Positions 1 to 64,000 of a stretch of DNA of 64,000 nucleotides are shown here, piece after piece. Below the pieces are notes generated by a model. It had not been told where the DNA came from. It worked only from the letters and a program-made list of their open reading frames with translations, and did not search any database. Within the stretch, counting starts at the first letter, position 1, and each line of letters begins with the position of its first letter. A program made the translations under genes and the position numbers. Source of the DNA: Candidatus Gastranaerophilales bacterium (lineage in GTDB: Bacteria; Cyanobacteriota; Vampirovibrionia; Gastranaerophilales; Gastranaerophilaceae); contig CALURJ010000008.1 in assembly GCA_944323145.1 (NCBI GenBank), positions 10,727 to 74,726 of the forward strand, given 5' to 3'.

Positions 1-44
1 GCCGCAGTATTTATGGCAAATACTGTTAAAGAAAAGGTTTAATA

Positions 45-1448
45 ATGGTAGAAAATAAAAAAAAGATTTTATTAATTTATCCGCCGTCGCCTGTTTTGAA
101 CAGGGAAGACCGCTGTCAGCAGCCGACAAGAGATTTGATTGTAATTCCTCCTTTGCCGCCGACTGATTTGATGTATCTGGCAGCTGTTGCTGAAAAAGAA
201 GGGTTTGAGGCTAAAATTCATGATTACAGTCAGGGTGGGAACTTTGAAAATGATTTGAAAGAGTTTAAGCCGGACTACCTTGTTGTAAATATTGCAACCC
301 CTACTCTTGAACATGATTTGGAGACTGTAAAAAAGGCAAAAGAAATTTGTCCGGATATTATTACAATTGCCAAAGGAGCTGCCTTCTTAACCCTTGCTAA
401 CCGTATAATGTCGGAACATGATGCTCTGGACTTTGGTATTCTTGGAGAGGCTGAACAGACACTTAAAGAAATTCTTCAAAATAGAGAAAAAGAAAGTATT
501 TTAGGGATTTATTATAAAGAAAATAATGAAATTAAATTTACAGGGAACAGACCATTTATAGAAGATTTGGACTCCTTGCCTTTCCCTGCTCGGCATCTTG
601 TAGACAATAATATTTACAGGCGTCCTGATAATAATAAGGTTCAGGCAACAATAAAAGTTTCGAGAGGATGTCCTTTTCATTGCTTTTTCTGTCTGGCAAC
701 TCCTGTTTCCGGAGCAAAAGTAAGGCGTAGAAGTCCTGAAAATATAGTTGCGGAGATAAAAGAGTGTGTTGAACAATATAATATAACGAATTTTCTTTTC
801 TGGTCGGATATATTTAATCTGGATAAAAAATGGACCATGGATTTATGTCAGGCTATAATTGACAGCGGTTTAAAAATTACCTGGTCTGCAAATACCAGAG
901 CTGATACGGCTGATTTAGAGATGGCTAAGATGATGTACAAATCCGGCTGTCGTTTGGTAAGTATTGGAGTAGAAAGCGGTTCTCAATATATGCTTGAAAA
1001 GATGGGTAAAAAAATTACCCTCGATGATGTTAGAAGAACGGTTAAGGTATTTAAACAGGCAAAAATAAGAATTTATAACTATTTTGTAATAGGTTTACCT
1101 TGGGAAACAGAAGAAACCGCAGAAGAAACCATTCGTTTTGCAATAGAACTTGACAGTGATTTTATAAGTTTTTATACTGCAACTCCGCTTCCGGGGTCTA
1201 GATTTTATGATTATGCAGAGGAACATAATCTTTTTGATAAAGATACTTCTTTTGAAAATGCTTATTATTATCCTGCTGTAAATACTCATCATTTGACGCG
1301 TGAGAGAGTATTTGAACTTCATAAATCCGCTATCAAGCGTTTTTACCTGAGGCCTTTGTATATTTTGAAAATGCTTTCAAGGATACGTTCTTTTGAAGAA
1401 GTTAAAAACTACTTTATAGCCGGAATGAATGTCTTGTTAAGAAAATAG
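45..1448 (+). CDS. B12-binding-domain radical SAM protein
   Basis: 467-aa ORF. Has the CxxxCxxC radical-SAM motif (SRGCPFHCFFC) after an N-terminal B12-binding-like Rossmann region, plus ELP3-like core motifs (GVESGS). Confidence 0.8.
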   Translation: MVENKKKILLIYPPSPVLNREDRCQQPTRDLIVIPPLPPTDLMYLAAVAEKEGFEAKIHDYSQGGNFENDLKEFKPDYLVVNIATPTLEHDLETVKKAKEICPDIITIAKGAAFLTLANRIMSEHDALDFGILGEAEQTLKEILQNREKESILGIYYKENNEIKFTGNRPFIEDLDSLPFPARHLVDNNIYRRPDNNKVQATIKVSRGCPFHCFFCLATPVSGAKVRRRSPENIVAEIKECVEQYNITNFLFWSDIFNLDKKWTMDLCQAIIDSGLKITWSANTRADTADLEMAKMMYKSGCRLVSIGVESGSQYMLEKMGKKITLDDVRRTVKVFKQAKIRIYNYFVIGLPWETEETAEETIRFAIELDSDFISFYTATPLPGSRFYDYAEEHNLFDKDTSFENAYYYPAVNTHHLTRERVFELHKSAIKRFYLRPLYILKMLSRIRSFEEVKNYFIAGMNVLLRK

Positions 1449-1451
1449 TTT

Positions 1452-1500
1452 TTTATAAAACATAAACTCCTCTTTTTTAGAGGAGTTTATGTTTTATAAA
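1452..1500. terminator. Bidirectional intrinsic terminator between convergent genes
   Basis: Perfect ~21-bp inverted repeat (tttataaaacataaactcctc / gaggagtttatgttttataaa) around a T-rich loop, flanked by T and A runs. Confidence 0.7.
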
Positions 1501-1516
1501 GATTATGAATTTTAGT

Positions 1517-2149
1517 CTAAATATTAAGGATAAACCCGCCTTTGTCAGCATTTTCAAGCTTGTCGCCTTCGATTTTAGCTCTGAGATTTTTAATGTATTT
1601 GTAAACATAATCTCTTGGTAAATCAAGAAGTGCCGCAAGATCTTTTGCGTAGACGATTTTACCTTTATTTTTTGCAAAGTGATCGAAAACTTTTTGTTCT
1701 CTGTCCGTTAAAGCTTTTTTAAATACAATTCTTACTTCATCTCTAAGATTATCCACCGGTTCTTTACTTGCTGCTTTTTTTACACTTTTAGGAGCTGCTG
1801 TTTTTTTAGCGGCCGGTTTCTTTTTAGGTTGCACTTTTTCTTGTTTTTGGGGTTGTTCAGGAGCCTCGTCTGCAATAAGTTTATGTATGGAGAACGGACT
1901 CGGAGCAATTTCTCTTTCGCGTTCATATCCGCGTTCTGCAATTGCGCTGAGCCTTTCAGCGTGGGGTTGTTTCCATTCGTCTTCTGATGAAACAACGGGT
2001 TTTCCTTTTAAAACTATATCTATTAAATCATTTGTAGGCTTAGCCTCTTCAATTTTTTTCCCTAATCTGGCAGCATATTCTTCTAATGTAATCTTTTCTA
2101 ATGAACTTCTCCATTGCTTAATCTCTTCCTTGCTCAGATATTCAGACAT
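1517..2149 (-). CDS. Hypothetical DNA-binding protein (C-terminal HTH, K/P/A-rich linker)
   Basis: 210-aa ORF. The C-terminus LTDREQKVFDHF...IVYAKDLAALLDLPRDYVYKYIKNLRAKI looks like a sigma-70 region 4/LuxR-type HTH. The central KKKPAAKKTAAPKSVKKAASK segment is low complexity. Confidence 0.45.
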   Translation of the reverse strand: MSEYLSKEEIKQWRSSLEKITLEEYAARLGKKIEEAKPTNDLIDIVLKGKPVVSSEDEWKQPHAERLSAIAERGYEREREIAPSPFSIHKLIADEAPEQPQKQEKVQPKKKPAAKKTAAPKSVKKAASKEPVDNLRDEVRIVFKKALTDREQKVFDHFAKNKGKIVYAKDLAALLDLPRDYVYKYIKNLRAKIEGDKLENADKGGFILNI

Positions 2150-2258
2150 TCATTAATCTCCTATAAACTATATATGTGTCTCTTTACTTTTATAATTTAG
2201 CATAAACCATGCCTTATGGTTCAAAATGTTTCATAACGTAAATTTTTGTTTTCATAAT

Positions 2259-2288
2259 TTAACATAAGATTGATAAATAAGTTATACT
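2259..2288 (+). promoter_or_regulatory. Candidate sigma70 promoter of pilin-like locus A
   Basis: TTAACA (2259-2264), 18-bp spacer, TATACT (2283-2288), just upstream of RBS AAGGAGAGG (2297-2305) and ATG 2310. Confidence 0.3.
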
Positions 2289-2339
2289 AAAGATATAAGG
2301 AGAGGTTTTATGAAAAAATTTAGATTATTAGTGAACTTC

Positions 2340-2349
2340 GGGGGGGGGG
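2340..2349 (+). repeat. G10 homopolymer tract (candidate slipped-strand phase-variation site)
   Basis: Ten consecutive G, 30 nt after ATG 2310. G11 or G8 would fuse the ATG to the pilin frame. G10 gives a stop at 2355. Confidence 0.8.
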
Positions 2350-2587
2350 CACTTTAGGCTCTGCCGGAGGCTCAGAGGTTAAGAGGTCAGGAAGGCAAGC
2401 AGTTATCTGCGTGCATAGCACGCAAAAAAATAAATTCCTTCCCTTATTAGGGAAGGTTTGGCAGGGTTTCAATTATGCTGTTTTTCTACCCACCCCTAAC
2501 TTCTATGTTATAAAGAAGTGGATGAGTAATTCATTGAAACGAACTTCTCGTCCTAACGTCTTATCGTCTTACCGCCCCAAAAAATGT
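2350..2587 (+). repeat. Leader cassette copy A (8-nt purine array, two GC hairpins, 8-nt array)
   Basis: Array ggaggctc/agaggtta/agaggtca/ggaaggca (2366-2406). Hairpins gcgtgc-ata-gcacgc (2409-2423) and ccttccc-ttatta-gggaagg (2437-2456). Array cgtcctaa/cgtcttat/cgtcttac (2545-2578). Shares modules with copies B and C. Confidence 0.6.
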
Positions 2588-3363
2588 GCGTTTACTTTGG
2601 CAGAAGTTTTAATCACCCTTGGCATTATCGGAGTAGTTTCTGTACTTGTATTATCGAGTGTAATCCCTTCAATTCAGGACAAACAAAATATCGCCAAATG
2701 GAAAAAAGAATATTCTGTCATAAATAATGCCTTTAATGCAGTGTTAGCAAAAGATGTAACAATATATGATCAGGGAGGATATACAGATGAATTTGTTGAT
2801 GCTTTTCAAAAGGAATTACGTATAGTTGATTACTGCGGTATTAGTGCGGATGATGTTCCATCAGATAAAATATGTGATAATTTTAATACATATAAAAACG
2901 TGAAATACAAGTGGTCAGGGGTTGCAAATATCTATTCCCGTTACAAAGCTCTGGGAGTAAGAACAGAATCGAATCCCGGCAGTTATTCCCCTTATGGGAT
3001 CCAGGCATATAACTTTAGCAGACTTGCCCTTCTATTAAATGATGGAGCAGTAATATATTTAGGTGAAAGTCATGGTGGCCCTTGGATAGTCGTTGATGTA
3101 AATAATTTTAATAAAGGCCAAATGAATTCGGTCGTGATGTATTTGTAATCCATGTATCCTCTAACATATCGATAGGTAGATATAACCTTCAGGCAATGGG
3201 TGCTGAAGGTACGTATAACAAAGCCTCGAATGGAGATATTTGTGAGTGTTCCAAAGATAAAGGAAAAAAGTCTGCAACTTATATAGGTGATGCGGCGGGT
3301 TCAAATGGTGAAGTAATCTCCGGTGCCTGCTGTTCCGCTAAATATCTTCTTGAATAAGTTATT

Positions 3364-4035
3364 TTAATATAACACTCCAGAATCAAGAATTTTCTGAACT
3401 TCGTGATTCATGATGGAATGAATTTCATCTATTGATTTGGTACCGTCAATACTGATGAAATTGTATTCAGATTTCATTTTTTCGTATTGTTCAAGACATT
3501 TGTCCTGATATATTTCAAAACTTTTGTAAAAGTCTGATGAAAAACCGACATCACGACCGCTTTCATAATAATTTAAGCCTGTTGTACCGATAATCCTTTT
3601 CAGTAGAACATCTACAGGCATATCAAGATAAAAAATCAAGTCGGGTTCAGGTGCATAGTCATATAGATTTTTTACCCATTCAATATCCTGTCCTCTTACA
3701 ACATCACGGGCTAGAGCAGTATAATAATATCTGTCTAAAAGCACAATAAAGCCTGATTTTAGAGCAGGAATAATTGTGTTTTCAAGTCTGTCGGCAAAAT
3801 CCGCGGCATAAAGCAGGCTGTAAGTTGTGGCATTAAGTAAATTTCTTTCCTTTGCATCATCAATAACATTTGCAATCAAACGTGATGTCTTCCACTCAGA
3901 TATTATGACGCCGTATGACTGTGCTTGAATAGATTTCTTTAAAAGCTGCAGCTGTGTTGATTTACCGGATCCGTCAGTTCCTTCTATAACAATAAGCAAA
4001 CCTTCATATCCATGTTTTGTTTTGAATTGTGTCAT
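3364..4035 (-). CDS. Thymidylate kinase-like P-loop kinase (paralog 2)
   Basis: 223 aa. P-loop IEGTDGSGKST and DRY motif (LLDRYYYTALARD). Its start overlaps the upstream stop by 1 nt (TAATG at 4035). Confidence 0.75.
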   Translation of the reverse strand: MTQFKTKHGYEGLLIVIEGTDGSGKSTQLQLLKKSIQAQSYGVIISEWKTSRLIANVIDDAKERNLLNATTYSLLYAADFADRLENTIIPALKSGFIVLLDRYYYTALARDVVRGQDIEWVKNLYDYAPEPDLIFYLDMPVDVLLKRIIGTTGLNYYESGRDVGFSSDFYKSFEIYQDKCLEQYEKMKSEYNFISIDGTKSIDEIHSIMNHEVQKILDSGVLY

Positions 4036-4709
4036 TATATGTTTACTCCTTTGTTATTTAGAACACTTTTAAGCATTTCTCTTATCCTTACCTGTTTGGA
4101 ATGTATTGAATCCATAGCATCGAGTTTGACCAGTCCGAATTCATCTACCATTTTTTGATATTCATTTATTACTCTGCCCTGAAAGATTATATAACTTTCA
4201 TAAGGGTCATTACTTAATTTTAAATCCATTCCGGCTTCGTAAAATTTTGGCGCACGATTTGAACAAATCCTTTCCATAGCATCTTTGGGAGCGATGTCAA
4301 AATAAATAGCTAAATCCGGCTTTATTGCAAAATTATAAACATTTCTAACCCATTGCGGATCAACACCTCTTGCAACATCTCTTGCAAAAGCCGTATAAGC
4401 GTATCTGTCGGCTAAAACAATAAAACCTGCTTTCAGAGCCGGATCAATAACCTGTTTCAGTCTGTCTGCAAAGTCAACTGCGTGCAAAAGAGAAAAAGTC
4501 CGCGGGGATAACATATTTTTCTTTTTTGCAAGTTTTGTTGTCTGACATATTAATTCCGAGGAGTTCCATTCGGTAAAAATAACGTCGTGTCCTGTAGATT
4601 TCAGCCAGTCACGTAAAAGAGCTAACTGTGTAGATTTTCCGGAACCGTCAATCCCTTCAACACAGACTAAAGTGCCTTTATAATTATGCTGCTCAGTTAA
4701 CTTGGACAC
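4035..4709 (-). CDS. Thymidylate kinase-like P-loop kinase (paralog 1)
   Basis: 224 aa. P-loop VEGIDGSGKST and DRY motif (LADRYAYTAFARD). Clearly paralogous to the downstream ORF. Confidence 0.75.
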   Translation of the reverse strand: MSKLTEQHNYKGTLVCVEGIDGSGKSTQLALLRDWLKSTGHDVIFTEWNSSELICQTTKLAKKKNMLSPRTFSLLHAVDFADRLKQVIDPALKAGFIVLADRYAYTAFARDVARGVDPQWVRNVYNFAIKPDLAIYFDIAPKDAMERICSNRAPKFYEAGMDLKLSNDPYESYIIFQGRVINEYQKMVDEFGLVKLDAMDSIHSKQVRIREMLKSVLNNKGVNI

Positions 4710-4712
4710 GTT

Positions 4713-5555
4713 TTACACTCCTTTTTCTTCTAACAGGTGTACATTAATTTTTCCGAATTTTGCTGACAGATTATCTATCAAATGTATAAAGTAAAGTTCT
4801 GGTTCCAAATCTTTCCCGTCAAGATCTATAATTGCCCCCCAGTCGCTTCTTCCATGGTGTGCAGCAATCATTTTTGCAACTTCTTTAAATCCCTGCGTCA
4901 TACAAATGGAAAATCCGTACTGCGAATGTGTAAGCCATTCTTTTCTGAATTTTTCATCATAATCAATTAATCCGGTTTCTAAATCAATTGTGTATTCAAA
5001 TATTTTGCCGATATCATGAAGCATACAGGCTGCTATAATATGGTCGCGGTTGAATTTGTAGTCCGACAATTCCATATTTGTTTCTGCATATCGCAGACAC
5101 TCAAGCGTATGAACCATAAGCCCGCCGATGTAGTTGTGGTGCATAAGTTTTGCAGCCGGCATTATTTTAATTCTGTCTTTGTGTTCTGCAAAGTAACTTG
5201 CAAGAAACGCATTGAGTTTTTCATCCTTGATTGTATCAATATAAGAAATTAATTCTGCATAAACCTTTTCCCGTTCTGTTTCATCAAGGCCGGTTTTGGC
5301 TTCTTTTATCAGTTCAAGAGATGAAACAAGACAGTTATTGTAGCGTTCATTGAATGATGCCGTTACAATTCTGACAATATTTCCTGTTCTGAAAATTTTA
5401 CTGTCATAGCGGTTTAATGTTTCTTCCCACAAAATACAGTTTAAAACGGAATCGTCTTCAAGATTTTTTAGTTGAAGTTTTCCCATTTTTGTTCCTGCTT
5501 TTGTATCTCCTATTGAAAATACTACTATTTCATAATTTGTATCTTTGCTGAACAT
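4713..5555 (-). CDS. YhaM-like OB-fold plus HD-domain 3'-5' exonuclease/phosphohydrolase
   Basis: 280 aa. N-terminal OB-like region, then PAAKLMHHNYIGGLMVHTLE, HDIGK, AAHHGRSDWGA and IHLIDNLSAKF, matching the YhaM/Cbf1 motif order. RBS GGAG before the ATG. Confidence 0.7.
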   Translation of the reverse strand: MFSKDTNYEIVVFSIGDTKAGTKMGKLQLKNLEDDSVLNCILWEETLNRYDSKIFRTGNIVRIVTASFNERYNNCLVSSLELIKEAKTGLDETEREKVYAELISYIDTIKDEKLNAFLASYFAEHKDRIKIMPAAKLMHHNYIGGLMVHTLECLRYAETNMELSDYKFNRDHIIAACMLHDIGKIFEYTIDLETGLIDYDEKFRKEWLTHSQYGFSICMTQGFKEVAKMIAAHHGRSDWGAIIDLDGKDLEPELYFIHLIDNLSAKFGKINVHLLEEKGV

Positions 5556-5589
5556 TTTTACTCCGTTTAGAAGTTTGTGATGAGATTAA

Positions 5590-6687
<1,098 letters not shown>

Positions 6688-6730
6688 TCAATACGTTTAT
6701 TTTATCACAAATAAAATAAACAAAAATAAA

Positions 6731-7717
6731 TTAATTTGAGGCGAGTTCATTTTCTCCGAATAAAAATACCTGTAATGCATTTTCAGTCTGTTTTACAGGT
6801 TTGTAAAAGTCTTTTACAAGAACGCACTGGGTTTGAATGCAGTTTAAGTTTCTTTCATGCAGATATTTTTCGAGGATATCTGCATTTTTTGTGTACTGGC
6901 GGTGTTTTAAAAACGCATAAAATTTGGTTTTCTTTCTTGAAATTTCTCCGAGAGCAAAATTAATAATTTCATCATACGGGATATTGTAACCGTCATTCAA
7001 GGACATATCAATTATAAAATTGAAATTATCGGATGTGGTTATTGAGAGGTATGCGATAATCCGATGTGTACTCTCATCTTCCAGAACATATCTGTTTTTG
7101 TAAAAATTAGTCATACCTGCAAACACAGGTTCTTTGTATTCGTCCTTTGCTCGTTCCAGTGAGGGTTTATAAAGGTTGTTAAGCTCATTATTATATAGAG
7201 CGGCAACCTGAATTGCATCGGAGTTCTGGCAATATCTGAAGTCTGCTTTTTTATCTGTCAGCGGGGTGAAATTGTCAAGCTTCCATAAATTTTCGTAACT
7301 GCATTGTCTGAAACCGCAGCCTTTCATAAATAAATCCAGTAACTCATCATGCGATTGATCTACAGTAACGTTAAAGGAAGATGCTCCTTTAGCGCCGAGT
7401 CTTGCTATAACAAAATCAATTAGTCGTTTGCCTACATCGTAAAGGTTCTGCCTGAAAATAAGCCTTGTTATATTGATTTTATAAGGATTTCCGCTAGTCG
7501 GAACAACTGTAATAAGTCCGAGTATTTCTTTATTTTCAAGTAAAATAAAGGATACAGGCATAAATTTGTATTTGAGCGGGAGTAAATCCTGAAGCATTAT
7601 GAAAGCTTCATTTGTCAGTGCTTTCGAAAACTTTTCTCCATCGTCATTCCCGAGATATGAAATCATTTTTTTTATTTTAGATACATCAAAACAATTTAAT
7701 CTTCTAATGACAGTCAT
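6731..7717 (-). CDS. GNAT-like acetyltransferase family protein (tentative)
   Basis: 328 aa. The segment GLITVVP...RQNLYDVGKRLIDFVIARLGAKGASSFNVTV...LFMKCGF resembles a GNAT core. No precise family recognised. Confidence 0.4.
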   Translation of the reverse strand: MTVIRRLNCFDVSKIKKMISYLGNDDGEKFSKALTNEAFIMLQDLLPLKYKFMPVSFILLENKEILGLITVVPTSGNPYKINITRLIFRQNLYDVGKRLIDFVIARLGAKGASSFNVTVDQSHDELLDLFMKGCGFRQCSYENLWKLDNFTPLTDKKADFRYCQNSDAIQVAALYNNELNNLYKPSLERAKDEYKEPVFAGMTNFYKNRYVLEDESTHRIIAYLSITTSDNFNFIIDMSLNDGYNIPYDEIINFALGEISRKKTKFYAFLKHRQYTKNADILEKYLHERNLNCIQTQCVLVKDFYKPVKQTENALQVFLFGENELASN

Positions 7718-7784
7718 ACACTTATTATATAATTTATTTTTATTCTTTTCAAGTTTGTGTTAATATTTTTTTGCGAGGCTGAAT

Positions 7785-8780
7785 ATGAGAATAGCAGTTG
7801 TTGAAAATGGCAAAATTGCTGTAAGAGAAACAGAGAATTTAAAACTTGAAAATAATAAAAAAGGTGCACTTGTAAAAGTTCTGGGCTGCGGTTTGTGCGG
7901 TTCGGATATTGTAAAACTTGTTCATAAAATTTCAAAAGACGGGACTGTTTTAGGTCACGAGATAGTTGCCGAAATTGTTGAGATAAATTCGGAAACGTCA
8001 TTCAAAAAGTGTGATGTAATTGTTACATCGCACCATATTCCCTGCGGTGAATGTGTTTATTGTCTGCACGGCAATGTTTCTATGTGCAGACATTTTAAAG
8101 AAACTAACCTTGTACCGGGCGGTTTCTCAGAGTATGTTTATTTAAGTGAAGAACATTTAAAAAATGTTGCGCACTTAAAACCTGAAAATTTAACAAATAT
8201 TGAAGCATCTTTTTATGAACCTTTAGGCTGTATCGTAAGAGCTGTGAAACGTGCGAATTTACTGAAAAATGATACTGCTCTTGTCGTCGGGTTAGGCTCT
8301 ATCGGGATTTTGACGGCACAGGCTTTAAAAGCTTTCGGATATAATGTTATCGGTTGTGATCTTCTGGCTGAGCGTATTGAGTTTTTAAAATCATTAGGTA
8401 TAGAAGCTTTTGATGTCAGACAGCTGCCTGATGATTTAAAAGCGGACGGCATTTTTATGACGTCAGGTGCGGATAAAGCTATTGATACTGCCTTAAAGTA
8501 TGTCAGAAACGGCGGTAAAATTCTTGTTTTTTCAAGCACTCCTTCAGATTTATCTGCTTATCCGAATAATGAAATTTATTACAGGGAATTGACTGTGCTT
8601 GGAAGTTATTCTCCTTCTCCTGCGGATTTGAGAGAGTCTCTTGAATTGCTAAAAGCGGGTAAAGTAAAAGTTAAAGGAATTTCAACAGAATATAAGCTTG
8701 ATGATATTCAGAAGGCTTTTGACGATACAATATCAAATAAAATTATGAAAGCATATATAAAAGTGAGTAGTGATAATTGA
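7785..8780 (+). CDS. Zinc-dependent alcohol dehydrogenase family (MDR) protein
   Basis: 331 aa. GCGLCGSDI...GHEIVAEIVEI catalytic zinc motif, structural-zinc cysteines CGECVYCLHGNVSMC, and GLGSIG Rossmann motif. Confidence 0.8.
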   Translation: MRIAVVENGKIAVRETENLKLENNKKGALVKVLGCGLCGSDIVKLVHKISKDGTVLGHEIVAEIVEINSETSFKKCDVIVTSHHIPCGECVYCLHGNVSMCRHFKETNLVPGGFSEYVYLSEEHLKNVAHLKPENLTNIEASFYEPLGCIVRAVKRANLLKNDTALVVGLGSIGILTAQALKAFGYNVIGCDLLAERIEFLKSLGIEAFDVRQLPDDLKADGIFMTSGADKAIDTALKYVRNGGKILVFSSTPSDLSAYPNNEIYYRELTVLGSYSPSPADLRESLELLKAGKVKVKGISTEYKLDDIQKAFDDTISNKIMKAYIKVSSDN

Positions 8781-8806
8781 AAAAGTGAAGGGTTGAGTGA
8801 AAGATT

Positions 8807-9847
8807 ATGCGCGCTATACAATATTATGGTCCAAGTGACATAAAATTAGAAGAAGTTATGGTAAAACCTCCTGAAGAAGGAGAAGTTGTCGTAAAAATTA
8901 TGTCTGCTTTGACTTGCGGAACAGATGTAAAAACGTTTCGCCGCGGTCATCCCGTACTTATAAAATCAGTGCCGTCAGGTTTCGGGCATGAGTTTGCAGG
9001 GGTTGTGGAACAGGTTGGCAAGGGGGTTGAGAATTTTAAACCGGGTGATAGAGTTGTTGCGGCAAATTCTGCACCTTGCGGGCATTGTTTTTTCTGTAAA
9101 CGAGAAGAATATAATCTTTGTGAAAATCTTGATTTGCTAAATGGAGCGTATGCACAGTATATTACTGTTCCTGCAAGAATTGTCAAAAAGAATATGCTGA
9201 TTTTGCCGGATGATTTGAGCTTTGATAAAGCTGCTTTTTGTGAACCTCTGGCAAATGTTGTTCACGGTGTTGAAAGAACCGGTATTAAAAAAGGCCAGAC
9301 AGTAGGAATTATCGGTATAGGGCCTATTGGCTTGATGTTTGCGCGGCTTGCGAAGCTTAAAGGTGCAAATGTTATTGTCGCAGGCAGAAATCCGATAAAA
9401 TTAAAGGCTGCAGAAGAATTTGCTTATGCAGACGAGATAGTTGATTTAACTAAATACACAAATCCTGAAAAAATATTAAGGGAATATACGGATGAGCGCA
9501 GAGGACTTGATGTCGCGGTTGAATGTGTAGGACTTCCTGAAATTTGGGAGAGAATATTTTCCTGTGTTCGTCCGGGCGGTACGGTTCACTTTTTCGGCGG
9601 GTGTAAATCAGGTTCTACGGTAACTTTTGATACTACAAAAATGCACTATGGCGATATAACGCTTATGAGTGTATTCCATCATACTCCTAAATATTTCAGG
9701 ATGGCTCTTGATTACATTGCATCAGGTGAGCTTGAAGTTGAAAAACTCATTACTGCTACTTTACCGCTTGAAAAAGTTGAATGGGCTATGAAGCAGCATA
9801 TAGAAGGAAAAGCAATTAAATTTTTAATAAAACCATGGTTAGAGTAA
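8807..9847 (+). CDS. Zinc-dependent alcohol/polyol dehydrogenase family (MDR) protein
   Basis: 346 aa. CGTDV...GHEFAGVVEQVG, CGHCFFCKREEYNLC and GIGPIG motifs. Tandem to a paralogous MDR gene. Confidence 0.8.
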   Translation: MRAIQYYGPSDIKLEEVMVKPPEEGEVVVKIMSALTCGTDVKTFRRGHPVLIKSVPSGFGHEFAGVVEQVGKGVENFKPGDRVVAANSAPCGHCFFCKREEYNLCENLDLLNGAYAQYITVPARIVKKNMLILPDDLSFDKAAFCEPLANVVHGVERTGIKKGQTVGIIGIGPIGLMFARLAKLKGANVIVAGRNPIKLKAAEEFAYADEIVDLTKYTNPEKILREYTDERRGLDVAVECVGLPEIWERIFSCVRPGGTVHFFGGCKSGSTVTFDTTKMHYGDITLMSVFHHTPKYFRMALDYIASGELEVEKLITATLPLEKVEWAMKQHIEGKAIKFLIKPWLE

Positions 9848-9860
9848 ATATAGTATAATT

Positions 9861-10937
9861 CTAAAATAAACTTTTTTGTTCATTTATATCAATATTTTTA
9901 TAACCTAAATGTCTGTAAGTTGCGGGAGAAACTTTTCTTCCGCGCGGAGTCCGCTGTAATAAACCCGCCTGAAGCAGGAACGGTTCGCATACATCTTCAA
10001 TTGTTCTTACATCTTCTCCAATTGCCGCAGCTATTGTTTCAATTCCTACAGGGCCGCCATCATATTTCTCTATTATAAGTTTTAAAAGGCTTCTGTCAGT
10101 ATTATCAAGTCCGAAATTGTCAATTTTTAAGATATCAAGTGATTTGTTTGCAACATCTTCCGTTATTTTCCCGTCATGTTTTACGATTGCGTAATCGGAA
10201 ACTCTTTTTACAAGCCTGTTTGCAATACGCGGAGTGCCTCTGGAACGTTTAGCAATTGCATGTGCACCTTCTTCTGTTATATCTATATTTAGAATTCCTG
10301 CTGTGCGTTTTATTACCTGTGACAGCTCGTCTTCCGTATAAAATTCAAGCCTGTGAATTATTCCGAAACGGTCGCGTAGCGGGCCTGAAAGCTCTCCTGC
10401 CTTTGTTGTGGCCCCTATCAATGTAAATTTCGGAAGCGGAATGCGCAAAGTCTTTACTGTTTGGGATTTTCCTGTTGTCATATCAAGGAAAAAATCTTCC
10501 ATTGCAGGGTATAAAATCTCTTCGGCGACTTTATTTAATCTGTGAATTTCATCAATAAACAGTATTTCTCCGCCCTTTAAAGACATTAAGATCCCGATAA
10601 TATCTCTCGGACGCTCAAGAGCAGGTGCTGAGGTTATCTTTATATCAACTCCCATCTGTTCTGCAATTACTCCTGCAAGAGTGGTTTTTCCAAGCCCCGG
10701 CGGGCCGTAGAACAGCAGGTGGTCAAGAGGTACATTGCGTTTTTTTGCCGCCGCGATTGAAATTTTTAATGTTTCTTTCAACGCTGATTGCCCGATGTAT
10801 GTATCAAAAGTTTTAGGTCTGATGCAGTTTTCAAAATTTTTGTCATTATCAAGGCATTCTGATTTAATTACCGAATGTTTTTTCTTTTCCGCAATCGTTG
10901 AACTTTTAAAATCATTGTCATCTGCAATTATACTCAT
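9861..10937 (-). CDS. ruvB: Holliday junction branch migration helicase RuvB
   Basis: 358 aa. Walker [20 protein letters not shown], and the RuvB C-terminal winged helix ([10 protein letters not shown]). Confidence 0.95.
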
Positions 10938-11005
10938 TGTCTTTCCTTTATATTTATGATAGCATAAAATTAAAGGTTAGGAAAGAATATTAAGAAGGAG
11001 AAGTT

Positions 11006-12175
11006 ATGAAAGTATCAGAACGTTTAGAAAAAATCCCACCTTATCTTTTTGCTGAAATTGACAGAAAGATTGCTGAGGCAAAAGCAAAAGGTCTGGATAT
11101 TATAAGCTTGGGTATCGGTGATCCTGACAAACCTACTCTTCAGCCGATTGTTGATGAAATGCATAAAGCGATTGATAATCCGAAAAATCATGATTACCCG
11201 CCTTATAACGGTACTGAAAAATTCAGAAAAGCGGCATGCAATTGGATGAAAAAACGTTTTGATGTTGAACTTAATCCTGATACGGAAATGCTTGCTAATA
11301 TTGGCTCTAAAGAGGCTATCGCCCATGTTTTCTTTGCATTTGTTGATAAAGGAGATTATACGCTTGTGCCTGATCCTGGGTATCCAGTTTATCATAATGC
11401 AACAATATTTGCGGGCGGAACACCATACGAAATGCCTTTGTTAGAAGAAAACGGTTACTTACCTGACTTTGATAAAATTCCTGAAGATATTGCAAAAAAA
11501 TCTAAAATTATGTTTTTGAACTATCCGAATAATCCGACAGGTGCTGTAGCCGATTTGGATTTCTTCAAAAAAGCAGTTGATTTCTGTAAAAAATACGATA
11601 TCCTGCTTTGTTCTGATATGGCATACTCAGAGATGACTTATGATGGATATAAAGCTCCTTCCGTTTTGCAGGTTGAAGGTGCAAAAGATGTTGCGCTGGA
11701 ATTCTATTCTCACTCAAAATCTTATAATATGACCGGATGGAGAGTCGGTTTTGTCTGCGGTAATGCTCAGGCTGTTAAAGCTCTTGGAACAATTAAAAAC
11801 AATATTGATTCCGGCACCTTTAAGGCCATTCAGGATGCTGCTGCTGCTGCATTTGATGTTGATCCGAAATATATAAATGATTTAAACAAAATGTATCAGC
11901 AAAGACGCGATGCGGCAGAAGAAGGTTTTAGAGAACTCGGATGGGATATTAAACCTTCTAAAGCTACATTTTACCTGTGGCTCCCTGTCCCGAAAGGAAT
12001 GACATCGGAAGAATTCGTGACAGTTATGCTTGAAAAGGCAAATGTAGTTGTTCCTCCCGGAAACGGCTACGGGAAATACGGCGAAGGTTATTTCCGTGTA
12101 GCATTAACAAAAGATGTTGATACAATAAAAGAATGCATCAGGAGAATGAAAAAAGCAGGAATAAGATATAATTAA
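11006..12175 (+). CDS. dapL: LL-diaminopimelate aminotransferase-type class I aminotransferase
   Basis: 389 aa. N-terminus ERLEKIPPYLFAEIDRKIAEAKAKG...ISLGIGDPD is typical of DapL. PLP lysine context YSHSKSYNMTGWR. Confidence 0.8.
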   Translation: MKVSERLEKIPPYLFAEIDRKIAEAKAKGLDIISLGIGDPDKPTLQPIVDEMHKAIDNPKNHDYPPYNGTEKFRKAACNWMKKRFDVELNPDTEMLANIGSKEAIAHVFFAFVDKGDYTLVPDPGYPVYHNATIFAGGTPYEMPLLEENGYLPDFDKIPEDIAKKSKIMFLNYPNNPTGAVADLDFFKKAVDFCKKYDILLCSDMAYSEMTYDGYKAPSVLQVEGAKDVALEFYSHSKSYNMTGWRVGFVCGNAQAVKALGTIKNNIDSGTFKAIQDAAAAAFDVDPKYINDLNKMYQQRRDAAEEGFRELGWDIKPSKATFYLWLPVPKGMTSEEFVTVMLEKANVVVPPGNGYGKYGEGYFRVALTKDVDTIKECIRRMKKAGIRYN

Positions 12176-12216
12176 TATTCCTTGTACTAAATCCTGTGTA
12201 GTGGTATAATTTTCTT

Positions 12217-15200
12217 ATGGAATGTCCAAAATGCGGTTTACAAATTGATGATAATGCAATGGTTTGCCCTAATTGTAAAAAGGTGCTTAAACTAGTATGC
12301 CCTGTTTGCAGAACTGTAAACGATACAAATACCTGTAAAAAATGCGGATATGTTATTATCACAAAATGTCATAACTGCGGAAAAGTTAATCAAACCGGAA
12401 GTAAAAAATGTAAAAAATGCGGTTTTGATACGGAAAAAAGCGTAATCCTAAATGAAGCAAATTCCGATGAATTTGTTATTATGACAATTGATTTCCCTAA
12501 TATTGATGATATGAAAAATCTTTTGGGGTCGGTTAAGCTTCTCAATAAATTCAAAATAAACCTTGATAAAATTATTTATAATTATACAAAATCCATAGGT
12601 GTAAGACGTCAAATTATCGGGAAAACCCATGTTATAAGATTTGACAGGGATTATACATTTAATTCTTCGGCACAAACCGCGGTGAAATCAGCTATCGATA
12701 TCTTAAACCAAATTACGGCAATGAACTGCAAACTGACTAAAAAGAAAAATGCCACCGTCAGATGTAATATGTTTTTGATGAAAAGAACTGTTGATGATGA
12801 CCCGAATAATTTGGATTCCGGCTTTAATATCAGTTTGTTAAATCAATCAGGGAATAAAAAAGAAGAAAAAATTCTGAATACTTTTCAGGTTTTGACAGAT
12901 GATGATGTCTGTAACGCTCTTGATGGCGAATACAGATTATCTCCGTTGAATTCCGTTATGATTAATGATGAAATGGTAATGTTTTATGAGCTTGATTTAA
13001 AAGAGTTTGTAAAAGTTGAGTATCCGGAAGAAGAGAGTGATGAAATTAAAATTCCGAATTTTGTCCAGAATATGCTTATAGAACAGGACAAATTAGACGG
13101 TGAGGCTTTAAATAATCTGGATTCCACAGGAGACCCCGATGCCATTTACGATATTGAAACAATTAATTTTGACGAGATAAACGCGGAATTTATGCGCACT
13201 GAAAATGTTGATGTTTTATTTCATATTTTGAATAAATTTCAGGCAATTCATAAGGGTATCATGGCAATAAAGACGGATAAGCTTTATAAACCTTATACTT
13301 TGAGGGTTTTGAATACTCTTTCGGATACGGGACAGTTTAATAATATTATTACAATTACCTGTTATGACGAGATGAAATATTCTCCTTATTCTTTCTTCAG
13401 GGATCTTGTTTCTGCAATATTTGAATATACAGTGTCGCAAAAATTATTTTCACAAAATGATTTTTCAATGTTTAATTCTGTTGACCCTGACGGTTTAATA
13501 AAAGATTTAATCACTTTGAACAAACGTGAAACAGAGAACACCGAGGATACCAGATTTATATATTTTGATATTTTCCTGACTCTGTTGCAAATTATTCCTA
13601 AAACGGTAATTTATATTGAAGATTTTGACAAAATTGACTCAAGTTCTTATGATGTTCTCAAATTTATATTTGAATCTTTTGAACAGCTTGATATAAGTTT
13701 CCTTGTTACATACAGCAAATCTTTCTCTCTTCACAGGGATTGCCATTTCTTGCTTACAAAGCCTTATTATACTGAGATTATGCTCAAACCTACTTCTTTT
13801 GAAAAATTGATTGAGGATAATAAAGTATATTATCGTAATGTTCTTGATAATTTTTATTTTCAGAGGGTTGCAAAATATTCCTGCGGAAGTATGCTGTTTA
13901 TAGATTTTGCAATTCAGTACTTGATAGAATCCGGTGTTTTTGCGGTTGATGAAGACTGCATTACAATGATTAATCCGAAAACTATTATTATTCCGTCGAA
14001 TCTCGACAGACTTATTGCCAGAAGACTGAATCTTTTGCAGGATGAAGCAGATGTAATGAAATTTTTAACCTCAATAGTGCTTCTGGGAACACGTATTGAT
14101 ATGAATACTGTTGCAAGCCTCGGGTATGAAAATCAGTCTGAAATTATAGAAAAACTTTCCAATATGGGTTATGTTTTTGAATATAATAATTGCTTATATT
14201 TCCCGAATTATAATCTTTTAAGAGATAATTTATTGACTACCGTAAGCAAAATTTATCTGGAAGATGTTGCCAGAGAGCTTTTTGATAAAGTTTTTATCGA
14301 AGGAATGCCAAGTCCTGTAAAGGCATATTTATACGGCTTGCTTCAGGATACTGAAAATGAACGGAAACAGTGGGAAGAGCTTGCTCAAATTAATCTGGCA
14401 CTGGGCGATTTTAGTTCTTATTTAAACTGTACGAATAAGATTTTACAACTGCTTGACTTAAATCAGGAACCGGAACAGCAGGAAGCGCTGCAGGAATATA
14501 AACTCAATTTATACGAGGAGATTTCTAATAATCTGTACGAATATGTTCCGGAAAAAACTTCTGAAATTGCAGAGGAAACCTTAAAGAATTTAGAAAAAAC
14601 AAAAGATGTAGAAAAAATAATATTTCTCTGCAATAAAATGATTAACGGGGCATTGAATACCGGAGATTATAATCACGCGCTTGAGCTTACGCATAAAGTT
14701 TTGTCCCTGCTTCCTGTATCATCTTTAGATCCTTCGGCTCTGAATTTTAATACATATTTTTTCCTTATGTCATTAATTCATATTCAAATTTTATTCAATG
14801 TCGGAGCGTTAATGGATTCGCTTGATGTCGGTTATAAAGTTTTGAATATAATCAACAGAGATTCTGTAAAAGTATTGAAACCTGAATATTTTACGGAAGA
14901 AGATTTTAATTCATTAATTATTGATTCTGTAGGGTATGTTGCTCTTGGGAATGTTTTGATATTATCCGGAAATGTTGCGCAGTTTTTGGATATTGTTAAT
15001 GCTGATCTGGACTTTATTCCGAAATCTTATATCTTATTTGTTGCTCTTGAAGATTTAATTCATGGAAGGCCTATTTCGGTCACGATTCCGGAAGTTGCAG
15101 AAAATGACAGGTTTGGCAATGTAATTGTTAATATAATTAATGCATTTGTAAATTTAGATGGCGATTACAAAAATTTTGCCGAACATATTTATAAAGCTAA

Positions 15201-15717
15201 AATTGCCGCTAAAATAGGACGTATTCATCAACTTGAGCTGTTCTGCGATTTGTTAATCGGTTACGCATATCTGCAGCTGGATTCGTATAAAAAGGCTGAT
15301 TCTATTATTTATAAGATTATTAAGGCAACAAATAATAACGGAATGACAACTCTTTTATATGTTGCCTGGTATGTTATGAGTGAATTGCATTTAAAACAGA
15401 ATAAATATGAGGTTGCATACGGAATTATTAACAATTCACTTATTCAGCTTGAAAAAAATAACGTAACCAGCGAATATCTTTTAATGTTGTTTAAATATAA
15501 CATGTACAAAGTAATGATGTTTAAAGGCCAAAAGGAGAAGGCCGAAATTTGTATGGCGCATGCACAATATATTGCGGCTAAATACGGTATAAATTTTAAT
15601 TTTGATACAGATCCGGCGCATTATATTGCGGTAGAAGAGGATGAGGCAGAAACAGCCGGAACATTTAATGAAAATACGGTATTTATTTCCGAAAATTCAT
15701 CAAAAGAAGGAGAGTAA
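12217..15717 (+). CDS. Large multi-zinc-ribbon / degenerate cyclase-like / TPR-like repeat protein
   Basis: 1166 aa. N-terminus has six CxxC pairs (CPKCG, CPNC, CPVC, CKKCG, CHNCG, CKKCG). This is followed by a region resembling a class III nucleotidyl-cyclase fold (VIMTIDFPNIDDM...), then a long helical repeat region. Confidence 0.5.
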   Translation: MECPKCGLQIDDNAMVCPNCKKVLKLVCPVCRTVNDTNTCKKCGYVIITKCHNCGKVNQTGSKKCKKCGFDTEKSVILNEANSDEFVIMTIDFPNIDDMKNLLGSVKLLNKFKINLDKIIYNYTKSIGVRRQIIGKTHVIRFDRDYTFNSSAQTAVKSAIDILNQITAMNCKLTKKKNATVRCNMFLMKRTVDDDPNNLDSGFNISLLNQSGNKKEEKILNTFQVLTDDDVCNALDGEYRLSPLNSVMINDEMVMFYELDLKEFVKVEYPEEESDEIKIPNFVQNMLIEQDKLDGEALNNLDSTGDPDAIYDIETINFDEINAEFMRTENVDVLFHILNKFQAIHKGIMAIKTDKLYKPYTLRVLNTLSDTGQFNNIITITCYDEMKYSPYSFFRDLVSAIFEYTVSQKLFSQNDFSMFNSVDPDGLIKDLITLNKRETENTEDTRFIYFDIFLTLLQIIPKTVIYIEDFDKIDSSSYDVLKFIFESFEQLDISFLVTYSKSFSLHRDCHFLLTKPYYTEIMLKPTSFEKLIEDNKVYYRNVLDNFYFQRVAKYSCGSMLFIDFAIQYLIESGVFAVDEDCITMINPKTIIIPSNLDRLIARRLNLLQDEADVMKFLTSIVLLGTRIDMNTVASLGYENQSEIIEKLSNMGYVFEYNNCLYFPNYNLLRDNLLTTVSKIYLEDVARELFDKVFIEGMPSPVKAYLYGLLQDTENERKQWEELAQINLALGDFSSYLNCTNKILQLLDLNQEPEQQEALQEYKLNLYEEISNNLYEYVPEKTSEIAEETLKNLEKTKDVEKIIFLCNKMINGALNTGDYNHALELTHKVLSLLPVSSLDPSALNFNTYFFLMSLIHIQILFNVGALMDSLDVGYKVLNIINRDSVKVLKPEYFTEEDFNSLIIDSVGYVALGNVLILSGNVAQFLDIVNADLDFIPKSYILFVALEDLIHGRPISVTIPEVAENDRFGNVIVNIINAFVNLDGDYKNFAEHIYKAKIAAKIGRIHQLELFCDLLIGYAYLQLDSYKKADSIIYKIIKATNNNGMTTLLYVAWYVMSELHLKQNKYEVAYGIINNSLIQLEKNNVTSEYLLMLFKYNMYKVMMFKGQKEKAEICMAHAQYIAAKYGINFNFDTDPAHYIAVEEDEAETAGTFNENTVFISENSSKEGE

Positions 15718-15720
15718 AGA

Positions 15721-17166
15721 ATGAAAATATTATTTGCAGTAGCAGAAGTAGCCCCTTTTTCAAAAGCAGGCGGGCTTGCGGATGTAGTTGGCAGTTTGCC
15801 GAAATATATTGAAAAAGATGCTGAAATCGCTATTTTCACACCTTTACACGGGCTTATTGATGTTAATAAATGGGGAATTAAAGAGCTTGAAAATTCAGAA
15901 ATGTGGCTGACATTCGACAGAATGGGGCATAAATTCCGTTTGTTTATGTGCAAACTTCCCGGAACAAATATTAATGTATTTTTTGTGCATAATGACTGGT
16001 ATTTTACCTGCTTTAAGGAAGTTTATCCCAAATGGCTTGACCCGAAATATGAGCATGAAAGATATATTGCATTTAGTCTTGCAACTCTGGAATATGCCAA
16101 ACTTCTTAACTTTAAAGCTGATGTTATTCATGCAAATGATTGGCATACTGCAATGATACCTGTATATCTGCACAGCAACTACAGATATGACGATTTTTGG
16201 AAAAATACAAAAACTGTTTTTGAAATTCATAATCTTGCATATCAGGGAGTCTGGTTTGAGGATGTTCTGGATTTTGCGAATATGCGCAAAGATATTGTAT
16301 ATAACGAATGGGGAGTAGAACATTACGGGAAAGTTAACTGGATGAAGGGTGCAATTAATTATTCCGACAAAGTTGTTGCGGTATCTCCGACTTATGCAAA
16401 AGAAATTCTGACAGGAGAGTACGGAGAAGGGATGGATTATACTCTGCGTATGAACCAGGGAAAACTTCTCGGAATTTTAAACGGTATTGATTATGATGTG
16501 TTTAACCCTAAAACAGATAAAAATATTGTAAAAAAATATGATGTTAAAACTTTGAAAAATAAAGAAGAAAATAAAAAGCATTTGTGTGAAGAATTCGGAT
16601 TGGAGTATAAACCTGAACGCCCGATTTATGCAATGGTTTCCCGTCTTGTCGGACAGAAAGGAATTGATCTTATAAGAGCGTGTGAAAACGAATTGAAGGG
16701 GCTGAATGCTGATTTTATATTTCTTGGCAGCGGTGAGAAGGATTATGAAAATCTTCTTATCTGGCTTTCCAATAACACTTCAAATATTCGTGCATATATA
16801 GGCTATAAGTCGGATTTAGCAAATCGTATTTATGCCGGCAGCGATTTTTATTTAATGCCTTCTAAATTTGAGCCCTGCGGGTTAAGCCAGTTAATAGCGA
16901 TGAGATACGGGACTTTACCTGTTGTAAGAGCAACCGGAGGGCTTGAAGATACTGTAACCGGTTATCCCTTGAATGATTCTACAGGCTTTAAATTCTGGGG
17001 TTATTCAGGTTGGGATATGATGCAGGCAATTTATTGCTCCTTAGGAGTTTATCAGGATAAGTATACTTTAAATGCTATGCGAAAATCCGCAATGGAATCC
17101 GACTTTTCATGGCGTAGAAGTTCTGCTGTATACTTGAATATGTACAGGGAACTGGTACAAAAATAG
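15721..17166 (+). CDS. glgA: Glycogen synthase (ADP-glucose type)
   Basis: 481 aa. N-terminal MKILFAVAEVAPFSKAGGLADVVGSLPK, plus C-terminal GT1 motifs (MPSKFEPCGLSQL, GGLEDTV). Confidence 0.95.
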   Translation: MKILFAVAEVAPFSKAGGLADVVGSLPKYIEKDAEIAIFTPLHGLIDVNKWGIKELENSEMWLTFDRMGHKFRLFMCKLPGTNINVFFVHNDWYFTCFKEVYPKWLDPKYEHERYIAFSLATLEYAKLLNFKADVIHANDWHTAMIPVYLHSNYRYDDFWKNTKTVFEIHNLAYQGVWFEDVLDFANMRKDIVYNEWGVEHYGKVNWMKGAINYSDKVVAVSPTYAKEILTGEYGEGMDYTLRMNQGKLLGILNGIDYDVFNPKTDKNIVKKYDVKTLKNKEENKKHLCEEFGLEYKPERPIYAMVSRLVGQKGIDLIRACENELKGLNADFIFLGSGEKDYENLLIWLSNNTSNIRAYIGYKSDLANRIYAGSDFYLMPSKFEPCGLSQLIAMRYGTLPVVRATGGLEDTVTGYPLNDSTGFKFWGYSGWDMMQAIYCSLGVYQDKYTLNAMRKSAMESDFSWRRSSAVYLNMYRELVQK

Positions 17167-17208
17167 GATAATTTGCCATAAACATAATATTATGGGAATA
17201 ATATTAGT

Positions 17209-18102
17209 ATGGCAGATAATTTAAGAAATGAATACATAAAATTGCACATTTCCGTAATCCTTGCGGGATTAACGGGTATTTTAGGCAAACTTATTACAAT
17301 GGATGCTGTTTATATTGTGTGGTACAGAATGCTTTTTGCCTTTATTCTATTTTATGTTATTTTGCTGCTTTTAAAAAAAGTCCCTAAAGAAAAATTTTGT
17401 GAAATATTAAAAATAAGCGGACTCGGTATGCTTCTGGGACTTCATTTTATATTCTTTTTTGCGAGCATAAAGTTTGCAAATGTTGCGGTAGGTGTTGTTT
17501 GTTATTCTCTTGAAGGATTTTTTACTGCGATATTTGAGCCTCTAATATATAAAAAAACTGCCTCGTTAAGCAATCTTTTGTGCAGTCTCATTGCGGTAGG
17601 AGGTATAAGCCTTATTTTCCATATTGATACTCAGTTTAGAGTTGGGATATTGCTTGGAATTGTTTCTGCGGCATTGATTGCTCTTTATACTGTCCTAAAT
17701 AAAGTTGTAGTAACAGAGAAAAGTTCAAAGACAATGCTTTTTTATGAATTGGCAGGCGGAACATTTTTGCTTTCGATTGCTATTTTAGGGGGAATTTTGT
17801 CAGGCTTTATGAATTTTGAAATTCCGTCTTTAATGAATTTTTCTTATCTTTTTATCTTGGCTTTTTTCTGTACGATTGGACTTTATATTCTGCAAATACA
17901 TGTTCTGCGGACTCTTTCCGCATTTACGGTAAGCCTTTACGGGAATTTTGAACCTATTTACGGGATATTGCTGGCTATAATATTTTTGGGAGAAGGTCAT
18001 CAATTGAGTATCTCTTTTTATATCGGAATGTTGTTAATTCTTTTATCCGTGTTTTTACAATCGATTGTTTCAAACCACAAATATGTTGAAAAAAATTGTT
18101 AG
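17209..18102 (+). CDS. DMT/EamA-family transporter
   Basis: 297 aa, about 10 predicted TM helices in a two-halves arrangement typical of EamA. Confidence 0.65.
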   Translation: MADNLRNEYIKLHISVILAGLTGILGKLITMDAVYIVWYRMLFAFILFYVILLLLKKVPKEKFCEILKISGLGMLLGLHFIFFFASIKFANVAVGVVCYSLEGFFTAIFEPLIYKKTASLSNLLCSLIAVGGISLIFHIDTQFRVGILLGIVSAALIALYTVLNKVVVTEKSSKTMLFYELAGGTFLLSIAILGGILSGFMNFEIPSLMNFSYLFILAFFCTIGLYILQIHVLRTLSAFTVSLYGNFEPIYGILLAIIFLGEGHQLSISFYIGMLLILLSVFLQSIVSNHKYVEKNC

Positions 18103-18118
18103 TAAAATTTTTAAACTT

Positions 18119-19501
18119 TTATCCGAGGTATTTTTGAACAGCTTCTTTTGAAAATACTTCAATACTGTCTTGGGAGTGAATAAATATCATACAGCTAATC
18201 AGGGATTTGAGGGTTTCAAAATCCGAGAAGGATAATTTGTATCTTAAATCATCCATGTTATTTGCCAAAAATTCCATTACAATTGTTTTGTTTTCAAAAA
18301 CAAGACTTGAAAAATAATCAAATGAATCTTTTGTTTTTATCCCTTCTAAATATATAATATCCGGAGATTGGAATTCAATAAATCTTGATGCTTTGTCCAT
18401 ATTAAATCCGACATTTTCATTGAGTTCACACTGATGAACATTTTTGAGATTGTATTTTGCAATACTTTCTAAAGTCATAATATTTTTATTCATTCCGGAA
18501 GCTTCAATGAGGAGTGAATAAATTATATGGGTTTTTCCGCTCAAAGGAGAACCACATACAATAATTATTCCCGGAATATTAAGAGCCGACTTAATCAGCT
18601 TTAATGATTTTTCAGATTTAATTATTTGATTTAACGGTTTTGGCGGTTTATAAATTTTCAGAAAAATTCTCTCGCCCATAATTGTCGGGAAGGTTGATAT
18701 GCTCGCTACAACATTTATGTTATTAACTTTAAAAGTAAGTTTTCCAAGCTGCGGAACCTCGCTTACTGAGGCATCAAGTTCTGCCAGTGTTTTTAATTTA
18801 GCGGTAAATGATGAACTTAAGACCTGAGGGATACTTCCTCTATTCAAAAATTCTCCGTTTTTCTTAAAGTTTACGCCGAATCCGTCTTCTCCGCTCTGGA
18901 AAGTAACTTCGTGCACCCCTTCAAGAATTGCCTGTTTTAAGATTGATGTAATAATTTTTTGAATATGATTATCAGATAGGTCTTCACTGTGAAGTTCATC
19001 GCGCCAATCATATTCAACCCCATCTTCCGTGAGTATTTCTCCGATAGCAGAATCTTGTTTATAGTATTCATCAATTTTTTTTAGAATACTGCTTTCTGAT
19101 GATACAACAGGCTCAATAGAACATTCCGCGGTTTCTATAATTTTATCTATTGCAAATAGATCAAGAGGATCCGCCATTGCAACCGTCAGAGTATCTTCTA
19201 TTTTAAAAAGCGGAATTATACGGTATTTTTTCGCATCAGAGTAATTTATAAATTTTATACATTTAGGGTCAAGTGTGTAATCTTCCAAATTTACATAGGG
19301 AATATGAAGCTTTGCTTCCAGAAATTTCAGAATTGTCTCTTCAGATATAACTCCTGAGTTTATGAGCGCTTGTCCTATGTTAATATTTTGAGCATTAGCA
19401 ACTTCTTCAGCCTGTTCAATTGTTTCATAAGGAACAAGACCTGCTCTGACCATATCATATTTCAATTTTTCGAGAGTTTTGTTTGTTACTGTTGTTTCCA
19501 T
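18119..19501 (-). CDS. GspE/PilB-family ATPase-like protein with T2SSE_N/MshEN-like N-domain (degenerate C-terminus)
   Basis: 460 aa. N-domain NIGQALINSGVISEETILKFLEAKLHIPYVNLEDY. Walker A CGSPLSGKT. Walker-B-like SPDIIYLEGIKTKD. The His-box region is not recognisable. Confidence 0.65.
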   Translation of the reverse strand: METTVTNKTLEKLKYDMVRAGLVPYETIEQAEEVANAQNINIGQALINSGVISEETILKFLEAKLHIPYVNLEDYTLDPKCIKFINYSDAKKYRIIPLFKIEDTLTVAMADPLDLFAIDKIIETAECSIEPVVSSESSILKKIDEYYKQDSAIGEILTEDGVEYDWRDELHSEDLSDNHIQKIITSILKQAILEGVHEVTFQSGEDGFGVNFKKNGEFLNRGSIPQVLSSSFTAKLKTLAELDASVSEVPQLGKLTFKVNNINVVASISTFPTIMGERIFLKIYKPPKPLNQIIKSEKSLKLIKSALNIPGIIIVCGSPLSGKTHIIYSLLIEASGMNKNIMTLESIAKYNLKNVHQCELNENVGFNMDKASRFIEFQSPDIIYLEGIKTKDSFDYFSSLVFENKTIVMEFLANNMDDLRYKLSFSDFETLKSLISCMIFIHSQDSIEVFSKEAVQKYLG

Positions 19502-19502
19502 A

Positions 19503-19865
19503 TTATTTTAAATATTGTTCTACTTTCTTTACAACTTCATCAAGTTCAAATGGTTTTGTAATATATTCGTCAGCTCCTGTTTCTTCTCCTATGAGTTTAT
19601 CTTCTTCTTGAGAACGTGCAGTAACCATTAAAATAGGAATATTTTTGTATTTTGCATCATATTTTAGTAATCTGCTTATTTTATATCCGTTAATTTTCGG
19701 CATCATAACATCAAGAATTATCAAATCAGGGATAATTTCTTTAGCAAGTCTGAGCCCGTCCTCTCCGTTATAAGCGCAATAACAGGTAAAATCAGCTGCT
19801 TCAAGTACAAATTTAAGGCTTTCTACGATATCCTGCTCATCATCAACAATTAAGATTTTTTTCAT
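19503..19865 (-). CDS. Single-domain response regulator (CheY-like receiver)
   Basis: 120 aa. ILIVDDE...DLIILDVMMPKINGY...ILMVTA...KPF receiver motifs. There is a 1-nt gap to the downstream GspE-like gene. Confidence 0.9.
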   Translation of the reverse strand: MKKILIVDDEQDIVESLKFVLEAADFTCYCAYNGEDGLRLAKEIIPDLIILDVMMPKINGYKISRLLKYDAKYKNIPILMVTARSQEEDKLIGEETGADEYITKPFELDEVVKKVEQYLK

Positions 19866-20017
19866 ACAATTCCCCTAGTCTAGAATTTATCTAAAAATAT
19901 TATAACATATTAAAAATCTTCTTCTATATTGTTAATTTTTGTAAAGAATTATCTGTTTCAAGTCAAAAATTAGTATTCAGGATTATTATTAGATGTGAAA
20001 GTGAAAGGAAGTTAATT

Positions 20018-20884
20018 ATGTCTTTATTTAATTCCGTGGTTCATACCCCGACTCTTAGATTTCAAGAAGCGTTTTCGGTAATGGGCGCTCATACAAAACC
20101 TACTGATACTAGAACAACAGAGCAGTTATTGGAAAATATTGAATATTTTGCCGAACGCAACCCTGAAGTTGCCAGGTTAAAAAAAGAATTAAAATCAATG
20201 AACCCGAAACATCTTGGTCTGGTTTCTGATATATGTGAACTGGCAGACAAACATGAAATGTTGAATACAAATATTGATATGAAAAAATTAGTTGTACAAG
20301 GCAAAAGTTTATTTGCAGCTTTAATCGAAAAACTGCCTAAAGCTTCAAAAAACAATCCGGAAGCTTTGAATTTTGCTCAGGAAGTTATAAACCAAACAGA
20401 CAATACTGCATCAAAATATTTTCTCGCATCTGCTGTAGATATGTTTGATCACCCGGAAGCTTCAAGACATTTGTCTGCAGCAAGACCGCTTGTTAAAGAT
20501 ATTGCAAAGCAGACACTCAGCGGCGGGTATCTTATGGATTATTCAAAGGAGAAAAATTTTGTAGACCTTATTGCTACTTTAATAAATCGTGCTGCAAAGC
20601 CTGAAAAAATCGCACTTATTTCAAAACTTTCAAAAGCTGCAGATAAACTCCCTGGAGAAAATCCTATATATCTTAATAGCTTTGTAAATAGCAATGCTCC
20701 TTTAATGCAGGTTGAAGAAAATCTAAAACAGCTTCCACAAATGGCAAAAGTACTGGCAAAAGAAGGAAAACCCATAAATATTGTAGATTTTGTAAATCAT
20801 AACGTTAATTTCGCCAGGGCAAAACAGAATATTGATATTGAATCTTTGAAAAATGGAAATATCAAACCGGACTTGGAATATTAG
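20018..20884 (+). CDS. Hypothetical protein
   Basis: 288-aa ORF with RBS (GAAAGGAAG) and helical composition. No family recognised. Confidence 0.4.
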   Translation: MSLFNSVVHTPTLRFQEAFSVMGAHTKPTDTRTTEQLLENIEYFAERNPEVARLKKELKSMNPKHLGLVSDICELADKHEMLNTNIDMKKLVVQGKSLFAALIEKLPKASKNNPEALNFAQEVINQTDNTASKYFLASAVDMFDHPEASRHLSAARPLVKDIAKQTLSGGYLMDYSKEKNFVDLIATLINRAAKPEKIALISKLSKAADKLPGENPIYLNSFVNSNAPLMQVEENLKQLPQMAKVLAKEGKPINIVDFVNHNVNFARAKQNIDIESLKNGNIKPDLEY

Positions 20885-22583
20885 AAACAGGAATTACAAA
20901 ACAGAATTTTGACCCTTTATTAAGCTCACTATCGCACCAGATGGCGCCATGGTGAGCTTCTAATAATTGTTTTGCAATCGGTAACCCCAACCCTGTTCCG
21001 CCGGCTTTTCTTGACAAAGAGTTTTCTATCTGTGCAAATTTGTCAAATGCATGGAGTAAATCTTTTTCTGCAATACCTATCCCTTCATCTTTTACACAAA
21101 CAAGCACATAATCGTTGTCGGAAAGTTTTATACTGTCCTTAAAGTAATCATTTATATGAATATCCCTGGAATTTACAAGTTTTGATGAGATTGTAATTGT
21201 TTTGTTTTCCGGAGTGAATTTTATCGCGTTTGAAACAAGGTTTGTAAGTACCTGCTCAAGCCGCTGTGCATCAGCTGTTATATCAGGTAAAGATGTTTGT
21301 TGGTCAGTTATGATTGTAAGTCCTTTTGATTTCGCAACTTCCGATAATGCGGATTTTACATAATCAATAACGGTGTTGATATTTGTCGGAGCGAAATTGA
21401 AGTCCATCTTGCCTGCTTCAATTTTTGATAGGTCTAACAAATCATTTATAATACCTGATAATCTCTGTACATTACGCATAGCCATTGATAAAAATTTATC
21501 GGCGGCTTCTGTCGGTTGTCCGCATTTCCCGCTCATTAATATATCAAGAGAATTTTTTATGGAGGTAAGCGGTGTTCTAAGTTCATGCGAAACAATTGAT
21601 ATAAATTCGGATTTTAGTCTTTCGAGTTTTGCAAGTTTAGTATTTGCCTCTATTATTTCCTGATAAAGGGTTGCACTTTTTAAAGGCAGTGATACCTGCT
21701 GTGCAATTGTTTGAAAACATGTTGCATCATCGGGAGTAAACGCTGTTTCTTTAAATATTTCAACGCACCCGAAGAAATTATCCCCGAGATTTATCTGCGC
21801 GAACATATTATCAAATCTGAACAGGTTAAACGTAAATCTGCTCGCAGGATATTTTATTTGTTTTATTACTTTTAAGTTTTCCGAGTCTATTTCTGCAGGG
21901 GGAGTTTTTCCCTCGAATAAAGAATTATAATTCAGTATGGTGCGAAGTTTTAAAGCCTCTATAAGTTCTTCGGATAATTCATATAACGAATTTAGAATTA
22001 AAACGGGTTTTTCTTCCGTGCAGAAAGAAAGCGTGCAGGTTAGAGAAAAACTTAGCGCCCTGTCCATCCCCTCAATCATATATTGAATAAGTTTTGCTTT
22101 ATCAAGAGTTCCCGAAAACTGTGAACTTGTTGAATATAGCGCGTTTAATCGGTATAAACTGTCAGCTAAATCCTTGTTGGAATTAGAAAGCATTTCAAGC
22201 GAATTTTTCATCCTGAGATTAACATTTATTGTTGAAATTACAAAATCATCGGACATATCATCAGTTAGAAACGCATTTGCATATTTAAGAAGTTCTTTAT
22301 CAATTTTTGAAGAAACTAAAAAAATTATAATTGTATTATTGCATATACTTTTGATTTTTTTATTAAGACTTTTCAGAGAATTGATTTGAGAATCAATAAT
22401 AATAACATCCGGATTGTCTGCGCTTATCAAATCGTATATTAAATTTTCGTCTGATAAACAGGTTAATTCGTACGTATTTTTATTAAAAATCGTACTAAAA
22501 TAATCGCATTTTTCTTTCCGCTCTGAAATAACTAAAATTTTAATCATACCTAGAATTTTATCAAATTTGTTTGTATTCATCAA
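20862..22583 (-). CDS. Sensor histidine kinase with N-terminal receiver-like and GAF-like regions
   Basis: 573 aa. HisKA H-box SHELRTPLTSI. HATPase motifs NLVSNAIKFT, DEGIGI and GGTGLGLPIAK. Confidence 0.85.
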   Translation of the reverse strand: MMNTNKFDKILGMIKILVISERKEKCDYFSTIFNKNTYELTCLSDENLIYDLISADNPDVIIIDSQINSLKSLNKKIKSICNNTIIIFLVSSKIDKELLKYANAFLTDDMSDDFVISTINVNLRMKNSLEMLSNSNKDLADSLYRLNALYSTSSQFSGTLDKAKLIQYMIEGMDRALSFSLTCTLSFCTEEKPVLILNSLYELSEELIEALKLRTILNYNSLFEGKTPPAEIDSENLKVIKQIKYPASRFTFNLFRFDNMFAQINLGDNFFGCVEIFKETAFTPDDATCFQTIAQQVSLPLKSATLYQEIIEANTKLAKLERLKSEFISIVSHELRTPLTSIKNSLDILMSGKCGQPTEAADKFLSMAMRNVQRLSGIINDLLDLSKIEAGKMDFNFAPTNINTVIDYVKSALSEVAKSKGLTIITDQQTSLPDITADAQRLEQVLTNLVSNAIKFTPENKTITISSKLVNSRDIHINDYFKDSIKLSDNDYVLVCVKDEGIGIAEKDLLHAFDKFAQIENSLSRKAGGTGLGLPIAKQLLEAHHGAIWCDSELNKGSKFCFVIPVSNIPSPV

Positions 22584-22673
22584 ATAAGTTAAATTTTGTA
22601 TATGTTTTTTATTATTCAGATTTTATAAATATTACAAAATGTAAAAAACTTTTAACAAACCATATAAAATTAT

Positions 22674-22700
22674 TAAAGAAAATTTGTGATAATACCGATA
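22674..22700 (+). promoter_or_regulatory. Candidate sigma28 (FliA)-type promoter
   Basis: TAAAG (22674-22678) and CCGATA (22695-22700). This resembles TAAAGTTT-N11-GCCGATAA with the spacing 1 nt longer. It lies about 40 nt upstream of ATG 22739. Confidence 0.25.
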
Positions 22701-22738
22701 TTCTACATGATAATAATTAATCAAAAGGAAATTCACTC

Positions 22739-24535
22739 ATGGGAATGTCAGCAGGACAAGCAAGATTATTAAGCGTAACAGCGCGTCTAACGGATAATGA
22801 ATTACGTTCGCAAATGCTCACTAATTCAAAACTTCGTCTTGCGGACAAATCCACTGCAGCCAGTGAAAAGTATATGAATGCATTGAATTCAGAAAAACTG
22901 ACATTTAAGTCTTATAATGATGACGGTTCCACAACCGTTTCCAATTTAACCCCGGCTCTTTTGTATACTTACCAGTCTTTGAAAAATCAGTATGCAATTC
23001 AAAATTCTTCTGGACAATATCTTGTATCAGGAACAGATGCAAAAAACTATGAAAAATCAAACAGTTTGTATGATTTTTTAAATTGTTACAATTTGGTTGA
23101 TGATACTTTATATGACGAATATGAAAAAGAGTATGATGTTTATGAAGATTACCTAGAGGAGTACCAAAAATACCTTGAAGAATACGCTATATATCTTGAA
23201 GAGCTTAAAGCTTATCAAGACTCAGAAAACCAAACTGATTTGTATAAAATTTTTAGTGGAGCTGTAGGAACAAGTGATATAAAAGACGGGCCGTTTCCAG
23301 AAGAAAAAAGTCAACAATGTTACTGGTCGGCGTTACAGGCTGATGACCAAAATCATTGTTCCTGTTATAGTCATGTACTTGGGCATATTCTTGATTATAG
23401 TGCGGAATTAGATACGTGTGGTAATAACGGTAATGGGGGTATGTATGAAACTTCTGCCGGATATATATTGACAATAGGTGGGAATCCTGGTGGTTATATG
23501 GATAATTCATGTAATGAAGAGATGGCTCAGGTATCTGATGGATTGAATGAGAAAGATGCTTCTGGAGAATATTTAAGATATTGTGATGGTACGGATGATT
23601 ATCAGGGTATAAGCGGTATAACTAACAGGCTGGAAAAAGCCAAGGCAGATTATGCTGCTGGGCTTATAAATGAAACAGAATTTAACCTTCAGGTTTTGTT
23701 GAGTGATTTCATTGATAATGGTGATGGGACTTATTCAATTAAATCTTTAAAACAAAAGGCAATAGATCTAAGGTTTGTTAGTGACAATTGGGGACCTGCC
23801 TTAACTAATGGTGATACAAATTCTCCCAGCTATTTATTTACAGAAAATATGTTGAGTAGAGAAACTATGATAGATATGTTAATTAACTTTACAGATGGTG
23901 ACATGCGAAAATTGACTTTAGGTACACCACCTGATGCACCTACGCCGCCTGTACAAGTCCAAGAGCCCGAAAAGCCTCAGTATGATATCATCGTTAATGA
24001 TAGTGCAAAAGCACAGTGGTATATTAATTTATGGTATATGATGAACGGTTCGGAAAGTGCCAATAAAGTAAATTCTATAGTAAATGATGATGGTACGACA
24101 TTATATGGCGTTACAAATAATGATAAAAATGAAAAAAGTGCTAGTTATAAAGAAATCGACCCGAATTTATTAAGCAGTTCGGAATGGCTTCAATTTGCAT
24201 TAACCAACGGGCTGGTTACATTGAGCCAGGCTACCTATTATAATCCGTCATCTAATGGAGATAAACAGCCCAGTTTATCCTCAGAGGGTTATACATGGAC
24301 TTCTATCATTTACACCAATGCAAGTGATATTGTTTCTCAAGAGGATTCTGTAGCAGTAGCAAAGGCTGAAGTAGAATACCAAAATTCCTTACGAGATATC
24401 CAGAACGAAGATAAAAAAATTGATCAGGATTTGAAAAAACTTGATACCGAACACAGTGCCCTGCAAACCGAATACGAATCAATCAAGAGTGTAATAGATA
24501 AAAACGTAGAAAGATCATTTAAGGCATTTTCATAA
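22739..24535 (+). CDS. Hypothetical protein with coiled-coil termini and variable centre
   Basis: 598 aa. Helical N-terminus (SAGQARLLSVTARLTDNELRSQMLTNSKLRLADK) and C-terminus (AKAEVEYQNSLRDIQNEDKKIDQDLKKLDTEHSALQTEYESIK), Y/E-rich heptads, and a Cys/His/Gly-rich middle. Confidence 0.5.
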   Translation: MGMSAGQARLLSVTARLTDNELRSQMLTNSKLRLADKSTAASEKYMNALNSEKLTFKSYNDDGSTTVSNLTPALLYTYQSLKNQYAIQNSSGQYLVSGTDAKNYEKSNSLYDFLNCYNLVDDTLYDEYEKEYDVYEDYLEEYQKYLEEYAIYLEELKAYQDSENQTDLYKIFSGAVGTSDIKDGPFPEEKSQQCYWSALQADDQNHCSCYSHVLGHILDYSAELDTCGNNGNGGMYETSAGYILTIGGNPGGYMDNSCNEEMAQVSDGLNEKDASGEYLRYCDGTDDYQGISGITNRLEKAKADYAAGLINETEFNLQVLLSDFIDNGDGTYSIKSLKQKAIDLRFVSDNWGPALTNGDTNSPSYLFTENMLSRETMIDMLINFTDGDMRKLTLGTPPDAPTPPVQVQEPEKPQYDIIVNDSAKAQWYINLWYMMNGSESANKVNSIVNDDGTTLYGVTNNDKNEKSASYKEIDPNLLSSSEWLQFALTNGLVTLSQATYYNPSSNGDKQPSLSSEGYTWTSIIYTNASDIVSQEDSVAVAKAEVEYQNSLRDIQNEDKKIDQDLKKLDTEHSALQTEYESIKSVIDKNVERSFKAFS

Positions 24536-24570
24536 GGAATGATTTTGTTAATTCAAGTTTTTATTAGTGA

Positions 24571-24595
24571 AGCTCGCGCACTTGTTGCGCGAGCT
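24571..24595. terminator. Hairpin terminator between convergent genes
   Basis: Perfect 10-bp GC-rich stem agctcgcgca / tgcgcgagct with a 5-nt loop. The flanking T run is weak. Confidence 0.55.
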
Positions 24596-24607
24596 GAATT
24601 AAATATT

Positions 24608-26818
24608 TTATTTCCCTTTTTTATTCTTATTATGTTTCTGTTTCCCGTTATTGCGTCTAGGCATGCTTGGTGCGGAATATGAGGTTTGGATACGTTTTAC
24701 ACTGTAAACATCGGGTATCGCCTGAATACTTAAAATAACTTTTTTCAAAGTATCAATATTATCCAGTTCAATCCCCAGCTCTACAATTCCGACTTTCCCG
24801 CTTTTGGATTTTACATTTGCATAGTTGATATTTGTGTTGTTATCCGAAACGGCTGCAATAATATCCTTTAAAAGTCCCATTTTTTCGGCGGTTTCAATTC
24901 TGATTGTCGTATTGTAGGTCTTGTTAACGTTGTCTCCTGACCAGTTTATAGCCATTAGTCTTTCGGGTTCAATGTGATCAAGCATAGGACAGTCCATTCT
25001 GTGAACTGTTACACCTTTGGCTCTGGTTACAACTCCTACAATGGGCTCGCCGGGGATTGGCGAACAACATTTTGCAATTGAATACATCAACCCTTCAAGC
25101 CCGATGATATCCTTTTCTGATTTTCTTTTTGTGCCGCCGTGGAAAGTATTTGACGGTTGTCTGGGCTGTTCCGGCTTTTTAAGCTTATTTATAATTTTGT
25201 TTACTGTTGTTTCCCCGTATCCGAGTGCCGCAAATAAATCTTCCGCAGTCAGATAATTCATTTGTTTTGCAACTTTTTCAAACTCGCCTGATTTGGTATA
25301 TTCATCAAAAACAGCTTTTGTAAGCTCATGTTCAAGGTTGGTTTTCCCGAGTTCTATATGTTCTTCTCTGTTGTTTTTCTTAAACCACTGTTTAATTTTA
25401 GAGGAAGCCTGTTTTGTGACGACAAAATTAAGCCAGTCAAGACGCGGTGCAGGTGTTTTTGAAGTTAGAATTTCTACAATGTCGCCGTTATGCAGTTTTG
25501 TGTCAAGCTGTGCTATTCTGCCGTTTATAAGTGCTCCGACAGTTTTATTTCCGACTTCCGAGTGTATTCTGTATGCAAAGTCAACCGGAGTAGCATTAAC
25601 AGGAAGATCAAATACATCCCCGTTAGGAGTAAATGCAAAAACCTGATCTGAAAATAAATCCAGTTTTACGGAATTCACAAAATCTTCGGCTGAGGCCATA
25701 TCTTTATCATATTCAACCAATTTTCTCATCCACGAAAACTGCATATCTGAAGGCGCATTGGCTTTTTGCGACCCTTTTTCTTTATATCTCCAGTGAGCGG
25801 CAATACCGTATTCCGCAACCTCGTGCATTTCCCAGGTTCTGATTTGAACTTCAAGAGGCTTTGAGCGGGGGCCGATAACTGATGTATGCAGGGACTGATA
25901 CATGTTGCCTTTAGGCATTGCAATATAATCCTTAAATCTCCCCGGAATTGGCTTAAATTGGGAGTGAATAAGCCCTAAAACCTCATAGCATTCTTTTTCA
26001 GTATCGACTATTACACGGACTGCCGTTATATCGTAAAGGTCGTGGAATGCTATATTCAGACGTTTCATTTTGCTGTAAATACTGTAGTAATGCTTTGCTC
26101 TGCCCGTAATTTGAGCGTTAATACCTGCTTTTTTTACATCGGCTGTAATTTTGTCAATAAGAATTTTGACCGTAGCTTCTCTGTCTGCTTTTGTCTGAGA
26201 TACAAGACGCGCTATTTCAAAATATTTATCGGGTTCAAGGTAACGGAGCGACAAGTCCTCAAGTTCTGCTTTTATTTTGTAAATCCCTAAGCGGTTTGCA
26301 AGCGGGGCAAAGATATCAAGAGTTTCACGCGCAATCTTCTGCTGTTTGGCTGTTGTCATAAAATTAAGCGTGCGCATATTGTGCAGCCTATCTGCAAGTT
26401 TTAAGAATACAATTCTAATATCTTTTGCCATCGCAATAAAAAGACGGCGGAAGTTTTCGGCCTGTCTTTCTTCTTTAGACTTAAATTGTAATTTCCCGAG
26501 TTTTGTAACACCCTGTACAAGGGATAAAACATCTTTACCGAAAAGATTTTCGATTTCTTCGGGCTGTGTATCTGTGTCTTCCAGAATGTCATGTAAAAAC
26601 GCCGCTTCAAGCGTGTGAGAATCTACTTTCAATCCTACAAGGATTTTGGCAACTTCTACGGGGTGAATAATATAAGGTTCTTCTGAAATCCTATATTGAC
26701 CTTCATGCAGACGTTTCGCAAACAGATATGCCTTTTCGATTTCTTCAATTTCAGAAGGCTCTCTGTTTTGTGCAATAAGTTCTTTTTTTATATCGTCAAA
26801 AAGAGGTTTTTCACTCAT
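24608..26818 (-). CDS. relA: Bifunctional (p)ppGpp synthetase/hydrolase (RelA/SpoT family)
   Basis: 736 aa. HD hydrolase (HPVEVA...HDILEDT), synthetase (YSIYSKM...DITAVRVIV...HTSV), and TGS and ACT-like C-terminal regions. Confidence 0.95.
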   Translation of the reverse strand: MSEKPLFDDIKKELIAQNREPSEIEEIEKAYLFAKRLHEGQYRISEEPYIIHPVEVAKILVGLKVDSHTLEAAFLHDILEDTDTQPEEIENLFGKDVLSLVQGVTKLGKLQFKSKEERQAENFRRLFIAMAKDIRIVFLKLADRLHNMRTLNFMTTAKQQKIARETLDIFAPLANRLGIYKIKAELEDLSLRYLEPDKYFEIARLVSQTKADREATVKILIDKITADVKKAGINAQITGRAKHYYSIYSKMKRLNIAFHDLYDITAVRVIVDTEKECYEVLGLIHSQFKPIPGRFKDYIAMPKGNMYQSLHTSVIGPRSKPLEVQIRTWEMHEVAEYGIAAHWRYKEKGSQKANAPSDMQFSWMRKLVEYDKDMASAEDFVNSVKLDLFSDQVFAFTPNGDVFDLPVNATPVDFAYRIHSEVGNKTVGALINGRIAQLDTKLHNGDIVEILTSKTPAPRLDWLNFVVTKQASSKIKQWFKKNNREEHIELGKTNLEHELTKAVFDEYTKSGEFEKVAKQMNYLTAEDLFAALGYGETTVNKIINKLKKPEQPRQPSNTFHGGTKRKSEKDIIGLEGLMYSIAKCCSPIPGEPIVGVVTRAKGVTVHRMDCPMLDHIEPERLMAINWSGDNVNKTYNTTIRIETAEKMGLLKDIIAAVSDNNTNINYANVKSKSGKVGIVELGIELDNIDTLKKVILSIQAIPDVYSVKRIQTSYSAPSMPRRNNGKQKHNKNKKGK

Positions 26819-26892
26819 GATATAATCATAATACAGATTTTATTTGAATTTTTCAAGTAAATCGGAAAAATTCATTCATAAGGATTACAAAA

Positions 26893-27183
26893 ATGATTAA
26901 AGAAGTTAAAGAAGGATTGCTCATTAATATTCGCGTGTCGCCTAACGCAAGCAAAAATGAAATAATAATTTCAGATGATATGATAAAACTTAAAATTACG
27001 ACACAGCCGGTTGAAGGCAAGGCGAATAAGGCTGTTATAGAGTTTTTATCAAAGCAGTTAAAAGTCCCAAAATCAAATTTCGAAATAGCAAAAGGGCAGA
27101 CTTCTAAAGATAAAACTATTCTTATAAAGCTGAACAATCCTGATAAAGTAACTGAAATAAAAAATTTTTTCGATAAAAATTAA
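26893..27183 (+). CDS. DUF167/YggU-family protein
   Basis: 96 aa. The pattern LLINIRVSPNASKNEI...LKITTQPVEGKANKAVIEFLSKQLKVPKSNFEIAKGQTSKDK is typical of YggU. Confidence 0.8.
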   Translation: MIKEVKEGLLINIRVSPNASKNEIIISDDMIKLKITTQPVEGKANKAVIEFLSKQLKVPKSNFEIAKGQTSKDKTILIKLNNPDKVTEIKNFFDKN

Positions 27184-27471
27184 TTAGCAAAAATAAATAT
27201 TTACGAATTTTATTAAATTTTGTACAGGGCGGTATTGCAATATTATATTTTTTGTATTATCGTGTACTAACAAGGAAATTAAAAATGTTACAAAATCAAT
27301 CTTTAAAACTCCATCATATCCATCATCATAGCAACCTTGAAAGGCTATGGGATTGGTGGTGCACGCTTTAAAGATTTTACTAATAAAACAATTCCGTTAA
27401 AAAATAGTCTTTCAAGGAGCAAGAGATGCGTGAGGGACTATTTTTTTACTTAAGGAATTGGAGAAAATAAA

Positions 27472-28752
27472 ATGGCAATAGCAAATATAATTTCGGCAAT
27501 CGGCAACAATAACAGTGTTTACCCTTTAATCGTACGTGACTGCGGAATAGAGGTTCCGACAAAAATTGCTCTGACTTATGAGCAGAACAAAAAAGAATCA
27601 AAAGGAATTGCATATCTCGCAGCCAGGGAACGTTTTTTAGATGAATATTCCGTATCTGCAGTGTGGCTCGGCGGTATTCCTTTGGTCGGCTGGCTGTGTG
27701 ATAAGTATATAAAAACAAAAGGTCTGAATCCTAAAGTTAATTTGAAATTGTTCAAGGAAGAAAACGGAATTCAGGGGATTGATTACAATATCAAAAAGTT
27801 CAAAGATATTGCGCCTGATGCGGTAAAAGACTTATTAAAAGTAAAACAAAATAAAAAAATGTATGAAAAACTGCTCGCTTCAAAATTTATTGCATCAACA
27901 ACAATTCCTATTCTGTTTATGGGATTTATTCTGCCGAAACTTATTTTTGCTTCATCAGCAAGAAAAATTGAAAATTTGAGAAAAAAAGAAGCACAGCAAA
28001 AGTCTACTGATAAGATAAGTTTTTTACAAAAGGATAGATTTTATAAAAATAAGGATATTAGTTTTTCAGGAAACTGGGTTGCAAAGGTCGCAAATTTTTC
28101 CGCACAGGATAAGATGGCAGTAACAGACGGCGGGTATGCTCTTGGGCGTGTCGGAACTGCAAGAAATAAAAATGAGGCCTATGATATTTCTTTCAAAATG
28201 GCGGGCATGATGTTTTTAAATTTTGTTGCTCCCAAATGGATTGAAAAAGTTTTGAATAAAGCTACAGGGGTAGAGCTTGATCCTGTAATTCTTGCTGATA
28301 AAAAATTTATAGCGCAGGTAAAGGACGGAAGTATATTAAATAATCTTCCAAAATCCGATAAAGCTGAAGATTTGTTAAAATTTGTTGATGATATTTCTAA
28401 TAAAGATACGCAATTTATAAAATTTGCAAAGAAATTCGGGAAAATACAAATATTAGAAAACGGTGTCAGAGATCCAAGAACCTATGTTGATATCAAGAAT
28501 TTAAGCAAATTTAGAAATGATATAAAAACTTTTGCGGAAACTGCAAAAGGCAAGAGTGATGATGCGTTTAGATTATTTGTTAAAAAATCAAGGTTTGCAA
28601 AATCTGCTAATATTATAACAAACGTTGCATTGAGCAGTTTTTTATTGGCGTATGCGCTTCCAAAAGCTCAGTTTAAATTCAGAAAATGGATAACAGGCTC
28701 AGATTTGGAACCAGGTCTTGCTCCGGCAGAAAAAATTGTTGATAATGCATAA
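27472..28752 (+). CDS. Hypothetical membrane-associated protein
   Basis: 426-aa ORF with RBS GGAATTGGAG and several hydrophobic segments. No family recognised. Confidence 0.4.
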   Translation: MAIANIISAIGNNNSVYPLIVRDCGIEVPTKIALTYEQNKKESKGIAYLAARERFLDEYSVSAVWLGGIPLVGWLCDKYIKTKGLNPKVNLKLFKEENGIQGIDYNIKKFKDIAPDAVKDLLKVKQNKKMYEKLLASKFIASTTIPILFMGFILPKLIFASSARKIENLRKKEAQQKSTDKISFLQKDRFYKNKDISFSGNWVAKVANFSAQDKMAVTDGGYALGRVGTARNKNEAYDISFKMAGMMFLNFVAPKWIEKVLNKATGVELDPVILADKKFIAQVKDGSILNNLPKSDKAEDLLKFVDDISNKDTQFIKFAKKFGKIQILENGVRDPRTYVDIKNLSKFRNDIKTFAETAKGKSDDAFRLFVKKSRFAKSANIITNVALSSFLLAYALPKAQFKFRKWITGSDLEPGLAPAEKIVDNA

Positions 28753-28764
28753 CTTGTAATGCTT

Positions 28765-28791
28765 GGCGAGATAAGCTTTGCTTATCCCGCC
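28765..28791 (+). terminator. Hairpin terminator
   Basis: ggcgagataagc-ttt-gcttatcccgcc, a 12-bp stem with one mismatch, 13 nt after the stop codon. Confidence 0.45.
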
Positions 28792-28868
28792 CTACTATTC
28801 TCTTATAATACAGTATTGAAAGAATTAGTTGGTATAATTTCCGAAAAGCGGCAGATCAAAAATTAAAA

Positions 28869-29927
28869 TTACTTGTAACTCTCTAAAAGCATTTGTTTAG
28901 ATGTCTTGCCGCCTTTTTCAACTGTATTCGCCCCGCATGAAATGCCTGAATCAACTTTCAGATTATAGCCGTCAGAAGAGCTAATCCCAAATTGAAACAA
29001 ATCGTATCCCCATTTATTAGGCCCTTTTCTACCGTTAATGTCTATGGCAAACATTGGATAGCTTCCTTCATAACACCACATCATTATGGTACCGTCTGAT
29101 AGAACCCAGACCATATTCGAATTTGAAATTGAGCTTTTTGTAAAGCAGGTGCAGCCTTTAGTAGAATTTTCAATTTCTTCTTCTGTTGCGTCAGGATTAT
29201 TTTCCGCAAAAATTTCATTATTCCCTTTGTATTCAGGGATACAGCCGTTGTTCAATGCATTCCCGTTACATTCTTTTATTATTGACATGTTTTTCTTTAG
29301 TTCTTGAGCCGCAGCTTTGCATTTTCTGCTTCCATCGCTAGTATTTCCTGCATGGTCGGGATAATAACATTCCGGAGCGTAGCCTAAATTATATTCTAAA
29401 GTTTTGTATGCATTTTGAATGGTGTTATAACTTTTTAAAAATTGTTTTTGCAAAACTTTTTGCTGATATTTCGCAGTAACCGCAGGTATAGTCATAGCCG
29501 CGACCACACCGATAATTCCGAGGGTGATAAGTACCTCCGCCAAAGTAAATGCAGCTCGACGGATATTGTGAGAGTAGGCTACGTGCGCAGCACCTTCTCC
29601 TGTGGGAGAGGGATGGGGTGAGGGTTCTTTTTCCCCTCCCTTGAGGGGAGGGGAAGTAAAGGGGTGGGTGAGATCAGAAGAACAGAAGACCGGAGGGCAG
29701 GAAGTCAGGCTAAAATTAGATGCAAAGATGCAAGGATGCATAGAGGCAAAGCTATTATCAATAATAAATTTTGTCCATGTTTTACCTAAATAGCTATAAA
29801 CGAAAATAGCCTGACCTCTTGACCTCTTGACCTCCGACCTTCCATCTAGCAACTTAGCTGCATCAATTTCTATCGTGTACGCGCTTTCGGGGGGGGGGCC
29901 GATTTTCAGCTGGTCATTCTCAACCAT
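28869..29927 (-). CDS. Pilin-like protein B with prepilin-type N-terminal motif and about 125-codon leader (phase-ON)
   Basis: RBS AAGAGGAG (29943-29936) and ATG 29927. A C10 tract is read as GPPP. The ORF stays open through the GC-rich cassette into RRAAFTLAEVLITLGIIGVVAA (motif at 29553-29533). The C-terminus has DINGRKGPNKWGYDLF, shared with locus A. The true start is uncertain. Confidence 0.6.
   Translation of the reverse strand: MVENDQLKIGPPPESAYTIEIDAAKLLDGRSEVKRSRGQAIFVYSYLGKTWTKFIIDNSFASMHPCIFASNFSLTSCPPVFCSSDLTHPFTSPPLKGGEKEPSPHPSPTGEGAAHVAYSHNIRRAAFTLAEVLITLGIIGVVAAMTIPAVTAKYQQKVLQKQFLKSYNTIQNAYKTLEYNLGYAPECYYPDHAGNTSDGSRKCKAAAQELKKNMSIIKECNGNALNNGCIPEYKGNNEIFAENNPDATEEEIENSTKGCTCFTKSSISNSNMVWVLSDGTIMMWCYEGSYPMFAIDINGRKGPNKWGYDLFQFGISSSDGYNLKVDSGISCGANTVEKGGKTSKQMLLESYK
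29554..29888 (-). repeat. Leader cassette copy B
   Basis: Gene-sense modules in order: ggaaggtc/ggaggtca/agaggtca/agaggtca array, about 70-nt AT-rich core, gcatcctt/gcatcttt/gcatctaa array, pyrimidine array tgacttcc/tgccctcc/ggtcttct/gttcttct, hairpin cccctccc-ctcaa-gggagggg, and a small gtgc-tgc-gcac hairpin. Confidence 0.65.
29889..29898 (-). repeat. C10 (G10 on + strand) homopolymer tract in the 5' coding region
   Basis: Ten consecutive G on the + strand, 27 nt after ATG 29927. At this length the ORF is in frame. Confidence 0.8.
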
Positions 29928-29960
29928 AATAAAACTCCTCTTAATCATACAATATATTTT

Positions 29961-29989
29961 ATTATTTAATATTTTTTGATATTTGTCAA
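29961..29989 (-). promoter_or_regulatory. Sigma70-type promoter of pilin-like gene B
   Basis: On the minus strand: TTGACA (29989-29984), 17-bp spacer, AATAAT (29966-29961). It lies about 20 nt upstream of the RBS. Confidence 0.5.
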
Positions 29990-30005
29990 TATTAAAATAA
30001 AAAAA

Positions 30006-30025
30006 GACGTGAATTATCACACGTC
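30006..30025. terminator. Hairpin terminator downstream of UDG gene
   Basis: gacgtg-aattatca-cacgtc flanked by an A run and a T run (aaaaagacgtg...cacgtctttttt). Confidence 0.55.
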
Positions 30026-30052
30026 TTTTTTGTAATAGACATTTGTTATAAC

Positions 30053-30718
30053 TTAAACTAAAGCAAGTTCTTTTGCTTCCATAAATTCTACACTATTGCC
30101 ATCATTAAAGTGGTCAACATCCGGCAGAATAGTGTCTTTAATATTTTTTAAATCAATCTGCATTAATCTTCTTGGAGAACCTTCTTCCATTGAGCGGTTT
30201 CTCAAAAGATATGACGGGTGGAATATTGTTATAGCTTTGTAGTCTTTTCCGTCAACATTAATTGTCATCCACTGGCCTCTGACTTTTGAGATTGTCTGTT
30301 TTTTATCAAGGTTAACAAAAGATTTTAATGCTGTAGCTCCGCATAAAACAATTGCACGCGGATTGATAATATCAATTTGAGCGTTTAAAAATTTTCTGCA
30401 AGCTGCTTTTTCATCATCTGTAGGAACTCTGTTTTCAGGAGGTCTGCATTTTACAGTGTTAATCATATAAATATCTTCTTCTCTTGAAATCCCTGCTTCT
30501 GCAAGAAATTCATTCAAAAGTTGTCCGGCACGCCCTACAAATGGTCTGCCTAATTCATCTTCCATCTCTCCAGGTGCCTCTCCTATGAATACAACTTTGG
30601 CAGTAGAAGGATTTCCGTCAGAAAATACTACATTTTTACGGGTTTTGCCGAGCGCGCATGCCGTACATTTGTTACACTTTGAGCTTACTATCTCCAGACA
30701 ATCTTTCTTCATTTTCAT
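30053..30718 (-). CDS. Uracil-DNA glycosylase, family 4
   Basis: 221 aa. N-terminal Cys cluster CNKCTAC, GEAPGEMEDELGRPFVGRAGQLL and HPSYLLR motifs. Confidence 0.9.
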   Translation of the reverse strand: MKMKKDCLEIVSSKCNKCTACALGKTRKNVVFSDGNPSTAKVVFIGEAPGEMEDELGRPFVGRAGQLLNEFLAEAGISREEDIYMINTVKCRPPENRVPTDDEKAACRKFLNAQIDIINPRAIVLCGATALKSFVNLDKKQTISKVRGQWMTINVDGKDYKAITIFHPSYLLRNRSMEEGSPRRLMQIDLKNIKDTILPDVDHFNDGNSVEFMEAKELALV

Positions 30719-32183
30719 CTCTCTCCTCTTTAAATAATCCTACATTATATTTTTTACAATATCTTTTTAATTCTTTCATGATTACATCAGATAACATGAA
30801 TACTGCTATTAAGTTTGGCACAGCCAAGAATAAAGTAAATGCATCAGATAGATTAATTATACTTTTAAAGTTCATGGCAGAACCTATAATAATGAATAAA
30901 CAATATATAACCTGAAAAGTCCGTGTTGTCAATTTTGTATCGCCAAATAAATAATTCCACGCTTTAATTCCGTAATATGAACCGCAAAGCATTGTGGACA
31001 GTACAAAACAACTTGCCATAAATGTTAACAAAATCGGGAAAAACGGACATACACTTCCGAATGCTTTAGATGTTAATTCAATGCCTGCAATACCTGTTGT
31101 ATTCAAGTATTCACCGGAAACAACTATGACAAAAGCGGTCGCAGAGCCTACAATAACAGTATCAACAAAAGGCTGAAGCATTGCAATAAAGGCTTGAGCA
31201 ACCGGATTATTTGTTTTTACGGCGGAAAATGCAATAGGAGCAGTTCCAAGCCCTGCTTCATTTGCGAACATTGCACGGCGAAATCCCCATAACATGCACA
31301 TCATCCATCCGCCGGCTAATGCTTTTGGATGAAATGCTTCTTTTAAAATTACACTGAATGTATGAGGAACATGTCCAATATTATACAGACAAACTGCAAA
31401 AGCTGTGAGAACATATAAAGTGCACATAACCGGTGTTACTTTTGAAGTAAATTTTCCTATAGCTTTTATCCCGCCGATTATGGTAAAATAGGTTATAACT
31501 GCAACTATTAATCCTAAAAGCCAGCTTTGATGAGCAAAAAAGCTATTTTCTCCGCCGGTAACTTCAGTAAGCTGGGTTGTCATTGCATTTATTTGGAATA
31601 AATTCCATCCGCCTATCATTGCAAAAATACAGCATACGGCATAAATTTTTGAAAGATGCGGTGCAAATTTTCCTATGTATTTGTTATTTTTTAAAGCTCC
31701 CTCAATGTAATACATTGGCCCGCCCGCTATTGTTCCGTCAGGATTAACTTTACGAAATTTCAATCCGAGAAGAACTTCCGCAAACTTTAAAGCCATTGAG
31801 AAAAAACCGGCCATAATCATCCAAAAAATGACACCCGGCCCGCCTATTGATACGGCAGCAGCAGATCCTGCAACATTTCCTATTCCGGCAGATGCTGAAA
31901 TTGTTGCAGTAAGAGCCTGAAATGATGAAACTTCGCCTTTTTTCTTTTTAACACGTATTTCTTTATGTTCGTAGTTTTTAGTAATCAGTTTAATTGCGTG
32001 TTTAAATCCCCAAATTCCGATAAAACGAGTTCTGATTGTAAAATAAAATGCGGCAATCATTAAAAGGGCAACGAGAAATTCAATTCTAACCCCGTTAATG
32101 GTGATAGAACTAAAGATAATCCCTGAAATTTTATCGGCTATCGGAGATAAAAATGTATCTATGGCTGTGTCTAAATTCATCAA
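30672..32183 (-). CDS. Alanine/glycine:cation symporter (AGCS family)
   Basis: 503 aa, polytopic. The GGPGVIFWMIMAGFF and FANEAGLGTAPIA motifs are typical of AGCS. Confidence 0.9.
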   Translation of the reverse strand: MMNLDTAIDTFLSPIADKISGIIFSSITINGVRIEFLVALLMIAAFYFTIRTRFIGIWGFKHAIKLITKNYEHKEIRVKKKKGEVSSFQALTATISASAGIGNVAGSAAAVSIGGPGVIFWMIMAGFFSMALKFAEVLLGLKFRKVNPDGTIAGGPMYYIEGALKNNKYIGKFAPHLSKIYAVCCIFAMIGGWNLFQINAMTTQLTEVTGGENSFFAHQSWLLGLIVAVITYFTIIGGIKAIGKFTSKVTPVMCTLYVLTAFAVCLYNIGHVPHTFSVILKEAFHPKALAGGWMMCMLWGFRRAMFANEAGLGTAPIAFSAVKTNNPVAQAFIAMLQPFVDTVIVGSATAFVIVVSGEYLNTTGIAGIELTSKAFGSVCPFFPILLTFMASCFVLSTMLCGSYYGIKAWNYLFGDTKLTTRTFQVIYCLFIIIGSAMNFKSIINLSDAFTLFLAVPNLIAVFMLSDVIMKELKRYCKKYNVGLFKEERDENEERLSGDSKLKV

Positions 32184-32229
32184 TTTAATTATACAACAAA
32201 CAAAATATTAATTTATTTTAAAACATAAG

Positions 32230-32500
32230 ATATGTTATTAGAAGTCGATAAGTCGATAAGACGTTAAGACGTTAAGTCATTACGGTGCGCTTCGCGCACG
32301 TAAAAATTTTCCTTCCCTAGCTAGGGAAGGCTAGGATGGGTGATAATTAGAGGCGAAGAGGCATAGATGCTAAGAGGCAAAGCTAGTATCAATAATGAAT
32401 TTTGCTGCAATTTTACCAAAATATCTATAAATGAAAACAGCCTGCCCTCTTACCCTCCTATCCTCTGTAGGCGTATATTTCCCTCTCTTGAGAGAGGAAA
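32230..32500 (-). repeat. Orphan leader cassette copy C (no pilin body)
   Basis: Collinear with copy B: purine array ggatagga/gggtaaga/gggcagg, a near-identical AT-rich core, and a gcctct arrays module. Then hairpins ccttccc-tagcta-gggaagg (32311-32330) and gtgcgc-ttc-gcgcac (32285-32299). Then exact 8-mer tandem repeats agtcgata x2 and agacgtta x2 (32242-32285). Contains in-frame stops. Confidence 0.65.
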
Positions 32501-32518
32501 ATATACTAATAACATATC

Positions 32519-33295
32519 TTATGACACTTTTGAAAGTGTATTGTTATTCACATGATTTACAAGTGCTTTGAAAATAAAAGGATGGAGTTTTCCTTCTTTT
32601 ACATCCTGATAAATTATTGTCAATGCCTGTTTAGGGCTCATAGCCTCTTTATATACGCGATTTTCAGTAAGTGCAGAATATTTATCCGAAGCAGAAAGAA
32701 TTTGCAGGTTTAAATCTGCATTAAAATCATTGCCTACCCAAGGATATCCTGTTTTTTTCGCATTTTGATGATGATTACGCACAAGATTCAATGTTACTGG
32801 TGAAATATCTGTTGTTTTAAGCATTTCATACCCGAGTTGAGAGTGCGTATGCATAATTTTTATTTCGTTCTCGTCGAGTTTTGCGGCTTTGTTTAAAATA
32901 TTTTCAGGAATTAGGACTTTGCCTATATCATGAAGATATGCAGCGTCATCTATGGCTTTTAAGTCTACTTTATTTCTTAGAGAAAATGGTAAATTTTCAG
33001 CTATTCCTTTTGCAATTTTTTGAGTATCCGAGGCGTGCTTATTTAAAAGTTCTTTAAGTTCCTGGATATTTAACTGCATTTGCGGGTTAAAGTTTTTGAC
33101 AATTTTTTTAATTTTTGGATTGGAGTTAATCATTCTGTTTATCGCAGCTTCCGTTGTGTAACGCTCAACGGATTGTCTTTCAAAGGTGTCTGAAACACTA
33201 TTTTGACCGAAACCTGTATTATATCTGTTCCGGTTAATATAAATATTTGAACTTATTCCGCCCACACCAAGCGGTCTTGATATTTCCAGTCCCAT
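32519..33295 (-). CDS. HD-GYP domain protein (putative c-di-GMP phosphodiesterase)
   Basis: 258 aa. HDIGKVLIP...HTHSQLGYEML...HHQNAKKTGYPW motifs. Confidence 0.8.
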   Translation of the reverse strand: MGLEISRPLGVGGISSNIYINRNRYNTGFGQNSVSDTFERQSVERYTTEAAINRMINSNPKIKKIVKNFNPQMQLNIQELKELLNKHASDTQKIAKGIAENLPFSLRNKVDLKAIDDAAYLHDIGKVLIPENILNKAAKLDENEIKIMHTHSQLGYEMLKTTDISPVTLNLVRNHHQNAKKTGYPWVGNDFNADLNLQILSASDKYSALTENRVYKEAMSPKQALTIIYQDVKEGKLHPFIFKALVNHVNNNTLSKVS

Positions 33296-33430
33296 GAAAA
33301 TTTCACACTACAATTTATCTACACTACTATATATTTATAAAGTAATTATTTGATGCCGAAATTGCTTGAATACAAAAATATGTGTACAATTTTTAACATA
33401 ATTTTTTATATTAATTTTATGTGTTAATAT

Positions 33431-34381
33431 TTGAATATGAATATTATAAAAAATGTTTTGATATGCGGCATCGGTGCAATCGGAAGTATTTATGCAGATA
33501 AAATTCAGAGTTATGATAATGATTCATTAAGAGTTCTTGTTGATAAAGACAGGCTTCAGAGATATTTGGATAATCCTACTATATTTAACGACAGAGTTCT
33601 TAACTTTAACTACATTTTGCCTGATAATAATAATTTTAAGGCTGATTTAATTATAATTGCTACAAAATTTGAAGGTTTAAATGAAGCTTTAAATAATATA
33701 AAAAATTTTGTTAAAGATGATACAATAATTTTATCGCTTTTGAACGGGGTGACAAGTGAATGGCTGATTGCAGAAAAATACGGGAGAGAAAAACTCCTTT
33801 ATTCTTATTTTATAGGGCACAGTGCAGTACGAGAAGGACGAAAAATTATCCATGATGATGTAAACACTATTGTTTACGGTTCTGAAAATTCTGATGATAT
33901 TGAAAATGTTGAGCGATTAAAGGAATATTTTGAACAGGTTGGAATTAACTATTCAATACCTGACGATATACTCCATTCTCTATGGTTAAAATTTATGTTG
34001 AATGTTGCGGCCAATCAAACAACTGCAATTCTCGGGCTTACTTTCGGAGAGCTGCTTAAAAATTCAAAAGCAATGGAATTTGTAAGACATATTTTAAAAG
34101 AGGTTCAATTTCTTGCAAAAGCGGAAGGTGTTAATAACACAGACGTGATGATTGATGAAACAATTGAACATCTTCATACTATGATTCCCGAAGGCAAAAC
34201 ATCAATGCTTCAGGATGTTGAGGCCGGCAGAAAAACAGAGGTTGATATGTTTGCGGGAACAGTTATAGAACTGGGGCGCAAACTTAATATTGAAACACCT
34301 TACAATAAAGTATTAAAAGAACTTATTGATATAATTTATGAAAAGCAACGGTTGGAAAAAGAACAATTGTCTGCGATTTAA
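33431..34381 (+). CDS. panE: 2-dehydropantoate 2-reductase (ketopantoate reductase)
   Basis: 316 aa. N-terminal GIGAIGS Rossmann motif, and the C-terminal ApbA/PanE pattern (KTSMLQDVEAGRKTEVD). Confidence 0.8.
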   Translation: MNMNIIKNVLICGIGAIGSIYADKIQSYDNDSLRVLVDKDRLQRYLDNPTIFNDRVLNFNYILPDNNNFKADLIIIATKFEGLNEALNNIKNFVKDDTIILSLLNGVTSEWLIAEKYGREKLLYSYFIGHSAVREGRKIIHDDVNTIVYGSENSDDIENVERLKEYFEQVGINYSIPDDILHSLWLKFMLNVAANQTTAILGLTFGELLKNSKAMEFVRHILKEVQFLAKAEGVNNTDVMIDETIEHLHTMIPEGKTSMLQDVEAGRKTEVDMFAGTVIELGRKLNIETPYNKVLKELIDIIYEKQRLEKEQLSAI

Positions 34382-34611
34382 TAATTTCCTTCAAGCATTT
34401 GTTTGTTATAGTCTATTGTTTGCTGACGGATATTTTCTATTTCATTTACAGTTTGGTCAACATGTTCCTGAACGCTTTGCTGATTTACCGGGGAATCATT
34501 TATTTTTAAGGAAGAAACGCCTTTAAAGGCATTCATTCCTATAATAAATATAAATGATACAATTACAAGACCGATTAAAAGGTCAATAGCCCCAAATGCT
34601 TTGTATTTCAT
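34378..34611 (-). CDS. Small membrane protein
   Basis: 77 aa, with a single N-terminal TM helix (AIDLLIGLVIVSFIFIIGM). Last gene of the RNase E/G operon. Confidence 0.4.
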   Translation of the reverse strand: MKYKAFGAIDLLIGLVIVSFIFIIGMNAFKGVSSLKINDSPVNQQSVQEHVDQTVNEIENIRQQTIDYNKQMLEGNY

Positions 34612-34622
34612 TATTTACCCCT

Positions 34623-34913
34623 TTATGTCAATTTGTTTTTATGAATAAAAAATTGGATAGCTTCTTGTGCAGTTTTTGGAGTTTTTAATATTTCTTTTTC
34701 ATTTGTATAATATTCTTTATTTATTCCAAGAAGTCTTTTATACATTGACAAACCTAGGAAAATTACCAGTGCTGATAATAGAACCCCGCCCATAGCAAGC
34801 GCAAATTTACCTGTTACATAATGCAAAACAGCAGTGCGGGTTTGCTCACACAATCCCGCATTTGCTGTTAATAATATAAAAGTAAGCAATGTATGAAATA
34901 CTTTATTCTTCAA
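34623..34913 (-). CDS. Small membrane protein
   Basis: 96 aa with a signal-like N-terminus plus a TM helix. Overlaps the end of the RNase E/G gene. Confidence 0.4.
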   Translation of the reverse strand: MKNKVFHTLLTFILLTANAGLCEQTRTAVLHYVTGKFALAMGGVLLSALVIFLGLSMYKRLLGINKEYYTNEKEILKTPKTAQEAIQFFIHKNKLT

Positions 34914-36660
34914 CTTTTTCCTCTTTAGTTTTTTTAGTTCTTGTTTTTCTTGTTTTGGAAGCTCCGCGGTTTGGTCTGCGCGTTTTTTTAGGTTTTTCTT
35001 CTACAGAAGCTTCACTCTGAATATTGTCTGTTTGTTCTTCAGTCTTAACTTCTTCAACTTCCATAACAGGTTTTATTTCTTCATTCGGAGCCAAAACGGT
35101 TTCAGCAGTTTCTATTGTCGGTTCAACAGTTATTTCCTGCTCCGGTTTCTTTTCAAATTTGTTCTTTCTTCCGCCGCGTTTTTTCTTATTTTCTCTTTTT
35201 TCTGTTTCCTGAATTGCAACAGTTGACGGATTTTCGGTTTCTATTTCAACATTAGGAGTCTGTTGAATTTCTTCAACAACTTGTGTTTCAGGAGCCGGCT
35301 GATTTTGATTTTTGTTCTGGTTATTTTTGTTATTCTTTTTGAAATTATTAACCGGCAGTTTCATTTTTGCGGCTTTAGCTCTGTATTCACCTTCGGCAGT
35401 CGGTGTCGCAAAGTTAAATTCATTCATAAAATAACCTGTTCCCTGACAGTGCGGGCATTTTTTAGTAAATATTTCAGATAAAGACTGTCCCTGTCTGTGT
35501 CTTGTAAGTTCAACAAGCCCTAAATCCGAAAGCTGACCTACCTGCGGTTTTGCTTTATCAGGCTCAAGCGCAATTTCAAGTTCTTCCATAATAGCAAGTT
35601 TGTCGGCGCGCGAAAGCATATCAATAAAGTCGATAATAATCATACCGCCTATATTTCTTAAACGCAGCTGTCTTGCAATTTCATGTACTGCTTCAATATT
35701 TGTTTTCAGAATTGTTTCATCCTGAGTTGATGAACTTGTGAATTTACCGCTGTTTACATCAATTACCGTCAGCGCTTCTGTTGTCTGTATAAATAAGTAT
35801 CCGCCTGATGGCATATTAACTTTTACATTTAATGCGGCTTTAATTTCTTTATGAACATCTGTTGCTATAAGGAGCGGTTCAGTCCCTTTGTATAAAGTTA
35901 CCTGAACATTTTTGTTCATGTGCCAGTTTTGTAAAATATTTTGGACTCTTTGGAGTGCAAAAGCCGTGTCAACTACTATTTCTTTTACATCTTCGGTGCA
36001 TGCCTCCCTGATGGTTCTATACAGTAAGTCCTGATCTCTGTATAATAGGTTCGGCGGGGTTACGGTTTCCGCTGATGTAATAATGTTATTCCATTTTTCA
36101 AGCAGAATTTCCAAATCTTCCTGAATATCTGCTTCAGTCTGTCCTTCGGCTTCTGTTCTTATAATTACGCCGACTCCTACTGGTTTAATAAGGCTTACTA
36201 TAGCTTTTAGTCTTGCTCTTTCTTTTGAATTTTCAATTTTTTTACTGATGTTAATTCCGGGTTCATTCGGCATTAATACGAGAAATCTTCCGGGAAGGCT
36301 GATTTCTGTAGTAACTCTCGGGCCTTTATGCCCTGTGGGCTCTTTAACAACCTGAACAATAAGTTTTTGTTTCGGGGAAAGTTTATCTTTTAAAGAACCT
36401 TTGCCCATAACATCCTGAGCGTGTAAAAAACCCATTTTATCAACGCCGACATTTACAAATGCCGCATCAATACTCGGTAAAATGTTGTCCACAGTTGCAA
36501 GATATACATCGCCAAGAATTACATCTCCTCTTGAAATGAAAAAATCCGTTACCTTTCCGTTTTCCATAACGGCAGCGATGTTGTCGCGTTCAGCAATAAT
36601 AATTTTTTTGTCAACATGCGTATTTTGCTGAGAATTTTTGTTGTGTTTGTCGTTTGCCAT
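34903..36660 (-). CDS. Ribonuclease E/G family endoribonuclease with disordered C-terminal tail
   Basis: 585 aa. S1 domain (GDVYLATVDNILPSIDAAFVNVG), DNase-I-like core (VIDVNSGKF), and Zn-link CPHCQGTGY. The C-terminus is a K/E/N/Q-rich low-complexity region. Confidence 0.9.
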   Translation of the reverse strand: MANDKHNKNSQQNTHVDKKIIIAERDNIAAVMENGKVTDFFISRGDVILGDVYLATVDNILPSIDAAFVNVGVDKMGFLHAQDVMGKGSLKDKLSPKQKLIVQVVKEPTGHKGPRVTTEISLPGRFLVLMPNEPGINISKKIENSKERARLKAIVSLIKPVGVGVIIRTEAEGQTEADIQEDLEILLEKWNNIITSAETVTPPNLLYRDQDLLYRTIREACTEDVKEIVVDTAFALQRVQNILQNWHMNKNVQVTLYKGTEPLLIATDVHKEIKAALNVKVNMPSGGYLFIQTTEALTVIDVNSGKFTSSSTQDETILKTNIEAVHEIARQLRLRNIGGMIIIDFIDMLSRADKLAIMEELEIALEPDKAKPQVGQLSDLGLVELTRHRQGQSLSEIFTKKCPHCQGTGYFMNEFNFATPTAEGEYRAKAAKMKLPVNNFKKNNKNNQNKNQNQPAPETQVVEEIQQTPNVEIETENPSTVAIQETEKRENKKKRGGRKNKFEKKPEQEITVEPTIETAETVLAPNEEIKPVMEVEEVKTEEQTDNIQSEASVEEKPKKTRRPNRGASKTRKTRTKKTKEEKVEE

Positions 36661-36673
36661 AAAAAATCCTTTA

Positions 36674-39235
36674 CTATAATTCTTTTAATCTCTCGTCAAA
36701 GAACCGTGTTCGTTTAATGTTAAAAGTAACATCGGGTGCAATTAAATTCATTAAAACATCTGCTCTCAATGCAGGGATACCTGCCTGTACAGTACCGTCT
36801 TTGTTGTTAATTGCGGATTGACCGGTTTTTAGTACTATGAACATACTCTCATCTTCAAATCGGTATGATTTAATTGATGGTTTGATGTCTGTTTTTTTTG
36901 TTAAACCTTTTTTGTTTTTCTTCTCAACAAATATTTCTTTGGAAGATAAAACTTTGTCTGTATTATAGCGTAAAGTTTCAAAATCGTAAAGTGATTTATT
37001 AAAAATATCAATCTTATATTCTGCCCATTGTGCAGTAACATCAATAGCGGGAGCGCTTTTTTCTATTTTTACAATACTTATAATTTTTGATTGTTCGGGC
37101 AGAACTTTCTCTAACTTTAGTTTGAATTCTTCCGGTGAAATATTGTTAAACAGTTCTACATCAACAAGTTCTGACTCGCTCTCTGCAAACAGAGGAAGTG
37201 CAATTCCCATAGAAACCTTCATCAGCGGATTAAATCCGAGTGAATATACAACATCAAAATCAGTTCTTGCAAGTGCTTTTAAGAAGGTATTCTGCCAGTC
37301 AAGGTGCGAAAAATATTTTAATATTCCTGTTTTGGTAAGTTTAATCCTGTATCTGAAAATTTCTTTGTCATATCCCTGACATATTGCGGGATCTTTAATT
37401 TCTATTTTCAAATTTTGTGCTTTATCACTTGCTTTATAAGGTTTTGCAAGAACTTTACGCGTATTTAAATTTTTACATACTCCGCAGTTAACGCATTTTG
37501 TTTCGCAGGTAGGGGTAAAATTGTTTACTTCATTCTTATCATGCGGTGTAATGGCATCCAAGTACTCATTAATAAGCCATTGTTTATCAAGTCCGACGTT
37601 TATAAAATTCCACGGCAGAATTTCATCTGTTGAATATTGATGTCCTGCAAGCTCTGCAAGATTAATTCCGAGTTCTTCCGCTGTTTCATGCCAGATTTCT
37701 TTGTTGAAATATTCTCCCCATGCATCTAAGTAACAGCCCTTTTTATATAAAGCTTCCACATACTTGCATAAATCTCTGTCACCTCTTGTTAAAACCGCTT
37801 CAATTTGTGATGTTGCATCTTCGTGGTAGTTGATTTTTAATCCTTTTATGTGAGCAGTCTTTTCTTTTAAATAATGTATATGTTCTCTGACTTTCTCTAA
37901 ATCCATCTGTCCGCACCACTGGAAAGGAGTGAATGGTTTGGGTACAAATATTGAAAGCGTACAGGTTATGTCAAGTCCGTGATTAAGTCCTTTTTCTCGT
38001 TTTATCTGCTTTGACAGATACTTAATTTTGCTAAGCAGACCTGCCATTTCATCCATATCTTCAAGAGTTTCCGTAGGAAGTCCACATATAAAGTAAAACT
38101 TTAATTTTGACCAGCCATTTTCATACAGAGTCAGAACTGCATTTAAAATTTGTTCCTCCGTTATATTTTTCTTAATAACATTTCTCAAGCGCTGGCTGCC
38201 GGCTTCCGGGGCAAGTGTCATTGTGGACTTGCGAACGCTTTGCACAAGATTTGCAAGCTCAAGGTTAAAACCGTCAATACGCTGGCTTGGAAGTGATACG
38301 GAGATTTTTTTCTCGTTAAAATCAACAGCAAGTTCTTTTATTACTTCGTTTATATTTTTATAATCATTTGAAGAAAGCGAAAGAAGAGAATATTCGTCAT
38401 AACCCGTATTTTTCACAAGTTCTTTGGCGATTTTTATGATATCTTCGGCTTCTCTTTCTCTTATTGGAAGTGTAACATGTCCAGGCTGGCAGAAACGGCA
38501 CATCCTTCCGCAGCCTCTTCTTATTTCAACAACGGCTCTGTCCTGAACAGAAGTCGAGAACGGTATCGGATAAGCTTTCAGTGCAGTTTCGTATTTTAAT
38601 TGTGCAATACGTTTGGTGACCGTACCGCCCGTTAAAGCAGACCAGCGGCCTGAACTGTCTCCTGCACAAAGGGCTTTTATTCTTTCGTTTCTTGGCATTC
38701 CTTTTGTTCTTTTTAGAATTTCACAGACTTCAACAATGCTGTCTTCGCCGTCGCCTATCATAAATACATCTATAAAATCTGCAAGCGGCAAAGGGTTAAA
38801 CGCACATGGTCCGCCTGCAATTATAATCGGATGATTATCGCTTCTTAAATCATTACGATACGGAATCTCTGACATTTCAAGCATTTTTAAGACAGTCGGA
38901 TAAGCCATTTCATACTGTAGAGAAAAACCTACTGCATCAAAATCTTTTATATGTCTTTTACTTTCCAGACCGTATAAAATTTCCGGTTTAAAATCAGGTT
39001 CCGGCGCATATACTCTGTCGCACATACAGCCGTCCTGCCTGTTTATTAAATCGTATAAAATTCTGACACCGAGGTTGCTTATGCCTATTTCGTATTTATC
39101 GGGAAATGCAAAAGCGAAACGCATCTCGGCATCATCAAAACTTTTATTGTAAGAAAGGAATTCCCCGCCTACGTATTGGTATGGCTTGCTGCAATTATGC
39201 AGGGCTTCATGATATTCTCTGAAAAAACATTCCAT
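36674..39235 (-). CDS. B12-binding radical SAM protein (TIGR03960-like) fused to DUF2344/TIGR03936-like domain
   Basis: 853 aa. N-terminal YQYVGGEF...AFAFPDKYEIGISNLGVRILY. Radical-SAM cluster motif RRGCGRMCRFC. C-terminal FRYRIKLTKTGILKYFSHLDWQNTFLKALAR...GFNP. This pairing commonly precedes rne/rng. Confidence 0.8.
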   Translation of the reverse strand: MECFFREYHEALHNCSKPYQYVGGEFLSYNKSFDDAEMRFAFAFPDKYEIGISNLGVRILYDLINRQDGCMCDRVYAPEPDFKPEILYGLESKRHIKDFDAVGFSLQYEMAYPTVLKMLEMSEIPYRNDLRSDNHPIIIAGGPCAFNPLPLADFIDVFMIGDGEDSIVEVCEILKRTKGMPRNERIKALCAGDSSGRWSALTGGTVTKRIAQLKYETALKAYPIPFSTSVQDRAVVEIRRGCGRMCRFCQPGHVTLPIREREAEDIIKIAKELVKNTGYDEYSLLSLSSNDYKNINEVIKELAVDFNEKKISVSLPSQRIDGFNLELANLVQSVRKSTMTLAPEAGSQRLRNVIKKNITEEQILNAVLTLYENGWSKLKFYFICGLPTETLEDMDEMAGLLSKIKYLSKQIKREKGLNHGLDITCTLSIFVPKPFTPFQWCGQMDLEKVREHIHYLKEKTAHIKGLKINYHEDATSQIEAVLTRGDRDLCKYVEALYKKGCYLDAWGEYFNKEIWHETAEELGINLAELAGHQYSTDEILPWNFINVGLDKQWLINEYLDAITPHDKNEVNNFTPTCETKCVNCGVCKNLNTRKVLAKPYKASDKAQNLKIEIKDPAICQGYDKEIFRYRIKLTKTGILKYFSHLDWQNTFLKALARTDFDVVYSLGFNPLMKVSMGIALPLFAESESELVDVELFNNISPEEFKLKLEKVLPEQSKIISIVKIEKSAPAIDVTAQWAEYKIDIFNKSLYDFETLRYNTDKVLSSKEIFVEKKNKKGLTKKTDIKPSIKSYRFEDESMFIVLKTGQSAINNKDGTVQAGIPALRADVLMNLIAPDVTFNIKRTRFFDERLKEL

Positions 39236-39580
39236 TTAAGCTAAATCCTCTGGGAAATATTTGTCAATTTCAATAATAGTACCGTCAAGGGTATTTTCCT
39301 CAAATGATTTCATAAATCTGAAAAGTTCGCTGTTCGGGACATCATAATTATAAAGAACCGTATCACCTTTATATTCCCGCATAACTCGTACGATATAATG
39401 ACATTTCTGCGCATATTTTTTTAAATGTTCAGGATTAAATTTGTTGCCGTTATGATCTTTATCTATCCTTACGTAGTTAAAACCGGCATAATACTTTACT
39501 TTTTCTTTAATTTCCTGCGAAAATTCACTGTTATGCTTGGAGAATATATCAATAACTTTTTTATTTATTTCATCACTCAT
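39236..39580 (-). CDS. Hypothetical protein
   Basis: 114-aa ORF directly abutting the radical SAM gene, probably its operon leader. No family recognised. Confidence 0.4.
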   Translation of the reverse strand: MSDEINKKVIDIFSKHNSEFSQEIKEKVKYYAGFNYVRIDKDHNGNKFNPEHLKKYAQKCHYIVRVMREYKGDTVLYNYDVPNSELFRFMKSFEENTLDGTIIEIDKYFPEDLA

Positions 39581-39713
39581 AATTTTTATTAAACTATATT
39601 TTATTCGGCATGGCTAAATATTAAGAAAAATATTACAAATTTGTTTACAACTTTTATGACGAAATTTTTTATTGTAACATTAAACAAGTATAGTTGGAAA
39701 AGTTGGAGTGCAA

Positions 39714-40658
39714 ATGTTTTATATCAAAAGAACAAAATCAACCGGAAGGTATGAAGTTAATTTATTCGGTTTAAAAATGAAGTTTCGTGCAGGTAAAGGA
39801 GCTGTTGATGCGTATAAGTTTGAAAATTTGTTATATGAACTTGCTGACCCGAGAACTTTGGCGTCTGTAAAGCTGCCGAAGGTTCTGAATGCCTGGGATG
39901 CTTTGTACGCCCTGACTTCTTCAAATAAATCCATGGCCAGATGCGGTGACGGTGAATTTAAACTGATTATGGGCGAGAACATAAGTTTTCAAAAATATGA
40001 TCCGAAACTTGCTGACAGACTAAAAAATATTTTAAGAAACCAAAATAGCAGTATAATCGTTGGAATAACAGATGCATTCGGTTTTTGCCCCAGTGATTAT
40101 ATGAAGCAGGTAATGGTTCAATGCCGCGAAACTCTTTATAAATATATTGATTTTTCAAAGACTTATATTGATACAAATGTAACACGCCAGCTTGTGTTCG
40201 GGAGTTATGAACAAGGTGTGGATTATTACCGGAAAATGAAAACTCTCTGGCAAGATAAAGATATAGTACTTGTCGAAGGAGCAGGAAGCAGGGTTGGTAT
40301 AGGTAATGATCTTCTGGAAGGTGCAGCTTCAATAAAAAGAATTGTTTGTCCTATAAAAAATGCGTTTTCAAAGTATGATGAAATTTTGAAAATTTGTCTT
40401 GAACATCCAAAAGATACACTTTTTGTTATGGCTCTCGGTCCTACTGCTACAGTTCTTGCAGAAGATTTGGCAAATGCGGGATACAGAGCACTGGATATGG
40501 GACATGTTGATACGGCCTATGAAGCTTTTTTGAGAAAATCAGATAAATTTGTTCATGTCGAAGGCAAGATTGTTTTCAACGAAGAACGAAATGAAAGCAG
40601 TTTAAAACCCTGCGTTGATAAAAAATATTACGAACAAATCATAGCAGCAGTAAAATAA
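39714..40658 (+). CDS. GT-D type glycosyltransferase (DUF1792 / SP_1767-like)
   Basis: The motifs MARCGDGEFKLI, LVEGAGSRVGIGNDLL, ALGPTATVLA and GHVD match the SP_1767/GT-D family pattern. I prefer ATG 39714 with GGAG 5 nt upstream over the track's GTG at 39708. Confidence 0.7.
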   Translation: MFYIKRTKSTGRYEVNLFGLKMKFRAGKGAVDAYKFENLLYELADPRTLASVKLPKVLNAWDALYALTSSNKSMARCGDGEFKLIMGENISFQKYDPKLADRLKNILRNQNSSIIVGITDAFGFCPSDYMKQVMVQCRETLYKYIDFSKTYIDTNVTRQLVFGSYEQGVDYYRKMKTLWQDKDIVLVEGAGSRVGIGNDLLEGAASIKRIVCPIKNAFSKYDEILKICLEHPKDTLFVMALGPTATVLAEDLANAGYRALDMGHVDTAYEAFLRKSDKFVHVEGKIVFNEERNESSLKPCVDKKYYEQIIAAVK

Positions 40659-40663
40659 AAATA

Positions 40664-40996
40664 TTATTTGCCTGCTTTTTTTGCATAATCTGTATATTCT
40701 TTTATAAAATCAATAATCTCAAGTGCGAGTTCTTTTCTGACATCAATAGGGGCATTTTTAAGATACTCCATTGCATGTGAAACTTTGATGTTTTTGTCAT
40801 ACCATCTGCGCATAATATAATTGTACTGATCATCAAGCGACATTTCAATGTTAAAGTCAATATCTTTTAACCTGTCAATGATAAAATCAGCACAGCGAAC
40901 CTGAATGTATTCTTCAGCTTTTTCAAGCTTTTCAACTGCCCTGCTTACAACAGGGTCAATATCATACCAACGCTTTTTCATACATTCATAATACAA
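40664..40996 (-). CDS. Small RWYD-repeat protein (paralog 2)
   Basis: 110 aa. Two internal half-repeats each begin (K/R)RWYD (KRWYDIDPVVSRAVEKL..., RRWYDKNIKVSHAMEYL...). Confidence 0.5.
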   Translation of the reverse strand: MYYECMKKRWYDIDPVVSRAVEKLEKAEEYIQVRCADFIIDRLKDIDFNIEMSLDDQYNYIMRRWYDKNIKVSHAMEYLKNAPIDVRKELALEIIDFIKEYTDYAKKAGK

Positions 40997-41020
40997 ATTT
41001 TTTTATAATATGTCAATATA

Positions 41021-41341
41021 TTAGGCCACTGCTTCTTTTTCGTTTTTATATGCAAGAACTGACAGCGATACTTCCTTTTGAATTTCTTTTTGGGTTTCTT
41101 TCAAATAAGAAAATGCTCTTGATATAATTTCGTTACGGTCATACCATCTTGTATGCCTGTTTTCAAGGTTACTTTTGGCAGCATTTTTAATATAGGCCAT
41201 CTCTGTATCTTTCTCTTTTATCAGTCGAATAATGTAGTTTGCATAATCAACCTGCGCATCGGGTGCTGCACACTCAATCATACTAATTGCCATACAAACA
41301 TCAGGTTCTATGTCGTACCAACGCATTTCAGCTTCCTCCAA
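41021..41341 (-). CDS. Small RWYD-repeat protein (paralog 1)
   Basis: 106 aa with the same architecture (MRWYDIEPDVCMAISMI..., TRWYDRNEIISRAFSYL...). Confidence 0.5.
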   Translation of the reverse strand: MEEAEMRWYDIEPDVCMAISMIECAAPDAQVDYANYIIRLIKEKDTEMAYIKNAAKSNLENRHTRWYDRNEIISRAFSYLKETQKEIQKEVSLSVLAYKNEKEAVA

Positions 41342-41411
41342 TCTATGTACAATTTATTATGCCCATATTTTAATAAAATAAAACAAATTGTCAAAAATTT
41401 TTTTACATTTT

Positions 41412-41440
41412 TTGAATTTGTTACATAACTATTGTATAAT
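41412..41440 (+). promoter_or_regulatory. Sigma70 promoter positioned for a leaderless transcript
   Basis: TTGAAT (41412-41417), 17-bp spacer, perfect TATAAT (41435-41440). ATG 41447 lies 7 nt after the -10 and there is no SD. Confidence 0.4.
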
Positions 41441-41446
41441 TTTGAT

Positions 41447-42601
41447 ATGAAAAAATTTATTGCCTCATTAATTTTAACAGCTTTTATTTTTTCAAACACT
41501 GCAGTTTACGCTGAAGTGCTGGAGGGGCATGCTGAAAAAACTGACACCTATGAGCAGCAGCTGCAAAAAGAACTTTTTACAGGCGAGATTGAACATCTGG
41601 AAAGAAAAGATATTATAAATATGACTGTTTCTCAGGTGTTGGACAGTAATATTAATATTGAAGGGGATGAATTTTTTGCCGAAGTCACAGATGAAGTAAA
41701 AGGAGACAAAGGCGTAATAATTCCTAAAGGCACTATTGCACATGGGCGTATTACTCAGACGGGAGATCCCCAAAGACTAGGGCGGCAGGGATGGATTTCT
41801 CTGGATTTTGATTATTTGGTTACGCCTGACGGGAGAGAAATTCCTATAGAGGGGAAAATGTCTACCAAACTTCATCCTGTTGCAGAAGCTTCTAAAATAG
41901 TTGTTCAGGATGTCGGATACACTCTTGCCGGCGGTGCTGTTGGCGGATTTTTGGCATTAAACTGGCTTGGTCTTGAAGCTGCGATTGCATCACAAGGTTA
42001 TACAGTTGCGGGAGGCGCGGCAATAGGCGGGGCTATCGGGCTTGGTATGGCATTGATAAGGAAAGGCAGCGATGTTTTAATAGCTCCTGGAGATCAGATT
42101 AGAGTTAAAATCAATACGTCAGTACCTCTTCCTGTCTATAAAGAAACTGCTCTTATGCAGCATGAAATGTTTTACCCGGGACTTGATATTCATATTAGCG
42201 ATATCAGGCATGAAAAGGATCCTTTCGGTGAAGTAAATACAATTACTTTAACTGTGATGATTTCAAATATGTCTGACAAAACTTTTTCCGGATTGGATAT
42301 GGGGCTTGTAAATGATTATAACGCGGTATTTCGTCCTTCAATTTTTGGGGATACAAAGTTAATGTTTAAGCAAATAAAGCCAGGTGATAAATTTGTCGGA
42401 AATGTTTCATTTGCTGTTGACAATATAGATCGAAAATTCTGGTTGACCTTCTATGACAGGAGAACAGGTACTGCGTTAACAAAAATTTCTGTTGACAATG
42501 CATACAGAAAAGTTTCTGATAGAACGAAAAAGAAAAATTTAAAGCTGCGAAGACAAAAAACGAACTTTAAAAAAGAGGAGGACTTACTGGATATTCAGTA
42601 A
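41447..42601 (+). CDS. Secreted protein with glycine-zipper segment (possible TrbI/VirB10-like beta region)
   Basis: Signal peptide MKKFIASLILTAFIFSNTAVYA. The segment IIPKGTIAHGRITQ...LDFDYLVTPDGREIPIEG resembles TrbI-like barrels. The glycine-rich segment is GGAVGGFLAL...AGGAAIGGAIGLGMAL. The track start TTG 41432 falls inside the -10 box. Confidence 0.4.
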   Translation: MKKFIASLILTAFIFSNTAVYAEVLEGHAEKTDTYEQQLQKELFTGEIEHLERKDIINMTVSQVLDSNINIEGDEFFAEVTDEVKGDKGVIIPKGTIAHGRITQTGDPQRLGRQGWISLDFDYLVTPDGREIPIEGKMSTKLHPVAEASKIVVQDVGYTLAGGAVGGFLALNWLGLEAAIASQGYTVAGGAAIGGAIGLGMALIRKGSDVLIAPGDQIRVKINTSVPLPVYKETALMQHEMFYPGLDIHISDIRHEKDPFGEVNTITLTVMISNMSDKTFSGLDMGLVNDYNAVFRPSIFGDTKLMFKQIKPGDKFVGNVSFAVDNIDRKFWLTFYDRRTGTALTKISVDNAYRKVSDRTKKKNLKLRRQKTNFKKEEDLLDIQ

Positions 42602-42693
42602 ATGTAACGTTTTTGTCATTAATATGTTGAAATAAAAAATTTTTATGTTACAATGTTAGTAATTAGAATATAAGAAAGAAAGTAGAGGAACGT

Positions 42694-43035
42694 ATGGTGT
42701 GCGGTAAACTTGAAATAGATATCTTAAATTCATTCTGGCAGCTGACAGAAGACGATGAAGACAGAGATATTTCTATTCAAGATATAGTTGACGACTTGTC
42801 TGCTAATGGTGTTGAAAGAGCTTATACAACGATAAAAACCGTAATGGACAGATTGACTATGAAATCAATTCTTGTTCGTTATAAAGTCGGAAAAAAGTTC
42901 TTTTATAAAGCTGCAATGAGCAAAAATGAACTGGCTTCAGAAGCCCTTAAGACTGTGGCCGAACAGTTTTTTAACGGCGATTATGTTAAATTGATTAAAT
43001 TTGCCGAACATGAAGCTGAAGATATGTTAGTATAA
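42694..43035 (+). CDS. BlaI/MecI/CopY-family transcriptional repressor
   Basis: 113 aa with a winged helix (ISIQDIVDDLSANGVERAYTTIKTVMDRLTMKSILVRYKVGKKFFYKA). Confidence 0.75.
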   Translation: MVCGKLEIDILNSFWQLTEDDEDRDISIQDIVDDLSANGVERAYTTIKTVMDRLTMKSILVRYKVGKKFFYKAAMSKNELASEALKTVAEQFFNGDYVKLIKFAEHEAEDMLV

Positions 43036-43036
43036 A

Positions 43037-43420
43037 ATGGGCGTGTTTGAAGACAGAGTTTTGGTGGCAGACCTGATAAGACAGGTTTTGATTTCTCGTA
43101 TGTGTGTAAGAGAAGCTGTTTTAAATTTCCCGCGTGATACTCAGGATAAAAGTATTCATGCGGCTTACCATGCTCTTGTTCATTATGAGGCCGACGAGGA
43201 TTTGAGAAAACGAGATAATTTATACAGGGAAGAGCAGGATGATTATCTTGAATTTCTTTCAAGTCTTCTTGAGCGCGGTGAGGATTTACCCGAAAATATA
43301 ATTAAAAATTATGAAAAATATTATGAGTGTGCTAATATCCCTCATGAAAAAAATACAAAAGGTTTTTTAAAAGGATTTTTAAAATTTTTGAACGTTAAAG
43401 ACTATTCTGACAGTAACTAA
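43037..43420 (+). CDS. Hypothetical protein occupying the position usually held by a BlaR1-type sensor
   Basis: 127 aa, soluble-looking. Its start is 2 nt after the blaI-like stop. No M56 peptidase motifs. Confidence 0.4.
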   Translation: MGVFEDRVLVADLIRQVLISRMCVREAVLNFPRDTQDKSIHAAYHALVHYEADEDLRKRDNLYREEQDDYLEFLSSLLERGEDLPENIIKNYEKYYECANIPHEKNTKGFLKGFLKFLNVKDYSDSN

Positions 43421-43432
43421 AAAGGAGAGAAC

Positions 43433-44476
43433 ATGAAAAAATTATTGGTACTTTTGGCAGTGGTTATTCTTACAGGAAGCTGTGTTTTTGCAAAGGCAGA
43501 ACAGACGCTTGATGTTTTGCCGCTGTTTAATTCTCAGTCAATACAGCAAAACAGATTGTGGGTCGGAACATTTCAGCTTGTATGGAATGATTTGATGGAT
43601 GGAATTATTAAAGGCCCGGTAAAATTTGAGGATTATAAATCACCTTTGGCAAAACAGCTGAATAAACAGTCATTTAAAGCAGATCAGCTTTCAGAAGATT
43701 CTTATTACAAAACATTCGGAGAAACATCTCCTGAGTTAAAAACCGAAATTGAAAATGCTATTAAAGAAAAGTTTGGTGAAACAAGTGATATTTTAAACTC
43801 ATTTGACTGGACCCCTGCAAAAGGAAAATTCTTCATTTACGCAATGCTTAAAAAGGATTTTAAATTCCTGACGGCTTTTGATAAGTTAAAACCTGCAAGA
43901 TTCGGGCATTCATTTAAAAAAGTTGACTATTTCGGTATAGATAAAAACAGCGACAAAATACTTGATAAAACAGTTCACGTGTTGTTCTATAACTCATCAA
44001 AAGACTTTGCCGTTGCGGTTACAACACAAGGAAAAGATGTGCTTTATCTTTACAGAACCGACGATAATAAAAATTTCGAGAGACTATACGCTGACATGTT
44101 TATGAAAAAAGCTAAATTTGAAGGCACTAGAGAATTTTTAGAGAAGGATGAATTTAAAGTTCCTGATATAAATCTTTATAGCGAAAAATCGTTTGACGAG
44201 TTGTGTAACCATCCTATTAAAAATACGGACATAACATTGGACAAAGCTATAGAAACCGTAGAATTTAAGATGAATAATGAAGGTGTAAAATTGAAATCGG
44301 AAGCAGCTATTGTAACAACAATGTCTATGCCTTTGCCGGCTGAAAAGTTAAAACCGAGAAAATTCTATTTTGATGATACATTTGTTCTTTTCTTGCAGGA
44401 ATCAGATAAAGATATGCCGTATTTTGCATTGCGGGTTGATGATGTATCTCTTATAAATAAAACCGGTAAAAATTAA
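43433..44476 (+). CDS. Secreted serpin-like protein
   Basis: 347 aa with a signal peptide. The serpin C-terminal pattern is present: EGVKLKSEAAIVTTMSMP (hinge/RCL-like) and FYFDDTFVLFLQESDKDMPYFALRV (compare FxxDRPFLFxI...LFxGRV). Confidence 0.6.
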   Translation: MKKLLVLLAVVILTGSCVFAKAEQTLDVLPLFNSQSIQQNRLWVGTFQLVWNDLMDGIIKGPVKFEDYKSPLAKQLNKQSFKADQLSEDSYYKTFGETSPELKTEIENAIKEKFGETSDILNSFDWTPAKGKFFIYAMLKKDFKFLTAFDKLKPARFGHSFKKVDYFGIDKNSDKILDKTVHVLFYNSSKDFAVAVTTQGKDVLYLYRTDDNKNFERLYADMFMKKAKFEGTREFLEKDEFKVPDINLYSEKSFDELCNHPIKNTDITLDKAIETVEFKMNNEGVKLKSEAAIVTTMSMPLPAEKLKPRKFYFDDTFVLFLQESDKDMPYFALRVDDVSLINKTGKN

Positions 44477-44484
44477 CATAAAAA

Positions 44485-44518
44485 ATCACCCTCTCAATAA
44501 AGCGGTAAAGAGGGTGAT
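44485..44518. terminator. Bidirectional intrinsic terminator
   Basis: atcaccctct / agagggtgat 10-bp stem flanked by A6 and T7 runs, between convergent genes. Confidence 0.7.
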
Positions 44519-44526
44519 TTTTTTAT

Positions 44527-45129
44527 CTATATTTGTTTTATTATAACTAAATTCCTTGTATAGTTCTCTTCTAATGGTAAATTGTATTCAATTACATCAA
44601 TTACTTTTGCATTATATTTTTTTAGGGTTTGTTTTGCATCTGAAATTTCTTCTCCGGCTTTAATTGATTTATATGCCGCAAAATATCCGTCATTTTTCAA
44701 TAAAGGAATTGCATATTCAGTAATTGTTTTTAGAGGAGCAACCGCACGTGAGGTTATTATATTATATTTCCCTTTGATATTTTCAGCTCTGTCACATATA
44801 GTATGCAGATTTTCTATATTAAGTTCGGCTTTAATATTTTCAATTGCATTGATTTTTTTTCTTATACTGTCGAGTGCAAAAACTTCAATTTGCGGGCAGG
44901 CAATCGCAATTGGTACAGCCGGAAATCCTCCCCCTGTACCGATATCTAATAGAGTAAGCTCGGGAATTCCCGAAGTGTAATATTTATCAAAAAAATATTT
45001 GATTGCAAGGCTGTCAAATATGTGTTTTTCCCATAAATATTTTTCATCATTTTTTGAAATTAAATTGATTTTTGCATTCTGGTTAAGAAAAGAATGTATA
45101 TATTTTTCATAAAACTCTTTATTTTTCAT
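44527..45129 (-). CDS. rsmG: 16S rRNA (guanine527-N7)-methyltransferase RsmG
   Basis: 200 aa. LLDIGTGGGFPAVPIAI SAM motif and GidB-like overall pattern. Confidence 0.9.
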   Translation of the reverse strand: MKNKEFYEKYIHSFLNQNAKINLISKNDEKYLWEKHIFDSLAIKYFFDKYYTSGIPELTLLDIGTGGGFPAVPIAIACPQIEVFALDSIRKKINAIENIKAELNIENLHTICDRAENIKGKYNIITSRAVAPLKTITEYAIPLLKNDGYFAAYKSIKAGEEISDAKQTLKKYNAKVIDVIEYNLPLEENYTRNLVIIKQI

Positions 45130-47500
45130 AGTTTATTTCTTTCACTATTTTGTTAAATTTTTCTTCGCCTATTCTGAATTTTAAATCACTAATACGCATT
45201 TTGATTTTTGCAATATTTTCTTTAGTAAAGTTATTAACTGCAAGTTTGTAAGCATTTATATAATTTTGAAGCGACAATTCAAATTCTTTGCGGTTGTAGT
45301 AAAAATCTCCAAACGCTAAATCCGCCGAAGCTATATAGAATGTTTCATTTAATTCTTCTGCGCAGGCTCTGGCTTTTTTCAGATATTCAAAAGCTTTATC
45401 CGGAGATTTGAAAGAAAGTATTTCAAAAAGCTTCATGGATGATAAATATATTCCGTTGTAATTTTGAGTTAATTCGTCAAGTCTTAAGCTTTCGCCTAAG
45501 TATTTAACGGCAAGATCTGATTTCCCGTTTTCATCATATATTGTTGCGAGATTGGAAAGTGATGAAGAAAGGTATGTATTAATTTTTGGATCCTGTGAAG
45601 TTTCAACACATTTTTTATAATATGTTACGGCATTTTGTATATCTCCTTCTTCATCAAGGTTGAGGGCGTGTTTAAAATAAAGTTCTGCAAGAACAGGCTT
45701 TTCTATTAAATTTGTATTAACTGGAATAATATTTTTGACATTCTCGCCTGTTATTGACGCAAGAAGCAGTTCTGACTTTATTACTAAATTTTCGGAGAGT
45801 TTATCTTTTTGTTCTAAAATTTCATTTAATATTTTTTCAGCCCTGTCGCGTTTAAAGGTTATATAATAAATATTTGCAATTTCATATCTGCAATTTTCGA
45901 TTTTCTCAATATCGCCTGTTGACAGGTAAAATTCGGTTGCAAGTTCATAGTATTTAAGAGCATTGAACCAGTCAGACATATTTTTAAATGCTTCCGCGAG
46001 TTTTGTATACATTGTAGGTAAGAATGTATAATAGTCATCGTCGGTATTTAGAGTTAAGGCTTTCTGGTAAATCATCGCTACTTTTGGATAGTTGAAATTC
46101 TTTTCTTCCTGTTTCGCCAGGTTAATCAAATCTATCAGATGAAGATTTTTAATTTCCTCAAGTGTTTCTGAATTTTTATTTGAAATGTCTACAAAATTGT
46201 TTATTGAATTTGCAATTTTATTCAGGATTGCCATTTCATTTTCTTCCGATTCAAAAACAAAAGAAATATTTTTGATTTGTTCATCTTTTTCCTGTTTTGT
46301 ATGCGGTATTTCCTGAGTTTGAACTTTCTGTTCCATAAACTGAATTTCCGGAACAGGTTTTTGCGGCAGTACCGGTTTTTTAGGGATAAAAATACTGTGA
46401 TATTCAATTTCTTTGCGCATTGTTTGTCTGGATATGAGTAAATCTCTTTCCAGAGGTTTCAGCGGAAGCTGGGTGTTATAAAGCTCGACACAGTTTTTAT
46501 GAATTTTTACGGCAATATTTTCTGCGATAGAATTTTCCGCAATAACTTTATAATAATCCTGAAGATAAATTAGCGAACCCTCACGTGTTAAAACAAGATT
46601 ATCAACAAAGTAGCCTATTTTGTCTGCGTCATAGAGATTTAACGTTTTTAAAAGTTTTACATTAACCGGATGGCGCATAATTGTTAAAAATCTGAACAAA
46701 TGACCGCTCACGGGATCGACAAGTGATAAGCCCTCGCGCAGAATAAAGTCGTTAAAAGACAGAAAACTTTTTGTGTATCCCGATAAAAATTCTGTCAGAT
46801 TGAGTTTTCTTATCTGCATAATTTTGATTGAAAGAGTTGTGTATAAATAGTAGCCCCTTGTGTATTTGTAAAGTTCATCAGATAAAGGCCCTATCTGTTT
46901 AAAATCTTCTGATTTTAAATACTTTTCAAATATGCCTTTTTCAAGTGCGCTGACTGAAATTTTTTCGTAATCCGTTTTAAAATCGTTATAATCAAATTTT
47001 CTGCCTATCAAAATTATTTTAATATTTTTGTATTTGGAAAGGTGATAGATAAAATTTAAAATTTCCTGTTTATTGTCAATTATAATCTGTTCAAAGGAAT
47101 TAAGAACAATTACTACGGGTTTATCAATTGATTCAAAGTAAGCATTAATTTTTTGCGTAAAGTTTTCTGTTTTTGTTTTTGGAACTTTAATTACATTTTG
47201 AACGGTTAATTTTCTGAAATTATCAAAAAATTCAAGAAGAATGTCGTCAAGAATGGTGGTTTCAAAGCAGTTGTATCTCAAAGTAATAACATCTTCATTC
47301 AAAAAAGAAAGCGCCTGATTTACAACCATAACTTTCCCGGTGCCCATAAAACCGTTCACAATTAGCAAAGGAGTTTCTGATTTAAAGAATTCAAGTATTT
47401 GCTCAATTTTGTCTGTATTGTTTTCTATTAAAAACGGATTAATTCCGATATCCTGTTTTTGTATTTCTTTTTTATCGGCAATTTCTGCTATAAATTCCAT
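45119..47500 (-). CDS. P-loop NTPase (STAND/AAA_16-like) with C-terminal TPR repeats
   Basis: 793 aa. Walker A NGFMGTGKV, Walker-B-like VVIVLNSFE, and multiple TPR-like repeats in the C-terminal third. Overlaps the rsmG start by 11 nt. Confidence 0.6.
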   Translation of the reverse strand: MEFIAEIADKKEIQKQDIGINPFLIENNTDKIEQILEFFKSETPLLIVNGFMGTGKVMVVNQALSFLNEDVITLRYNCFETTILDDILLEFFDNFRKLTVQNVIKVPKTKTENFTQKINAYFESIDKPVVIVLNSFEQIIIDNKQEILNFIYHLSKYKNIKIILIGRKFDYNDFKTDYEKISVSALEKGIFEKYLKSEDFKQIGPLSDELYKYTRGYYLYTTLSIKIMQIRKLNLTEFLSGYTKSFLSFNDFILREGLSLVDPVSGHLFRFLTIMRHPVNVKLLKTLNLYDADKIGYFVDNLVLTREGSLIYLQDYYKVIAENSIAENIAVKIHKNCVELYNTQLPLKPLERDLLISRQTMRKEIEYHSIFIPKKPVLPQKPVPEIQFMEQKVQTQEIPHTKQEKDEQIKNISFVFESEENEMAILNKIANSINNFVDISNKNSETLEEIKNLHLIDLINLAKQEEKNFNYPKVAMIYQKALTLNTDDDYYTFLPTMYTKLAEAFKNMSDWFNALKYYELATEFYLSTGDIEKIENCRYEIANIYYITFKRDRAEKILNEILEQKDKLSENLVIKSELLLASITGENVKNIIPVNTNLIEKPVLAELYFKHALNLDEEGDIQNAVTYYKKCVETSQDPKINTYLSSSLSNLATIYDENGKSDLAVKYLGESLRLDELTQNYNGIYLSSMKLFEILSFKSPDKAFEYLKKARACAEELNETFYIASADLAFGDFYYNRKEFELSLQNYINAYKLAVNNFTKENIAKIKMRISDLKFRIGEEKFNKIVKEINYEK

Positions 47501-47590
47501 AAGGTAATATTAATAGATTTCTTAAAATTTTGCAAATCAAATATTTTTATAGTACAATCTTATTATATATTATAACTTAAGGGGAACAGG

Positions 47591-47695
47591 ATGGAATTTT
47601 TCAGAAAACACCAAAGAGCTATTGTCGCAATTATTGCGGTAACTTTTATCGCATGGACTGTAGGTTTAATGATGCTGCCTCTTCTGGTTAAATAA
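47591..47695 (+). CDS. Possible small membrane protein (34 aa)
   Basis: RBS AAGGGGA 7 nt before the ATG. MEFFRKHQRAIVAIIAVTFIAWTVGLMMLPLLVK has a single TM helix. Not in the ORF track because it is too short. Confidence 0.3.
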   Translation: MEFFRKHQRAIVAIIAVTFIAWTVGLMMLPLLVK

Positions 47696-47706
47696 ATTAC
47701 GGATTT

Positions 47707-48831
47707 ATGGATATAAAAACTTTTATAAAAAGATTACTTATAGTTGTGTTGGCATTGCTTATAGGCAATGTAAACCTGATTGCCCGGGCTGATCAGTTGA
47801 AGAATATTCAACAGAAACAGCGTGTTACGCATGAAAAAATTAAACGTTTAAAAGTCCTTGAACATCTTGAAAAAAACAAGCTGTACAAAAATCAGCAAAA
47901 ATTAGAACAGGCCTCAAATAACCTTCAATCTTCCCAGAACAGATATGCCGAGCTTGAAAGACAGCTTGCACAGATGGAGAGAGATTTAAATGCTTCAATT
48001 ATAGAGTTTAATAATGCAAATGTCCAAATGCGAAAAAGAATAAGACAGGTTTATAAAAATCAACGAACGGGCATGTTTGAACTTATTCTTTCTGCAAAGG
48101 ACTTGAATTCACTTTTGGATGTTCTTTATTTTGAAAAAATAGTTTTGAAAAAGGATTACGCCCGTATTCAGGCTGTTAAAGCCAAATCGCAGCGTATAGC
48201 TGCTATGAAAAAAGATGTTGAGTCTAAAAAAATTGCTCTGGCACAGTCAATAAATGAAATAAATTCTCAGAAAAAGGATATAAAATCTGCTATTGCTATG
48301 AACCAGAGCATGATTAACAAATATAAAACTGATCGTAAAACTTATGAAAGGGCTGAAAGAGAACTTGCGCGTCAATCAGCAAGTATTCAAAGTATGATTG
48401 CGCGGAATAAAGGAAGTTCAAATGTCAGGGTTAGTTCTACAGGCTTTTTGAAACCTATATCCGGAAGAATAACTTCTCCTTTCGGGTGGAGAACACACCC
48501 TATTTTTAACAGCAGGACTTTTCATTCAGGAGTCGATATTGCAGGCCCGAACAAAGGTCGCATAATTGCCTCAAATTCCGGAAAAGTTATATATTCCGGA
48601 TGGTATGGCGGTTACGGTAAAGTTGTAATTTTGGATCACGGAATTGTTAATGGTAAACCGACAAGTACTCTTTATGCGCATATGTCATCAATAAGAGTCG
48701 GGCAGGGACAATTTGTAAACAAGGGCGAAGTTGTAGGATATGAGGGGACAACCGGTTACAGTACAGGGCCTCATGTTCATTTTGAAGTAAGAATTAATGG
48801 AAAACCTAACAATCCGTTAAACTATATTTAA
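47707..48831 (+). CDS. M23 family metallopeptidase with coiled-coil N-domain (EnvC-like)
   Basis: 374 aa. Signal anchor, long coiled coil, and M23 motifs HSGVDIAGP and GPHVHFEV. Confidence 0.85.
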   Translation: MDIKTFIKRLLIVVLALLIGNVNLIARADQLKNIQQKQRVTHEKIKRLKVLEHLEKNKLYKNQQKLEQASNNLQSSQNRYAELERQLAQMERDLNASIIEFNNANVQMRKRIRQVYKNQRTGMFELILSAKDLNSLLDVLYFEKIVLKKDYARIQAVKAKSQRIAAMKKDVESKKIALAQSINEINSQKKDIKSAIAMNQSMINKYKTDRKTYERAERELARQSASIQSMIARNKGSSNVRVSSTGFLKPISGRITSPFGWRTHPIFNSRTFHSGVDIAGPNKGRIIASNSGKVIYSGWYGGYGKVVILDHGIVNGKPTSTLYAHMSSIRVGQGQFVNKGEVVGYEGTTGYSTGPHVHFEVRINGKPNNPLNYI

Positions 48832-48843
48832 GAAGGCAGGAAA

Positions 48844-51063
48844 TTGAAAAAGCATTTATTTTTAACATTATTAATTTTGGCGTTGGTTCCTTGTTCCGTT
48901 AATTCTCAGGAGCTTGTAAACAGTCCTGCCGATTTGGAACAGGTGTTTAATGAAACATTTTATGAGGCTCCTTTTATGCCGCTGCCTGAAGTTGAGGTTA
49001 AAAGCGGAAATCAGACTAATCCGGTAAGAGGCACCCCTGTATTTAAAAAGGTTCGTATAAAAGTTACAAATTATTTACGTGAAAGGGATTATAAAAAAAC
49101 TCAGGAATTAATTGAAAAGGAAAAACAGCTTCAGGCACAGCAGGAAGCTCAAGATGAGGCTGTGTTAAATAAAGATTTAAATATTAATTTCAAAGAAACA
49201 AAAAAAGAAAAGAATGTTTCTGCTAAAAAACGGGATAACAATGAGAAAATTGAAGAAAGTTCAGAACAGCAGGAAAAAACTTTAGAACTTGAAGGAGGAG
49301 TCAAGGAACAGGTAACATCAAACAATGTTCTTCTTGACGCTGATAATATTGATTACGATGATGAAAATCAGAATATTACTGCAACGGGAAAACCTATTTT
49401 AAAATTCCCTCAGCAGAATGTGATTTTAAAAGCCGATAAAATGATTTACAACAAGGATTCTAATATTCTGAAAGCATACGGAAATGTTGAACTTGTCAGA
49501 GACGGCAGTACTATGTACGGCGATTATATGCAGGTCAATATGAATGAAGAAAGCGCTTTTATGGATAATATGAATACCAAGCAGTCATTCATGACGGTAA
49601 CAGCGCGAAAATCCGAAATGGAAGGAGATAAAATAATTCTCCATGACGGAAAGATAGAGTCAAAAGAGTCATATATATTAAACCTGCAAACGAAAATGAT
49701 CGGCGGAAATAACTTTAATAACATGATTATTAACGACGAGGATAGGTCGTCAATTGCTGATGATGTAGGGGATACTTCCATTCATGTTAAAGCAAAAGAA
49801 ATTTTTGTGAATGCAAAGAAAAATAATGACGTAATTACCTTGAAAAAGGCTCAAATCAGATACGGGGATTATGACCTATTTACAATTCCTTCTATTACTG
49901 CGCATACAAATAAAAAACGGGAATTTTTTGAGGCTAACTATCCGGAATTTGGTTCCCGCGGTAAGCTTGGTATGTATATAGGCCCCGGTTTTGTATTTGA
50001 TACTCCTTTGCAGGACGGGTCAACTGTAAAGATTTTGCCTATTTTGAATAATAAAAGCGGTATAGGTTTCGGCGGTTTGTTGAAATACCGAAGTGCTACA
50101 AACTACACTGATTTGGGTTACGGCTCATCTGCAGATATATTTATGATGAAAGGTAAACAATACTTTGATGATAAATTATATATGCAGTACGGTGTTAATT
50201 CATATATGGATGAATGGTTCTTCGGACCGAGAATGCCGAAGTATATGGCCGAATTAGTATATAAAGACAGAACTATTGTTCCTTCCACCATTCATGACGG
50301 TTTGGATTTGACATTTAGTCATCGTTTCGGAATTGGTTATATGCAGAATAACGATGCAAACAGACATGGTGAAAATATTGCTCCTGCTGATATTGGAACG
50401 TTAAGAACTAGATATATGGCAGAAGTAAGCCAGTCATTGTTTAAATATCATGATAAAGAGCATCTAAGATATTTGGATTTGGCTTTTGTTATGCAGGGAA
50501 GCGCCGCTTTATACGGAACAGGTGATACTCAATTTGTAGGAAGATTAGGTCCCAGAGTGCATACCCAATATAAGTACTGGATGCAGGATATCGGTTTTTT
50601 TGCAACTGCATATCAGGATGGTACTCCTATGCAGATGTATGATATGTACAGATACGGACATGCAAGCGTTTATTTAAGAGAGGCACTGCGTGTACACAAA
50701 TATGTTACTCTTGCCTGGTCAGGTACTTTAACTCTTACAGGTGATTCTCCGAATGGTGAAATGTTTCAGGAAAATTCATTTATTATCGCTTTAGGGCCTG
50801 ATGATTTTAAGATTAATTTCGGTTATGACTGGGTGCGCCGTCAGACTTATTTTGCTTTTGTAATTGCGATGGATACGAAAGGTTCTTCTCTTGAATTTGA
50901 TAAAATGGTTATAAAAAATCCTGACAGACTTGCAAAGAGTGACAGAGAAGAACCGGAATTGAAAGTTTTTGATGAAGAAAATCAAACTCAGGCATCTCAA
51001 GCTAAAAAGATGATGTATGCAGAAGTTATTGAATTAGAGGACCCTGATAAGGAATCGATATAA
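48844..51063 (+). CDS. lptD: LptD/OstA-like outer-membrane LPS assembly protein
   Basis: 739 aa with a TTG start and a signal peptide. OstA-like N-domain (LLDADNIDYDDENQNITATGKPIL...ADKMIYNKDSNILKAYGNVEL...GDYMQVN), then an aromatic-rich beta-barrel-like C-terminus. Confidence 0.6.
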   Translation: MKKHLFLTLLILALVPCSVNSQELVNSPADLEQVFNETFYEAPFMPLPEVEVKSGNQTNPVRGTPVFKKVRIKVTNYLRERDYKKTQELIEKEKQLQAQQEAQDEAVLNKDLNINFKETKKEKNVSAKKRDNNEKIEESSEQQEKTLELEGGVKEQVTSNNVLLDADNIDYDDENQNITATGKPILKFPQQNVILKADKMIYNKDSNILKAYGNVELVRDGSTMYGDYMQVNMNEESAFMDNMNTKQSFMTVTARKSEMEGDKIILHDGKIESKESYILNLQTKMIGGNNFNNMIINDEDRSSIADDVGDTSIHVKAKEIFVNAKKNNDVITLKKAQIRYGDYDLFTIPSITAHTNKKREFFEANYPEFGSRGKLGMYIGPGFVFDTPLQDGSTVKILPILNNKSGIGFGGLLKYRSATNYTDLGYGSSADIFMMKGKQYFDDKLYMQYGVNSYMDEWFFGPRMPKYMAELVYKDRTIVPSTIHDGLDLTFSHRFGIGYMQNNDANRHGENIAPADIGTLRTRYMAEVSQSLFKYHDKEHLRYLDLAFVMQGSAALYGTGDTQFVGRLGPRVHTQYKYWMQDIGFFATAYQDGTPMQMYDMYRYGHASVYLREALRVHKYVTLAWSGTLTLTGDSPNGEMFQENSFIIALGPDDFKINFGYDWVRRQTYFAFVIAMDTKGSSLEFDKMVIKNPDRLAKSDREEPELKVFDEENQTQASQAKKMMYAEVIELEDPDKESI

Positions 51064-51064
51064 T

Positions 51065-51691
51065 ATGAGCATGTTAAATGATTTAAAACGTGAATTAATT
51101 GAATATGGAAAACTTGCCGGAATAAAAAATTTTACTCCAGGATATTCCGGAAATATGTCAGCAAGATTTGAAGATAAAATATTGATTACATCAAGCGGAA
51201 GTGCAAACGGATATTTATCAGAAGAAGAACTTGTGTTAATGGATTTTAAAGGGAATTTGGTCGAAGGGGATAAAAAGCCTTCTTCCGAAAAAATGCTCCA
51301 TGTTGAATTTTATAAGCGACGTCCGGATGTTAACTATATAATTCATGTGCATTCTCCTTATTTAAGCTCCTTTGCCTGCTGCAGAATACCTTTGGATGAG
51401 CCTGTAATGGCTGAAAATGTTTTCTATTTCGGTCAAATCCCTCTGGCAGATTACGGACTGCCGTCTTCAATGGATCTGGTTGAAAAAACTGCAAGATATT
51501 TTAAAGACTATGATGCTGTTTTGATGGCGAACCATGGTTTTATTGTGGGTGATAAGACTTTGAAAGATGCTTTTTTAAAGCTTGAATTGGCTGAGTCTTA
51601 TGCACAGGTTGTATTTAATACCAAAATGCTCGGCGGAGCGAAACTTTTCACGGATAAAGAAGTCGATGAGATAAACGCCTTGAAAAGATAA
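51065..51691 (+). CDS. Class II aldolase/adducin-family protein
   Basis: 208 aa. GNMSAR, HVHSPY and MANHG motifs. Confidence 0.8.
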   Translation: MSMLNDLKRELIEYGKLAGIKNFTPGYSGNMSARFEDKILITSSGSANGYLSEEELVLMDFKGNLVEGDKKPSSEKMLHVEFYKRRPDVNYIIHVHSPYLSSFACCRIPLDEPVMAENVFYFGQIPLADYGLPSSMDLVEKTARYFKDYDAVLMANHGFIVGDKTLKDAFLKLELAESYAQVVFNTKMLGGAKLFTDKEVDEINALKR

Positions 51692-51732
51692 TAATTGTGA
51701 TATAATAATTCAAGTAAAAGAGGAAAATAAAA

Positions 51733-52548
51733 GTGTCATTAATGTTGGAAAATAAACAAGGATTAATAGCCGGTGACGGAACTTTGCCTGTAAAAATGGC
51801 TCAGTATGCAAAAGAAAACGGATTTGATGTTGTATGTATTTCTCTTGCAAATGATAATTTGAAACAGTTGAAAAAATATTGTTCAAAGGTTTATTCCTGC
51901 CATCCCGGCGAAGTAAACAGAATAGAACAAATACTCAAAGATGAACAGATAAAACAGGCAACTTTTTTGGGTAAAGTGCATAAACGCGTTTTGCTGCAAT
52001 TGCATAAATTTGATAAGCGTGCGATTGAACTTTTGCAGGAAGCGCAGAGACTTAATGATGATCAGGTTATGCTTTTGATTGTAAAAGAATTCGAAAAAGC
52101 GGGAATAACAGTTTTGGATCAGACTATTTTTATCAAAAATCTTATGATACCGTCGGGTGTTTTAGGAAAAATTAAGCCTACAGAGGCTCAGATGGAAGAT
52201 GTTAATTACGGGTTCTGGCTCGCTAAAGAAATGGGAAAAATCGATGTCGGTCAATCTGTTGTGATAAAAGATAAAATGATTATGGCAGTAGAGGCAATAG
52301 AAGGAACTGATATGTGTATAAAACGCGGTTCAAAACTTGCGAAGAAAAATGCGGTTGTCGTAAAAGTTGCTAAACCTTCACAGGACAAACGATTTGATAT
52401 ACCTGCTATAGGTTTGAAAACTCTAAAGACAATGAAGAGATATAAAGCTGATTTAATTGCAGTGGAAGCTAATGAAACTATTATTGTTGATCAGGAAAAA
52501 GTTATTCAATTTGCGGATGAAAACGATATTGTTATAATGGCTGTATAA
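51733..52548 (+). CDS. lpxI: UDP-2,3-diacylglucosamine pyrophosphatase LpxI (DUF1009)
   Basis: 271 aa. LIAGDGTLP, VGQSVVIKDKMIMAVEAIEGTD and RFDIPAIGLKT motifs. Immediately upstream of lpxB. Confidence 0.8.
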   Translation: MSLMLENKQGLIAGDGTLPVKMAQYAKENGFDVVCISLANDNLKQLKKYCSKVYSCHPGEVNRIEQILKDEQIKQATFLGKVHKRVLLQLHKFDKRAIELLQEAQRLNDDQVMLLIVKEFEKAGITVLDQTIFIKNLMIPSGVLGKIKPTEAQMEDVNYGFWLAKEMGKIDVGQSVVIKDKMIMAVEAIEGTDMCIKRGSKLAKKNAVVVKVAKPSQDKRFDIPAIGLKTLKTMKRYKADLIAVEANETIIVDQEKVIQFADENDIVIMAV

Positions 52549-52549
52549 T

Positions 52550-53674
52550 ATGAAAAAAATTTTTATTGTAACGGGAGAATATTCAGGCGATATACATGCA
52601 TCTCATGTTGTAAAAGCTTTGCGCTTAATTAATCCAGATATAGAAATAGAAGGTGTAGGCGGAGATAATTTGAAAGCCTCCGGTGTGAAATTATTTTCTG
52701 ACCAGAAAAAAATGGGTGCTGTAGGGGTATCTCCATCAATAATATTTAATCATTTGATTCTCGGGAAAAAAATAGTAGATTATTTAACAAAAGAGTATAA
52801 ACCTGATTTAGTTTTGCTGATTGATTACGGAGCATTTAACCTTAATATTTCAAAATTTTTGAAAAAAGCAGGGATAAAAGTGTTTTATTACATTCCGCCG
52901 CAGGTTTGGGCAAGCAGAAAATGGCGGATTAATACAATTAAGAAAAATATTGATGAAGTCTTATGTATATTTCCATTTGAAAAAGAAATGTATGAAAAAT
53001 GCGGTATAAAAACTCATTACTGCGGTCATCCCCTTGTATCACAGCTGCCTGAGAAAGCTGACAAAAAAGAATTTTTTGAAAAACACGGATTTGATGTTAA
53101 TAAAAAACTTGTTTCGATTTTCCCGGGTTCAAGGGAGTTTGAGTTGAAATATTTAATGAAAACTTTTATAAAAACTGCGGAAAATCTTCAAAAAAAACAT
53201 CCTGATTTGCAGTTTTGTATTTCACATGCACCTAATTTGCCGGATAAAGTTTATGACAAGTATTTGAAAAATGCTGAATTTAAAGTTATAAAAGGTGAAA
53301 ATCAGTCTTTATTAAGTGTGTCTGATGCATTAATTCTGGCCTCGGGAACTGTTGCACTGGAAGCCTGCCTTTATCAAACTCCTATGATAATTGCATATCG
53401 GGGACCATGGTTATTTTATTTAATTTATCTGATTGTAAGATGTATTAAACGCGTTTCTTTACCCAATATCATTGCGGATAAATTAATTGTCCCCGAACTT
53501 CTTATGGCTGATGTGAATGTGCCAAAAATTTCTTATGAAATAGAAAAACTTCTTTTTGATGACAAGTACAGGACAAATAATATTAAAGAACTCGGGACTG
53601 TAAAATCGCTTTTATCTGATAAAATTTCCTCTAATGAGGCTGCAAAAGTTATAGCGGAAGCTGTTTCTATTTAA
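52550..53674 (+). CDS. lpxB: Lipid-A-disaccharide synthase
   Basis: 374 aa. IFIVTGEYSGDIHA, YYIPPQVWASRKWR and SGTVALE motifs. Confidence 0.9.
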   Translation: MKKIFIVTGEYSGDIHASHVVKALRLINPDIEIEGVGGDNLKASGVKLFSDQKKMGAVGVSPSIIFNHLILGKKIVDYLTKEYKPDLVLLIDYGAFNLNISKFLKKAGIKVFYYIPPQVWASRKWRINTIKKNIDEVLCIFPFEKEMYEKCGIKTHYCGHPLVSQLPEKADKKEFFEKHGFDVNKKLVSIFPGSREFELKYLMKTFIKTAENLQKKHPDLQFCISHAPNLPDKVYDKYLKNAEFKVIKGENQSLLSVSDALILASGTVALEACLYQTPMIIAYRGPWLFYLIYLIVRCIKRVSLPNIIADKLIVPELLMADVNVPKISYEIEKLLFDDKYRTNNIKELGTVKSLLSDKISSNEAAKVIAEAVSI

Positions 53675-53748
53675 TAATATGTAATAAAAACGCAATTTTC
53701 GGCTTTTAAAAACGTTAATAAATATAGGTAGTAAAAGTTTAGAAAGTT

Positions 53749-55386
53749 ATGATTAATCAGGTTACATCTGTTGGCAGTTCCCAAAATCCCGCATTTAGTG
53801 AATTCAAACAGCCCAAAAACGGCTATTATATTAGTGCGCCTTTTGCAGAACAGGTGAATGAAAAGAAAAGTCATACACTCGGGAAAACTCTTGTTGCCTC
53901 TGCCCTTGTAATAGGTTTTGGTACGTTGGCAATTCTCAGCGGCGGTGCTAATAAAGGTTTTGCTAAATTTTTGAATAAATGGAAAACAGATCTGGAAAAG
54001 AAACTTGCAAAAGGAACAAAGTTTGAAGATTTGTTCACTTTTTTGCTTAATAAAATAAGAGCTTTTCAGGCTAAGACGGAAAGTGTTAACAATTTTACTA
54101 CCTTAAAAGATGTGGCATTTCAACGTTTAATGTGGGGTAAAAACGGTGAACGCAAGTTTACGCGCCGGATACATCAGTCAATAACAAATTTCTTTGACAG
54201 AATAAGCAGAAAAACTGTAAACAGCTATTATAATAAAGCAAATACTAAATTTTCGGAATTGTCAGATCATTTTGCCGTTATTAATGAGCGTTTAAGGCTG
54301 GAAAACCCAAATGACCCTAAAATTCTGACTGCATTAGATGAAATATCCAGAAGAATGAAGGTTGTAAACAGTAATTTTAGCAAAGGTTTTGGTATAAATG
54401 CCAGAAATGAACGTTATATGGAAATACAAAGCGCCTGCGATGGCTTATTTGACTTCTTCTGGGATGCAAGTATAAAAGATGTCAGAAATTTTAAATCAAA
54501 AAACATGTGGCAGTCATTTATTGCCGAAGATTATTTAATACCCGCAAAACGTAAACTGTCAAATAAAACAGGTATATTAAGACAGTCCTTTACGCATGAT
54601 ATCAATGATAACTATAAAGCTACGATGAAAGCCGTATCTAATATTCAGGAGTTTGTTAACCCTGCAGATACTTCAACAAATGATGTCCTCCGCAGTTTGA
54701 GAGAAAATCTTGAAAAGTATAAAAAATTGTCCGGTAAAAATGAGGCAGCACAAAGAAATATTTTGAACCAATCAATTATTGCGGATTTAAAAAATCTTTC
54801 AAATAAATTTAAAGCTTCTTCCGGTAAATATAATTATAGTGCTGAATCTGTAGAATCGATTTCAAAATATATACATGAAGTGGAAGATATAATATCTCAA
54901 ACTGATAAAGGCGAACTTCAGGAAATTTTGACGATTTACAAGCGGCTTCTTCCAAGGAAAGAGTATTTGAGGTTGCGCTCTCAGGCTGAATCTGCCGTAA
55001 AATCTCTGGATAAGGCTATTGATATAGAAACAAACCAGTATGTTGATAAGGCTCGAGATTTAAGGCTCGGCTCGGCTCCTACCGATGTGCTTTCAATTCT
55101 TGGTACAGTAGGAACAGTCGGCTATTTCCTTAATAAATCGGATAACAAAGATGAAAAATGTTCTGTAGCAATAAAATACGGTATTCCGGCAATAGGAGCA
55201 ATTGCAACTTCTCTATATTGTACTGCAAGACTTGTGGCAGGTGGAAAAGCTTTACTTTTCGGTTTGGTTTCAGGTTGGCTTATGAATAAAGCGGGAGTTC
55301 TTGTTGACGATGCACGTAAAAAATATTCGTTAGATATTTCTTTAACCAATAAAAACCTTGTAAAATCTCAACCGGACAAAGTATAA
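53749..55386 (+). CDS. Hypothetical membrane protein
   Basis: 545 aa. One TM segment near residue 50, a long helical region, and C-terminal TM helices. No family recognised. Confidence 0.4.
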   Translation: MINQVTSVGSSQNPAFSEFKQPKNGYYISAPFAEQVNEKKSHTLGKTLVASALVIGFGTLAILSGGANKGFAKFLNKWKTDLEKKLAKGTKFEDLFTFLLNKIRAFQAKTESVNNFTTLKDVAFQRLMWGKNGERKFTRRIHQSITNFFDRISRKTVNSYYNKANTKFSELSDHFAVINERLRLENPNDPKILTALDEISRRMKVVNSNFSKGFGINARNERYMEIQSACDGLFDFFWDASIKDVRNFKSKNMWQSFIAEDYLIPAKRKLSNKTGILRQSFTHDINDNYKATMKAVSNIQEFVNPADTSTNDVLRSLRENLEKYKKLSGKNEAAQRNILNQSIIADLKNLSNKFKASSGKYNYSAESVESISKYIHEVEDIISQTDKGELQEILTIYKRLLPRKEYLRLRSQAESAVKSLDKAIDIETNQYVDKARDLRLGSAPTDVLSILGTVGTVGYFLNKSDNKDEKCSVAIKYGIPAIGAIATSLYCTARLVAGGKALLFGLVSGWLMNKAGVLVDDARKKYSLDISLTNKNLVKSQPDKV

Positions 55387-55417
55387 CATTTCGGCCTGTT
55401 TTTGTTAAAATTCTGGT

Positions 55418-56446
55418 ATGGAAAAGACTGAACAAACAATCAAATACAAATTAGAAGAGCGTGAAATAAATAATTTATCGGAATTCGCGACAAAAAGCAG
55501 ATTTACAAAAGGAAGAAAGCGCCCAGAGGAACCATGTAATTTGCGTACGGAATTTCAGCGTGACAGAGATAGAATTTTGCATTCAAAAGCTTTTAGAAGG
55601 TTAAAACATAAAACGCAGGTGTTTCTTTCTCCTTTTGATGATCATTTCAGAACACGCTTGACTCATACGCTTGAGGTTTCTCAAATTGGAAGAACTATTG
55701 CAAGAGCGCTTGATTTTAATGAAGATCTTGTTGAGGCTATAGCGCTGGGACATGATTTGGGGCATACTCCTTTCGGCCACTGCGGGGAAGGTGTGTTGAA
55801 CGAACTCGTAAAAGGCGGGTTTCACCATAATATACAAAGTGTAAGAGTTGTAGAGGTTCTGGAGGATTTAAATCTTTGTGCGGAAACTATTGACGGAATT
55901 TTAACCCATACCTGGGGATATAAACCTAAAACTCCTGAAGCACAGATTGTTCAGCTAGCTGATAAAATTGCTTATATAAATCATGATATTGAAGATTCAA
56001 TTCGTGCCGGTATTATTTCTGAAAGTGATTTGCCAAAAGATTGTATAAGCTATTTTTCATCGGTTCAGAGCAAAAGATTAAATAAAATGATTAATGAAAT
56101 TGTATTAAATTCAATAGGCAAACCTGTTGTAGCTATGAGTGAAGAGGGTTGGCATTATACAACTAAACTCAGGGAATGGATGTTTGATAACGTATATGTT
56201 GATTCTCCTGCAAAATTAGAAGAAAAGAAAGCAAGAAATGTAATAAGGGAATTGTTTTTTCTTTATACTGATATGCTAAAGCCGTTGTGTGAGGAAAATA
56301 AAATAGAAAGGATTGTAACCGATTATATTTCCGGCATGACTGACAGGTATGCAATAGAAAAATACAAAGAGAACTTTATTCCGGAAGGCTTTCATTCTGA
56401 TAAAAAAGATGATTATCTGTTTAAACTTGCAAAAATAATAAATTAA
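55418..56446 (+). CDS. dGTPase-like HD-domain triphosphohydrolase
   Basis: 342 aa. FQRDRDRILHSKAFRRLKHKTQVF, RTRLTHTLEVSQI, GHDLGHTPFGH and DRYA motifs. Confidence 0.85.
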   Translation: MEKTEQTIKYKLEEREINNLSEFATKSRFTKGRKRPEEPCNLRTEFQRDRDRILHSKAFRRLKHKTQVFLSPFDDHFRTRLTHTLEVSQIGRTIARALDFNEDLVEAIALGHDLGHTPFGHCGEGVLNELVKGGFHHNIQSVRVVEVLEDLNLCAETIDGILTHTWGYKPKTPEAQIVQLADKIAYINHDIEDSIRAGIISESDLPKDCISYFSSVQSKRLNKMINEIVLNSIGKPVVAMSEEGWHYTTKLREWMFDNVYVDSPAKLEEKKARNVIRELFFLYTDMLKPLCEENKIERIVTDYISGMTDRYAIEKYKENFIPEGFHSDKKDDYLFKLAKIIN

Positions 56447-56461
56447 AATTATAATATTTTT

Positions 56462-57169
56462 ATGAAAGATACAGTCCAATTGCTTGGATATAATATAAAT
56501 ACATTTGATTTTGAAAGTGCTGTTGAATATGCGAATTCAATATCGGGACAGGTTGTTACTATAAATCCTGAAATGATGAGTAATCCGGATATGAAAGAGA
56601 TAGTTAATTCTGCAGAACTTGTTATTCCTGATGGAATTGGAGTTCAATTGGGATTAATGATATGTGGTCATAAAGTAAAGCGTATTGCGGGAATTGAGTT
56701 TGCTCACAGAATGCTTGAGGAAGCTGAAAAAAACAGCCAATCGGTTGCTCTTATAGGTGCAAAACCGGAAGTAATTGAAAAAGCAAAAGAGAATATTCAA
56801 AAAGAGTTTTCAAATCTCTATATAACTTATGTTCAGGACGGTTATTTTTCAGATACGGAAAGAGTTTTGAATGATATAAAAATAAGACAGCCGCGTCTTG
56901 TTCTTTGTGCTCTTGGTTCTCCAAAGCAGGAAATGTTTATTTCTCAGGCTAAAAAGCTTCTTCCTGATTCATTATTTATAGGAGTCGGAGGAAGTTTTGA
57001 TGTTTGGTCGGGAATGGTTAAGCGTGCGCCGAAAATATATCAGACGCTTTGTCTTGAATGGCTTTACAGAACGATAAAAGAACCTCAGAGGTTTAAAAGA
57101 ATTTTTCCTACATTGCCATTGTTTGTTTTAAGAGTTTTGAAGGAACGTTTTGTTCCAAAGGGAGTTTAA
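56462..57169 (+). CDS. WecB/TagA/CpsF-family (GT26) glycosyltransferase
   Basis: 235 aa. VTINPEM, IPDGIGV, LGSPKQE, VGGSFDVWSG and EWLYR motifs. Confidence 0.85.
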   Translation: MKDTVQLLGYNINTFDFESAVEYANSISGQVVTINPEMMSNPDMKEIVNSAELVIPDGIGVQLGLMICGHKVKRIAGIEFAHRMLEEAEKNSQSVALIGAKPEVIEKAKENIQKEFSNLYITYVQDGYFSDTERVLNDIKIRQPRLVLCALGSPKQEMFISQAKKLLPDSLFIGVGGSFDVWSGMVKRAPKIYQTLCLEWLYRTIKEPQRFKRIFPTLPLFVLRVLKERFVPKGV

Positions 57170-57170
57170 T

Positions 57171-58007
57171 ATGCTAACTGATATTGAAGTACTGAAACTT
57201 GAAAATTTGTGTAAAGAAAATAGATTAAATGTTTTAAAAATGGTTTATAATGCTCAATCCGGTCATATTGGCGGGGCTTTATCCGCTACCGAAATTATGA
57301 CTGTACTTTATCATAAATGTATGAATATTTGTCCTAAGTGGACAAAGGATAAAAATTTTCAAAACCGTGACAGATTTGTTCTGTCTAAAGGTCATGCATC
57401 CTCTATATTGTACTCCGTTTTATCTCAGCTCGGTTATTTCCCAAAAGAAGAGCTTATGACTTTCAGACTTTTCGGCTCAAGACTTCAGGGACACCCTGTT
57501 CCTATTTGTCCCGGCGTTGATGCTGCTACAGGCTCTTTAGGGCAGGGACTTTCCATTGCCTGCGGTATGGCAATGGGATTGAGGCTTGATAAAAATCCCG
57601 CTCATGTTTTCTGCCTTTTAGGAGATGGAGAATTGCAGGAAGGCGGTGTGTGGGAAGCATTTATGCACGCAACACACGAAAAACTGAATAACTTAATCGC
57701 AATTATAGACAGAAATAGGCTTCAAATAGACGGCTGTACAGAGGTTGTAAAATCACTTGATTCTTTGGGTGATAAGTTAAGAGCTTTTAACTGGGATGTT
57801 TCTGAAATTGACGGCCACGATATTCAGGCTGTTTATGATGCTATAGAAACTGCAAAGAAATCTGATAAACCTGCTGTAATAATTGCTAATACTATTAAGG
57901 GAAAAGGCGTAAGTTTCATGGAGAATAATGCTGGATGGCACGGGAAAGCTCCAAATAAAGAAGATTTTGAAAAAGCTGTTAAAGAGTTGGAATTAACTTT
58001 AAATTAA
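57171..58007 (+). CDS. Transketolase, N-terminal subunit
   Basis: SGHIGGALS, GHASSILY, GSLGQGLS and GDGELQEGGVWEA motifs (TPP binding). I prefer ATG 57171 with an AAGGGAG RBS over the track start 57150. Confidence 0.85.
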   Translation: MLTDIEVLKLENLCKENRLNVLKMVYNAQSGHIGGALSATEIMTVLYHKCMNICPKWTKDKNFQNRDRFVLSKGHASSILYSVLSQLGYFPKEELMTFRLFGSRLQGHPVPICPGVDAATGSLGQGLSIACGMAMGLRLDKNPAHVFCLLGDGELQEGGVWEAFMHATHEKLNNLIAIIDRNRLQIDGCTEVVKSLDSLGDKLRAFNWDVSEIDGHDIQAVYDAIETAKKSDKPAVIIANTIKGKGVSFMENNAGWHGKAPNKEDFEKAVKELELTLN

Positions 58008-58092
58008 CTTTTATTAAAATAAGACTTCCCAAAGCTCAAAAAATCTGTTATAATGTATATTGTGATATTAAGAGTAAATTTTTGGGGGTTGA

Positions 58093-59520
58093 ATGATTAA
58101 ACAACGTTCTATTTTCAATGCTTACACCTTAGCAGAAATTGTTATTGTCATGCTGATAATCTCAGTTGTTGTTGCAGTAACAATTGGTGTAACGAAGAAG
58201 AAACTAGATTCAACAGTATCTTATACTTATTATAGTGCTTATGAGTCTTTAAAGGATGTATCCCGCAGCTTGTTGGCTGATTTCAATCCAAACAGCGACA
58301 AATATAAGGCTGATATAGAGGAACTAAATTTTTGGAATAAATTCACTGATGCTACAACACATAGCAATTATATCTCTATACTAAACAGTTTTTCTTCCCA
58401 ACCTGCTTTGGCTGCGTGCAAATATGACACGCGTACGGGTTGCTATTTTTGTGGTTATGCTGATAAAAATAATTACTGTTACCATGTGGGGGGATGGTCA
58501 TGCGGTGGTCAATGTTGGGACTGCCCTGATAGTACATGTCCGCATGAATGGACTTGCCCTGAAGGATACAAGGAACTTCAGGAAGGGTGTGGAAAGATTT
58601 GTGCAGATGGTTCAGTCGCAAATACTCCCCGCGGAGAAAAATGTCCGGAAGAGACGTGTGATCCTAATGCAAAAGAAGATTGTGATCGTGTAGGCGGTCA
58701 GTTTTATCCATCAACTTGTTCGTGTGAATGTAATGACAATGATTATGATAAATGTATAGATGCAGGTGGACAATTTAATTTTTCAACCTGTTCCTGCAAT
58801 ATGTCTGCGACCTGTCCAATCACAGAATGTCCGAGTGGCCAGCACTTGGTTGATGCAGATAAATCCACATGTAAATGTGTAGCAGACGAGCCCTCAGAAC
58901 CCGACGAGCCGGCATCTGTTTGTAATCCTGGCGACACTCCGCCTGCCTGCGGTCAGCAGTGCGTGGGCGGTCAATGGGAATCAATCGCCGGCTTCAGTAA
59001 GACCTGTAATGACACCCAGGAATGGCGTGACCTACCGGATTGTAAGTGTGTTCCAATCGCACGTACATTACCTCGTAACGGTCAAAAGTTCTGTGAACAA
59101 TTTGAACAGCGTGTAAATACAAAAGCAGGCATCGATTACTGTGAAGGCACAACAATAAGTGCAACAACCACAGATTTCAGTAATGCCAAAGCAGATATTA
59201 TATTACGTAACGGTATGAAGATTTATAATGTTCATACAAATCCTCAAAAGATAGAAGAACTCGCCGGCAATAAATCAGGTTTTACTGTTCAGGTTGCAAG
59301 TTCCGGAGAATTGAGTCTTTTGCCTTCAACAATTTTAAAAGAACATCCGTTAGGCTTGTTTAGTATATTAAGCGGGTTATTCGATAGTTCTGTGTATGCT
59401 TCCTGGAGTAGTTCTGGTTGGAGCTCTGGTAATTCAAGTGATGGTTATATGACAACTCAAGGCAGCGGCAGCGGAACAAAATGCACCTTAAAGAGTGTCA
59501 AACCTGTTAAATTCTTCTAA
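58093..59520 (+). CDS. Cysteine-rich pilin-like protein (prepilin-type N-terminal motif)
   Basis: 475 aa. Short leader MIKQRSIFN, then AYTLAEIVIVMLIISVVVAV. The central region has about 33 Cys by my count, including duplicated GGQF(Y/N)xSTCSC modules. Confidence 0.65.
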   Translation: MIKQRSIFNAYTLAEIVIVMLIISVVVAVTIGVTKKKLDSTVSYTYYSAYESLKDVSRSLLADFNPNSDKYKADIEELNFWNKFTDATTHSNYISILNSFSSQPALAACKYDTRTGCYFCGYADKNNYCYHVGGWSCGGQCWDCPDSTCPHEWTCPEGYKELQEGCGKICADGSVANTPRGEKCPEETCDPNAKEDCDRVGGQFYPSTCSCECNDNDYDKCIDAGGQFNFSTCSCNMSATCPITECPSGQHLVDADKSTCKCVADEPSEPDEPASVCNPGDTPPACGQQCVGGQWESIAGFSKTCNDTQEWRDLPDCKCVPIARTLPRNGQKFCEQFEQRVNTKAGIDYCEGTTISATTTDFSNAKADIILRNGMKIYNVHTNPQKIEELAGNKSGFTVQVASSGELSLLPSTILKEHPLGLFSILSGLFDSSVYASWSSSGWSSGNSSDGYMTTQGSGSGTKCTLKSVKPVKFF

Positions 59521-59526
59521 TAAATT

Positions 59527-59973
59527 ATGATAAGTGATAAATTAGAAAACATAACTAAATACAATATAGTTTCAGAAAAGGTGTCAGACTTTTTGAAAAG
59601 TCTGACACCTGATTCTGCTGTTGGACATTATCTAATTGATGAAAATACATACGCAAATATTGATGTATATGAAACAAAGGATATAAGCTTATGTAAATTT
59701 GAGGCGCATAAAAAATATATTGATATTCAAATGCTTCTTCAAGGAGAGGAAAAACTTGATTACACATTTGTAGATGGTCTTTCAATCAGCGAGGAATATG
59801 ACAAACAAAGAGATGTTATGTTCTTTGCTGCGCCTAAATCTTTCGATATAGTATCTTTACAGCCTTTTAAATTCGTACTTTTATATCCTTATGAAGCCCA
59901 CAGACCTCAGATGAATATTAAAAACACATCAGCAAAAGTTAAAAAGGTTGTTGTTAAAATTAAGGCTGATTAA
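59527..59973 (+). CDS. YhcH/YjgK/YiaL (DUF386) family protein
   Basis: 148 aa. FEAHKKYIDIQMLLQGEE...YEAHRP pattern. Confidence 0.65.
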   Translation: MISDKLENITKYNIVSEKVSDFLKSLTPDSAVGHYLIDENTYANIDVYETKDISLCKFEAHKKYIDIQMLLQGEEKLDYTFVDGLSISEEYDKQRDVMFFAAPKSFDIVSLQPFKFVLLYPYEAHRPQMNIKNTSAKVKKVVVKIKAD

Positions 59974-59999
59974 AATTTTTTATTTTTTGCAAGAATAAA

Positions 60000-60875
60000 T
60001 TAAGCTAATGCAGGGGATTTAAAATGGATTTCTTTAACAAGACAAAGAATTTTGTTTATAAACTGTCTGTAAGCTTCTCTATCAGCTTCTCCTGAAAGGA
60101 TAATGTCGGCTTTTACAGCTGTCGGATGAATATGTGTTTTTGCCTTGTTTGAAGCATTTTCATAAACTTCATCGGCGGAATCTCCAAGATCTCTTTCAGC
60201 TGCGCGTTTATAAAATCTCTCTTTTTGAGTTTGAACAGATACATCAACATAAATTTTAAAATCAAATGCGTCAACTACTTTGTCTGTAAGTGTGAAAAGA
60301 CCTTCTGATATGATAATTTTGGAAGGTACAGCAAGTTTAACATTATCATGTCTTATAGCGGTTCCTGACATATCATATTCTGGAAGATAAACTGTGTTAC
60401 CAAAAAGCAGTGACTTTATATGTTTTTTCATCAATTCCAGTTCAAGCGCCTCAGGAACATCCAAATCATAATGCTTTGCAAATTCTGCAAAACTGCCGGC
60501 TTTTTTTACCATATCAGAACGATCATAGTAATAATCGTCCGTATTAATTCTTGTAATAGCATTATTTACAGAATATTCTTTTGCAAATGCCTGAATAGTA
60601 CTTATTATATCAAGTGCAATTGTTGATTTCCCGCTGGCAGTTTCGCCTGCAATACCTACCGCACAGGATCTTGTAATGTTATTTGAGATAAATAACGCAA
60701 TTTTGTGAATTACGCTGTGTTTAACTTTTACAAATATTGAATTCGGAGAGTTAATCTCATCCGAAAATATTTTGTTAAGTTTTAATTCTATATAATCTAA
60801 AAGAGCTGTATCATCAGAATATTTAAAGATATTTCTATTGATTTCGTTATATGATTTTGTAATAGTATTTTGCAA
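60000..60875 (-). CDS. Uridine kinase/phosphoribulokinase-family P-loop kinase
   Basis: 291 aa. GIAGETASGKST P-loop, DDYYY and ISEGLF motifs, with an N-terminal extension of about 70 aa. Confidence 0.6.
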   Translation of the reverse strand: MQNTITKSYNEINRNIFKYSDDTALLDYIELKLNKIFSDEINSPNSIFVKVKHSVIHKIALFISNNITRSCAVGIAGETASGKSTIALDIISTIQAFAKEYSVNNAITRINTDDYYYDRSDMVKKAGSFAEFAKHYDLDVPEALELELMKKHIKSLLFGNTVYLPEYDMSGTAIRHDNVKLAVPSKIIISEGLFTLTDKVVDAFDFKIYVDVSVQTQKERFYKRAAERDLGDSADEVYENASNKAKTHIHPTAVKADIILSGEADREAYRQFINKILCLVKEIHFKSPALA

Positions 60876-61054
60876 TTTATAAATCCTTATTTAGTAATCA
60901 TAAAAAATGAACATAAAAATTTTTGCCAACTATTTCATTATATGTTAGCAGAAATAAGACAAAAAAGTATAAAGTGTGTATAAATGTTAAAACAATTTTT
61001 TTTGCAATAAATAAAAAAGTCGTGTATAATAATTTTGTTATGTTGGAGTGAGTT

Positions 61055-61516
61055 ATGAGAAAATATTTTAAACCTATTATTATATCTTTATGCGTCTTGT
61101 TTGCTGCTGCTGCAGTATGGGGCGGTTATATTTATAAAATTAATAATGATGTTATTGAAAAAAGAAATATCTGTCAGGATGATGAGTTGATTGCAAGATT
61201 AATAGAACAAAATATTAATCCTTTCAGTAAATTTAGATTTATAAAAAAAAGAAATGCAGATTGTAATCTTCTTTTAATAAATAATAAAGATGAAGCAATA
61301 AAATCTCAGAGTAATCAGTATTGTTCGGTTTTGGATTCATCTACTACTTCTATAATTCTTCTTGTAAATACTTATGTTCATGAAATGTATGACAGGGAAA
61401 ATGCATCTAAAGAATTAAGAATAACAACCCCTTTGATGACTCCTTATAATTACTGCCCTCAGTATTTTGACCATATGATTGATTTAATACAATTGAAAAA
61501 ACGTCTAGGGTTATGA
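61055..61516 (+). CDS. Hypothetical membrane-anchored protein
   Basis: 153 aa with an N-terminal TM helix. No family recognised. Confidence 0.35.
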   Translation: MRKYFKPIIISLCVLFAAAAVWGGYIYKINNDVIEKRNICQDDELIARLIEQNINPFSKFRFIKKRNADCNLLLINNKDEAIKSQSNQYCSVLDSSTTSIILLVNTYVHEMYDRENASKELRITTPLMTPYNYCPQYFDHMIDLIQLKKRLGL

Positions 61517-63259
61517 TTTTATTAGCCCGAAGCGTATTTTCATCTTGTAATTCTTTTTATCTTTGAGAAGTTGTTCTTTAATTTTCTCAAACTCTTTATC
61601 TTCTGACTGTGTGGGATTGTATCTTACCCAGTTAAGATCAATTCTTAAAATATCACCTTTAAAATCTTTTTCATCTATAAATTTGAAAGTTGTATTGTCA
61701 TCATAAATATATGTGTAATAAGCATTTTCAAGCCCGATTTTCCCAAATTCTGATAATTTGATATCTTTTGAATTATCATCTTTTATTACATATACAATAT
61801 TCGGCTTTTCCGGATCTTGATAAAGTCGGATTATTCTTATTCCGGCAGCTCTTAACAATCCGGCAAGGTAGTTATTGCATTCAATGAAATACTCTTTATT
61901 TTTAATATGTTCGGACATTAATTTGTCTACATAAATTTCATGCTGTATATAAGTTGCTTGTGAAAATTCAGATAATTTACTGTAGTCATTTTTTAGTGAA
62001 TTTAAAGACTCCTGGTATTGAAATAATGGCTTAAGTTCACTATCTGTCAGCTTTTTACTTTTTTCTAGCTCTTTTAAGATATCACCTGTTTCTTTGATCA
62101 GAACTTCTAGTTTTCCATTATCCATAAGTTTTAGGCTTAGATTTTTAGAAGCCAGTATGTCCGAAATCTCTGTAGAACCTACATAATAATCATTTATTAA
62201 CGCTATAGTTTCATCAGACAAAACACTGTAAATTTCTTTGTGAATTTCCTTAAGTTTGTTCTGTGGAATAATTGGTGCAAGGATATCTGTACACTGCAAG
62301 ATACGTTTTACAACTTTTAGAGGGTTGACTTCCCCTATTCCGTTTATAAAATGTATATCTTTGCAATGTCTGAGGTAATCGCCCAACCTCTGGTCAATGT
62401 ATTTGTCATCATCCTCCGGAACAATATTTTTAACAAAATCCATTGATAAAATGTCTGTGTATACATGAGGAACAAATTGCCTGAATGTTGTTTGGAAACG
62501 TTTCCCGTTAAAAGTTTCCTCAATTATCTCTACGCGGGTTGTCTTTCCGGATTTTTCATCTGTAATATCCGCAAAATATGCAGTGCTTACAGTTAGTTCT
62601 CTCAGCATTTTTCTGTAATTTGCTGAATATGAAATTTCATCCGTATAAAGTTTAATATAATTATAATCGCTTAAAAGAATTTCCTCGGGCGGTATTTTAA
62701 ATATTTTGTTTTCTACTTTTTCTGTGTAAGTTGTTCCTGCTGCAGTATTTTCAACCCCGTTTGCCAGTATATTAACTATTTCTTTATTATCTTTTTTGAA
62801 CCCTAGGACAGTATATTCTTTTGTTTTTTTGAAGAATTTATTTGATTTATCTACTTCATTAAGCAGATTAAAGTGATAATTGTGTATAGTTCTTAAAATC
62901 ATATTAGCTATTTGTTTGGAATTTTTTCCGTTGTATATGAATTCTCCAAGATACACCCCGACTCCGTAATCTAAATCGCTTGAGGTTTCATTATTTTTTA
63001 GAATTCCCGACCCGTATACATCTGTATAAATAATTTTTGTTTTTACACCGAAAACATTGTCGTTTGTAAGTTCTGATGCTTTAAATAAAACATTATTTAT
63101 ATCTTTTGATACTTTTGCAATATAAGGATATGACTCATTATCATTGTTCGGGTCAATATATAGCATAATGTAGTGATTATTTTTGATATATATTGAGGCA
63201 CCTATTAAAATAAGAACTAAAAGAAGAATTAATATTCCAATTTTAAAAATTTTATTCAT
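61511..63259 (-). CDS. Membrane-anchored hypothetical protein with possible Pol-beta-type nucleotidyltransferase motif
   Basis: 582 aa with an N-terminal TM helix. YGSGILKNNETSSDLDYGV fits hG[GS]-x10-[DE]h[DE]h. The remainder is unrecognised. Confidence 0.35.
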   Translation of the reverse strand: MNKIFKIGILILLLVLILIGASIYIKNNHYIMLYIDPNNDNESYPYIAKVSKDINNVLFKASELTNDNVFGVKTKIIYTDVYGSGILKNNETSSDLDYGVGVYLGEFIYNGKNSKQIANMILRTIHNYHFNLLNEVDKSNKFFKKTKEYTVLGFKKDNKEIVNILANGVENTAAGTTYTEKVENKIFKIPPEEILLSDYNYIKLYTDEISYSANYRKMLRELTVSTAYFADITDEKSGKTTRVEIIEETFNGKRFQTTFRQFVPHVYTDILSMDFVKNIVPEDDDKYIDQRLGDYLRHCKDIHFINGIGEVNPLKVVKRILQCTDILAPIIPQNKLKEIHKEIYSVLSDETIALINDYYVGSTEISDILASKNLSLKLMDNGKLEVLIKETGDILKELEKSKKLTDSELKPLFQYQESLNSLKNDYSKLSEFSQATYIQHEIYVDKLMSEHIKNKEYFIECNNYLAGLLRAAGIRIIRLYQDPEKPNIVYVIKDDNSKDIKLSEFGKIGLENAYYTYIYDDNTTFKFIDEKDFKGDILRIDLNWVRYNPTQSEDKEFEKIKEQLLKDKKNYKMKIRFGLIKS

Positions 63260-63312
63260 TTAATACCCCTAAAACTCCTGAAAATTGCGTTAAAAAATTG
63301 TGAAATTGAAAT

Positions 63313-63391
63313 AACCGAGCGATTGCGGAGCAATCAAGCCGGAAGAGTCCTCTACTTCTTATTAATTTGTCAATAAAAAATGCCGAAGGCC
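63313..63391. repeat. 79-bp direct repeat, copy 1 (contains a duplicate of the last 11 nt of tRNA-Leu)
   Basis: By eye, identical to 63441-63519 (offset 128 bp). Ends with tgccgaaggcc, the reverse complement of the tRNA 3' end. Confidence 0.85.
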
Positions 63392-63440
63392 ACTCTGCCG
63401 AGGCGGAACTGACTAAATGTCAGTTCTGTCGAGAGGGAAG

Positions 63441-63519
63441 AACCGAGCGATTGCGGAGCAATCAAGCCGGAAGAGTCCTCTACTTCTTATTAATTTGTCA
63501 ATAAAAAATGCCGAAGGCC
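63441..63519. repeat. 79-bp direct repeat, copy 2 (overlaps the genuine tRNA-Leu 3' end)
   Basis: See copy 1. The 49 bp between the copies (63392-63440) contains the hairpin gaactgac-taaat-gtcagttc. Confidence 0.85.
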
Positions 63520-63592
63520 GGACTCGAACCGGCACGTGGTTGCCCACACAAGATTTTGAGTCTAGCACGTCTACCAATTTCATCACTTCGGC
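63509..63592 (-). tRNA. tRNA-Leu (anticodon CAA), class II with long variable arm
   Basis: Manual fold. Acceptor GCCGAAG/CTTCGGC. T arm GCCGG-TTCGAGT-CCGGC. Anticodon loop CUCAAAA with one U-U mismatch in the stem. Variable stem GTGG/CCAC. No encoded CCA. Confidence 0.85.
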
Positions 63593-63752
63593 ATAAATTA
63601 AATTGTACTATTTTATATTAGCAGAAACATTTCAAATTTCAAATAAAATTTTAAAAATTTTTTTAATACATACTTTTTAGATGATTTGGTCAATTAATTT
63701 GAATTTTTATCTTATATAAAATATTTTAGTAAAACGTGAAAGTTGAGGACTT

Positions 63753-64000
63753 ATGAGGCAGTGTTTCATTTTAGTACTTATTTTTTTTATTAATTTATTA
63801 CCTGTTGGTGCTGCTGTTATGGAAGGCGGTGTTTCAAAAACAGGCATGGGAAATACCAGCAGAATTGTTGACAGTGATACAAATACTCCGGTTTCCGGCG
63901 CCAGAGTGAGTATTCCTAAAGAAAATTTTAGTACAATTACGGATAGCAGCGGCGCATTCAATTTGAACATAAAAATAAACGATCCAACAATAATGTCTGT
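63753..64000 (+). CDS. Secreted protein with carboxypeptidase-regulatory-like domain (partial, runs off the window)
   Basis: RBS GAGGA, then ATG 63753. Signal peptide MRQCFILVLIFFINLLPVGAA. VSGARVSIP...TDSSGAFNL is typical of the CarboxypepD_reg fold. Confidence 0.5.
   Translation, partial: MRQCFILVLIFFINLLPVGAAVMEGGVSKTGMGNTSRIVDSDTNTPVSGARVSIPKENFSTITDSSGAFNLNIKINDPTIMS

Follow-up and report, generated by a model that had tools for sequence, protein, structure and literature searches.

How is a gene to be read when its start codon and the body of its product lie in different reading frames, on either side of a run of a single nucleotide? This question is raised by a pilin-like gene (hereafter locus A) in a stretch of DNA of 64,000 nucleotides from Candidatus Gastranaerophilales bacterium (GCA_944323145.1, CALURJ010000008.1:10727-74726), the whole of which was analysed and is called the window below. 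Judged from its sequence, locus A appears to be a gene copy for a pilin-like surface protein, broken and switched off, in an uncultured gut member of the Gastranaerophilales. We consider it probable that slipped-strand phase variation is at work here, that translation of the spacer in front of the pilin-like region would yield a prepilin leader that is very long and cleavable, and that this particular copy is OFF and decaying.

The proposed mechanism can be divided into the following steps: (i) the translation start (promoter, Shine-Dalgarno or SD site, ATG and about 10 codons) would be separated from the FTLAEVL motif, and from the A or G that precedes it, by a homopolymeric tract and then by a variable, stop-free spacer; (ii) the length of the tract would set the reading frame, so that one base gained or lost would flip the gene between ON and OFF; (iii) in the ON state, ribosomes would read through the spacer, and the product would carry a class-III leader of unusual length; and (iv) a prepilin peptidase would remove this leader at the conserved site between A or G and F. 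In these terms, locus A would be OFF at G10 and ON at G11, with a further G lost at 3116-3117. The features on which this scheme is based are collected in Table 1.

Table 1. Features of locus A and of the comparison locus B, in coordinates of the window.
Feature	Position	Strand	Remarks
Locus A, promoter-like site TTAACA-18 nt-TATACT	2259..2288	+	10/12 consensus matches; just 5' of SD/ATG; candidate from a consensus scan alone
Locus A, Shine-Dalgarno (SD) site AAGGAGAGG	2297..2305	+	
Locus A, start module	2310..2357	+	ATG 2310 and 10 codons, then the tract; the G10 reading is MKKFRLLVNFGGGAL, OFF
Locus A, frame-setting homopolymer G10	2340..2349	+	ON predicted at G11 or G8
Locus A, spacer	2350..2590	+	241 nt; stop-free in the pilin frame; hairpin repeat modules
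Locus A, possible internal start	2506..2524	+	Extended -10-like TGtTATAAA (2506-2514), 7 nt, ATG 2522; 23-aa leader MSNSLKRTSRPNVLSSYRPKKCA
Locus A, pilin-like mature region	2591..3148	+	Starts FTLAEVLITLGIIGVV; N-methylation motif, E at +5; truncated by the frameshift
Locus A, frameshift site	3116..3119	+	GGCC; GGGCC in strains L083 and L086 (1-nt deletion)
Locus A, C-terminal domain remainder	3121..3357	+	Out of frame; NEFGRDVFVIHV...CCSAKYLLE; stop 3355-3357
Locus B, comparison locus	28869..29927	-	SD, ATG 29927, C10 in the mRNA (29889-29898), 339-nt stop-free spacer, F+1 at 29549; in frame (ON)

Translation of locus A bears out the layout given in the original prediction: after the SD site and ATG 2310 come 10 codons and G10 (2340-2349), the ATG frame terminates at TAG 2355-2357, and the pilin frame is open from 2324 to KKCA/FTLAEVLITLGIIGVV (the slash marks the putative cleavage site), with F+1 at 2591. 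When one G is added to the tract, the ATG frame and the pilin frame become fused on translation; the leader in this G11 reading has 93 residues from ATG 2310, and the junction peptide is, for example, NFGGGGTLGSAGGSEVK. The spacer had been described as a cassette of 240 nt leading into the pilin motif: it is indeed open, and its length is here 241 nt. A second disruption had been placed at about 3117-3121, to be repaired by one extra C. The disruption is real and a single base does restore the C-terminus. The pilin frame through AAAGGCCAAAT (3113-3123) reads KGQMNSVVMYL and stops at 3146-3148, whereas with one base added near 3116 it continues as KGPNEFGRDVF...CCSAKYLLE, ends at 3357 and agrees with the C-termini of homologues. 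The base lost at 3116-3117 is nevertheless a G (GGG to GG) and not a C, intact strains having GGGCC; the restored protein is identical whether G or C is added. The frameshift removes the last 79 residues.

The proteins of loci A and B both pass the Pfam N-methylation and TIGR02532 thresholds (for locus A, Pfam N_methyl, PF07963: 22.5 bits versus a cutoff of 21.2; NCBIfam IV_pilin_GFxxxE, TIGR02532: 18.9 bits versus a cutoff of 16.3). At locus A, the predicted cleavage site KKCA/FTLAEVLITLGIIGVVSVLVL has A at -1, F at +1 and E at +5, and a hydrophobic stretch comes next. An AlphaFold model of P0001, an intact orthologue that is 86% identical, has a mean pLDDT of 83; the leader, residues 1-67, is disordered (pLDDT below 50), residues 74-124 form an N-terminal helix of 50 residues, and a beta-rich domain is predicted with confidence. 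A Foldseek search of this head domain against the PDB gave nothing at an E of 0.001 or better, and a profile search against PDB sequences gave matches confined to pilin N-terminal helices. Consequently, these genes are pilin-like by their N-terminus, and the head is given no assigned fold class. The genes pilA, B, C, D and T have been reported in the genus (PMC5877343); no pilus machinery genes were found by a Pfam scan among 10 large open reading frames (ORFs) of the window.

The window holds only two runs of at least 8 G, at loci A and B (chance expectation, 0.23), and only two FTLAEVL motifs, which coincide with these two runs. As had been predicted, the same + strand sequence, TTCGGGGGGGGGGC, is found at locus A (2337-2350) and at locus B (29886-29899) despite the opposite strands of the two genes. 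The start peptide of locus B shows no alignable similarity to that of locus A, though the layout is the same, and their spacers have only short repeat modules in common. Locus B is ON at C10 in the window and in three other assemblies (four in total), its tract length being invariant.

Independent metagenome assemblies of this species yielded locus A as well, the anchors being a thymidylate-kinase-like neighbour (3364-4035) and the protein itself. The recovered contigs are 99.4-99.95% identical to the window, with the exception of L002 (98.6%) and L086 (94.7%), the extra differences of which fall within neighbouring genes. The tract is G10 in the window, L084, L088 and L089; G9 in L083 and L086; and G11 in L001 and L002, in which it arises via a C-to-G change at 2339, beside the tract. 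The flanks of the tract are identical between the G9 and the G10 versions. Tract length therefore varies at this locus, and slipped-strand mispairing would be the source of this variation. The original prediction had proposed a comparison of the orthologous locus among related genomes, and had held that a uniform G10 would speak against it; what is found within the same species is G9, G10 and G11.

In other strains, another pilin-like gene occupies the slot beside the kinase-like genes. This gene has a G11 tract and is out of frame in L087 and L090; in L085, it has an interrupted 10-nt tract, GGGAGGGGGG, with SD and ATG in frame and an ORF of 323 aa, so that, on its sequence, the L085 allele would be in effect locked ON. 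In the assembled consensus sequences examined, both ON (L085, L101, L102, locus B) and OFF (locus A, L087, L090, P0038) alleles occur. Three traits of a contingency locus are found at locus A and in its family: (i) a tract inside the coding region; (ii) length variants among strains; and (iii) ON and OFF alleles in the family.

The corrected locus A protein has more than 1400 relatives, placed by a genome scan in Candidatus Gastranaerophilales/Melainabacteria from human and animal guts. The survey of the family's architecture covered the window and 80 loci taken from GTDB species representatives, with 90 FTLAEVL motifs in all. In 47 of these 90, a G/C tract of 8-13 nt lies between the start codon and the motif, followed by a spacer of 17-542 nt; the length of the tract is strongly peaked at 10, and 33 of the 47 tract loci have exactly 10 nt. 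The start was assigned by a heuristic rule, namely, the nearest SD and ATG open to the tract, with SD sites scored 4-16 nt 5' of the start. By this rule, an SD-type site and an ATG lie 5' of the tract in 45/47 tract loci, usually about 8-12 codons before it. In the G orientation, the flanks read TC-G(n)-CA in G-type and C-type loci alike (C at -1 in 43/47 and at +1 in 40/47), which extends to the family the original prediction's remark on the + strand sequence of the two loci. The idea that the G run always lies on the leading strand was examined by GC skew; in gene orientation, the skew averages +0.084 for G-type loci and +0.014 for C-type loci, values that are confounded by coding-strand bias.

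The spacers of all tract loci contain 1 stop in 3074 codons of the pilin frame versus 270 and 215 in the other two frames, and 46 of the 47 are stop-free versus 7.1 expected (maximum, 12) from composition-matched shuffles. Between the tract and the motif, an in-frame ATG is absent in 24/47 tract loci, and these would thus depend on the upstream start. Among the tract-less loci, 33 of 43 have an ordinary in-frame SD and ATG, usually 4-10 codons upstream and, in several cases, 87-179 codons upstream; the latter argue that long leaders are encoded as such. Across tract loci, the predicted leaders range from 9 to 190 residues. Residue -1 is A or G in 89/89 loci, and about two K/R are found at -6 to -2 regardless of leader length. 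Some homologues carry a canonical short leader, e.g., MKHHYYKKQG/FTLAEVL, and many others are annotated with 60-170 odd N-terminal residues made of modules such as FLPLLGKV, YPPQPSLIREG, GATHVA and SLKRTY..SSLKKRAA.

With the heuristic assignment of starts, the consensus tract is OFF by one base in 46 of the 47 loci, 37 of which need +1 and 9 of which need -1. If one third of the loci were ON by chance, the probability of finding at most one ON would be 1.3e-7. Plain, unselected slippage does not predict this excess, and hence either selection for a default-OFF state or a non-standard form of decoding is required. One explanation is that 10 nt may be the mutational optimum, the loci being default-OFF and few members being expressed per cell. 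The other explanation is that transcriptional or translational slippage on a run of approximately hybrid length may supply expression from the "OFF" alleles. The P0038 locus, beside a pilB-like (MshEN/T2SSE) ATPase gene, has G10 and is OFF in 5/5 contigs, obtained with several assemblers; L101, a related locus that shares its downstream sequence, has G11 and is ON, and L102 has C10 and is ON. Proteins of the ON type (M...GGGG/PPP... near the start) account for about 12 of the best 120 homologues.

The second explanation of the OFF bias leads to the alternative that survives best, i.e., programmed recoding, in which the 10-nt tract would make RNA polymerase or the ribosome slip, being off by one would be the normal state, and expression would be constitutive and low. 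Stated for the whole family, a G/C run flanked as TC-G10-CA would allow a set fraction of the product to reach the pilin frame, and this recoding would be coupled to repeat-built leaders of at least 100 residues. Several results fit such a process: 46 of the 47 consensus tracts miss the frame by exactly one base; their length peaks at 10 nt, similar to the RNA-DNA hybrid of the elongation complex (about 10 nt); the pilin gene adjacent to the pilB-like ATPase gene is in the same state in every contig seen; and G- and C-type tracts behave alike, with TC-G10-CA flanks in either orientation, which would suggest a property at the level of the DNA or RNA polymerase. Nevertheless, the direction of the shift is not uniform (+1 versus -1, as given above), tract length varies among strains, and in-frame alleles exist, both with an interrupted, non-slippery tract in the standard frame (L085) and otherwise (L101, L102 and locus B). 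To our knowledge, moreover, bacterial transcriptional slippage sites are A/T runs. Programmed slippage would go with a uniform offset and with no in-frame alleles, and the family shows neither. On this evidence, we judge recoding unlikely, be it at this locus or as a family-wide device. Switching at the DNA level is favoured by offsets that go both ways, by the allele locked in frame and by the different tract lengths of different strains.

A weaker alternative, which we regard as rather improbable, is that translation of the pilin begins at ATG 2522, the transcript being leaderless, or nearly so, and arising from an internal extended -10 element, and that the upstream ATG and tract form a short regulatory upstream ORF. 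The original prediction had offered this start as an option, and the extended -10-like module is indeed present, TGtTATAAA (2506-2514) lying 7 nt 5' of ATG 2522. Comparable in-frame TATAAT-N6-ATG modules (the "CYNSDM" motif) are found in 6/47 tract loci and in some tract-less loci, and the resulting 23-aa leader would be within the known range of type IVb prepilins. Still, the stop-free spacers and the 24 tract loci with no in-frame ATG 3' of the tract favour the upstream start, and the sequence upstream of such internal ATGs is itself stop-free in the pilin frame. Besides, the ATG/-10 module is missing from the sister allele in the same slot (L085, L087), the promoter scan gave no -35 element for it, and the product would in any case be truncated by the deletion at 3116, without its last 79 residues.

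Returning to phase variation with a translated leader, the strain comparison also tells what has become of locus A. The 1-nt deletion (GGGCC to GGCC) is present in the window and in six other assemblies (L001, L002, L084, L088, L089 and L091), a count that leaves out the L100-series, a same-sample contig. At the same site, L083 and L086 have AAAGGGCCAAAT, in frame, and they carry instead a nonsense mutation, G2777T (GGA to TGA), in codon 63 of the mature part; gene calls at locus A in these two contigs are of 85 and 152 aa. The deletion and nonsense lineages differ at about 5 positions in 2.6 kb (approximately 0.2%). The recurrence of the same deletion in independent assemblies, together with a different null mutation elsewhere, indicates that the disruption is not a sequencing error. 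As the tract is OFF and two independent inactivating lesions are found in two lineages, the phase-OFF, decaying paralogue that had been predicted is upheld, and locus A appears to be a recently decaying contingency locus. Decay of this sort is to be expected where a gene is OFF in most cells, as it is then shielded from purifying selection.

The possibility that locus A is a silent donor cassette (pilS-like), which would recombine into an expressed pilin locus, had also been raised. Compared with the window, L001 and L002 show 9 differences in the 30-nt start module and 1 in the next 3.1 kb, a pattern that suggests patchy recombination, and the presence of a different pilin gene in this slot in other strains would also fit a donor role. 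But locus A is equipped with a promoter-like site, an SD and an ATG of its own, as well as with a complete 5' end and the N-terminal motif, and it has no donor or recipient tie to locus B beyond short dispersed repeats, so that a donor role finds no support and is very improbable. A search of the fetched loci gave no donor for the start module that has diverged in L001 and L002. As a separate observation on this module, 4 of 6 substitutions are at A positions and there are indels too; mutagenesis by a diversity-generating retroelement (DGR) was considered. Finally, an artefact of assembly or sequencing, with G11 and GGGCC as the true sequence and an intact gene, is scarcely credible: homopolymers such as these two sites do invite errors on some platforms, but GGCC recurs in six other independent assemblies, three of which also have G10, the alternative lineage with GGGCC has a nonsense codon and G9, and the ORFs of at least 180 aa in the window (n = 45) are otherwise all long, tightly packed and intact, so that the assembly is not prone to frameshifts.

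The spacer of locus A folds into hairpins (z-score, -3.0). No Rfam family was matched, either in the window at the gathering threshold or in positions 2150-2700 at E values up to 1, and a known riboswitch or ribozyme was on this account rejected. Modules of the spacer are found again in other leaders, between genes of the window (32249-32271 and 32373-32451) and, elsewhere, at non-leader sites on either strand. A dedicated cassette was for this reason also rejected, and the modules are read as dispersed hairpin repeats that may have landed in the leader-coding region and would be tolerated provided that they leave the frame open.

The switching mechanism is of a known kind, and its closest precedent is Neisseria pilC. 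The pilC tract lies in the signal-peptide region. It consists of a poly-G/C run of at least 9 within the reading frame, and frameshifts switch the gene ON and OFF (Jonsson et al., 1991, as cited in PMC5953494). The family of locus A resembles pilC in that a pilus-related gene carries a homopolymeric G/C run within its reading frame. Unlike pilC, (i) the switch would act in the Gastranaerophilales on the pilin-like subunits themselves, with dozens of paralogues per lineage; (ii) downstream of the tract there is a stop-free spacer, probably leader-coding, which can reach about 540 nt; (iii) the consensus states are almost all OFF; and (iv) the host is an uncultured, non-photosynthetic relative of cyanobacteria.

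Campylobacter jejuni and Helicobacter have AT-rich genomes in which G/C runs of 8-13 are confined to genes for surface structures, vary among strains and have a species-specific modal length. The runs described here resemble them in their AT-rich setting, in their length, in their strain variability, in having a modal length and in being confined to surface-structure genes (for the Neisseria phasome, see PMC5953494). Those tracts, however, occur in many unrelated families and show a mixture of ON and OFF states, whereas the Gastranaerophilales tracts that were examined belong to one family, occupy one position and are OFF in 46 of 47 consensus sequences.

With type IV prepilins and pseudopilins (PF07963, TIGR02532), the family shares A/G at -1, F at +1, E at +5, the hydrophobic helix and basic residues before the cleavage site; a long N-terminal helix and a beta-rich head are predicted by the model. 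The leaders of known prepilins have about 6-30 residues. By contrast, the leader of locus A would have 93 residues (at G11) and those of the tract loci 9-190, derived from translated, dispersed hairpin repeats, and the head domain, unlike that of known pilins, has no detectable match in the PDB. We know of no experimental precedent for prepilin leaders of 90-190 residues.

In Thermus dnaX and in IS elements, slippage or frameshifting takes place on A/T runs and has a fixed direction. The likeness to the present loci lies in a homopolymer of approximately hybrid length and in a downstream frame that is offset by one; the differences lie in the G/C composition of the runs, the two directions of shift and the presence of in-frame alleles. 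In the literature searched, no description of a homopolymer switch in the Gastranaerophilales was found, and a JGI metagenome scan for the tract plus downstream module gave 0 matches. The features without description in that literature are the scale of the system in the Gastranaerophilales, the long leader predicted to be translated and the near-universal OFF consensus.

Widespread in the gut and uncultured, the Gastranaerophilales are relatives of cyanobacteria with a surface biology about which next to nothing is known. Locus A would illustrate what a default-OFF state can be expected to cost a gene, as two independent null mutations are found in lineages about 0.2% apart. Gene callers mis-annotate loci of this type as truncated or over-long ORFs, and the counts of "pseudogenes" in metagenome-assembled genomes (MAGs) will thereby be inflated. 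The stop-free spacers, in turn, imply that the prepilin leaders exceed several-fold the length of any that we know. If true, a family-wide switch acting on dozens of pilin-like genes would amount to a large contingency system, of the sort that pathogens use against immunity and phages.

The homopolymer tracts of these pilin-like genes lie in a recurrent sequence context: read in the G orientation, they are flanked as TC-G(n)-CA in poly-G and poly-C genes alike. Among the 47 family loci (pilin-like loci with a G/C tract of 8-13 nt upstream of the FTLAEVL motif), position -1 is C in 43 and position +1 is C in 40, in the same orientation. This flank pattern possibly reflects a constraint at the level of the strand or of the polymerase.

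Features of the window, with coordinates
Feature	Coordinates	Strand	Remark
Tracts flanked as TC-G(n)-CA	2337-2350; 29886-29899
In-frame CYNSDM module	2506-2524
Two tandem thymidylate-kinase-family paralogues	3364-4709	-	223 and 224 aa
Partial pilin 5'-end duplication	29552-29620		GEGAAHVAYSHNIRRAA version; locus B
Intergenic hairpin repeat modules	32249-32271; 32373-32451		Same modules as in locus A and locus B leaders

Between tract and FTLAEVL motif, the leaders of locus A (+ strand) and locus B (- strand) carry dispersed hairpin repeat modules, apparently of the REP or MITE type; the intergenic repeat region matches the locus B spacer over 80 nt at 86% identity. In the homologues P0018, P0045, P0050 and P0030, a partial tandem duplication of the pilin 5' end is located upstream of the real one; it reads ...AFTLAEGATHVAHSNNIRRAA|FTLAEVL, with as many as three units in P0050. 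Both target-site duplication and recombination scars are possible sources of these duplications. The in-frame CYNSDM module recurs in several family loci (L007, L009, L023, L038, and L077, besides the window). In DNA, it corresponds to TGTTATAAT-N6-ATG, where TGTTATAAT would be, judging from its sequence, an extended -10 box placed at the distance from the ATG expected for a leaderless mRNA.

At the locus of homologue P0038 (contigs L096-L100), the pilin-like gene immediately adjoins a gene for a MshEN/T2SSE (pilB-like) ATPase. This pilin-like gene has a G10 tract and is OFF, i.e., its start codon is out of the pilin frame, in all five contigs listed. Another residue stands in place of the canonical internal Met (TEYRYFKKQG). 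The related locus L101 has G11 and is ON.

Regarding the product, the model of P0001, the intact orthologue of locus A (window 2591-3357), contains a confidently predicted Cys-rich head domain (pLDDT exceeds 90 for most of the stretch from residue 100 to 326), for which a structural comparison with the PDB gives no significant match. Next to locus A, the stop and start codons of the two kinase-like genes overlap, and the first one also shows a weak dNK match. In L085, L087, L090 and L092, which come from other strains, the slot beside these genes (window 1500-3360) houses a different pilin-like gene (309-323 aa, faint DUF6613 match), and the upstream neighbour is a HhH-GPD glycosylase gene instead of the 210-aa ORF (window 1517-2149).

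Finally, two homologous contigs, L001 (1-57) and L002 (1-32), both of which stop shortly upstream of the start module, differ from window 2306-2339 at 9 positions across the 30 nt of that module, whereas only one position differs in the following 3.1 kb. No donor for the diverged module was found among the loci compared. The comparison points to the start module as a site of either patchy recombination or hypervariation.

Follow-up and report, generated by a model that had tools for sequence, protein, structure and literature searches.

The opa genes of Neisseria constitute a multigene surface family with combinatorial display, and most of the copies are OFF at any time. A separate frame-shifting repeat is present in the leader-coding region of every opa copy, as it is in the pilin-like genes studied here; on the other hand, the repeat unit of opa is a pentamer, the products carry class I signal peptides and reside in the outer membrane, and the leaders show no repeat expansion. 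The opa repeat, CTCTT/CTTCT, lies in the region coding for the signal peptide, and the poly-G phase-variation tracts of Neisseria, including that of pilC, are standard, with a modal length of 9-10 (PMC5953494). The present genes share with Neisseria pilC and the Campylobacter poly-G phasome a G/C run of at least 9 nt in the 5' coding region and a one-base ON/OFF shift, and pilC is likewise related to pili. However, PilC, a tip or adhesin protein, is exported by Sec, whereas the proteins here are pilin-like, and a Neisseria genome contains one or two genes of this kind, whereas most of a very large paralogous family is concerned here. The tract here also lies, unlike that of Neisseria pilC, in a class III leader predicted to be removed cytoplasmically, and 84% of the long G/C runs of the sampled DNA belong to one gene family, unlike the situation in the Neisseria/Campylobacter phasome.

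Documented class III leaders comprise 6-26 aa, or ~15-30 aa for type IVb (PMC4471445). As in the type IVb/Flp pilins (TcpA and Flp1), the leaders considered here are hydrophilic and extend beyond the 6-10 aa of type IVa, but they comprise 13-157 codons (125 residues in gene 1) and are repeat-derived, hypervariable, and without a confident predicted fold. We know of no leader beyond ~26-30 aa that has been shown to be processed.

Rickettsia palindromic elements (RPEs), reportedly described by Ogata et al. in 2000, are said to occur between genes as well as in open reading frames (ORFs), where they are tolerated and translated. The repeats found here are RPE/MITE-like in being short, palindromic, and dispersed both in intergenic regions and in ORFs. 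Unlike in the case of RPEs, the insertions here occur only within a segment that should be cleaved off, and the unstable octamer arrays can shift the frame. The RNA-DNA hybrid is 9-10 bp, and slippage at long runs is known from the A/T runs of E. coli, T. thermophilus dnaX, and Shigella mxiE. Programmed slippage (T. thermophilus dnaX, Shigella mxiE/spa13, and IS transposases) resembles the present case in that a run of hybrid length precedes a product that is out of frame downstream. Nevertheless, the known cases involve A/T runs, a fixed direction of correction, and roles for both products, whereas we found G/C runs, opposite corrections across paralogues, in-frame alleles, and DNA polymorphism.

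In the literature searched on the pilins, type IV pili, phase variation, and homopolymers of Melainabacteria/Gastranaerophilales, we did not find the architecture reported below. Its layout of start codon, homopolymer, and leader points to an undescribed ON/OFF surface-variation system.

Gene 1 and its predicted leader

Gene 1 lies on the reverse strand of the window, that is, the whole stretch of 64,000 nucleotides analyzed in this study. A sigma-70-like promoter (TTGACA-17-AATAAT; 29961..29989), with 11 of 12 matches to the consensus, is situated directly downstream of the terminator of the UDG gene (30031..30000); promoter-like sites were scanned or read for three genes, namely gene 1, gene 2, and L103. 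The SD AAGAGGAG and the ATG at 29927-29925 (together 29925..29945) follow on the same strand, and the same SD-ATG layout recurs in the tract-bearing relatives. The ATG is separated by 9 codons from a C10 homopolymer (29889..29898, reverse strand), which begins in codon 10 and is read in codons 10-13 as GPPP. From the tract, the frame stays open for 112 codons into RRA-AFTLAEV. Thus, the promoter, the ribosome-binding site, ATG 29927, and the 9 codons followed by a 10-nt homopolymer at 29889-29898 all hold as claimed by the original prediction, and so does the run of ~110 GC-richer, open codons in frame to the prepilin motif (112 codons, with the GC content raised). It had also stated that the nearest other in-frame ATG has no SD and that no GTG or TTG lies closer, and we confirmed this ATG at 29741, 64 codons before Phe+1. 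The in-frame starts beyond it are a TTG and an ATG at 101 and 126 codons from Phe+1, respectively.

We rejected internal initiation at ATG 29741, a site that has no SD and was chosen by gene callers only for a C9 tract. The gene-caller product of the C9 allele is 290 aa.

The class III signal core of gene 1, A(-1)/FTLAEVLITLGIIGVVAAMTIP with Glu5 (29487..29552, reverse strand), matched PF07963 of Pfam at 22.0 bits (cut-off 21.2) and TIGR02532 at 18.2 bits (cut-off 16.3). The predicted cut site falls between 29550 and 29549, with the Ala-1 codon at 29552-29550 and Phe+1 at 29549-29547, and the leader from Met1 to Ala-1 comprises 125 residues. Glu at +5 is embedded in a hydrophobic stretch of ~21 residues, F1-T-L-A-E5-VLITLGIIGVVAAMTIP, and none of these positions varies in the two alignments (A1 and A2). 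The motif is where the original prediction had put it (29553-29533), albeit the hydrophobic segment reaches ~29496 and the end coordinate 29533 is too short. In two respects gene 1 deviates from typical class III signals: the leader exceeds the norm of 6-26 aa, and the residue at -1 is Ala (RRA-A/F) instead of Gly, which is essentially invariant at this position in bacterial class III leaders (PMC4471445). Among the 73 tract-bearing relatives, the residue at -1 was Ala in 49 and Gly in 24.

The mature protein of gene 1 (28869..29549, reverse strand; 226 aa) is pilin-like, with a long N-terminal helix and a compact alpha/beta domain. In the AF2 model, the helix spans 53 residues (129-181) and the globular part has a pLDDT of 84-96; a Foldseek search of this model against PDB returned nothing better than E = 0.7 and matched no solved pilin. 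More than 7000 homologues of the mature protein were found, and they were of Gastranaerophilales wherever the source name was given. The mature part was nearly invariant across 11 contigs. The type IV filament machinery in the window consists of a T2SSE/MshEN ATPase (18119-19501) only, and pilD has been reported in a Gastranaerophilales genome (PMC5877343). Gene 1 is most likely a type IV pilin-like gene from a gut member of the Gastranaerophilales (Melainabacteria), and its long leader would be cleaved by a prepilin peptidase.

Repeat modules in the leader body

The leader body of gene 1 (29553..29888, reverse strand; 112 codons) is built of palindromic and octamer-repeat modules and is open in the pilin frame, in which no stop was found, whereas the two alternative frames contain 5 and 10 stops. 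The GC content of 29550-29750 is 0.49-0.58, compared with 0.347 for the whole window, and the RNA fold of 29540-29940 gave a z of -3.0 against shuffled controls. We found a 36-nt imperfect inverted repeat (29677-29712 and 29807-29842) flanking a core of 94 nt, a perfect 10-bp hairpin (29631-29655), and octamer arrays at 29671-29689, 29718-29751, and 29812-29834. The predicted peptide, exemplified by the stretch SEVKRSRGQAIFVYSYLGK, has a pLDDT of 30-57 in the AF2 model and no confident fold. No relevant match was obtained in an Rfam 15 scan of 28000-31000 at E <= 1, in which two chance-level matches lay elsewhere.

The modules are not restricted to the leader. The segment 29714-29834 is 81% identical over 122 nt to the intergenic segment 32345-32465, and shorter matches to the leader repeats sit upstream of gene 2. 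The intergenic copy of the modules (32240..32520, reverse strand) cannot be read through in the frame that matches the gene 1 leader; it bears TAG in place of the ATG codon of the leader, and its octamer copy number varies between samples. Moreover, alleles of which the mature parts are 97.5-99% identical differ in their leaders by module blocks of ~50 aa, and duplicated AFTLAE...AFTLAEV blocks are present in the relatives. When both leaders and the intergenic copy were compared by blastn with 80 foreign loci, only matches of 24-47 nt were found; across species, the modules are too divergent for covariation or dN/dS comparison. The structured look of the leader is best read as palindromic and octamer repeat junk, with no dedicated RNA element. 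We infer that the leader has no function of its own and that the in-frame junk is tolerated.

The layout across related genomes

We sampled 80 loci of related Gastranaerophilales genomes, in which 120 pilin-like genes were picked because the frame remained open for 150 codons or more beyond the motif, so that their intact bodies are a selection criterion and not evidence. Of the 120 genes, 73 carry a G/C tract 8-13 nt long (mode 10), and SD and ATG precede the tract by 21-35 nt in 61 of 67 tract-bearing genes. The gaps between tract and motif measure 6-425 nt and are unrelated in content, and the leaders comprise 13-157 codons. According to the original prediction, stops throughout the leader of orthologs would speak against it; the pilin frame was stop-free from the tract to the motif in 68 of the 73 genes, whereas 1-14 stops were counted in the other frames. 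For gaps of at least 60 nt, the pilin frame was open in 35 of 40 cases and each other frame in none of 40; for those of at least 200 nt, the counts were 12 of 15 versus 0 of 15. Because the lack of stops between tract and motif is frame-specific, the leaders of the family (13-157 codons) appear to be translated in the pilin frame.

The tract-bearing genes appear to depend on the upstream ATG. No in-frame start occurred within 15 codons of Phe+1 in 55 of 68 tract-bearing genes, and one with an SD was found in 4, whereas an SD-preceded ATG lies within the same distance in 28 of the 47 genes that lack a tract. In 1.24 Mb of related DNA, 90 G/C runs of at least 8 nt were observed against ~2 expected at its GC content. 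Of these runs, 76 (84% of the long runs) are followed within 600 nt by a pilin motif of like orientation, and among the other 14, several stand in front of divergent pilin-like genes. In one relative (L102), the leader of gene 1 is joined to a different body, indicating that the 5' cassettes are mosaic between paralogues. Altogether, the long leader of the original prediction was retained; the arrangement is not peculiar to one gene but family-wide (73/120).

Tract length and frame state

Only 7 of 67 genes were in frame according to their tracts (P = 1.4e-5 versus one third). The commonest combination was G10 with an offset of 2 (34 genes), followed by G11 with an offset of 1 (11), G10 with an offset of 0 (5), and G11 with an offset of 0 (2). 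The ON lengths are nearly always 10 or 11, G10 mostly needing G11 and G11 needing G10, and the OFF-frame peptide ends most commonly at 15 aa. OFF by one base is thus the usual state of the family, and gene 1 is among the rare ON alleles.

For gene 1, 9 contigs have a C10 tract, whereas two samples (L101 and L104) have C9 (OFF), and over the other 1320 nt there were only 3 SNPs; both C9 contigs are short, and the coverage of L101 is ~2.4x. An in-frame 3-nt deletion abuts the gene 1 tract in L100, and three contigs (L014, L072, and L100) end at or just after tracts. Poly-G/C is considered hypermutable at 9 nt or more (PMC5953494). As in contingency loci, the run here is at least 9 nt long within an ORF, and its length varies between near-identical genomes. 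We infer that the C10 of gene 1 is a slipped-strand ON/OFF switch, ON in this sequence. The length heterogeneity anticipated by the original prediction was thus present between samples (C10 versus C9, 9 to 2, for gene 1; G10 versus G9, 4 to 3, for gene 2). As for its long phase-variable leader, both the open frame (up to 425 nt) and the frame-switching length between samples stood; switching would probably be reversible within one population.

The second copy in the window

Gene 2, on the forward strand, repeats the layout. The SD AAGGAGAGG and the ATG at 2310 (2297..2312) are followed by a G10 tract (2340..2349) that is OFF by one base: the ATG frame terminates at TAG 2355, and G11 would join it to the pilin frame. 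The leader body (2350..2587), composed of related repeat modules, is open in the pilin frame, with no stop versus 5 and 6 in the others, and its RNA fold has a z of -2.2. The pilin-like body (2588..3148) is a pseudogene in the window haplotype, in which a 1-nt deletion at AAAGG(G)CC destroys the conserved KGPNxxGxDxF end. The other haplotype carries a GGA>TGA nonsense change, and gene 2 is therefore a pseudogene in both. Four contigs have a G10 tract and three have G9, the G9 haplotype with linked SNPs occurring in 3 samples. Given both lesions in gene 2, some of the OFF copies may be dying genes.

Proposed mechanism and its alternatives

We consider it probable that the homopolymer is a slipped-strand ON/OFF switch, and that the leader in which it is placed is cytoplasmic, is cleaved, and can accommodate junk as long as the frame is kept. 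Transcription would proceed from the promoter at ~29989-29961 and translation from ATG 29927, the ribosome passing 9 codons, the C10 run, and ~112 repeat-derived codons before the class III core A/FTLAEV. A class III leader stays in the cytoplasm and is cut at the cytoplasmic face (PMC4471445). Such a leader would need only the absence of stops and the kept frame, its length and sequence being otherwise almost unconstrained, and the palindromic and octamer modules that occur also in intergenic regions could therefore accumulate between the tract and the motif. With one base gained or lost in the homopolymer, the ATG would leave the pilin frame, and a stop would be met 2-6 codons past the tract. 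Each paralogue would possess its own switch, toggling mainly between 10 and 11 bases, and, because the population consensus is OFF for most copies, a cell would display few of its many pilin-like proteins.

An unlikely account is programmed recoding, by which the out-of-frame state is designed and the slipping of a fraction of transcripts or ribosomes on the run (transcriptional slippage over a run of hybrid length, or ribosomal frameshifting) yields a low constitutive output of many paralogues in place of DNA-level switching. It would accommodate the 60 of 67 genes that are out of frame, the combination of G10 and a pilin frame at exactly -1 in half of the genes, the stereotyped spacing from ATG to tract, and the rarity of runs shorter than 10 (8 of the 90), which fits a threshold near the hybrid length; the strong OFF bias combined with the very sharp mode at 10 could mean that RNA-level slippage expresses the out-of-frame alleles. 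Nevertheless, the two main classes need opposite corrections (+1, n = 34; -1, n = 11), unlike a ribosomal frameshift site, and intact in-frame alleles exist (n = 7), gene 1 being ON in 9 of the 11 contigs. The tract length differs between samples in the DNA itself, the zero-frame product is merely a peptide of ~15 aa, and the post-tract sequences vary with no conserved stimulatory structure downstream of the tract. A slippage site would have one direction of correction and no in-frame alleles, and the family departs from it in both. We give similarly little credence to an extended version, in which the out-of-frame state is selected family-wide with slippage on G10/G11 ~9 codons past the start and the octamer arrays of the leader act as second-tier frame switches. 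If this version were true, an uncultured phylum of the gut would use recoding throughout one family to set the dose of dozens of surface proteins. Ribosomal -1 frameshifting on G GGG GGG was rejected as a general mechanism, as a large class needs the opposite shift. RNA-level slippage may add leakiness to DNA switching.

That the tract-bearing genes are silent or decaying copies, i.e., pilS-like donors or pseudogenes with debris as long leaders, and that gene 1 is an accidental open reading, appears improbable. The majority are OFF, gene 2 was independently inactivated in both haplotypes, and the 5' cassettes are mosaic, as L102 with the gene 1 leader and a different body illustrates; but dead DNA would not hold up to 425 nt stop-free in one frame (68/73), each copy retains its own SD and ATG, and the mature part of gene 1 is almost unchanged across samples. 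Very improbable is a structured 5' UTR of 330 nt, in which the ATG and tract form a regulatory uORF and the pilin begins at a non-canonical start next to AFTLAEV. Although both leaders fold better than shuffled sequences (z = -3.0 and -2.2) and perfect hairpins occur alongside a long inverted repeat, these hairpins belong to the generic dispersed repeats, Rfam was empty at E <= 1, and neither SD nor start codon is near the motif. Besides, a UTR leaves the frame-specific absence of stops unexplained, and the relatives, with gaps of 6-425 nt and unrelated content, share no conserved RNA. The RNA-level regulatory or processed cassette offered by the original prediction is not supported, in view of the empty Rfam scan, the mosaic that varies in content and length between near-identical alleles, and the stops in intergenic copies. 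We hardly credit that homopolymer lengths and frames are short-read errors or assembly artefacts. Long G/C runs are error-prone, several contigs are at low coverage (2.4-6x), and contig breaks lie near tracts; against this, 73 genes from dozens of independent assemblies agree in tract position, SD, ATG, and frame logic, the C10 of gene 1 is in 9 independent contigs, and the G9 haplotype of gene 2 is in 3 samples with linked SNPs.

Implications

Gene callers begin these genes at arbitrary internal codons, leading to thousands of wrong N-termini in public databases. The comparative evidence indicates a prepilin leader five times any documented length, which puts the tolerance of the prepilin peptidase and of SRP targeting to the test. 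From the table of lengths and frames, a G10/G11 toggle is predicted, with ON depleted ~5-7-fold. To our knowledge, a slipped-strand switch of this kind would be the first contingency-locus system for Melainabacteria/Gastranaerophilales, which are common uncultured gut bacteria, and it implies that, under pressure from the host or from phages, Gastranaerophilales make changes to their type IV filament surface.

Conservation of the pilin frame downstream of G/C tracts

In 80 loci taken from genomes that represent the species of the order, we examined all pilin N-terminal motifs preceded by 600 nt or more of sequence. Of the resulting 120 genes, 73 had a G or C run 8-13 nt long in the 600 nt before the motif. 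The pilin frame was free of stop codons from the run to the motif in 68 of the 73 tract-bearing genes. When the gap between the run and the motif was at least 60 nt, the pilin frame was open in 35 of 40 cases and each of the other frames in none of the 40, and with gaps of at least 200 nt the corresponding figures were 12/15 and 0/15. An SD and an ATG preceded the run in 67 of the 68 open cases, at a distance of 21-35 nt in 61 of these. No in-frame start was found within 15 codons of Phe(+1) in 55 of these 68 genes, and only 4 of the 68 had an SD-supported start in this range; an SD-supported ATG was found there in 28 of the 47 tract-less genes. We regard the absence of stop codons specifically in the pilin frame as the decisive result; judging from the sequences, translation of the leaders begins at the upstream ATG. 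The distance from the ATG to Phe(+1) was 13-157 codons (median, 37). In many database homologues, a short N-terminal peptide leads into GGG(G) and then a long mosaic leader, while others have canonical leaders such as MKKGFTLSEV.

In the 1.24 Mb sampled, there were 90 G/C runs of at least 8 nt against approximately two expected. A pilin motif lay downstream of 76 of them, and divergent pilin-like genes follow several of the other 14. The same SD-ATG-tract layout was found in a divergent second subfamily (L030 9980-9990, L043 8080-8089, and L045 15858-15868) bearing the motifs FTLADTLITLG and YTLAEIIIVMLIIAV / FTLSEVIIVMLIIAV, and the switch is therefore not limited to one subfamily. A few long runs were located away from pilin-like genes (L012 8319-8330, L031 12786-12795, L027 4902-4911, and L039 19733-19742), and one non-pilin run is a C12 within an ORF reading ...GLSGGGGNLKPLRISFYGDNN...; such runs may mark other phase-variable genes of the order.

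The 5' region and product of gene 1

On the minus strand, the terminator of the UDG gene (30031-30000) is followed by the promoter of gene 1 (TTGACA-17-AATAAT, 29989-29961; 11 of 12 consensus matches), downstream of which lie the SD AAGAGGAG and ATG 29927. Nine further codons lead to a C10 run (29889-29898), and 112 open codons extend from this run to RRA followed by AFTLAEVLITLGIIGVVAAMTIP, with the Ala(-1) and Phe(+1) codons of the predicted cleavage site at 29552-29550 and 29549-29547, respectively, and the end of the ORF at 28869. This re-reading of the promoter, SD, ATG, C10 and open frame bore out all that had been stated on the gene 1 sequence; the prepilin motif is also in frame, but the end coordinate originally assigned to it was too short. 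The leader, with 126 codons to Phe(+1), falls in the top tenth of the family. The nearest alternative in-frame start is ATG 29741, which lies 64 codons before Phe(+1) and lacks an SD; further away are a TTG (101 codons) and ATG 29927 itself (126 codons).

The gene 1 protein scored above the curated thresholds of two models of the prepilin-type N-terminal domain, PF07963 and TIGR02532, albeit neither the textbook Gly at -1 (Ala in gene 1) nor the textbook short leader was found. There were more than 7000 homologues, and the named ones were 'type II secretion system protein' or prepilin-type proteins of Candidatus Gastranaerophilales, Stercorousia or Scatousia. In an AlphaFold2 model based on an alignment of 36 sequences, residues 1-125 had no confident structure (pLDDT 30-57), a single 53-residue helix spanned 129-181, and an alpha/beta domain was modeled confidently (pLDDT 84-96). 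A Foldseek search of the globular head against the PDB yielded no significant match.

The window represents ordinary diderm chromosome, encoding LpxB, LpxI, RuvB, RelA, and thymidylate kinases, as well as a T2SSE/MshEN ATPase (18119-19501). A 426-aa ORF (27472-28752, plus strand) convergent with gene 1 had no Pfam or NCBIfam match and is conserved beside gene 1 in all samples, being called as 440 aa in one (L096). The only recognisable feature of a 1166-aa protein (12217-15717, plus strand) was an N-terminal double zinc ribbon. The symporter and UDG ORFs, both on the minus strand, overlap by approximately 40 nt at 30672-30718 (symporter end, UDG start), as they do in public gene calls.

Tract lengths and variation between samples

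Ten nucleotides was the commonest length among the 90 runs (n = 52), followed by 11 (n = 18), 12 and 13 (n = 6 each), and 8 and 9 (n = 4 each). We regarded a gene as ON when the frame of its ATG matched the pilin frame and as OFF otherwise. Only 7 of the 67 genes were ON (P = 1.4e-5 against one third), five with tracts of 10 and two with tracts of 11. The OFF genes comprised 34 with a tract of 10 and an ATG-to-pilin offset of 2 (requiring +1 nt), 11 with a tract of 11 and an offset of 1 (requiring -1 nt), four with a tract of 12 and an offset of 1, four with a tract of 9 and an offset of 2, and seven with other tracts and an offset of 1 or 2. Thus, the ON lengths are nearly always 10 or 11, and most genes sit at a neighbouring OFF length. 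The ATG frame of OFF alleles stops 2-6 codons past the run, the commonest peptide being 15 aa.

Both pilin-like loci of the window were recovered from other metagenomes via their neighbouring genes, and tract length differed between samples at both. Eleven aligned contigs of gene 1 were nearly identical over 1320 nt, differing only in the run and three SNPs. The run was C10 in nine contigs and C9 in two samples (L101 and the separately recovered L104), several contigs being of low coverage; in one C10 contig (L100), 3 nt next to the run are deleted in frame. The C9 contigs are both annotated by the gene caller with a 290-aa ORF that starts at ATG 29741 instead.

Gene 2 (2310-3148, plus strand) shares the layout of gene 1, with the SD AAGGAGAGG, ATG 2310, ten codons, a G10 tract (2340-2349), and approximately 240 nt of related repeat sequence before KKCAFTLAEVLITLGIIGVV. 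Its ATG frame ends at TAG 2355, and no stop interrupts the pilin frame back to and across the tract; G11 would fuse the two, so that G10 is OFF. Four columns in 1050 nt varied across samples, namely the tract (G10 or G9), one SNP, a nonsense mutation (GGA>TGA) carried by the G9 haplotype, and a 1-nt indel close to the 3' end. The haplotype of the window, which lacks the indel base, is frameshifted at ~3115 and has lost the conserved KGPNxxGxDxF end. Both haplotypes found in public samples thus carry gene 2 as a pseudogene, each inactivated independently.

Homopolymers and leaders are frequent start or end points of contigs (L014 16-28, L072 1-11, L064 3828-3840, and the ends of L099 and L100), which fits heterogeneous reads or assembly breaks caused by repeats.

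Composition and exchange of the leaders

The gene 1 leader has octamer tandem arrays at 29671-29689, 29718-29751, and 29812-29834, and its modules are also present in other leaders and non-coding DNA. The segment 29714-29834 is 81% identical to the intergenic 32345-32465, which has TAG in the leader-equivalent frame where gene 1 has ATG. This copy belongs to a block of hairpins and octamer arrays related to pilin leaders (AAGTCGAT x4.6 and AGAGGCAA x4.2; 32240-32520, minus strand) that is flanked by an HD-domain gene (32519-33295) and the gene for the Na/Ala symporter (30672-32183). The length of the block varies by 8, 16 or 18 nt between samples, and that of its arrays by 8 or 16 nt, indicating that the octamer arrays themselves are unstable. 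As 8 is not divisible by 3, arrays within a leader are potential second switches, as exemplified by the paralogue P0003 (L102 1-480, contig ERZ4198922 NODE_44964), which has two GAGGTCAA units against three in gene 1.

The 5' cassette and leader of P0003 are otherwise almost identical to those of gene 1, but its globular domain differs after ...AAMTIP. This combination of the gene 1 cassette with a different mature domain suggests that paralogues swap leaders/5' cassettes or heads by recombination. The closest orthologue of gene 1, P0002 (L103), shares with it the promoter, SD, ATG, 28 nt and C10, yet its leader differs and it is out of frame. Leaders of alleles with 97.5-99% identical mature parts differ by module blocks of ~50 aa, and the modules are barely alignable across species.

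A probable switch within the leader

The GC content of 29550-29750 is 0.49-0.58 against 0.347 in the whole window, and the gene 1 leader contains a 36-nt imperfect inverted repeat and a perfect 10-bp hairpin, its RNA folding better than shuffled controls (z = -3.0); no Rfam match was found in this region. The proposal that the leader is an RNA element is contradicted by the conservation of the frame and by recurrence across independent assemblies, as are the proposals that tract-bearing genes are silent cassettes and that the tracts are artefacts. We infer that the leader body consists of repeat debris that is tolerated and filtered by frame, and that it is not a dedicated element of RNA or protein. 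Programmed recoding, in which RNA-level slippage or ribosomal frameshifting on the tract would restore the pilin frame, accords with the strong OFF bias and the sharp mode of tract length at 10. Nevertheless, the two main OFF classes need opposite corrections, in-frame alleles exist, and the tract is polymorphic in DNA; for these reasons, we rank RNA-level slippage, as an added or alternative route, below a switch in DNA.

The class III leader stays cytoplasmic and is removed by prepilin peptidase at the cytoplasmic face, and documented leaders are 6-26 aa (PMC4471445). The genes pilA, pilB, pilC, pilT, and pilD have been described for one Gastranaerophilales genome (PMC5877343). The classical slipped-strand switches of Neisseria, among them that of pilC, use poly-G/C runs of at least 9 nt with modes of 9-10 (PMC5953494). 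The system proposed here is alike in mode of working to the Neisseria pilC and opa contingency loci and the poly-G genes of C. jejuni, and the in-frame repeats of its leaders resemble the Rickettsia palindromic elements. In contrast to pilC/opa and the C. jejuni genes, the switch lies within a leader of class III and governs the majority of a very large family of pilin-like genes, and the leaders reach 125-157 residues and hold unstable octamer arrays. Our literature search found no description of this SD-ATG-tract-long-leader architecture. Altogether, we consider a DNA-level ON/OFF switch, residing within a leader whose length drifts freely, to be the most likely explanation. Each paralogue would then switch independently, and most would be OFF in the population consensus.

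Follow-up and report, generated by a model that had tools for sequence, protein, structure and literature searches.

The DNA analysed here is a 64-kb stretch from a Gastranaerophilales bacterium, referred to below as the window. On its minus strand, a gene coding for an HD-GYP protein (32519..33295, Pfam HD_5/HD) lies upstream of the gene for an AGCS alanine:cation symporter (30672..32180/32183, Pfam Na_Ala_symp), and the gap of about 335 nt between them holds a non-coding mosaic element of 300 nt (32224..32523, minus strand), here called cassette C. The element lies between the HD-GYP stop codon and a promoter-like block of the symporter, contains stop codons in all six frames, a preliminary description of this DNA having noted stops in the frame used by pilin B, and is followed by no pilin or prepilin motif downstream. 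It is bracketed by perfect 18-nt inverted repeats, whose sense sequences are CATAAGATATGTTATTAG in the upstream arm (32506..32523, minus strand) and CTAATAACATATCTTATG in the downstream arm (32224..32241, minus strand); we estimate the chance of such a perfect repeat in a 335-nt gap at about 1e-6. The preliminary description had placed the unit in the same gap at 32230-32500. Its limits are corrected here to 32224-32523, with the upstream arm overlapping the HD-GYP stop codon (32519-32521), and three features absent from that description are added: the 18-nt bracket, an empty junction in relatives, and variation of the tandem units.

On the minus strand, the parts of cassette C follow one another as arm, 16-bp hairpin (HP-a), purine array, AT core, pyrimidine array, hairpins HP-b and HP-c, 8-mers and arm. 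HP-a (32473..32506), detected by the inverted-repeat search, has the 16-nt arms tatattttcctctct and agagagggaaatata, and hairpins of this type are also found beside the bracket in the related loci L118 and L086 and within the pilin leader of L005. The purine-rich array of 8-mer type that follows, cagaggataggagggtaagagggcagg (32441..32472), pairs across the AT-rich core of about 60 nt (32380..32440) with the pyrimidine-rich array (32349..32379), which includes a 16-nt unit, GCCTCTTAGCATCTAT, whose copy number differs among strains. HP-b, a terminator-like hairpin (32311..32330), reads CCTTCCCTAGCTAGGGAAGG then AAAATTTTT, and has variants in pilin A of the window, the L005 leader, L045 and L118. 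HP-c, cgtgcgcgaagcgcacc (32284..32300), is seen both in the sequence and in the RNA fold, and the last module before the downstream arm is a tandem 8-mer array, (CTTAACGT)2(CTTATCGA)2 (32242..32276), a variable-number repeat homologous to the array that precedes the prepilin motif of pilin A. No recombinase, transposase or invertase is found among the called genes within about 6 kb of the cassette.

The modules of cassette C are shared with the leaders of the only two pilin N-termini in the window. The leader of pilin A (2311..2590, plus strand) starts at ATG 2311 and has a G10 tract at 2340-2349, out of frame by 1; that of pilin B (29552..29927, minus strand) starts at ATG 29927 and has a C10 tract at 29889-29898, in frame to the prepilin motif at 29549. 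These tracts, each just after a pilin ATG, are the only two G/C runs of at least 8 in the window. Close to its prepilin motif pilin B lacks a start codon, and its open reading frame runs from a Shine-Dalgarno (SD)-ATG through the C10 tract and 125 mosaic codons to ...RRAAFTLAEVLITLGIIGVV. A pilin leader would be open from an SD-ATG into a prepilin motif (FTLAEV...); the leaders of A and B do run into pilins, and cassette C does not.

The leader of pilin B carries the same modules as cassette C, with the core at about 29742-29813, and the collinear arrangement described earlier, in the sense orientation of the symporter, was confirmed by alignments of 79-86% identity over 80-139 nt. The repeat search matched 29714-29834 to 32345-32465 at 79%, blastn gave 86% over 80 nt (E = 3e-10, within the window), and local alignment gave 81% over 139 nt, or about 81% over 122-139 nt overall. 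The core had been called near-identical; it is certainly shared, but since the local alignment reaches 81% over 139 nt we describe it only as similar. Likeness to the leader of pilin A is confined to a 32-nt stretch of the 8-mer array (2543-2574 against 32246-32277, 84%) and to the CCTTCCC/GGGAAGG type of hairpin. This array match corresponds to the reported resemblance of the 3' module of the cassette to the sequence before the prepilin motif of pilin A, with the pilin body missing. Pilin A has both hairpins and the 8-mer array without the AT core, and the coordinates agree with the reversed hairpin order noticed before: the gcgtgc hairpin (2410-2424) lies upstream of the ccttccc hairpin (2437-2456) in pilin A, and the ccttccc hairpin (32330-32311) upstream of the gtgcgc hairpin (32300-32284) in cassette C. 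The translations quoted for the cassette are exact, sense frame 2 giving RGQAVFIYRYFGKIAAKFIIDTSFAS followed by a stop and LNVLTSYRLIDF flanked by stops. The 26 differences between B and C fall at codon positions 1, 2 and 3 as 6/9/11, without synonymous bias as had been stated, and the translated leaders of B and L096, with a single 3-nt gap, differ in a similarly unconstrained way (15/9/12), in line with the conservation at nucleotide level that had been proposed. An inverted repeat of 14 nt and 79% identity spans the pilin B leader, but is too weak to be accepted as a degenerate bracket.

The gene order ApbA / HD-GYP / symporter / UDG is common to the window and to two related loci, L092 and L093, whose symporters are 95% and 89% identical to that of the window. 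Their HD-GYP/symporter gaps measure only 31 nt and 25 nt, respectively, with no cassette. On this comparison of junctions, the empty sites show cassette C to be an insertion specific to this species' lineage at the HD-GYP stop codon. Pilin B is also missing from both loci. In a further locus, L091, the site after UDG is occupied by a pilin that has a C10 tract and a short leader free of modules.

The preliminary description had also called the cassette a 5' element and asked whether it is part of the 5' UTR of the symporter. The idea of a 5' element dedicated to the symporter is contradicted by a conserved block, AATATTTTGTTTGTTGTATAAT (32188..32209, minus strand), which lies outside the element and downstream of it, between the cassette and the symporter ATG (32178-32180), and ends in TATAAT 7 nt before this ATG, with no Shine-Dalgarno sequence in between. 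The block is conserved in the window and in L092, and its last 17 nt also in L091, where the gene upstream of the symporter is dnaE, so that relatives keep the block without the cassette. Since the likely promoter lies between the cassette and the start codon, the proposal that the cassette belongs to the symporter 5' UTR loses its basis. A leader RNA is expected to be conserved upstream of orthologous symporters and to lie between promoter and start codon, and cassette C does neither; dedicated control of the symporter by the cassette is unlikely.

The window species is present in many ENA and Logan gut assemblies, and lies outside the genome set of related loci, to which its best pilin identity is 44%. 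In 14 assemblies of the species from different samples, cassette C is found in one orientation and is otherwise nearly identical. It varies in its tandem units: the 8-mer array occurs as AABB, AABBB, AB, ABB and AAAB, and some assemblies lack one 16-nt unit, GCCTCTTAGCATCTAT, that others have, although all our comparative DNA comes from metagenome assemblies, where homopolymer and tandem-repeat lengths are unreliable, and one contig ends within the 8-mer array. The tandem arrays of the cassette have grown and shrunk among strains since insertion, presumably by slippage. A flipped cassette was seen in 0 of the 14 assemblies, which show the majority state only.

The related loci taken from genomes, 80 in number, are almost all from Gastranaerophilales/Melainabacteria metagenome-assembled genomes (MAGs). 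Cassette C shares its bracket, CATAA-N-ATATGTTAT, with five mosaic elements from other Gastranaerophilales genomes, which measure 469-873 nt. A scan of 1.36 Mb of DNA from the order for the exact motif CATAA-N-ATATGTTA gave 10 matches, against 0 in reversed-sequence controls, and all 10 sit in five inverted pairs, 278-857 nt apart from start to start (elements of 300-873 nt). Since L005 belongs to the window species as another strain, the five pairs count as four independent loci; together with two more, diverged, bracket pairs there are six independent elements in all, of 300-873 nt, with arms of 15-17 nt in the five other than cassette C. They occupy unrelated intergenic DNA, after stop codons, between divergent or co-directional genes, or beside a convergent gene end, and most are promoter-proximal. 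Their orientation relative to genes is not constant, and they have no common downstream gene. The search for further copies of the cassette thus had a mixed outcome: blastn found no second complete copy in the 64-kb window, and bracketed relatives exist at other loci in related genomes, without constant orientation. No target-site duplication flanks any of the six elements, and bracket pairs 1-3.5 kb apart, as might mark an autonomous element, were not more numerous than in the control. These scans turned up neither an autonomous partner nor a transposase with ends that match.

A second case of presence and absence was provided by L118, which is syntenic with 44536-56452 of the window at 74% identity. 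Directly after its rsmG stop codon, L118 carries a 489-nt element closed by the same terminal repeat as cassette C, and the corresponding site of the window has a terminator only, with no element. The 3' half of the L118 element is collinear with the cassette (hairpin, hairpin, 'ccgtaatgactta', an 8-mer array of other sequence, arm), and interior segments are common to several pairs of elements: 122 nt at 77% for cassette C and L118, 87 nt at 77% for cassette C and L081, 301 nt at 82% for L118 and L086, and 172 nt at 84% for L028 and L069. Pilin leaders contain some of these segments too, such as the 'PSPIGEG' hairpin (L028, L067 and L095), and the bracket motif itself was not found within the pilin-leader regions of the loci scanned. 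As the interiors are highly variable, the term family, as judged from these alignments, would rest mainly on the bracket and on partial shared segments. One MAG contig carries two diverged elements 22 kb apart, whose brackets differ at 4 of 14 positions and are each self-complementary, a situation not obviously explained by a single end-binding transposase. Outside these genomes, a metagenome scan with the 18-mer gave 28 matches, 27 by chance in unrelated contexts and one to a relative (L118); a scan of viral contigs with the 14-base bracket motif gave single chance matches only, and blastn of the cassette found no match in phages and one 41-nt chance match in plasmids.

The RNA fold predicted for cassette C has a free energy of -109.8 kcal/mol (z = -8.0). 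Across the six elements, 92.6% of the cells of the terminal arms are paired and 7 of the 18 pairs have changed on both sides, a degree of covariation reached by 0 of 500 shuffles. The arms are perfect or near-perfect within an element and different between elements, and from this covariation it follows that the complementarity of the element ends is maintained. Covariation had been put forward as a check on a conserved RNA structure. It bears out the pairing of the terminal arms, and, as a pattern in aligned arms, it would fit an RNA stem, co-evolving DNA termini or homogenisation by inversion alike, and thus does not discriminate between an RNA stem and terminal repeats kept at the DNA level. 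A search of the whole window against Rfam at gathering thresholds found only tRNA-Leu, and at E up to 10 on 32000-32700 gave sub-threshold noise only.

Pilin leaders of the order show where else these modules gather. The homologues of pilin B carry such names as Candidatus Stercorousia, Scatousia and Gastranaerophilaceae, and many pilin homologues have N-terminal extensions of 60-200 residues made of recurring pieces, among them NVL[ST]SYRL, SSRFTLHSSLKK, PLKGGEKE, HPSPxGEG and FTLAEGATHVA. Enough sequence is available upstream of 133 pilin N-termini, and 74 of these have a G/C run of at least 8 within the preceding 650 nt; between run and prepilin motif the frame stays open in 68 of the 74, and an SD-ATG stands just before the run in 67. 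Conversely, the data set as a whole has 92 runs of this kind, of which 74 belong to these pilin N-termini. Most pilins of the order have an SD-ATG, a poly-G tract and then a long unconstrained leader. The tracts place the pilin in frame in 6 cases and out of frame in 61, counts that are not to be taken at face value, because homopolymer lengths in assemblies are unreliable and the excess of exactly 10 G/C may be technical. To judge from the distribution of substitutions over codon positions, the leader keeps its reading frame open without being conserved as a protein, and it is presumably discarded by the prepilin peptidase. The modules of the cassette are embedded in these leaders and translated in frame, and the same distribution argues that they bear no amino-acid constraint. 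Protein searches with the translated B leader returned only 5 short open reading frames, informative on the orientation of the core, and no annotated family. We found nothing relevant in the literature on pilins, repeats or phase variation of Gastranaerophilales/Melainabacteria.

The AT core lies forward in B, C, L096, P0243 and P0245 and inverted in L095, L126, P0241, P0242 and P0244, between the same flanks. At the site of pilin B, the promoter and ATG are the same in L005, where a C13 tract, another mosaic and another pilin follow them; in L126 a leader abuts the 3'-flank motif found after pilin B, and no pilin body is left. Pilins are not the only setting of the modules, which are likewise seen between groES and groEL (L071), in front of an M16-like peptidase gene in two species (L039, L050) and at other intergenic sites. 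Pilin-leader windows make up 5.9% of the DNA and contain about half of the module sites, nearly all in sense orientation.

Together, these observations make it probable that cassette C is a copy of an undescribed, non-autonomous and non-coding family of MITE/BOX-like mosaic repeats of Gastranaerophilales. The preliminary description had regarded the cassette as modular and not specific to pilins, which agrees with the recurrence of its modules in non-pilin intergenic DNA, and as possibly mobile or recombining, in keeping with the empty orthologous junction, the second presence/absence case at L118 and the occurrence of the core in both orientations. On the simplest reading, a pool of small palindromic and tandem modules assembles into bracketed, non-coding, insertion-polymorphic elements, in which inverted repeats of 15-18 nt of the CATAA-N-ATATGTTAT type surround variable G+C-rich hairpins, an AT core with purine/pyrimidine arrays, and 8-nt arrays. 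The same modules would gather in pilin leaders, probably since a cleaved cytoplasmic leader tolerates any open sequence. The likeliest route of movement might be a trans-acting enzyme that recognises the paired ends, and, if similar repeats are a guide, the element is probably a selfish one. Transcribed at the end of the HD-GYP mRNA, the cassette is predicted to fold into a very stable multi-hairpin structure closed by the 18-bp stem. Judging from REP/BIME, BOX, Correia and ERIC elements, the folded RNA would hinder transcription from reading through into the symporter and would slow exonucleolytic decay from the 3' end. On these grounds the cassette is likely to act on read-through and on the HD-GYP transcript at its 3' end.

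Three other readings have to be weighed against this insertion of a repeat. The cassette could be what is left of a pilin locus, in which a pilin with a mosaic leader once stood here and lost its promoter, its ATG with poly-G tract and its pilin body by deletion. Its interior is indeed collinear with pilin leaders and ends in a ...YVSEAH-like hairpin and LNVLTSYRLIDF, a piece that stands 3-4 codons before the prepilin motif in P0061, P0071, P0085 and P0092; L126 offers a precedent for a leader without pilin body; and pilin loci come and go, L092 and L093 having no pilin B and L005 a different pilin in its place. However, the exact 18-nt bracket also closes non-pilin elements elsewhere, the remnant in L126 has no bracket, and no trace of a promoter, SD-ATG, homopolymer tract or pilin coding sequence is seen at the cassette. 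Two precise deletions would be needed in place of one insertion, and we consider a decayed pilin locus improbable. A dedicated cis-regulatory RNA, whether it served the symporter as 5' UTR or attenuator or came from a structured non-coding RNA gene kept for its fold, would account for the very stable predicted fold (z = -8.0), the covarying terminal stem, the hairpins that stay complementary with different stems in different copies and the sense orientation relative to the symporter. It is nevertheless highly improbable: the cassette is missing at the orthologous position in relatives with the same symporter, the conserved -10-like block lies 3' of it, family members share neither a downstream gene nor an orientation, the interior differs in length among strains of one species, and Rfam gives no match.

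Shared inverted repeats, a variable interior and perfect arms are the pattern typical of invertons of gut bacteria, and the cassette could be one of these, its 18-nt repeats being invertase sites between which an interior of 264 nt flips, altering symporter expression through a promoter-like site in the core or through orientation-dependent hairpins, with recombination keeping the arms identical. The inverted-repeat motif is conserved at several loci around variable interiors, the arms are perfect at each locus with compensated changes between loci, most elements are in promoter-proximal intergenic DNA, and among leader copies the smaller AT core is indeed found both ways round within the same flanks. 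The core of the cassette also contains a promoter-like match, TTTTCA-16-TGgTAAAAT, directed toward the symporter; such matches are at chance level, however, with 4 found against 3.7 expected in shuffled sequence. Furthermore, one orientation is present in 14 of 14 independent assemblies, no invertase is found within about 6 kb, the whole unit is an insertion missing from relatives, and the conserved TATAAT block of the symporter sits outside the element. An inverton seems quite improbable on this balance. A bolder view would unite the elements and the pilin leaders in one host-exploited system of portable, structure-recognised and possibly invertible contingency cassettes. Their hypermutable 8-mer arrays, because an 8-nt step shifts the frame, would toggle translation of the disposable leader near the pilin poly-G tract and elsewhere tune read-through or promoter context, and their covarying ends would reflect a hairpin- or inversion-dependent mechanism new for repeat families. 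As a whole we regard this as speculative and improbable.

Read as a mosaic repeat, cassette C is no longer open to a tempting over-interpretation, that of a new regulatory RNA of an amino-acid transporter. The repeat family is previously undescribed and belongs to Gastranaerophilales, an uncultured lineage of human and animal guts, and it explains the odd pilin N-terminal extensions of 60-200 residues that gene callers translate and databases store as protein. Its strain-variable 8-mer and 16-mer arrays are ready-made markers for strain typing, and the poly-G tracts of the pilin leaders suggest that phase variation of surface filaments is widespread among these gut bacteria.

Compared with MITEs, which are typically shorter than 500 bp, have no transposase gene and end in inverted repeats of about 4-30 bp, cassette C is of suitable size at 300 nt, some relatives (469-873 nt) being larger, and the terminal repeats agree, at 18 nt in the cassette and 15-17 nt in the five others. 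Insertion polymorphism is seen at the site of the cassette, empty in L092 and L093, and at that of L118, empty in the window; flanking direct repeats are found at none of the six elements. Target duplications of MITEs decay with age (PMC10969869). Membership of cassette C among the MITEs is, on these features, incomplete. It resembles the invertons in the perfect inverted repeats of a common motif across loci and in an interior of a few hundred nt beside genes, and differs from them in its single orientation (14/14), in having no invertase nearby and in being an inserted unit. In REP/BIME sequences, short palindromic units are combined into intergenic mosaics, which in many cases lie at the 3' ends of genes and give stable hairpins in mRNA. 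Cassette C is likewise an intergenic mosaic of short palindromic units, whereas BIMEs have no outer bracket of terminal inverted repeats, consist of highly uniform units and are linked to RAYT transposases.

BOX elements have the layout boxA-boxB(n)-boxC. In Streptococcus pneumoniae they are non-coding intergenic modular repeats, with complementary ends that form a stable stem-loop, and are nested with small repeats (PMC10969869). Cassette C is similarly modular and intergenic, with complementary ends and an internal unit number that varies among strains; its variable units, however, are 8 and 16 nt long and not 45 nt as in BOX, the interior of its family is a much freer mosaic, and its modules are also translated within pilin leaders. 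A relation in sequence is not expected. Correia elements duplicate a TA target, vary little in their interior and exceed 100 copies per genome, whereas the family of cassette C has no target duplication, highly variable interiors and an apparently low copy number. These MITEs of Neisseria have terminal inverted repeats around a short AT-rich centre, are transcribed into a stem cut by RNase III and carry promoters, and their inversion has been reported (PMC10969869). Like them, the members of our family are gene-adjacent and have terminal inverted repeats around an AT-rich centre. Finally, the Rickettsia palindromic elements (RPEs) are palindromic modules that lie in frame within coding sequence and are translated (PMC10969869). 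RPEs lie in the mature parts of housekeeping proteins, unlike the translated copies of our modules, which are in an N-terminal leader that is presumably cleaved, cassette C itself being outside any open reading frame; what the two share is that palindromic modules are translated, here in the leaders of pilins.

Among 133 pilin N-termini of Gastranaerophilales with enough upstream sequence, 74 belong to genes whose leader has a poly-G/C tract (a run of at least 8 G or C within 650 nt upstream) directly 3' of the Shine-Dalgarno sequence and ATG. In the window these tracts lie at 2340-2349 and 29889-29898, and further examples occur in the related loci L011-L096. Most tracts are 10-11 nt long and none exceeds 13 nt, as read from metagenome assemblies. 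The frame between tract and prepilin motif is open in 68 of the 74 genes, and pilin leaders hold 74 of the 92 G/C runs of at least 8 found in 1.37 Mb. Judged from sequence, this arrangement looks like phase variation of pilins across the whole order by means of a disposable translated leader, of which we found no earlier report in the literature on Gastranaerophilales or Melainabacteria pilins, repeats and phase variation.

In pilin A (2311-3360) the ATG and the pilin frame are offset by one base at G10, and a second frameshift is found around 3120-3148, where the ORF stops at ...MYL* and homology resumes in a different frame; the gene must be a pseudogene, or else the assembly is wrong here. 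An orphan leader of a different kind from cassette C, the non-coding copy upstream of the alanine symporter, is present in the related locus L126 (3921-4307). Here the 3' end of the mosaic leader, SSRFTLHSSLKK, directly abuts aatagtagggtgg with nothing between them, and in the window the latter motif lies at 28785-28800, about 70 nt past the pilin B stop; the pilin body looks as if it had been excised.

In L126 (3969-4036), in L095 (10115-10182) and in proteins P0241, P0242 and P0244, the AT-rich core of about 70 nt runs in the orientation opposite to that of copies B and C; the flanking arrays are the same, and the core is translatable without stops in either orientation. The translated leader of L095, and also P0244, carries a G+C-rich insert of 78 nt, exactly 26 codons (L095 10238-10315), which interrupts the 5' arm of a ttcccctcccc/ggggaggggaa hairpin and is a nested insertion preserving frame. 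Two bracketed elements 22 kb apart on one contig of one genome (CALUQH010000031.1; L081 12871-13377 and L086 15653-16164) have interiors 71% similar, but their inverted-repeat brackets differ from each other at 4 of 14 positions, each bracket being self-complementary.

At the symporter start (32178-32209), conserved TTTGTTTGTTGTATAAT lies 7 nt 5' of the ATG, as it does in the L091 and L092 orthologues, and a Shine-Dalgarno sequence is absent before the ATG in all three; the mRNA may be leaderless. Elsewhere in the window, an 82-nt direct repeat (63310-63391 and 63438-63519; 99% identity, 128 nt spacing), whose second copy overlaps the 3' end of tRNA-Leu(CAA) (63508-63593, minus strand), may be an integrative-element scar.

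When the pilin B site (28869-29927) was compared with L005 (7940-9148), from one strain, promoter, RBS and first codons were identical, and the breakpoint of divergence was the homopolymer tract. L005 has a C13 tract, an entirely different leader mosaic and a different pilin of 402 aa. This common 5' part, followed from the tract onwards by a different mosaic and pilin, suggests that one cassette has replaced another while the expression site stayed in place.
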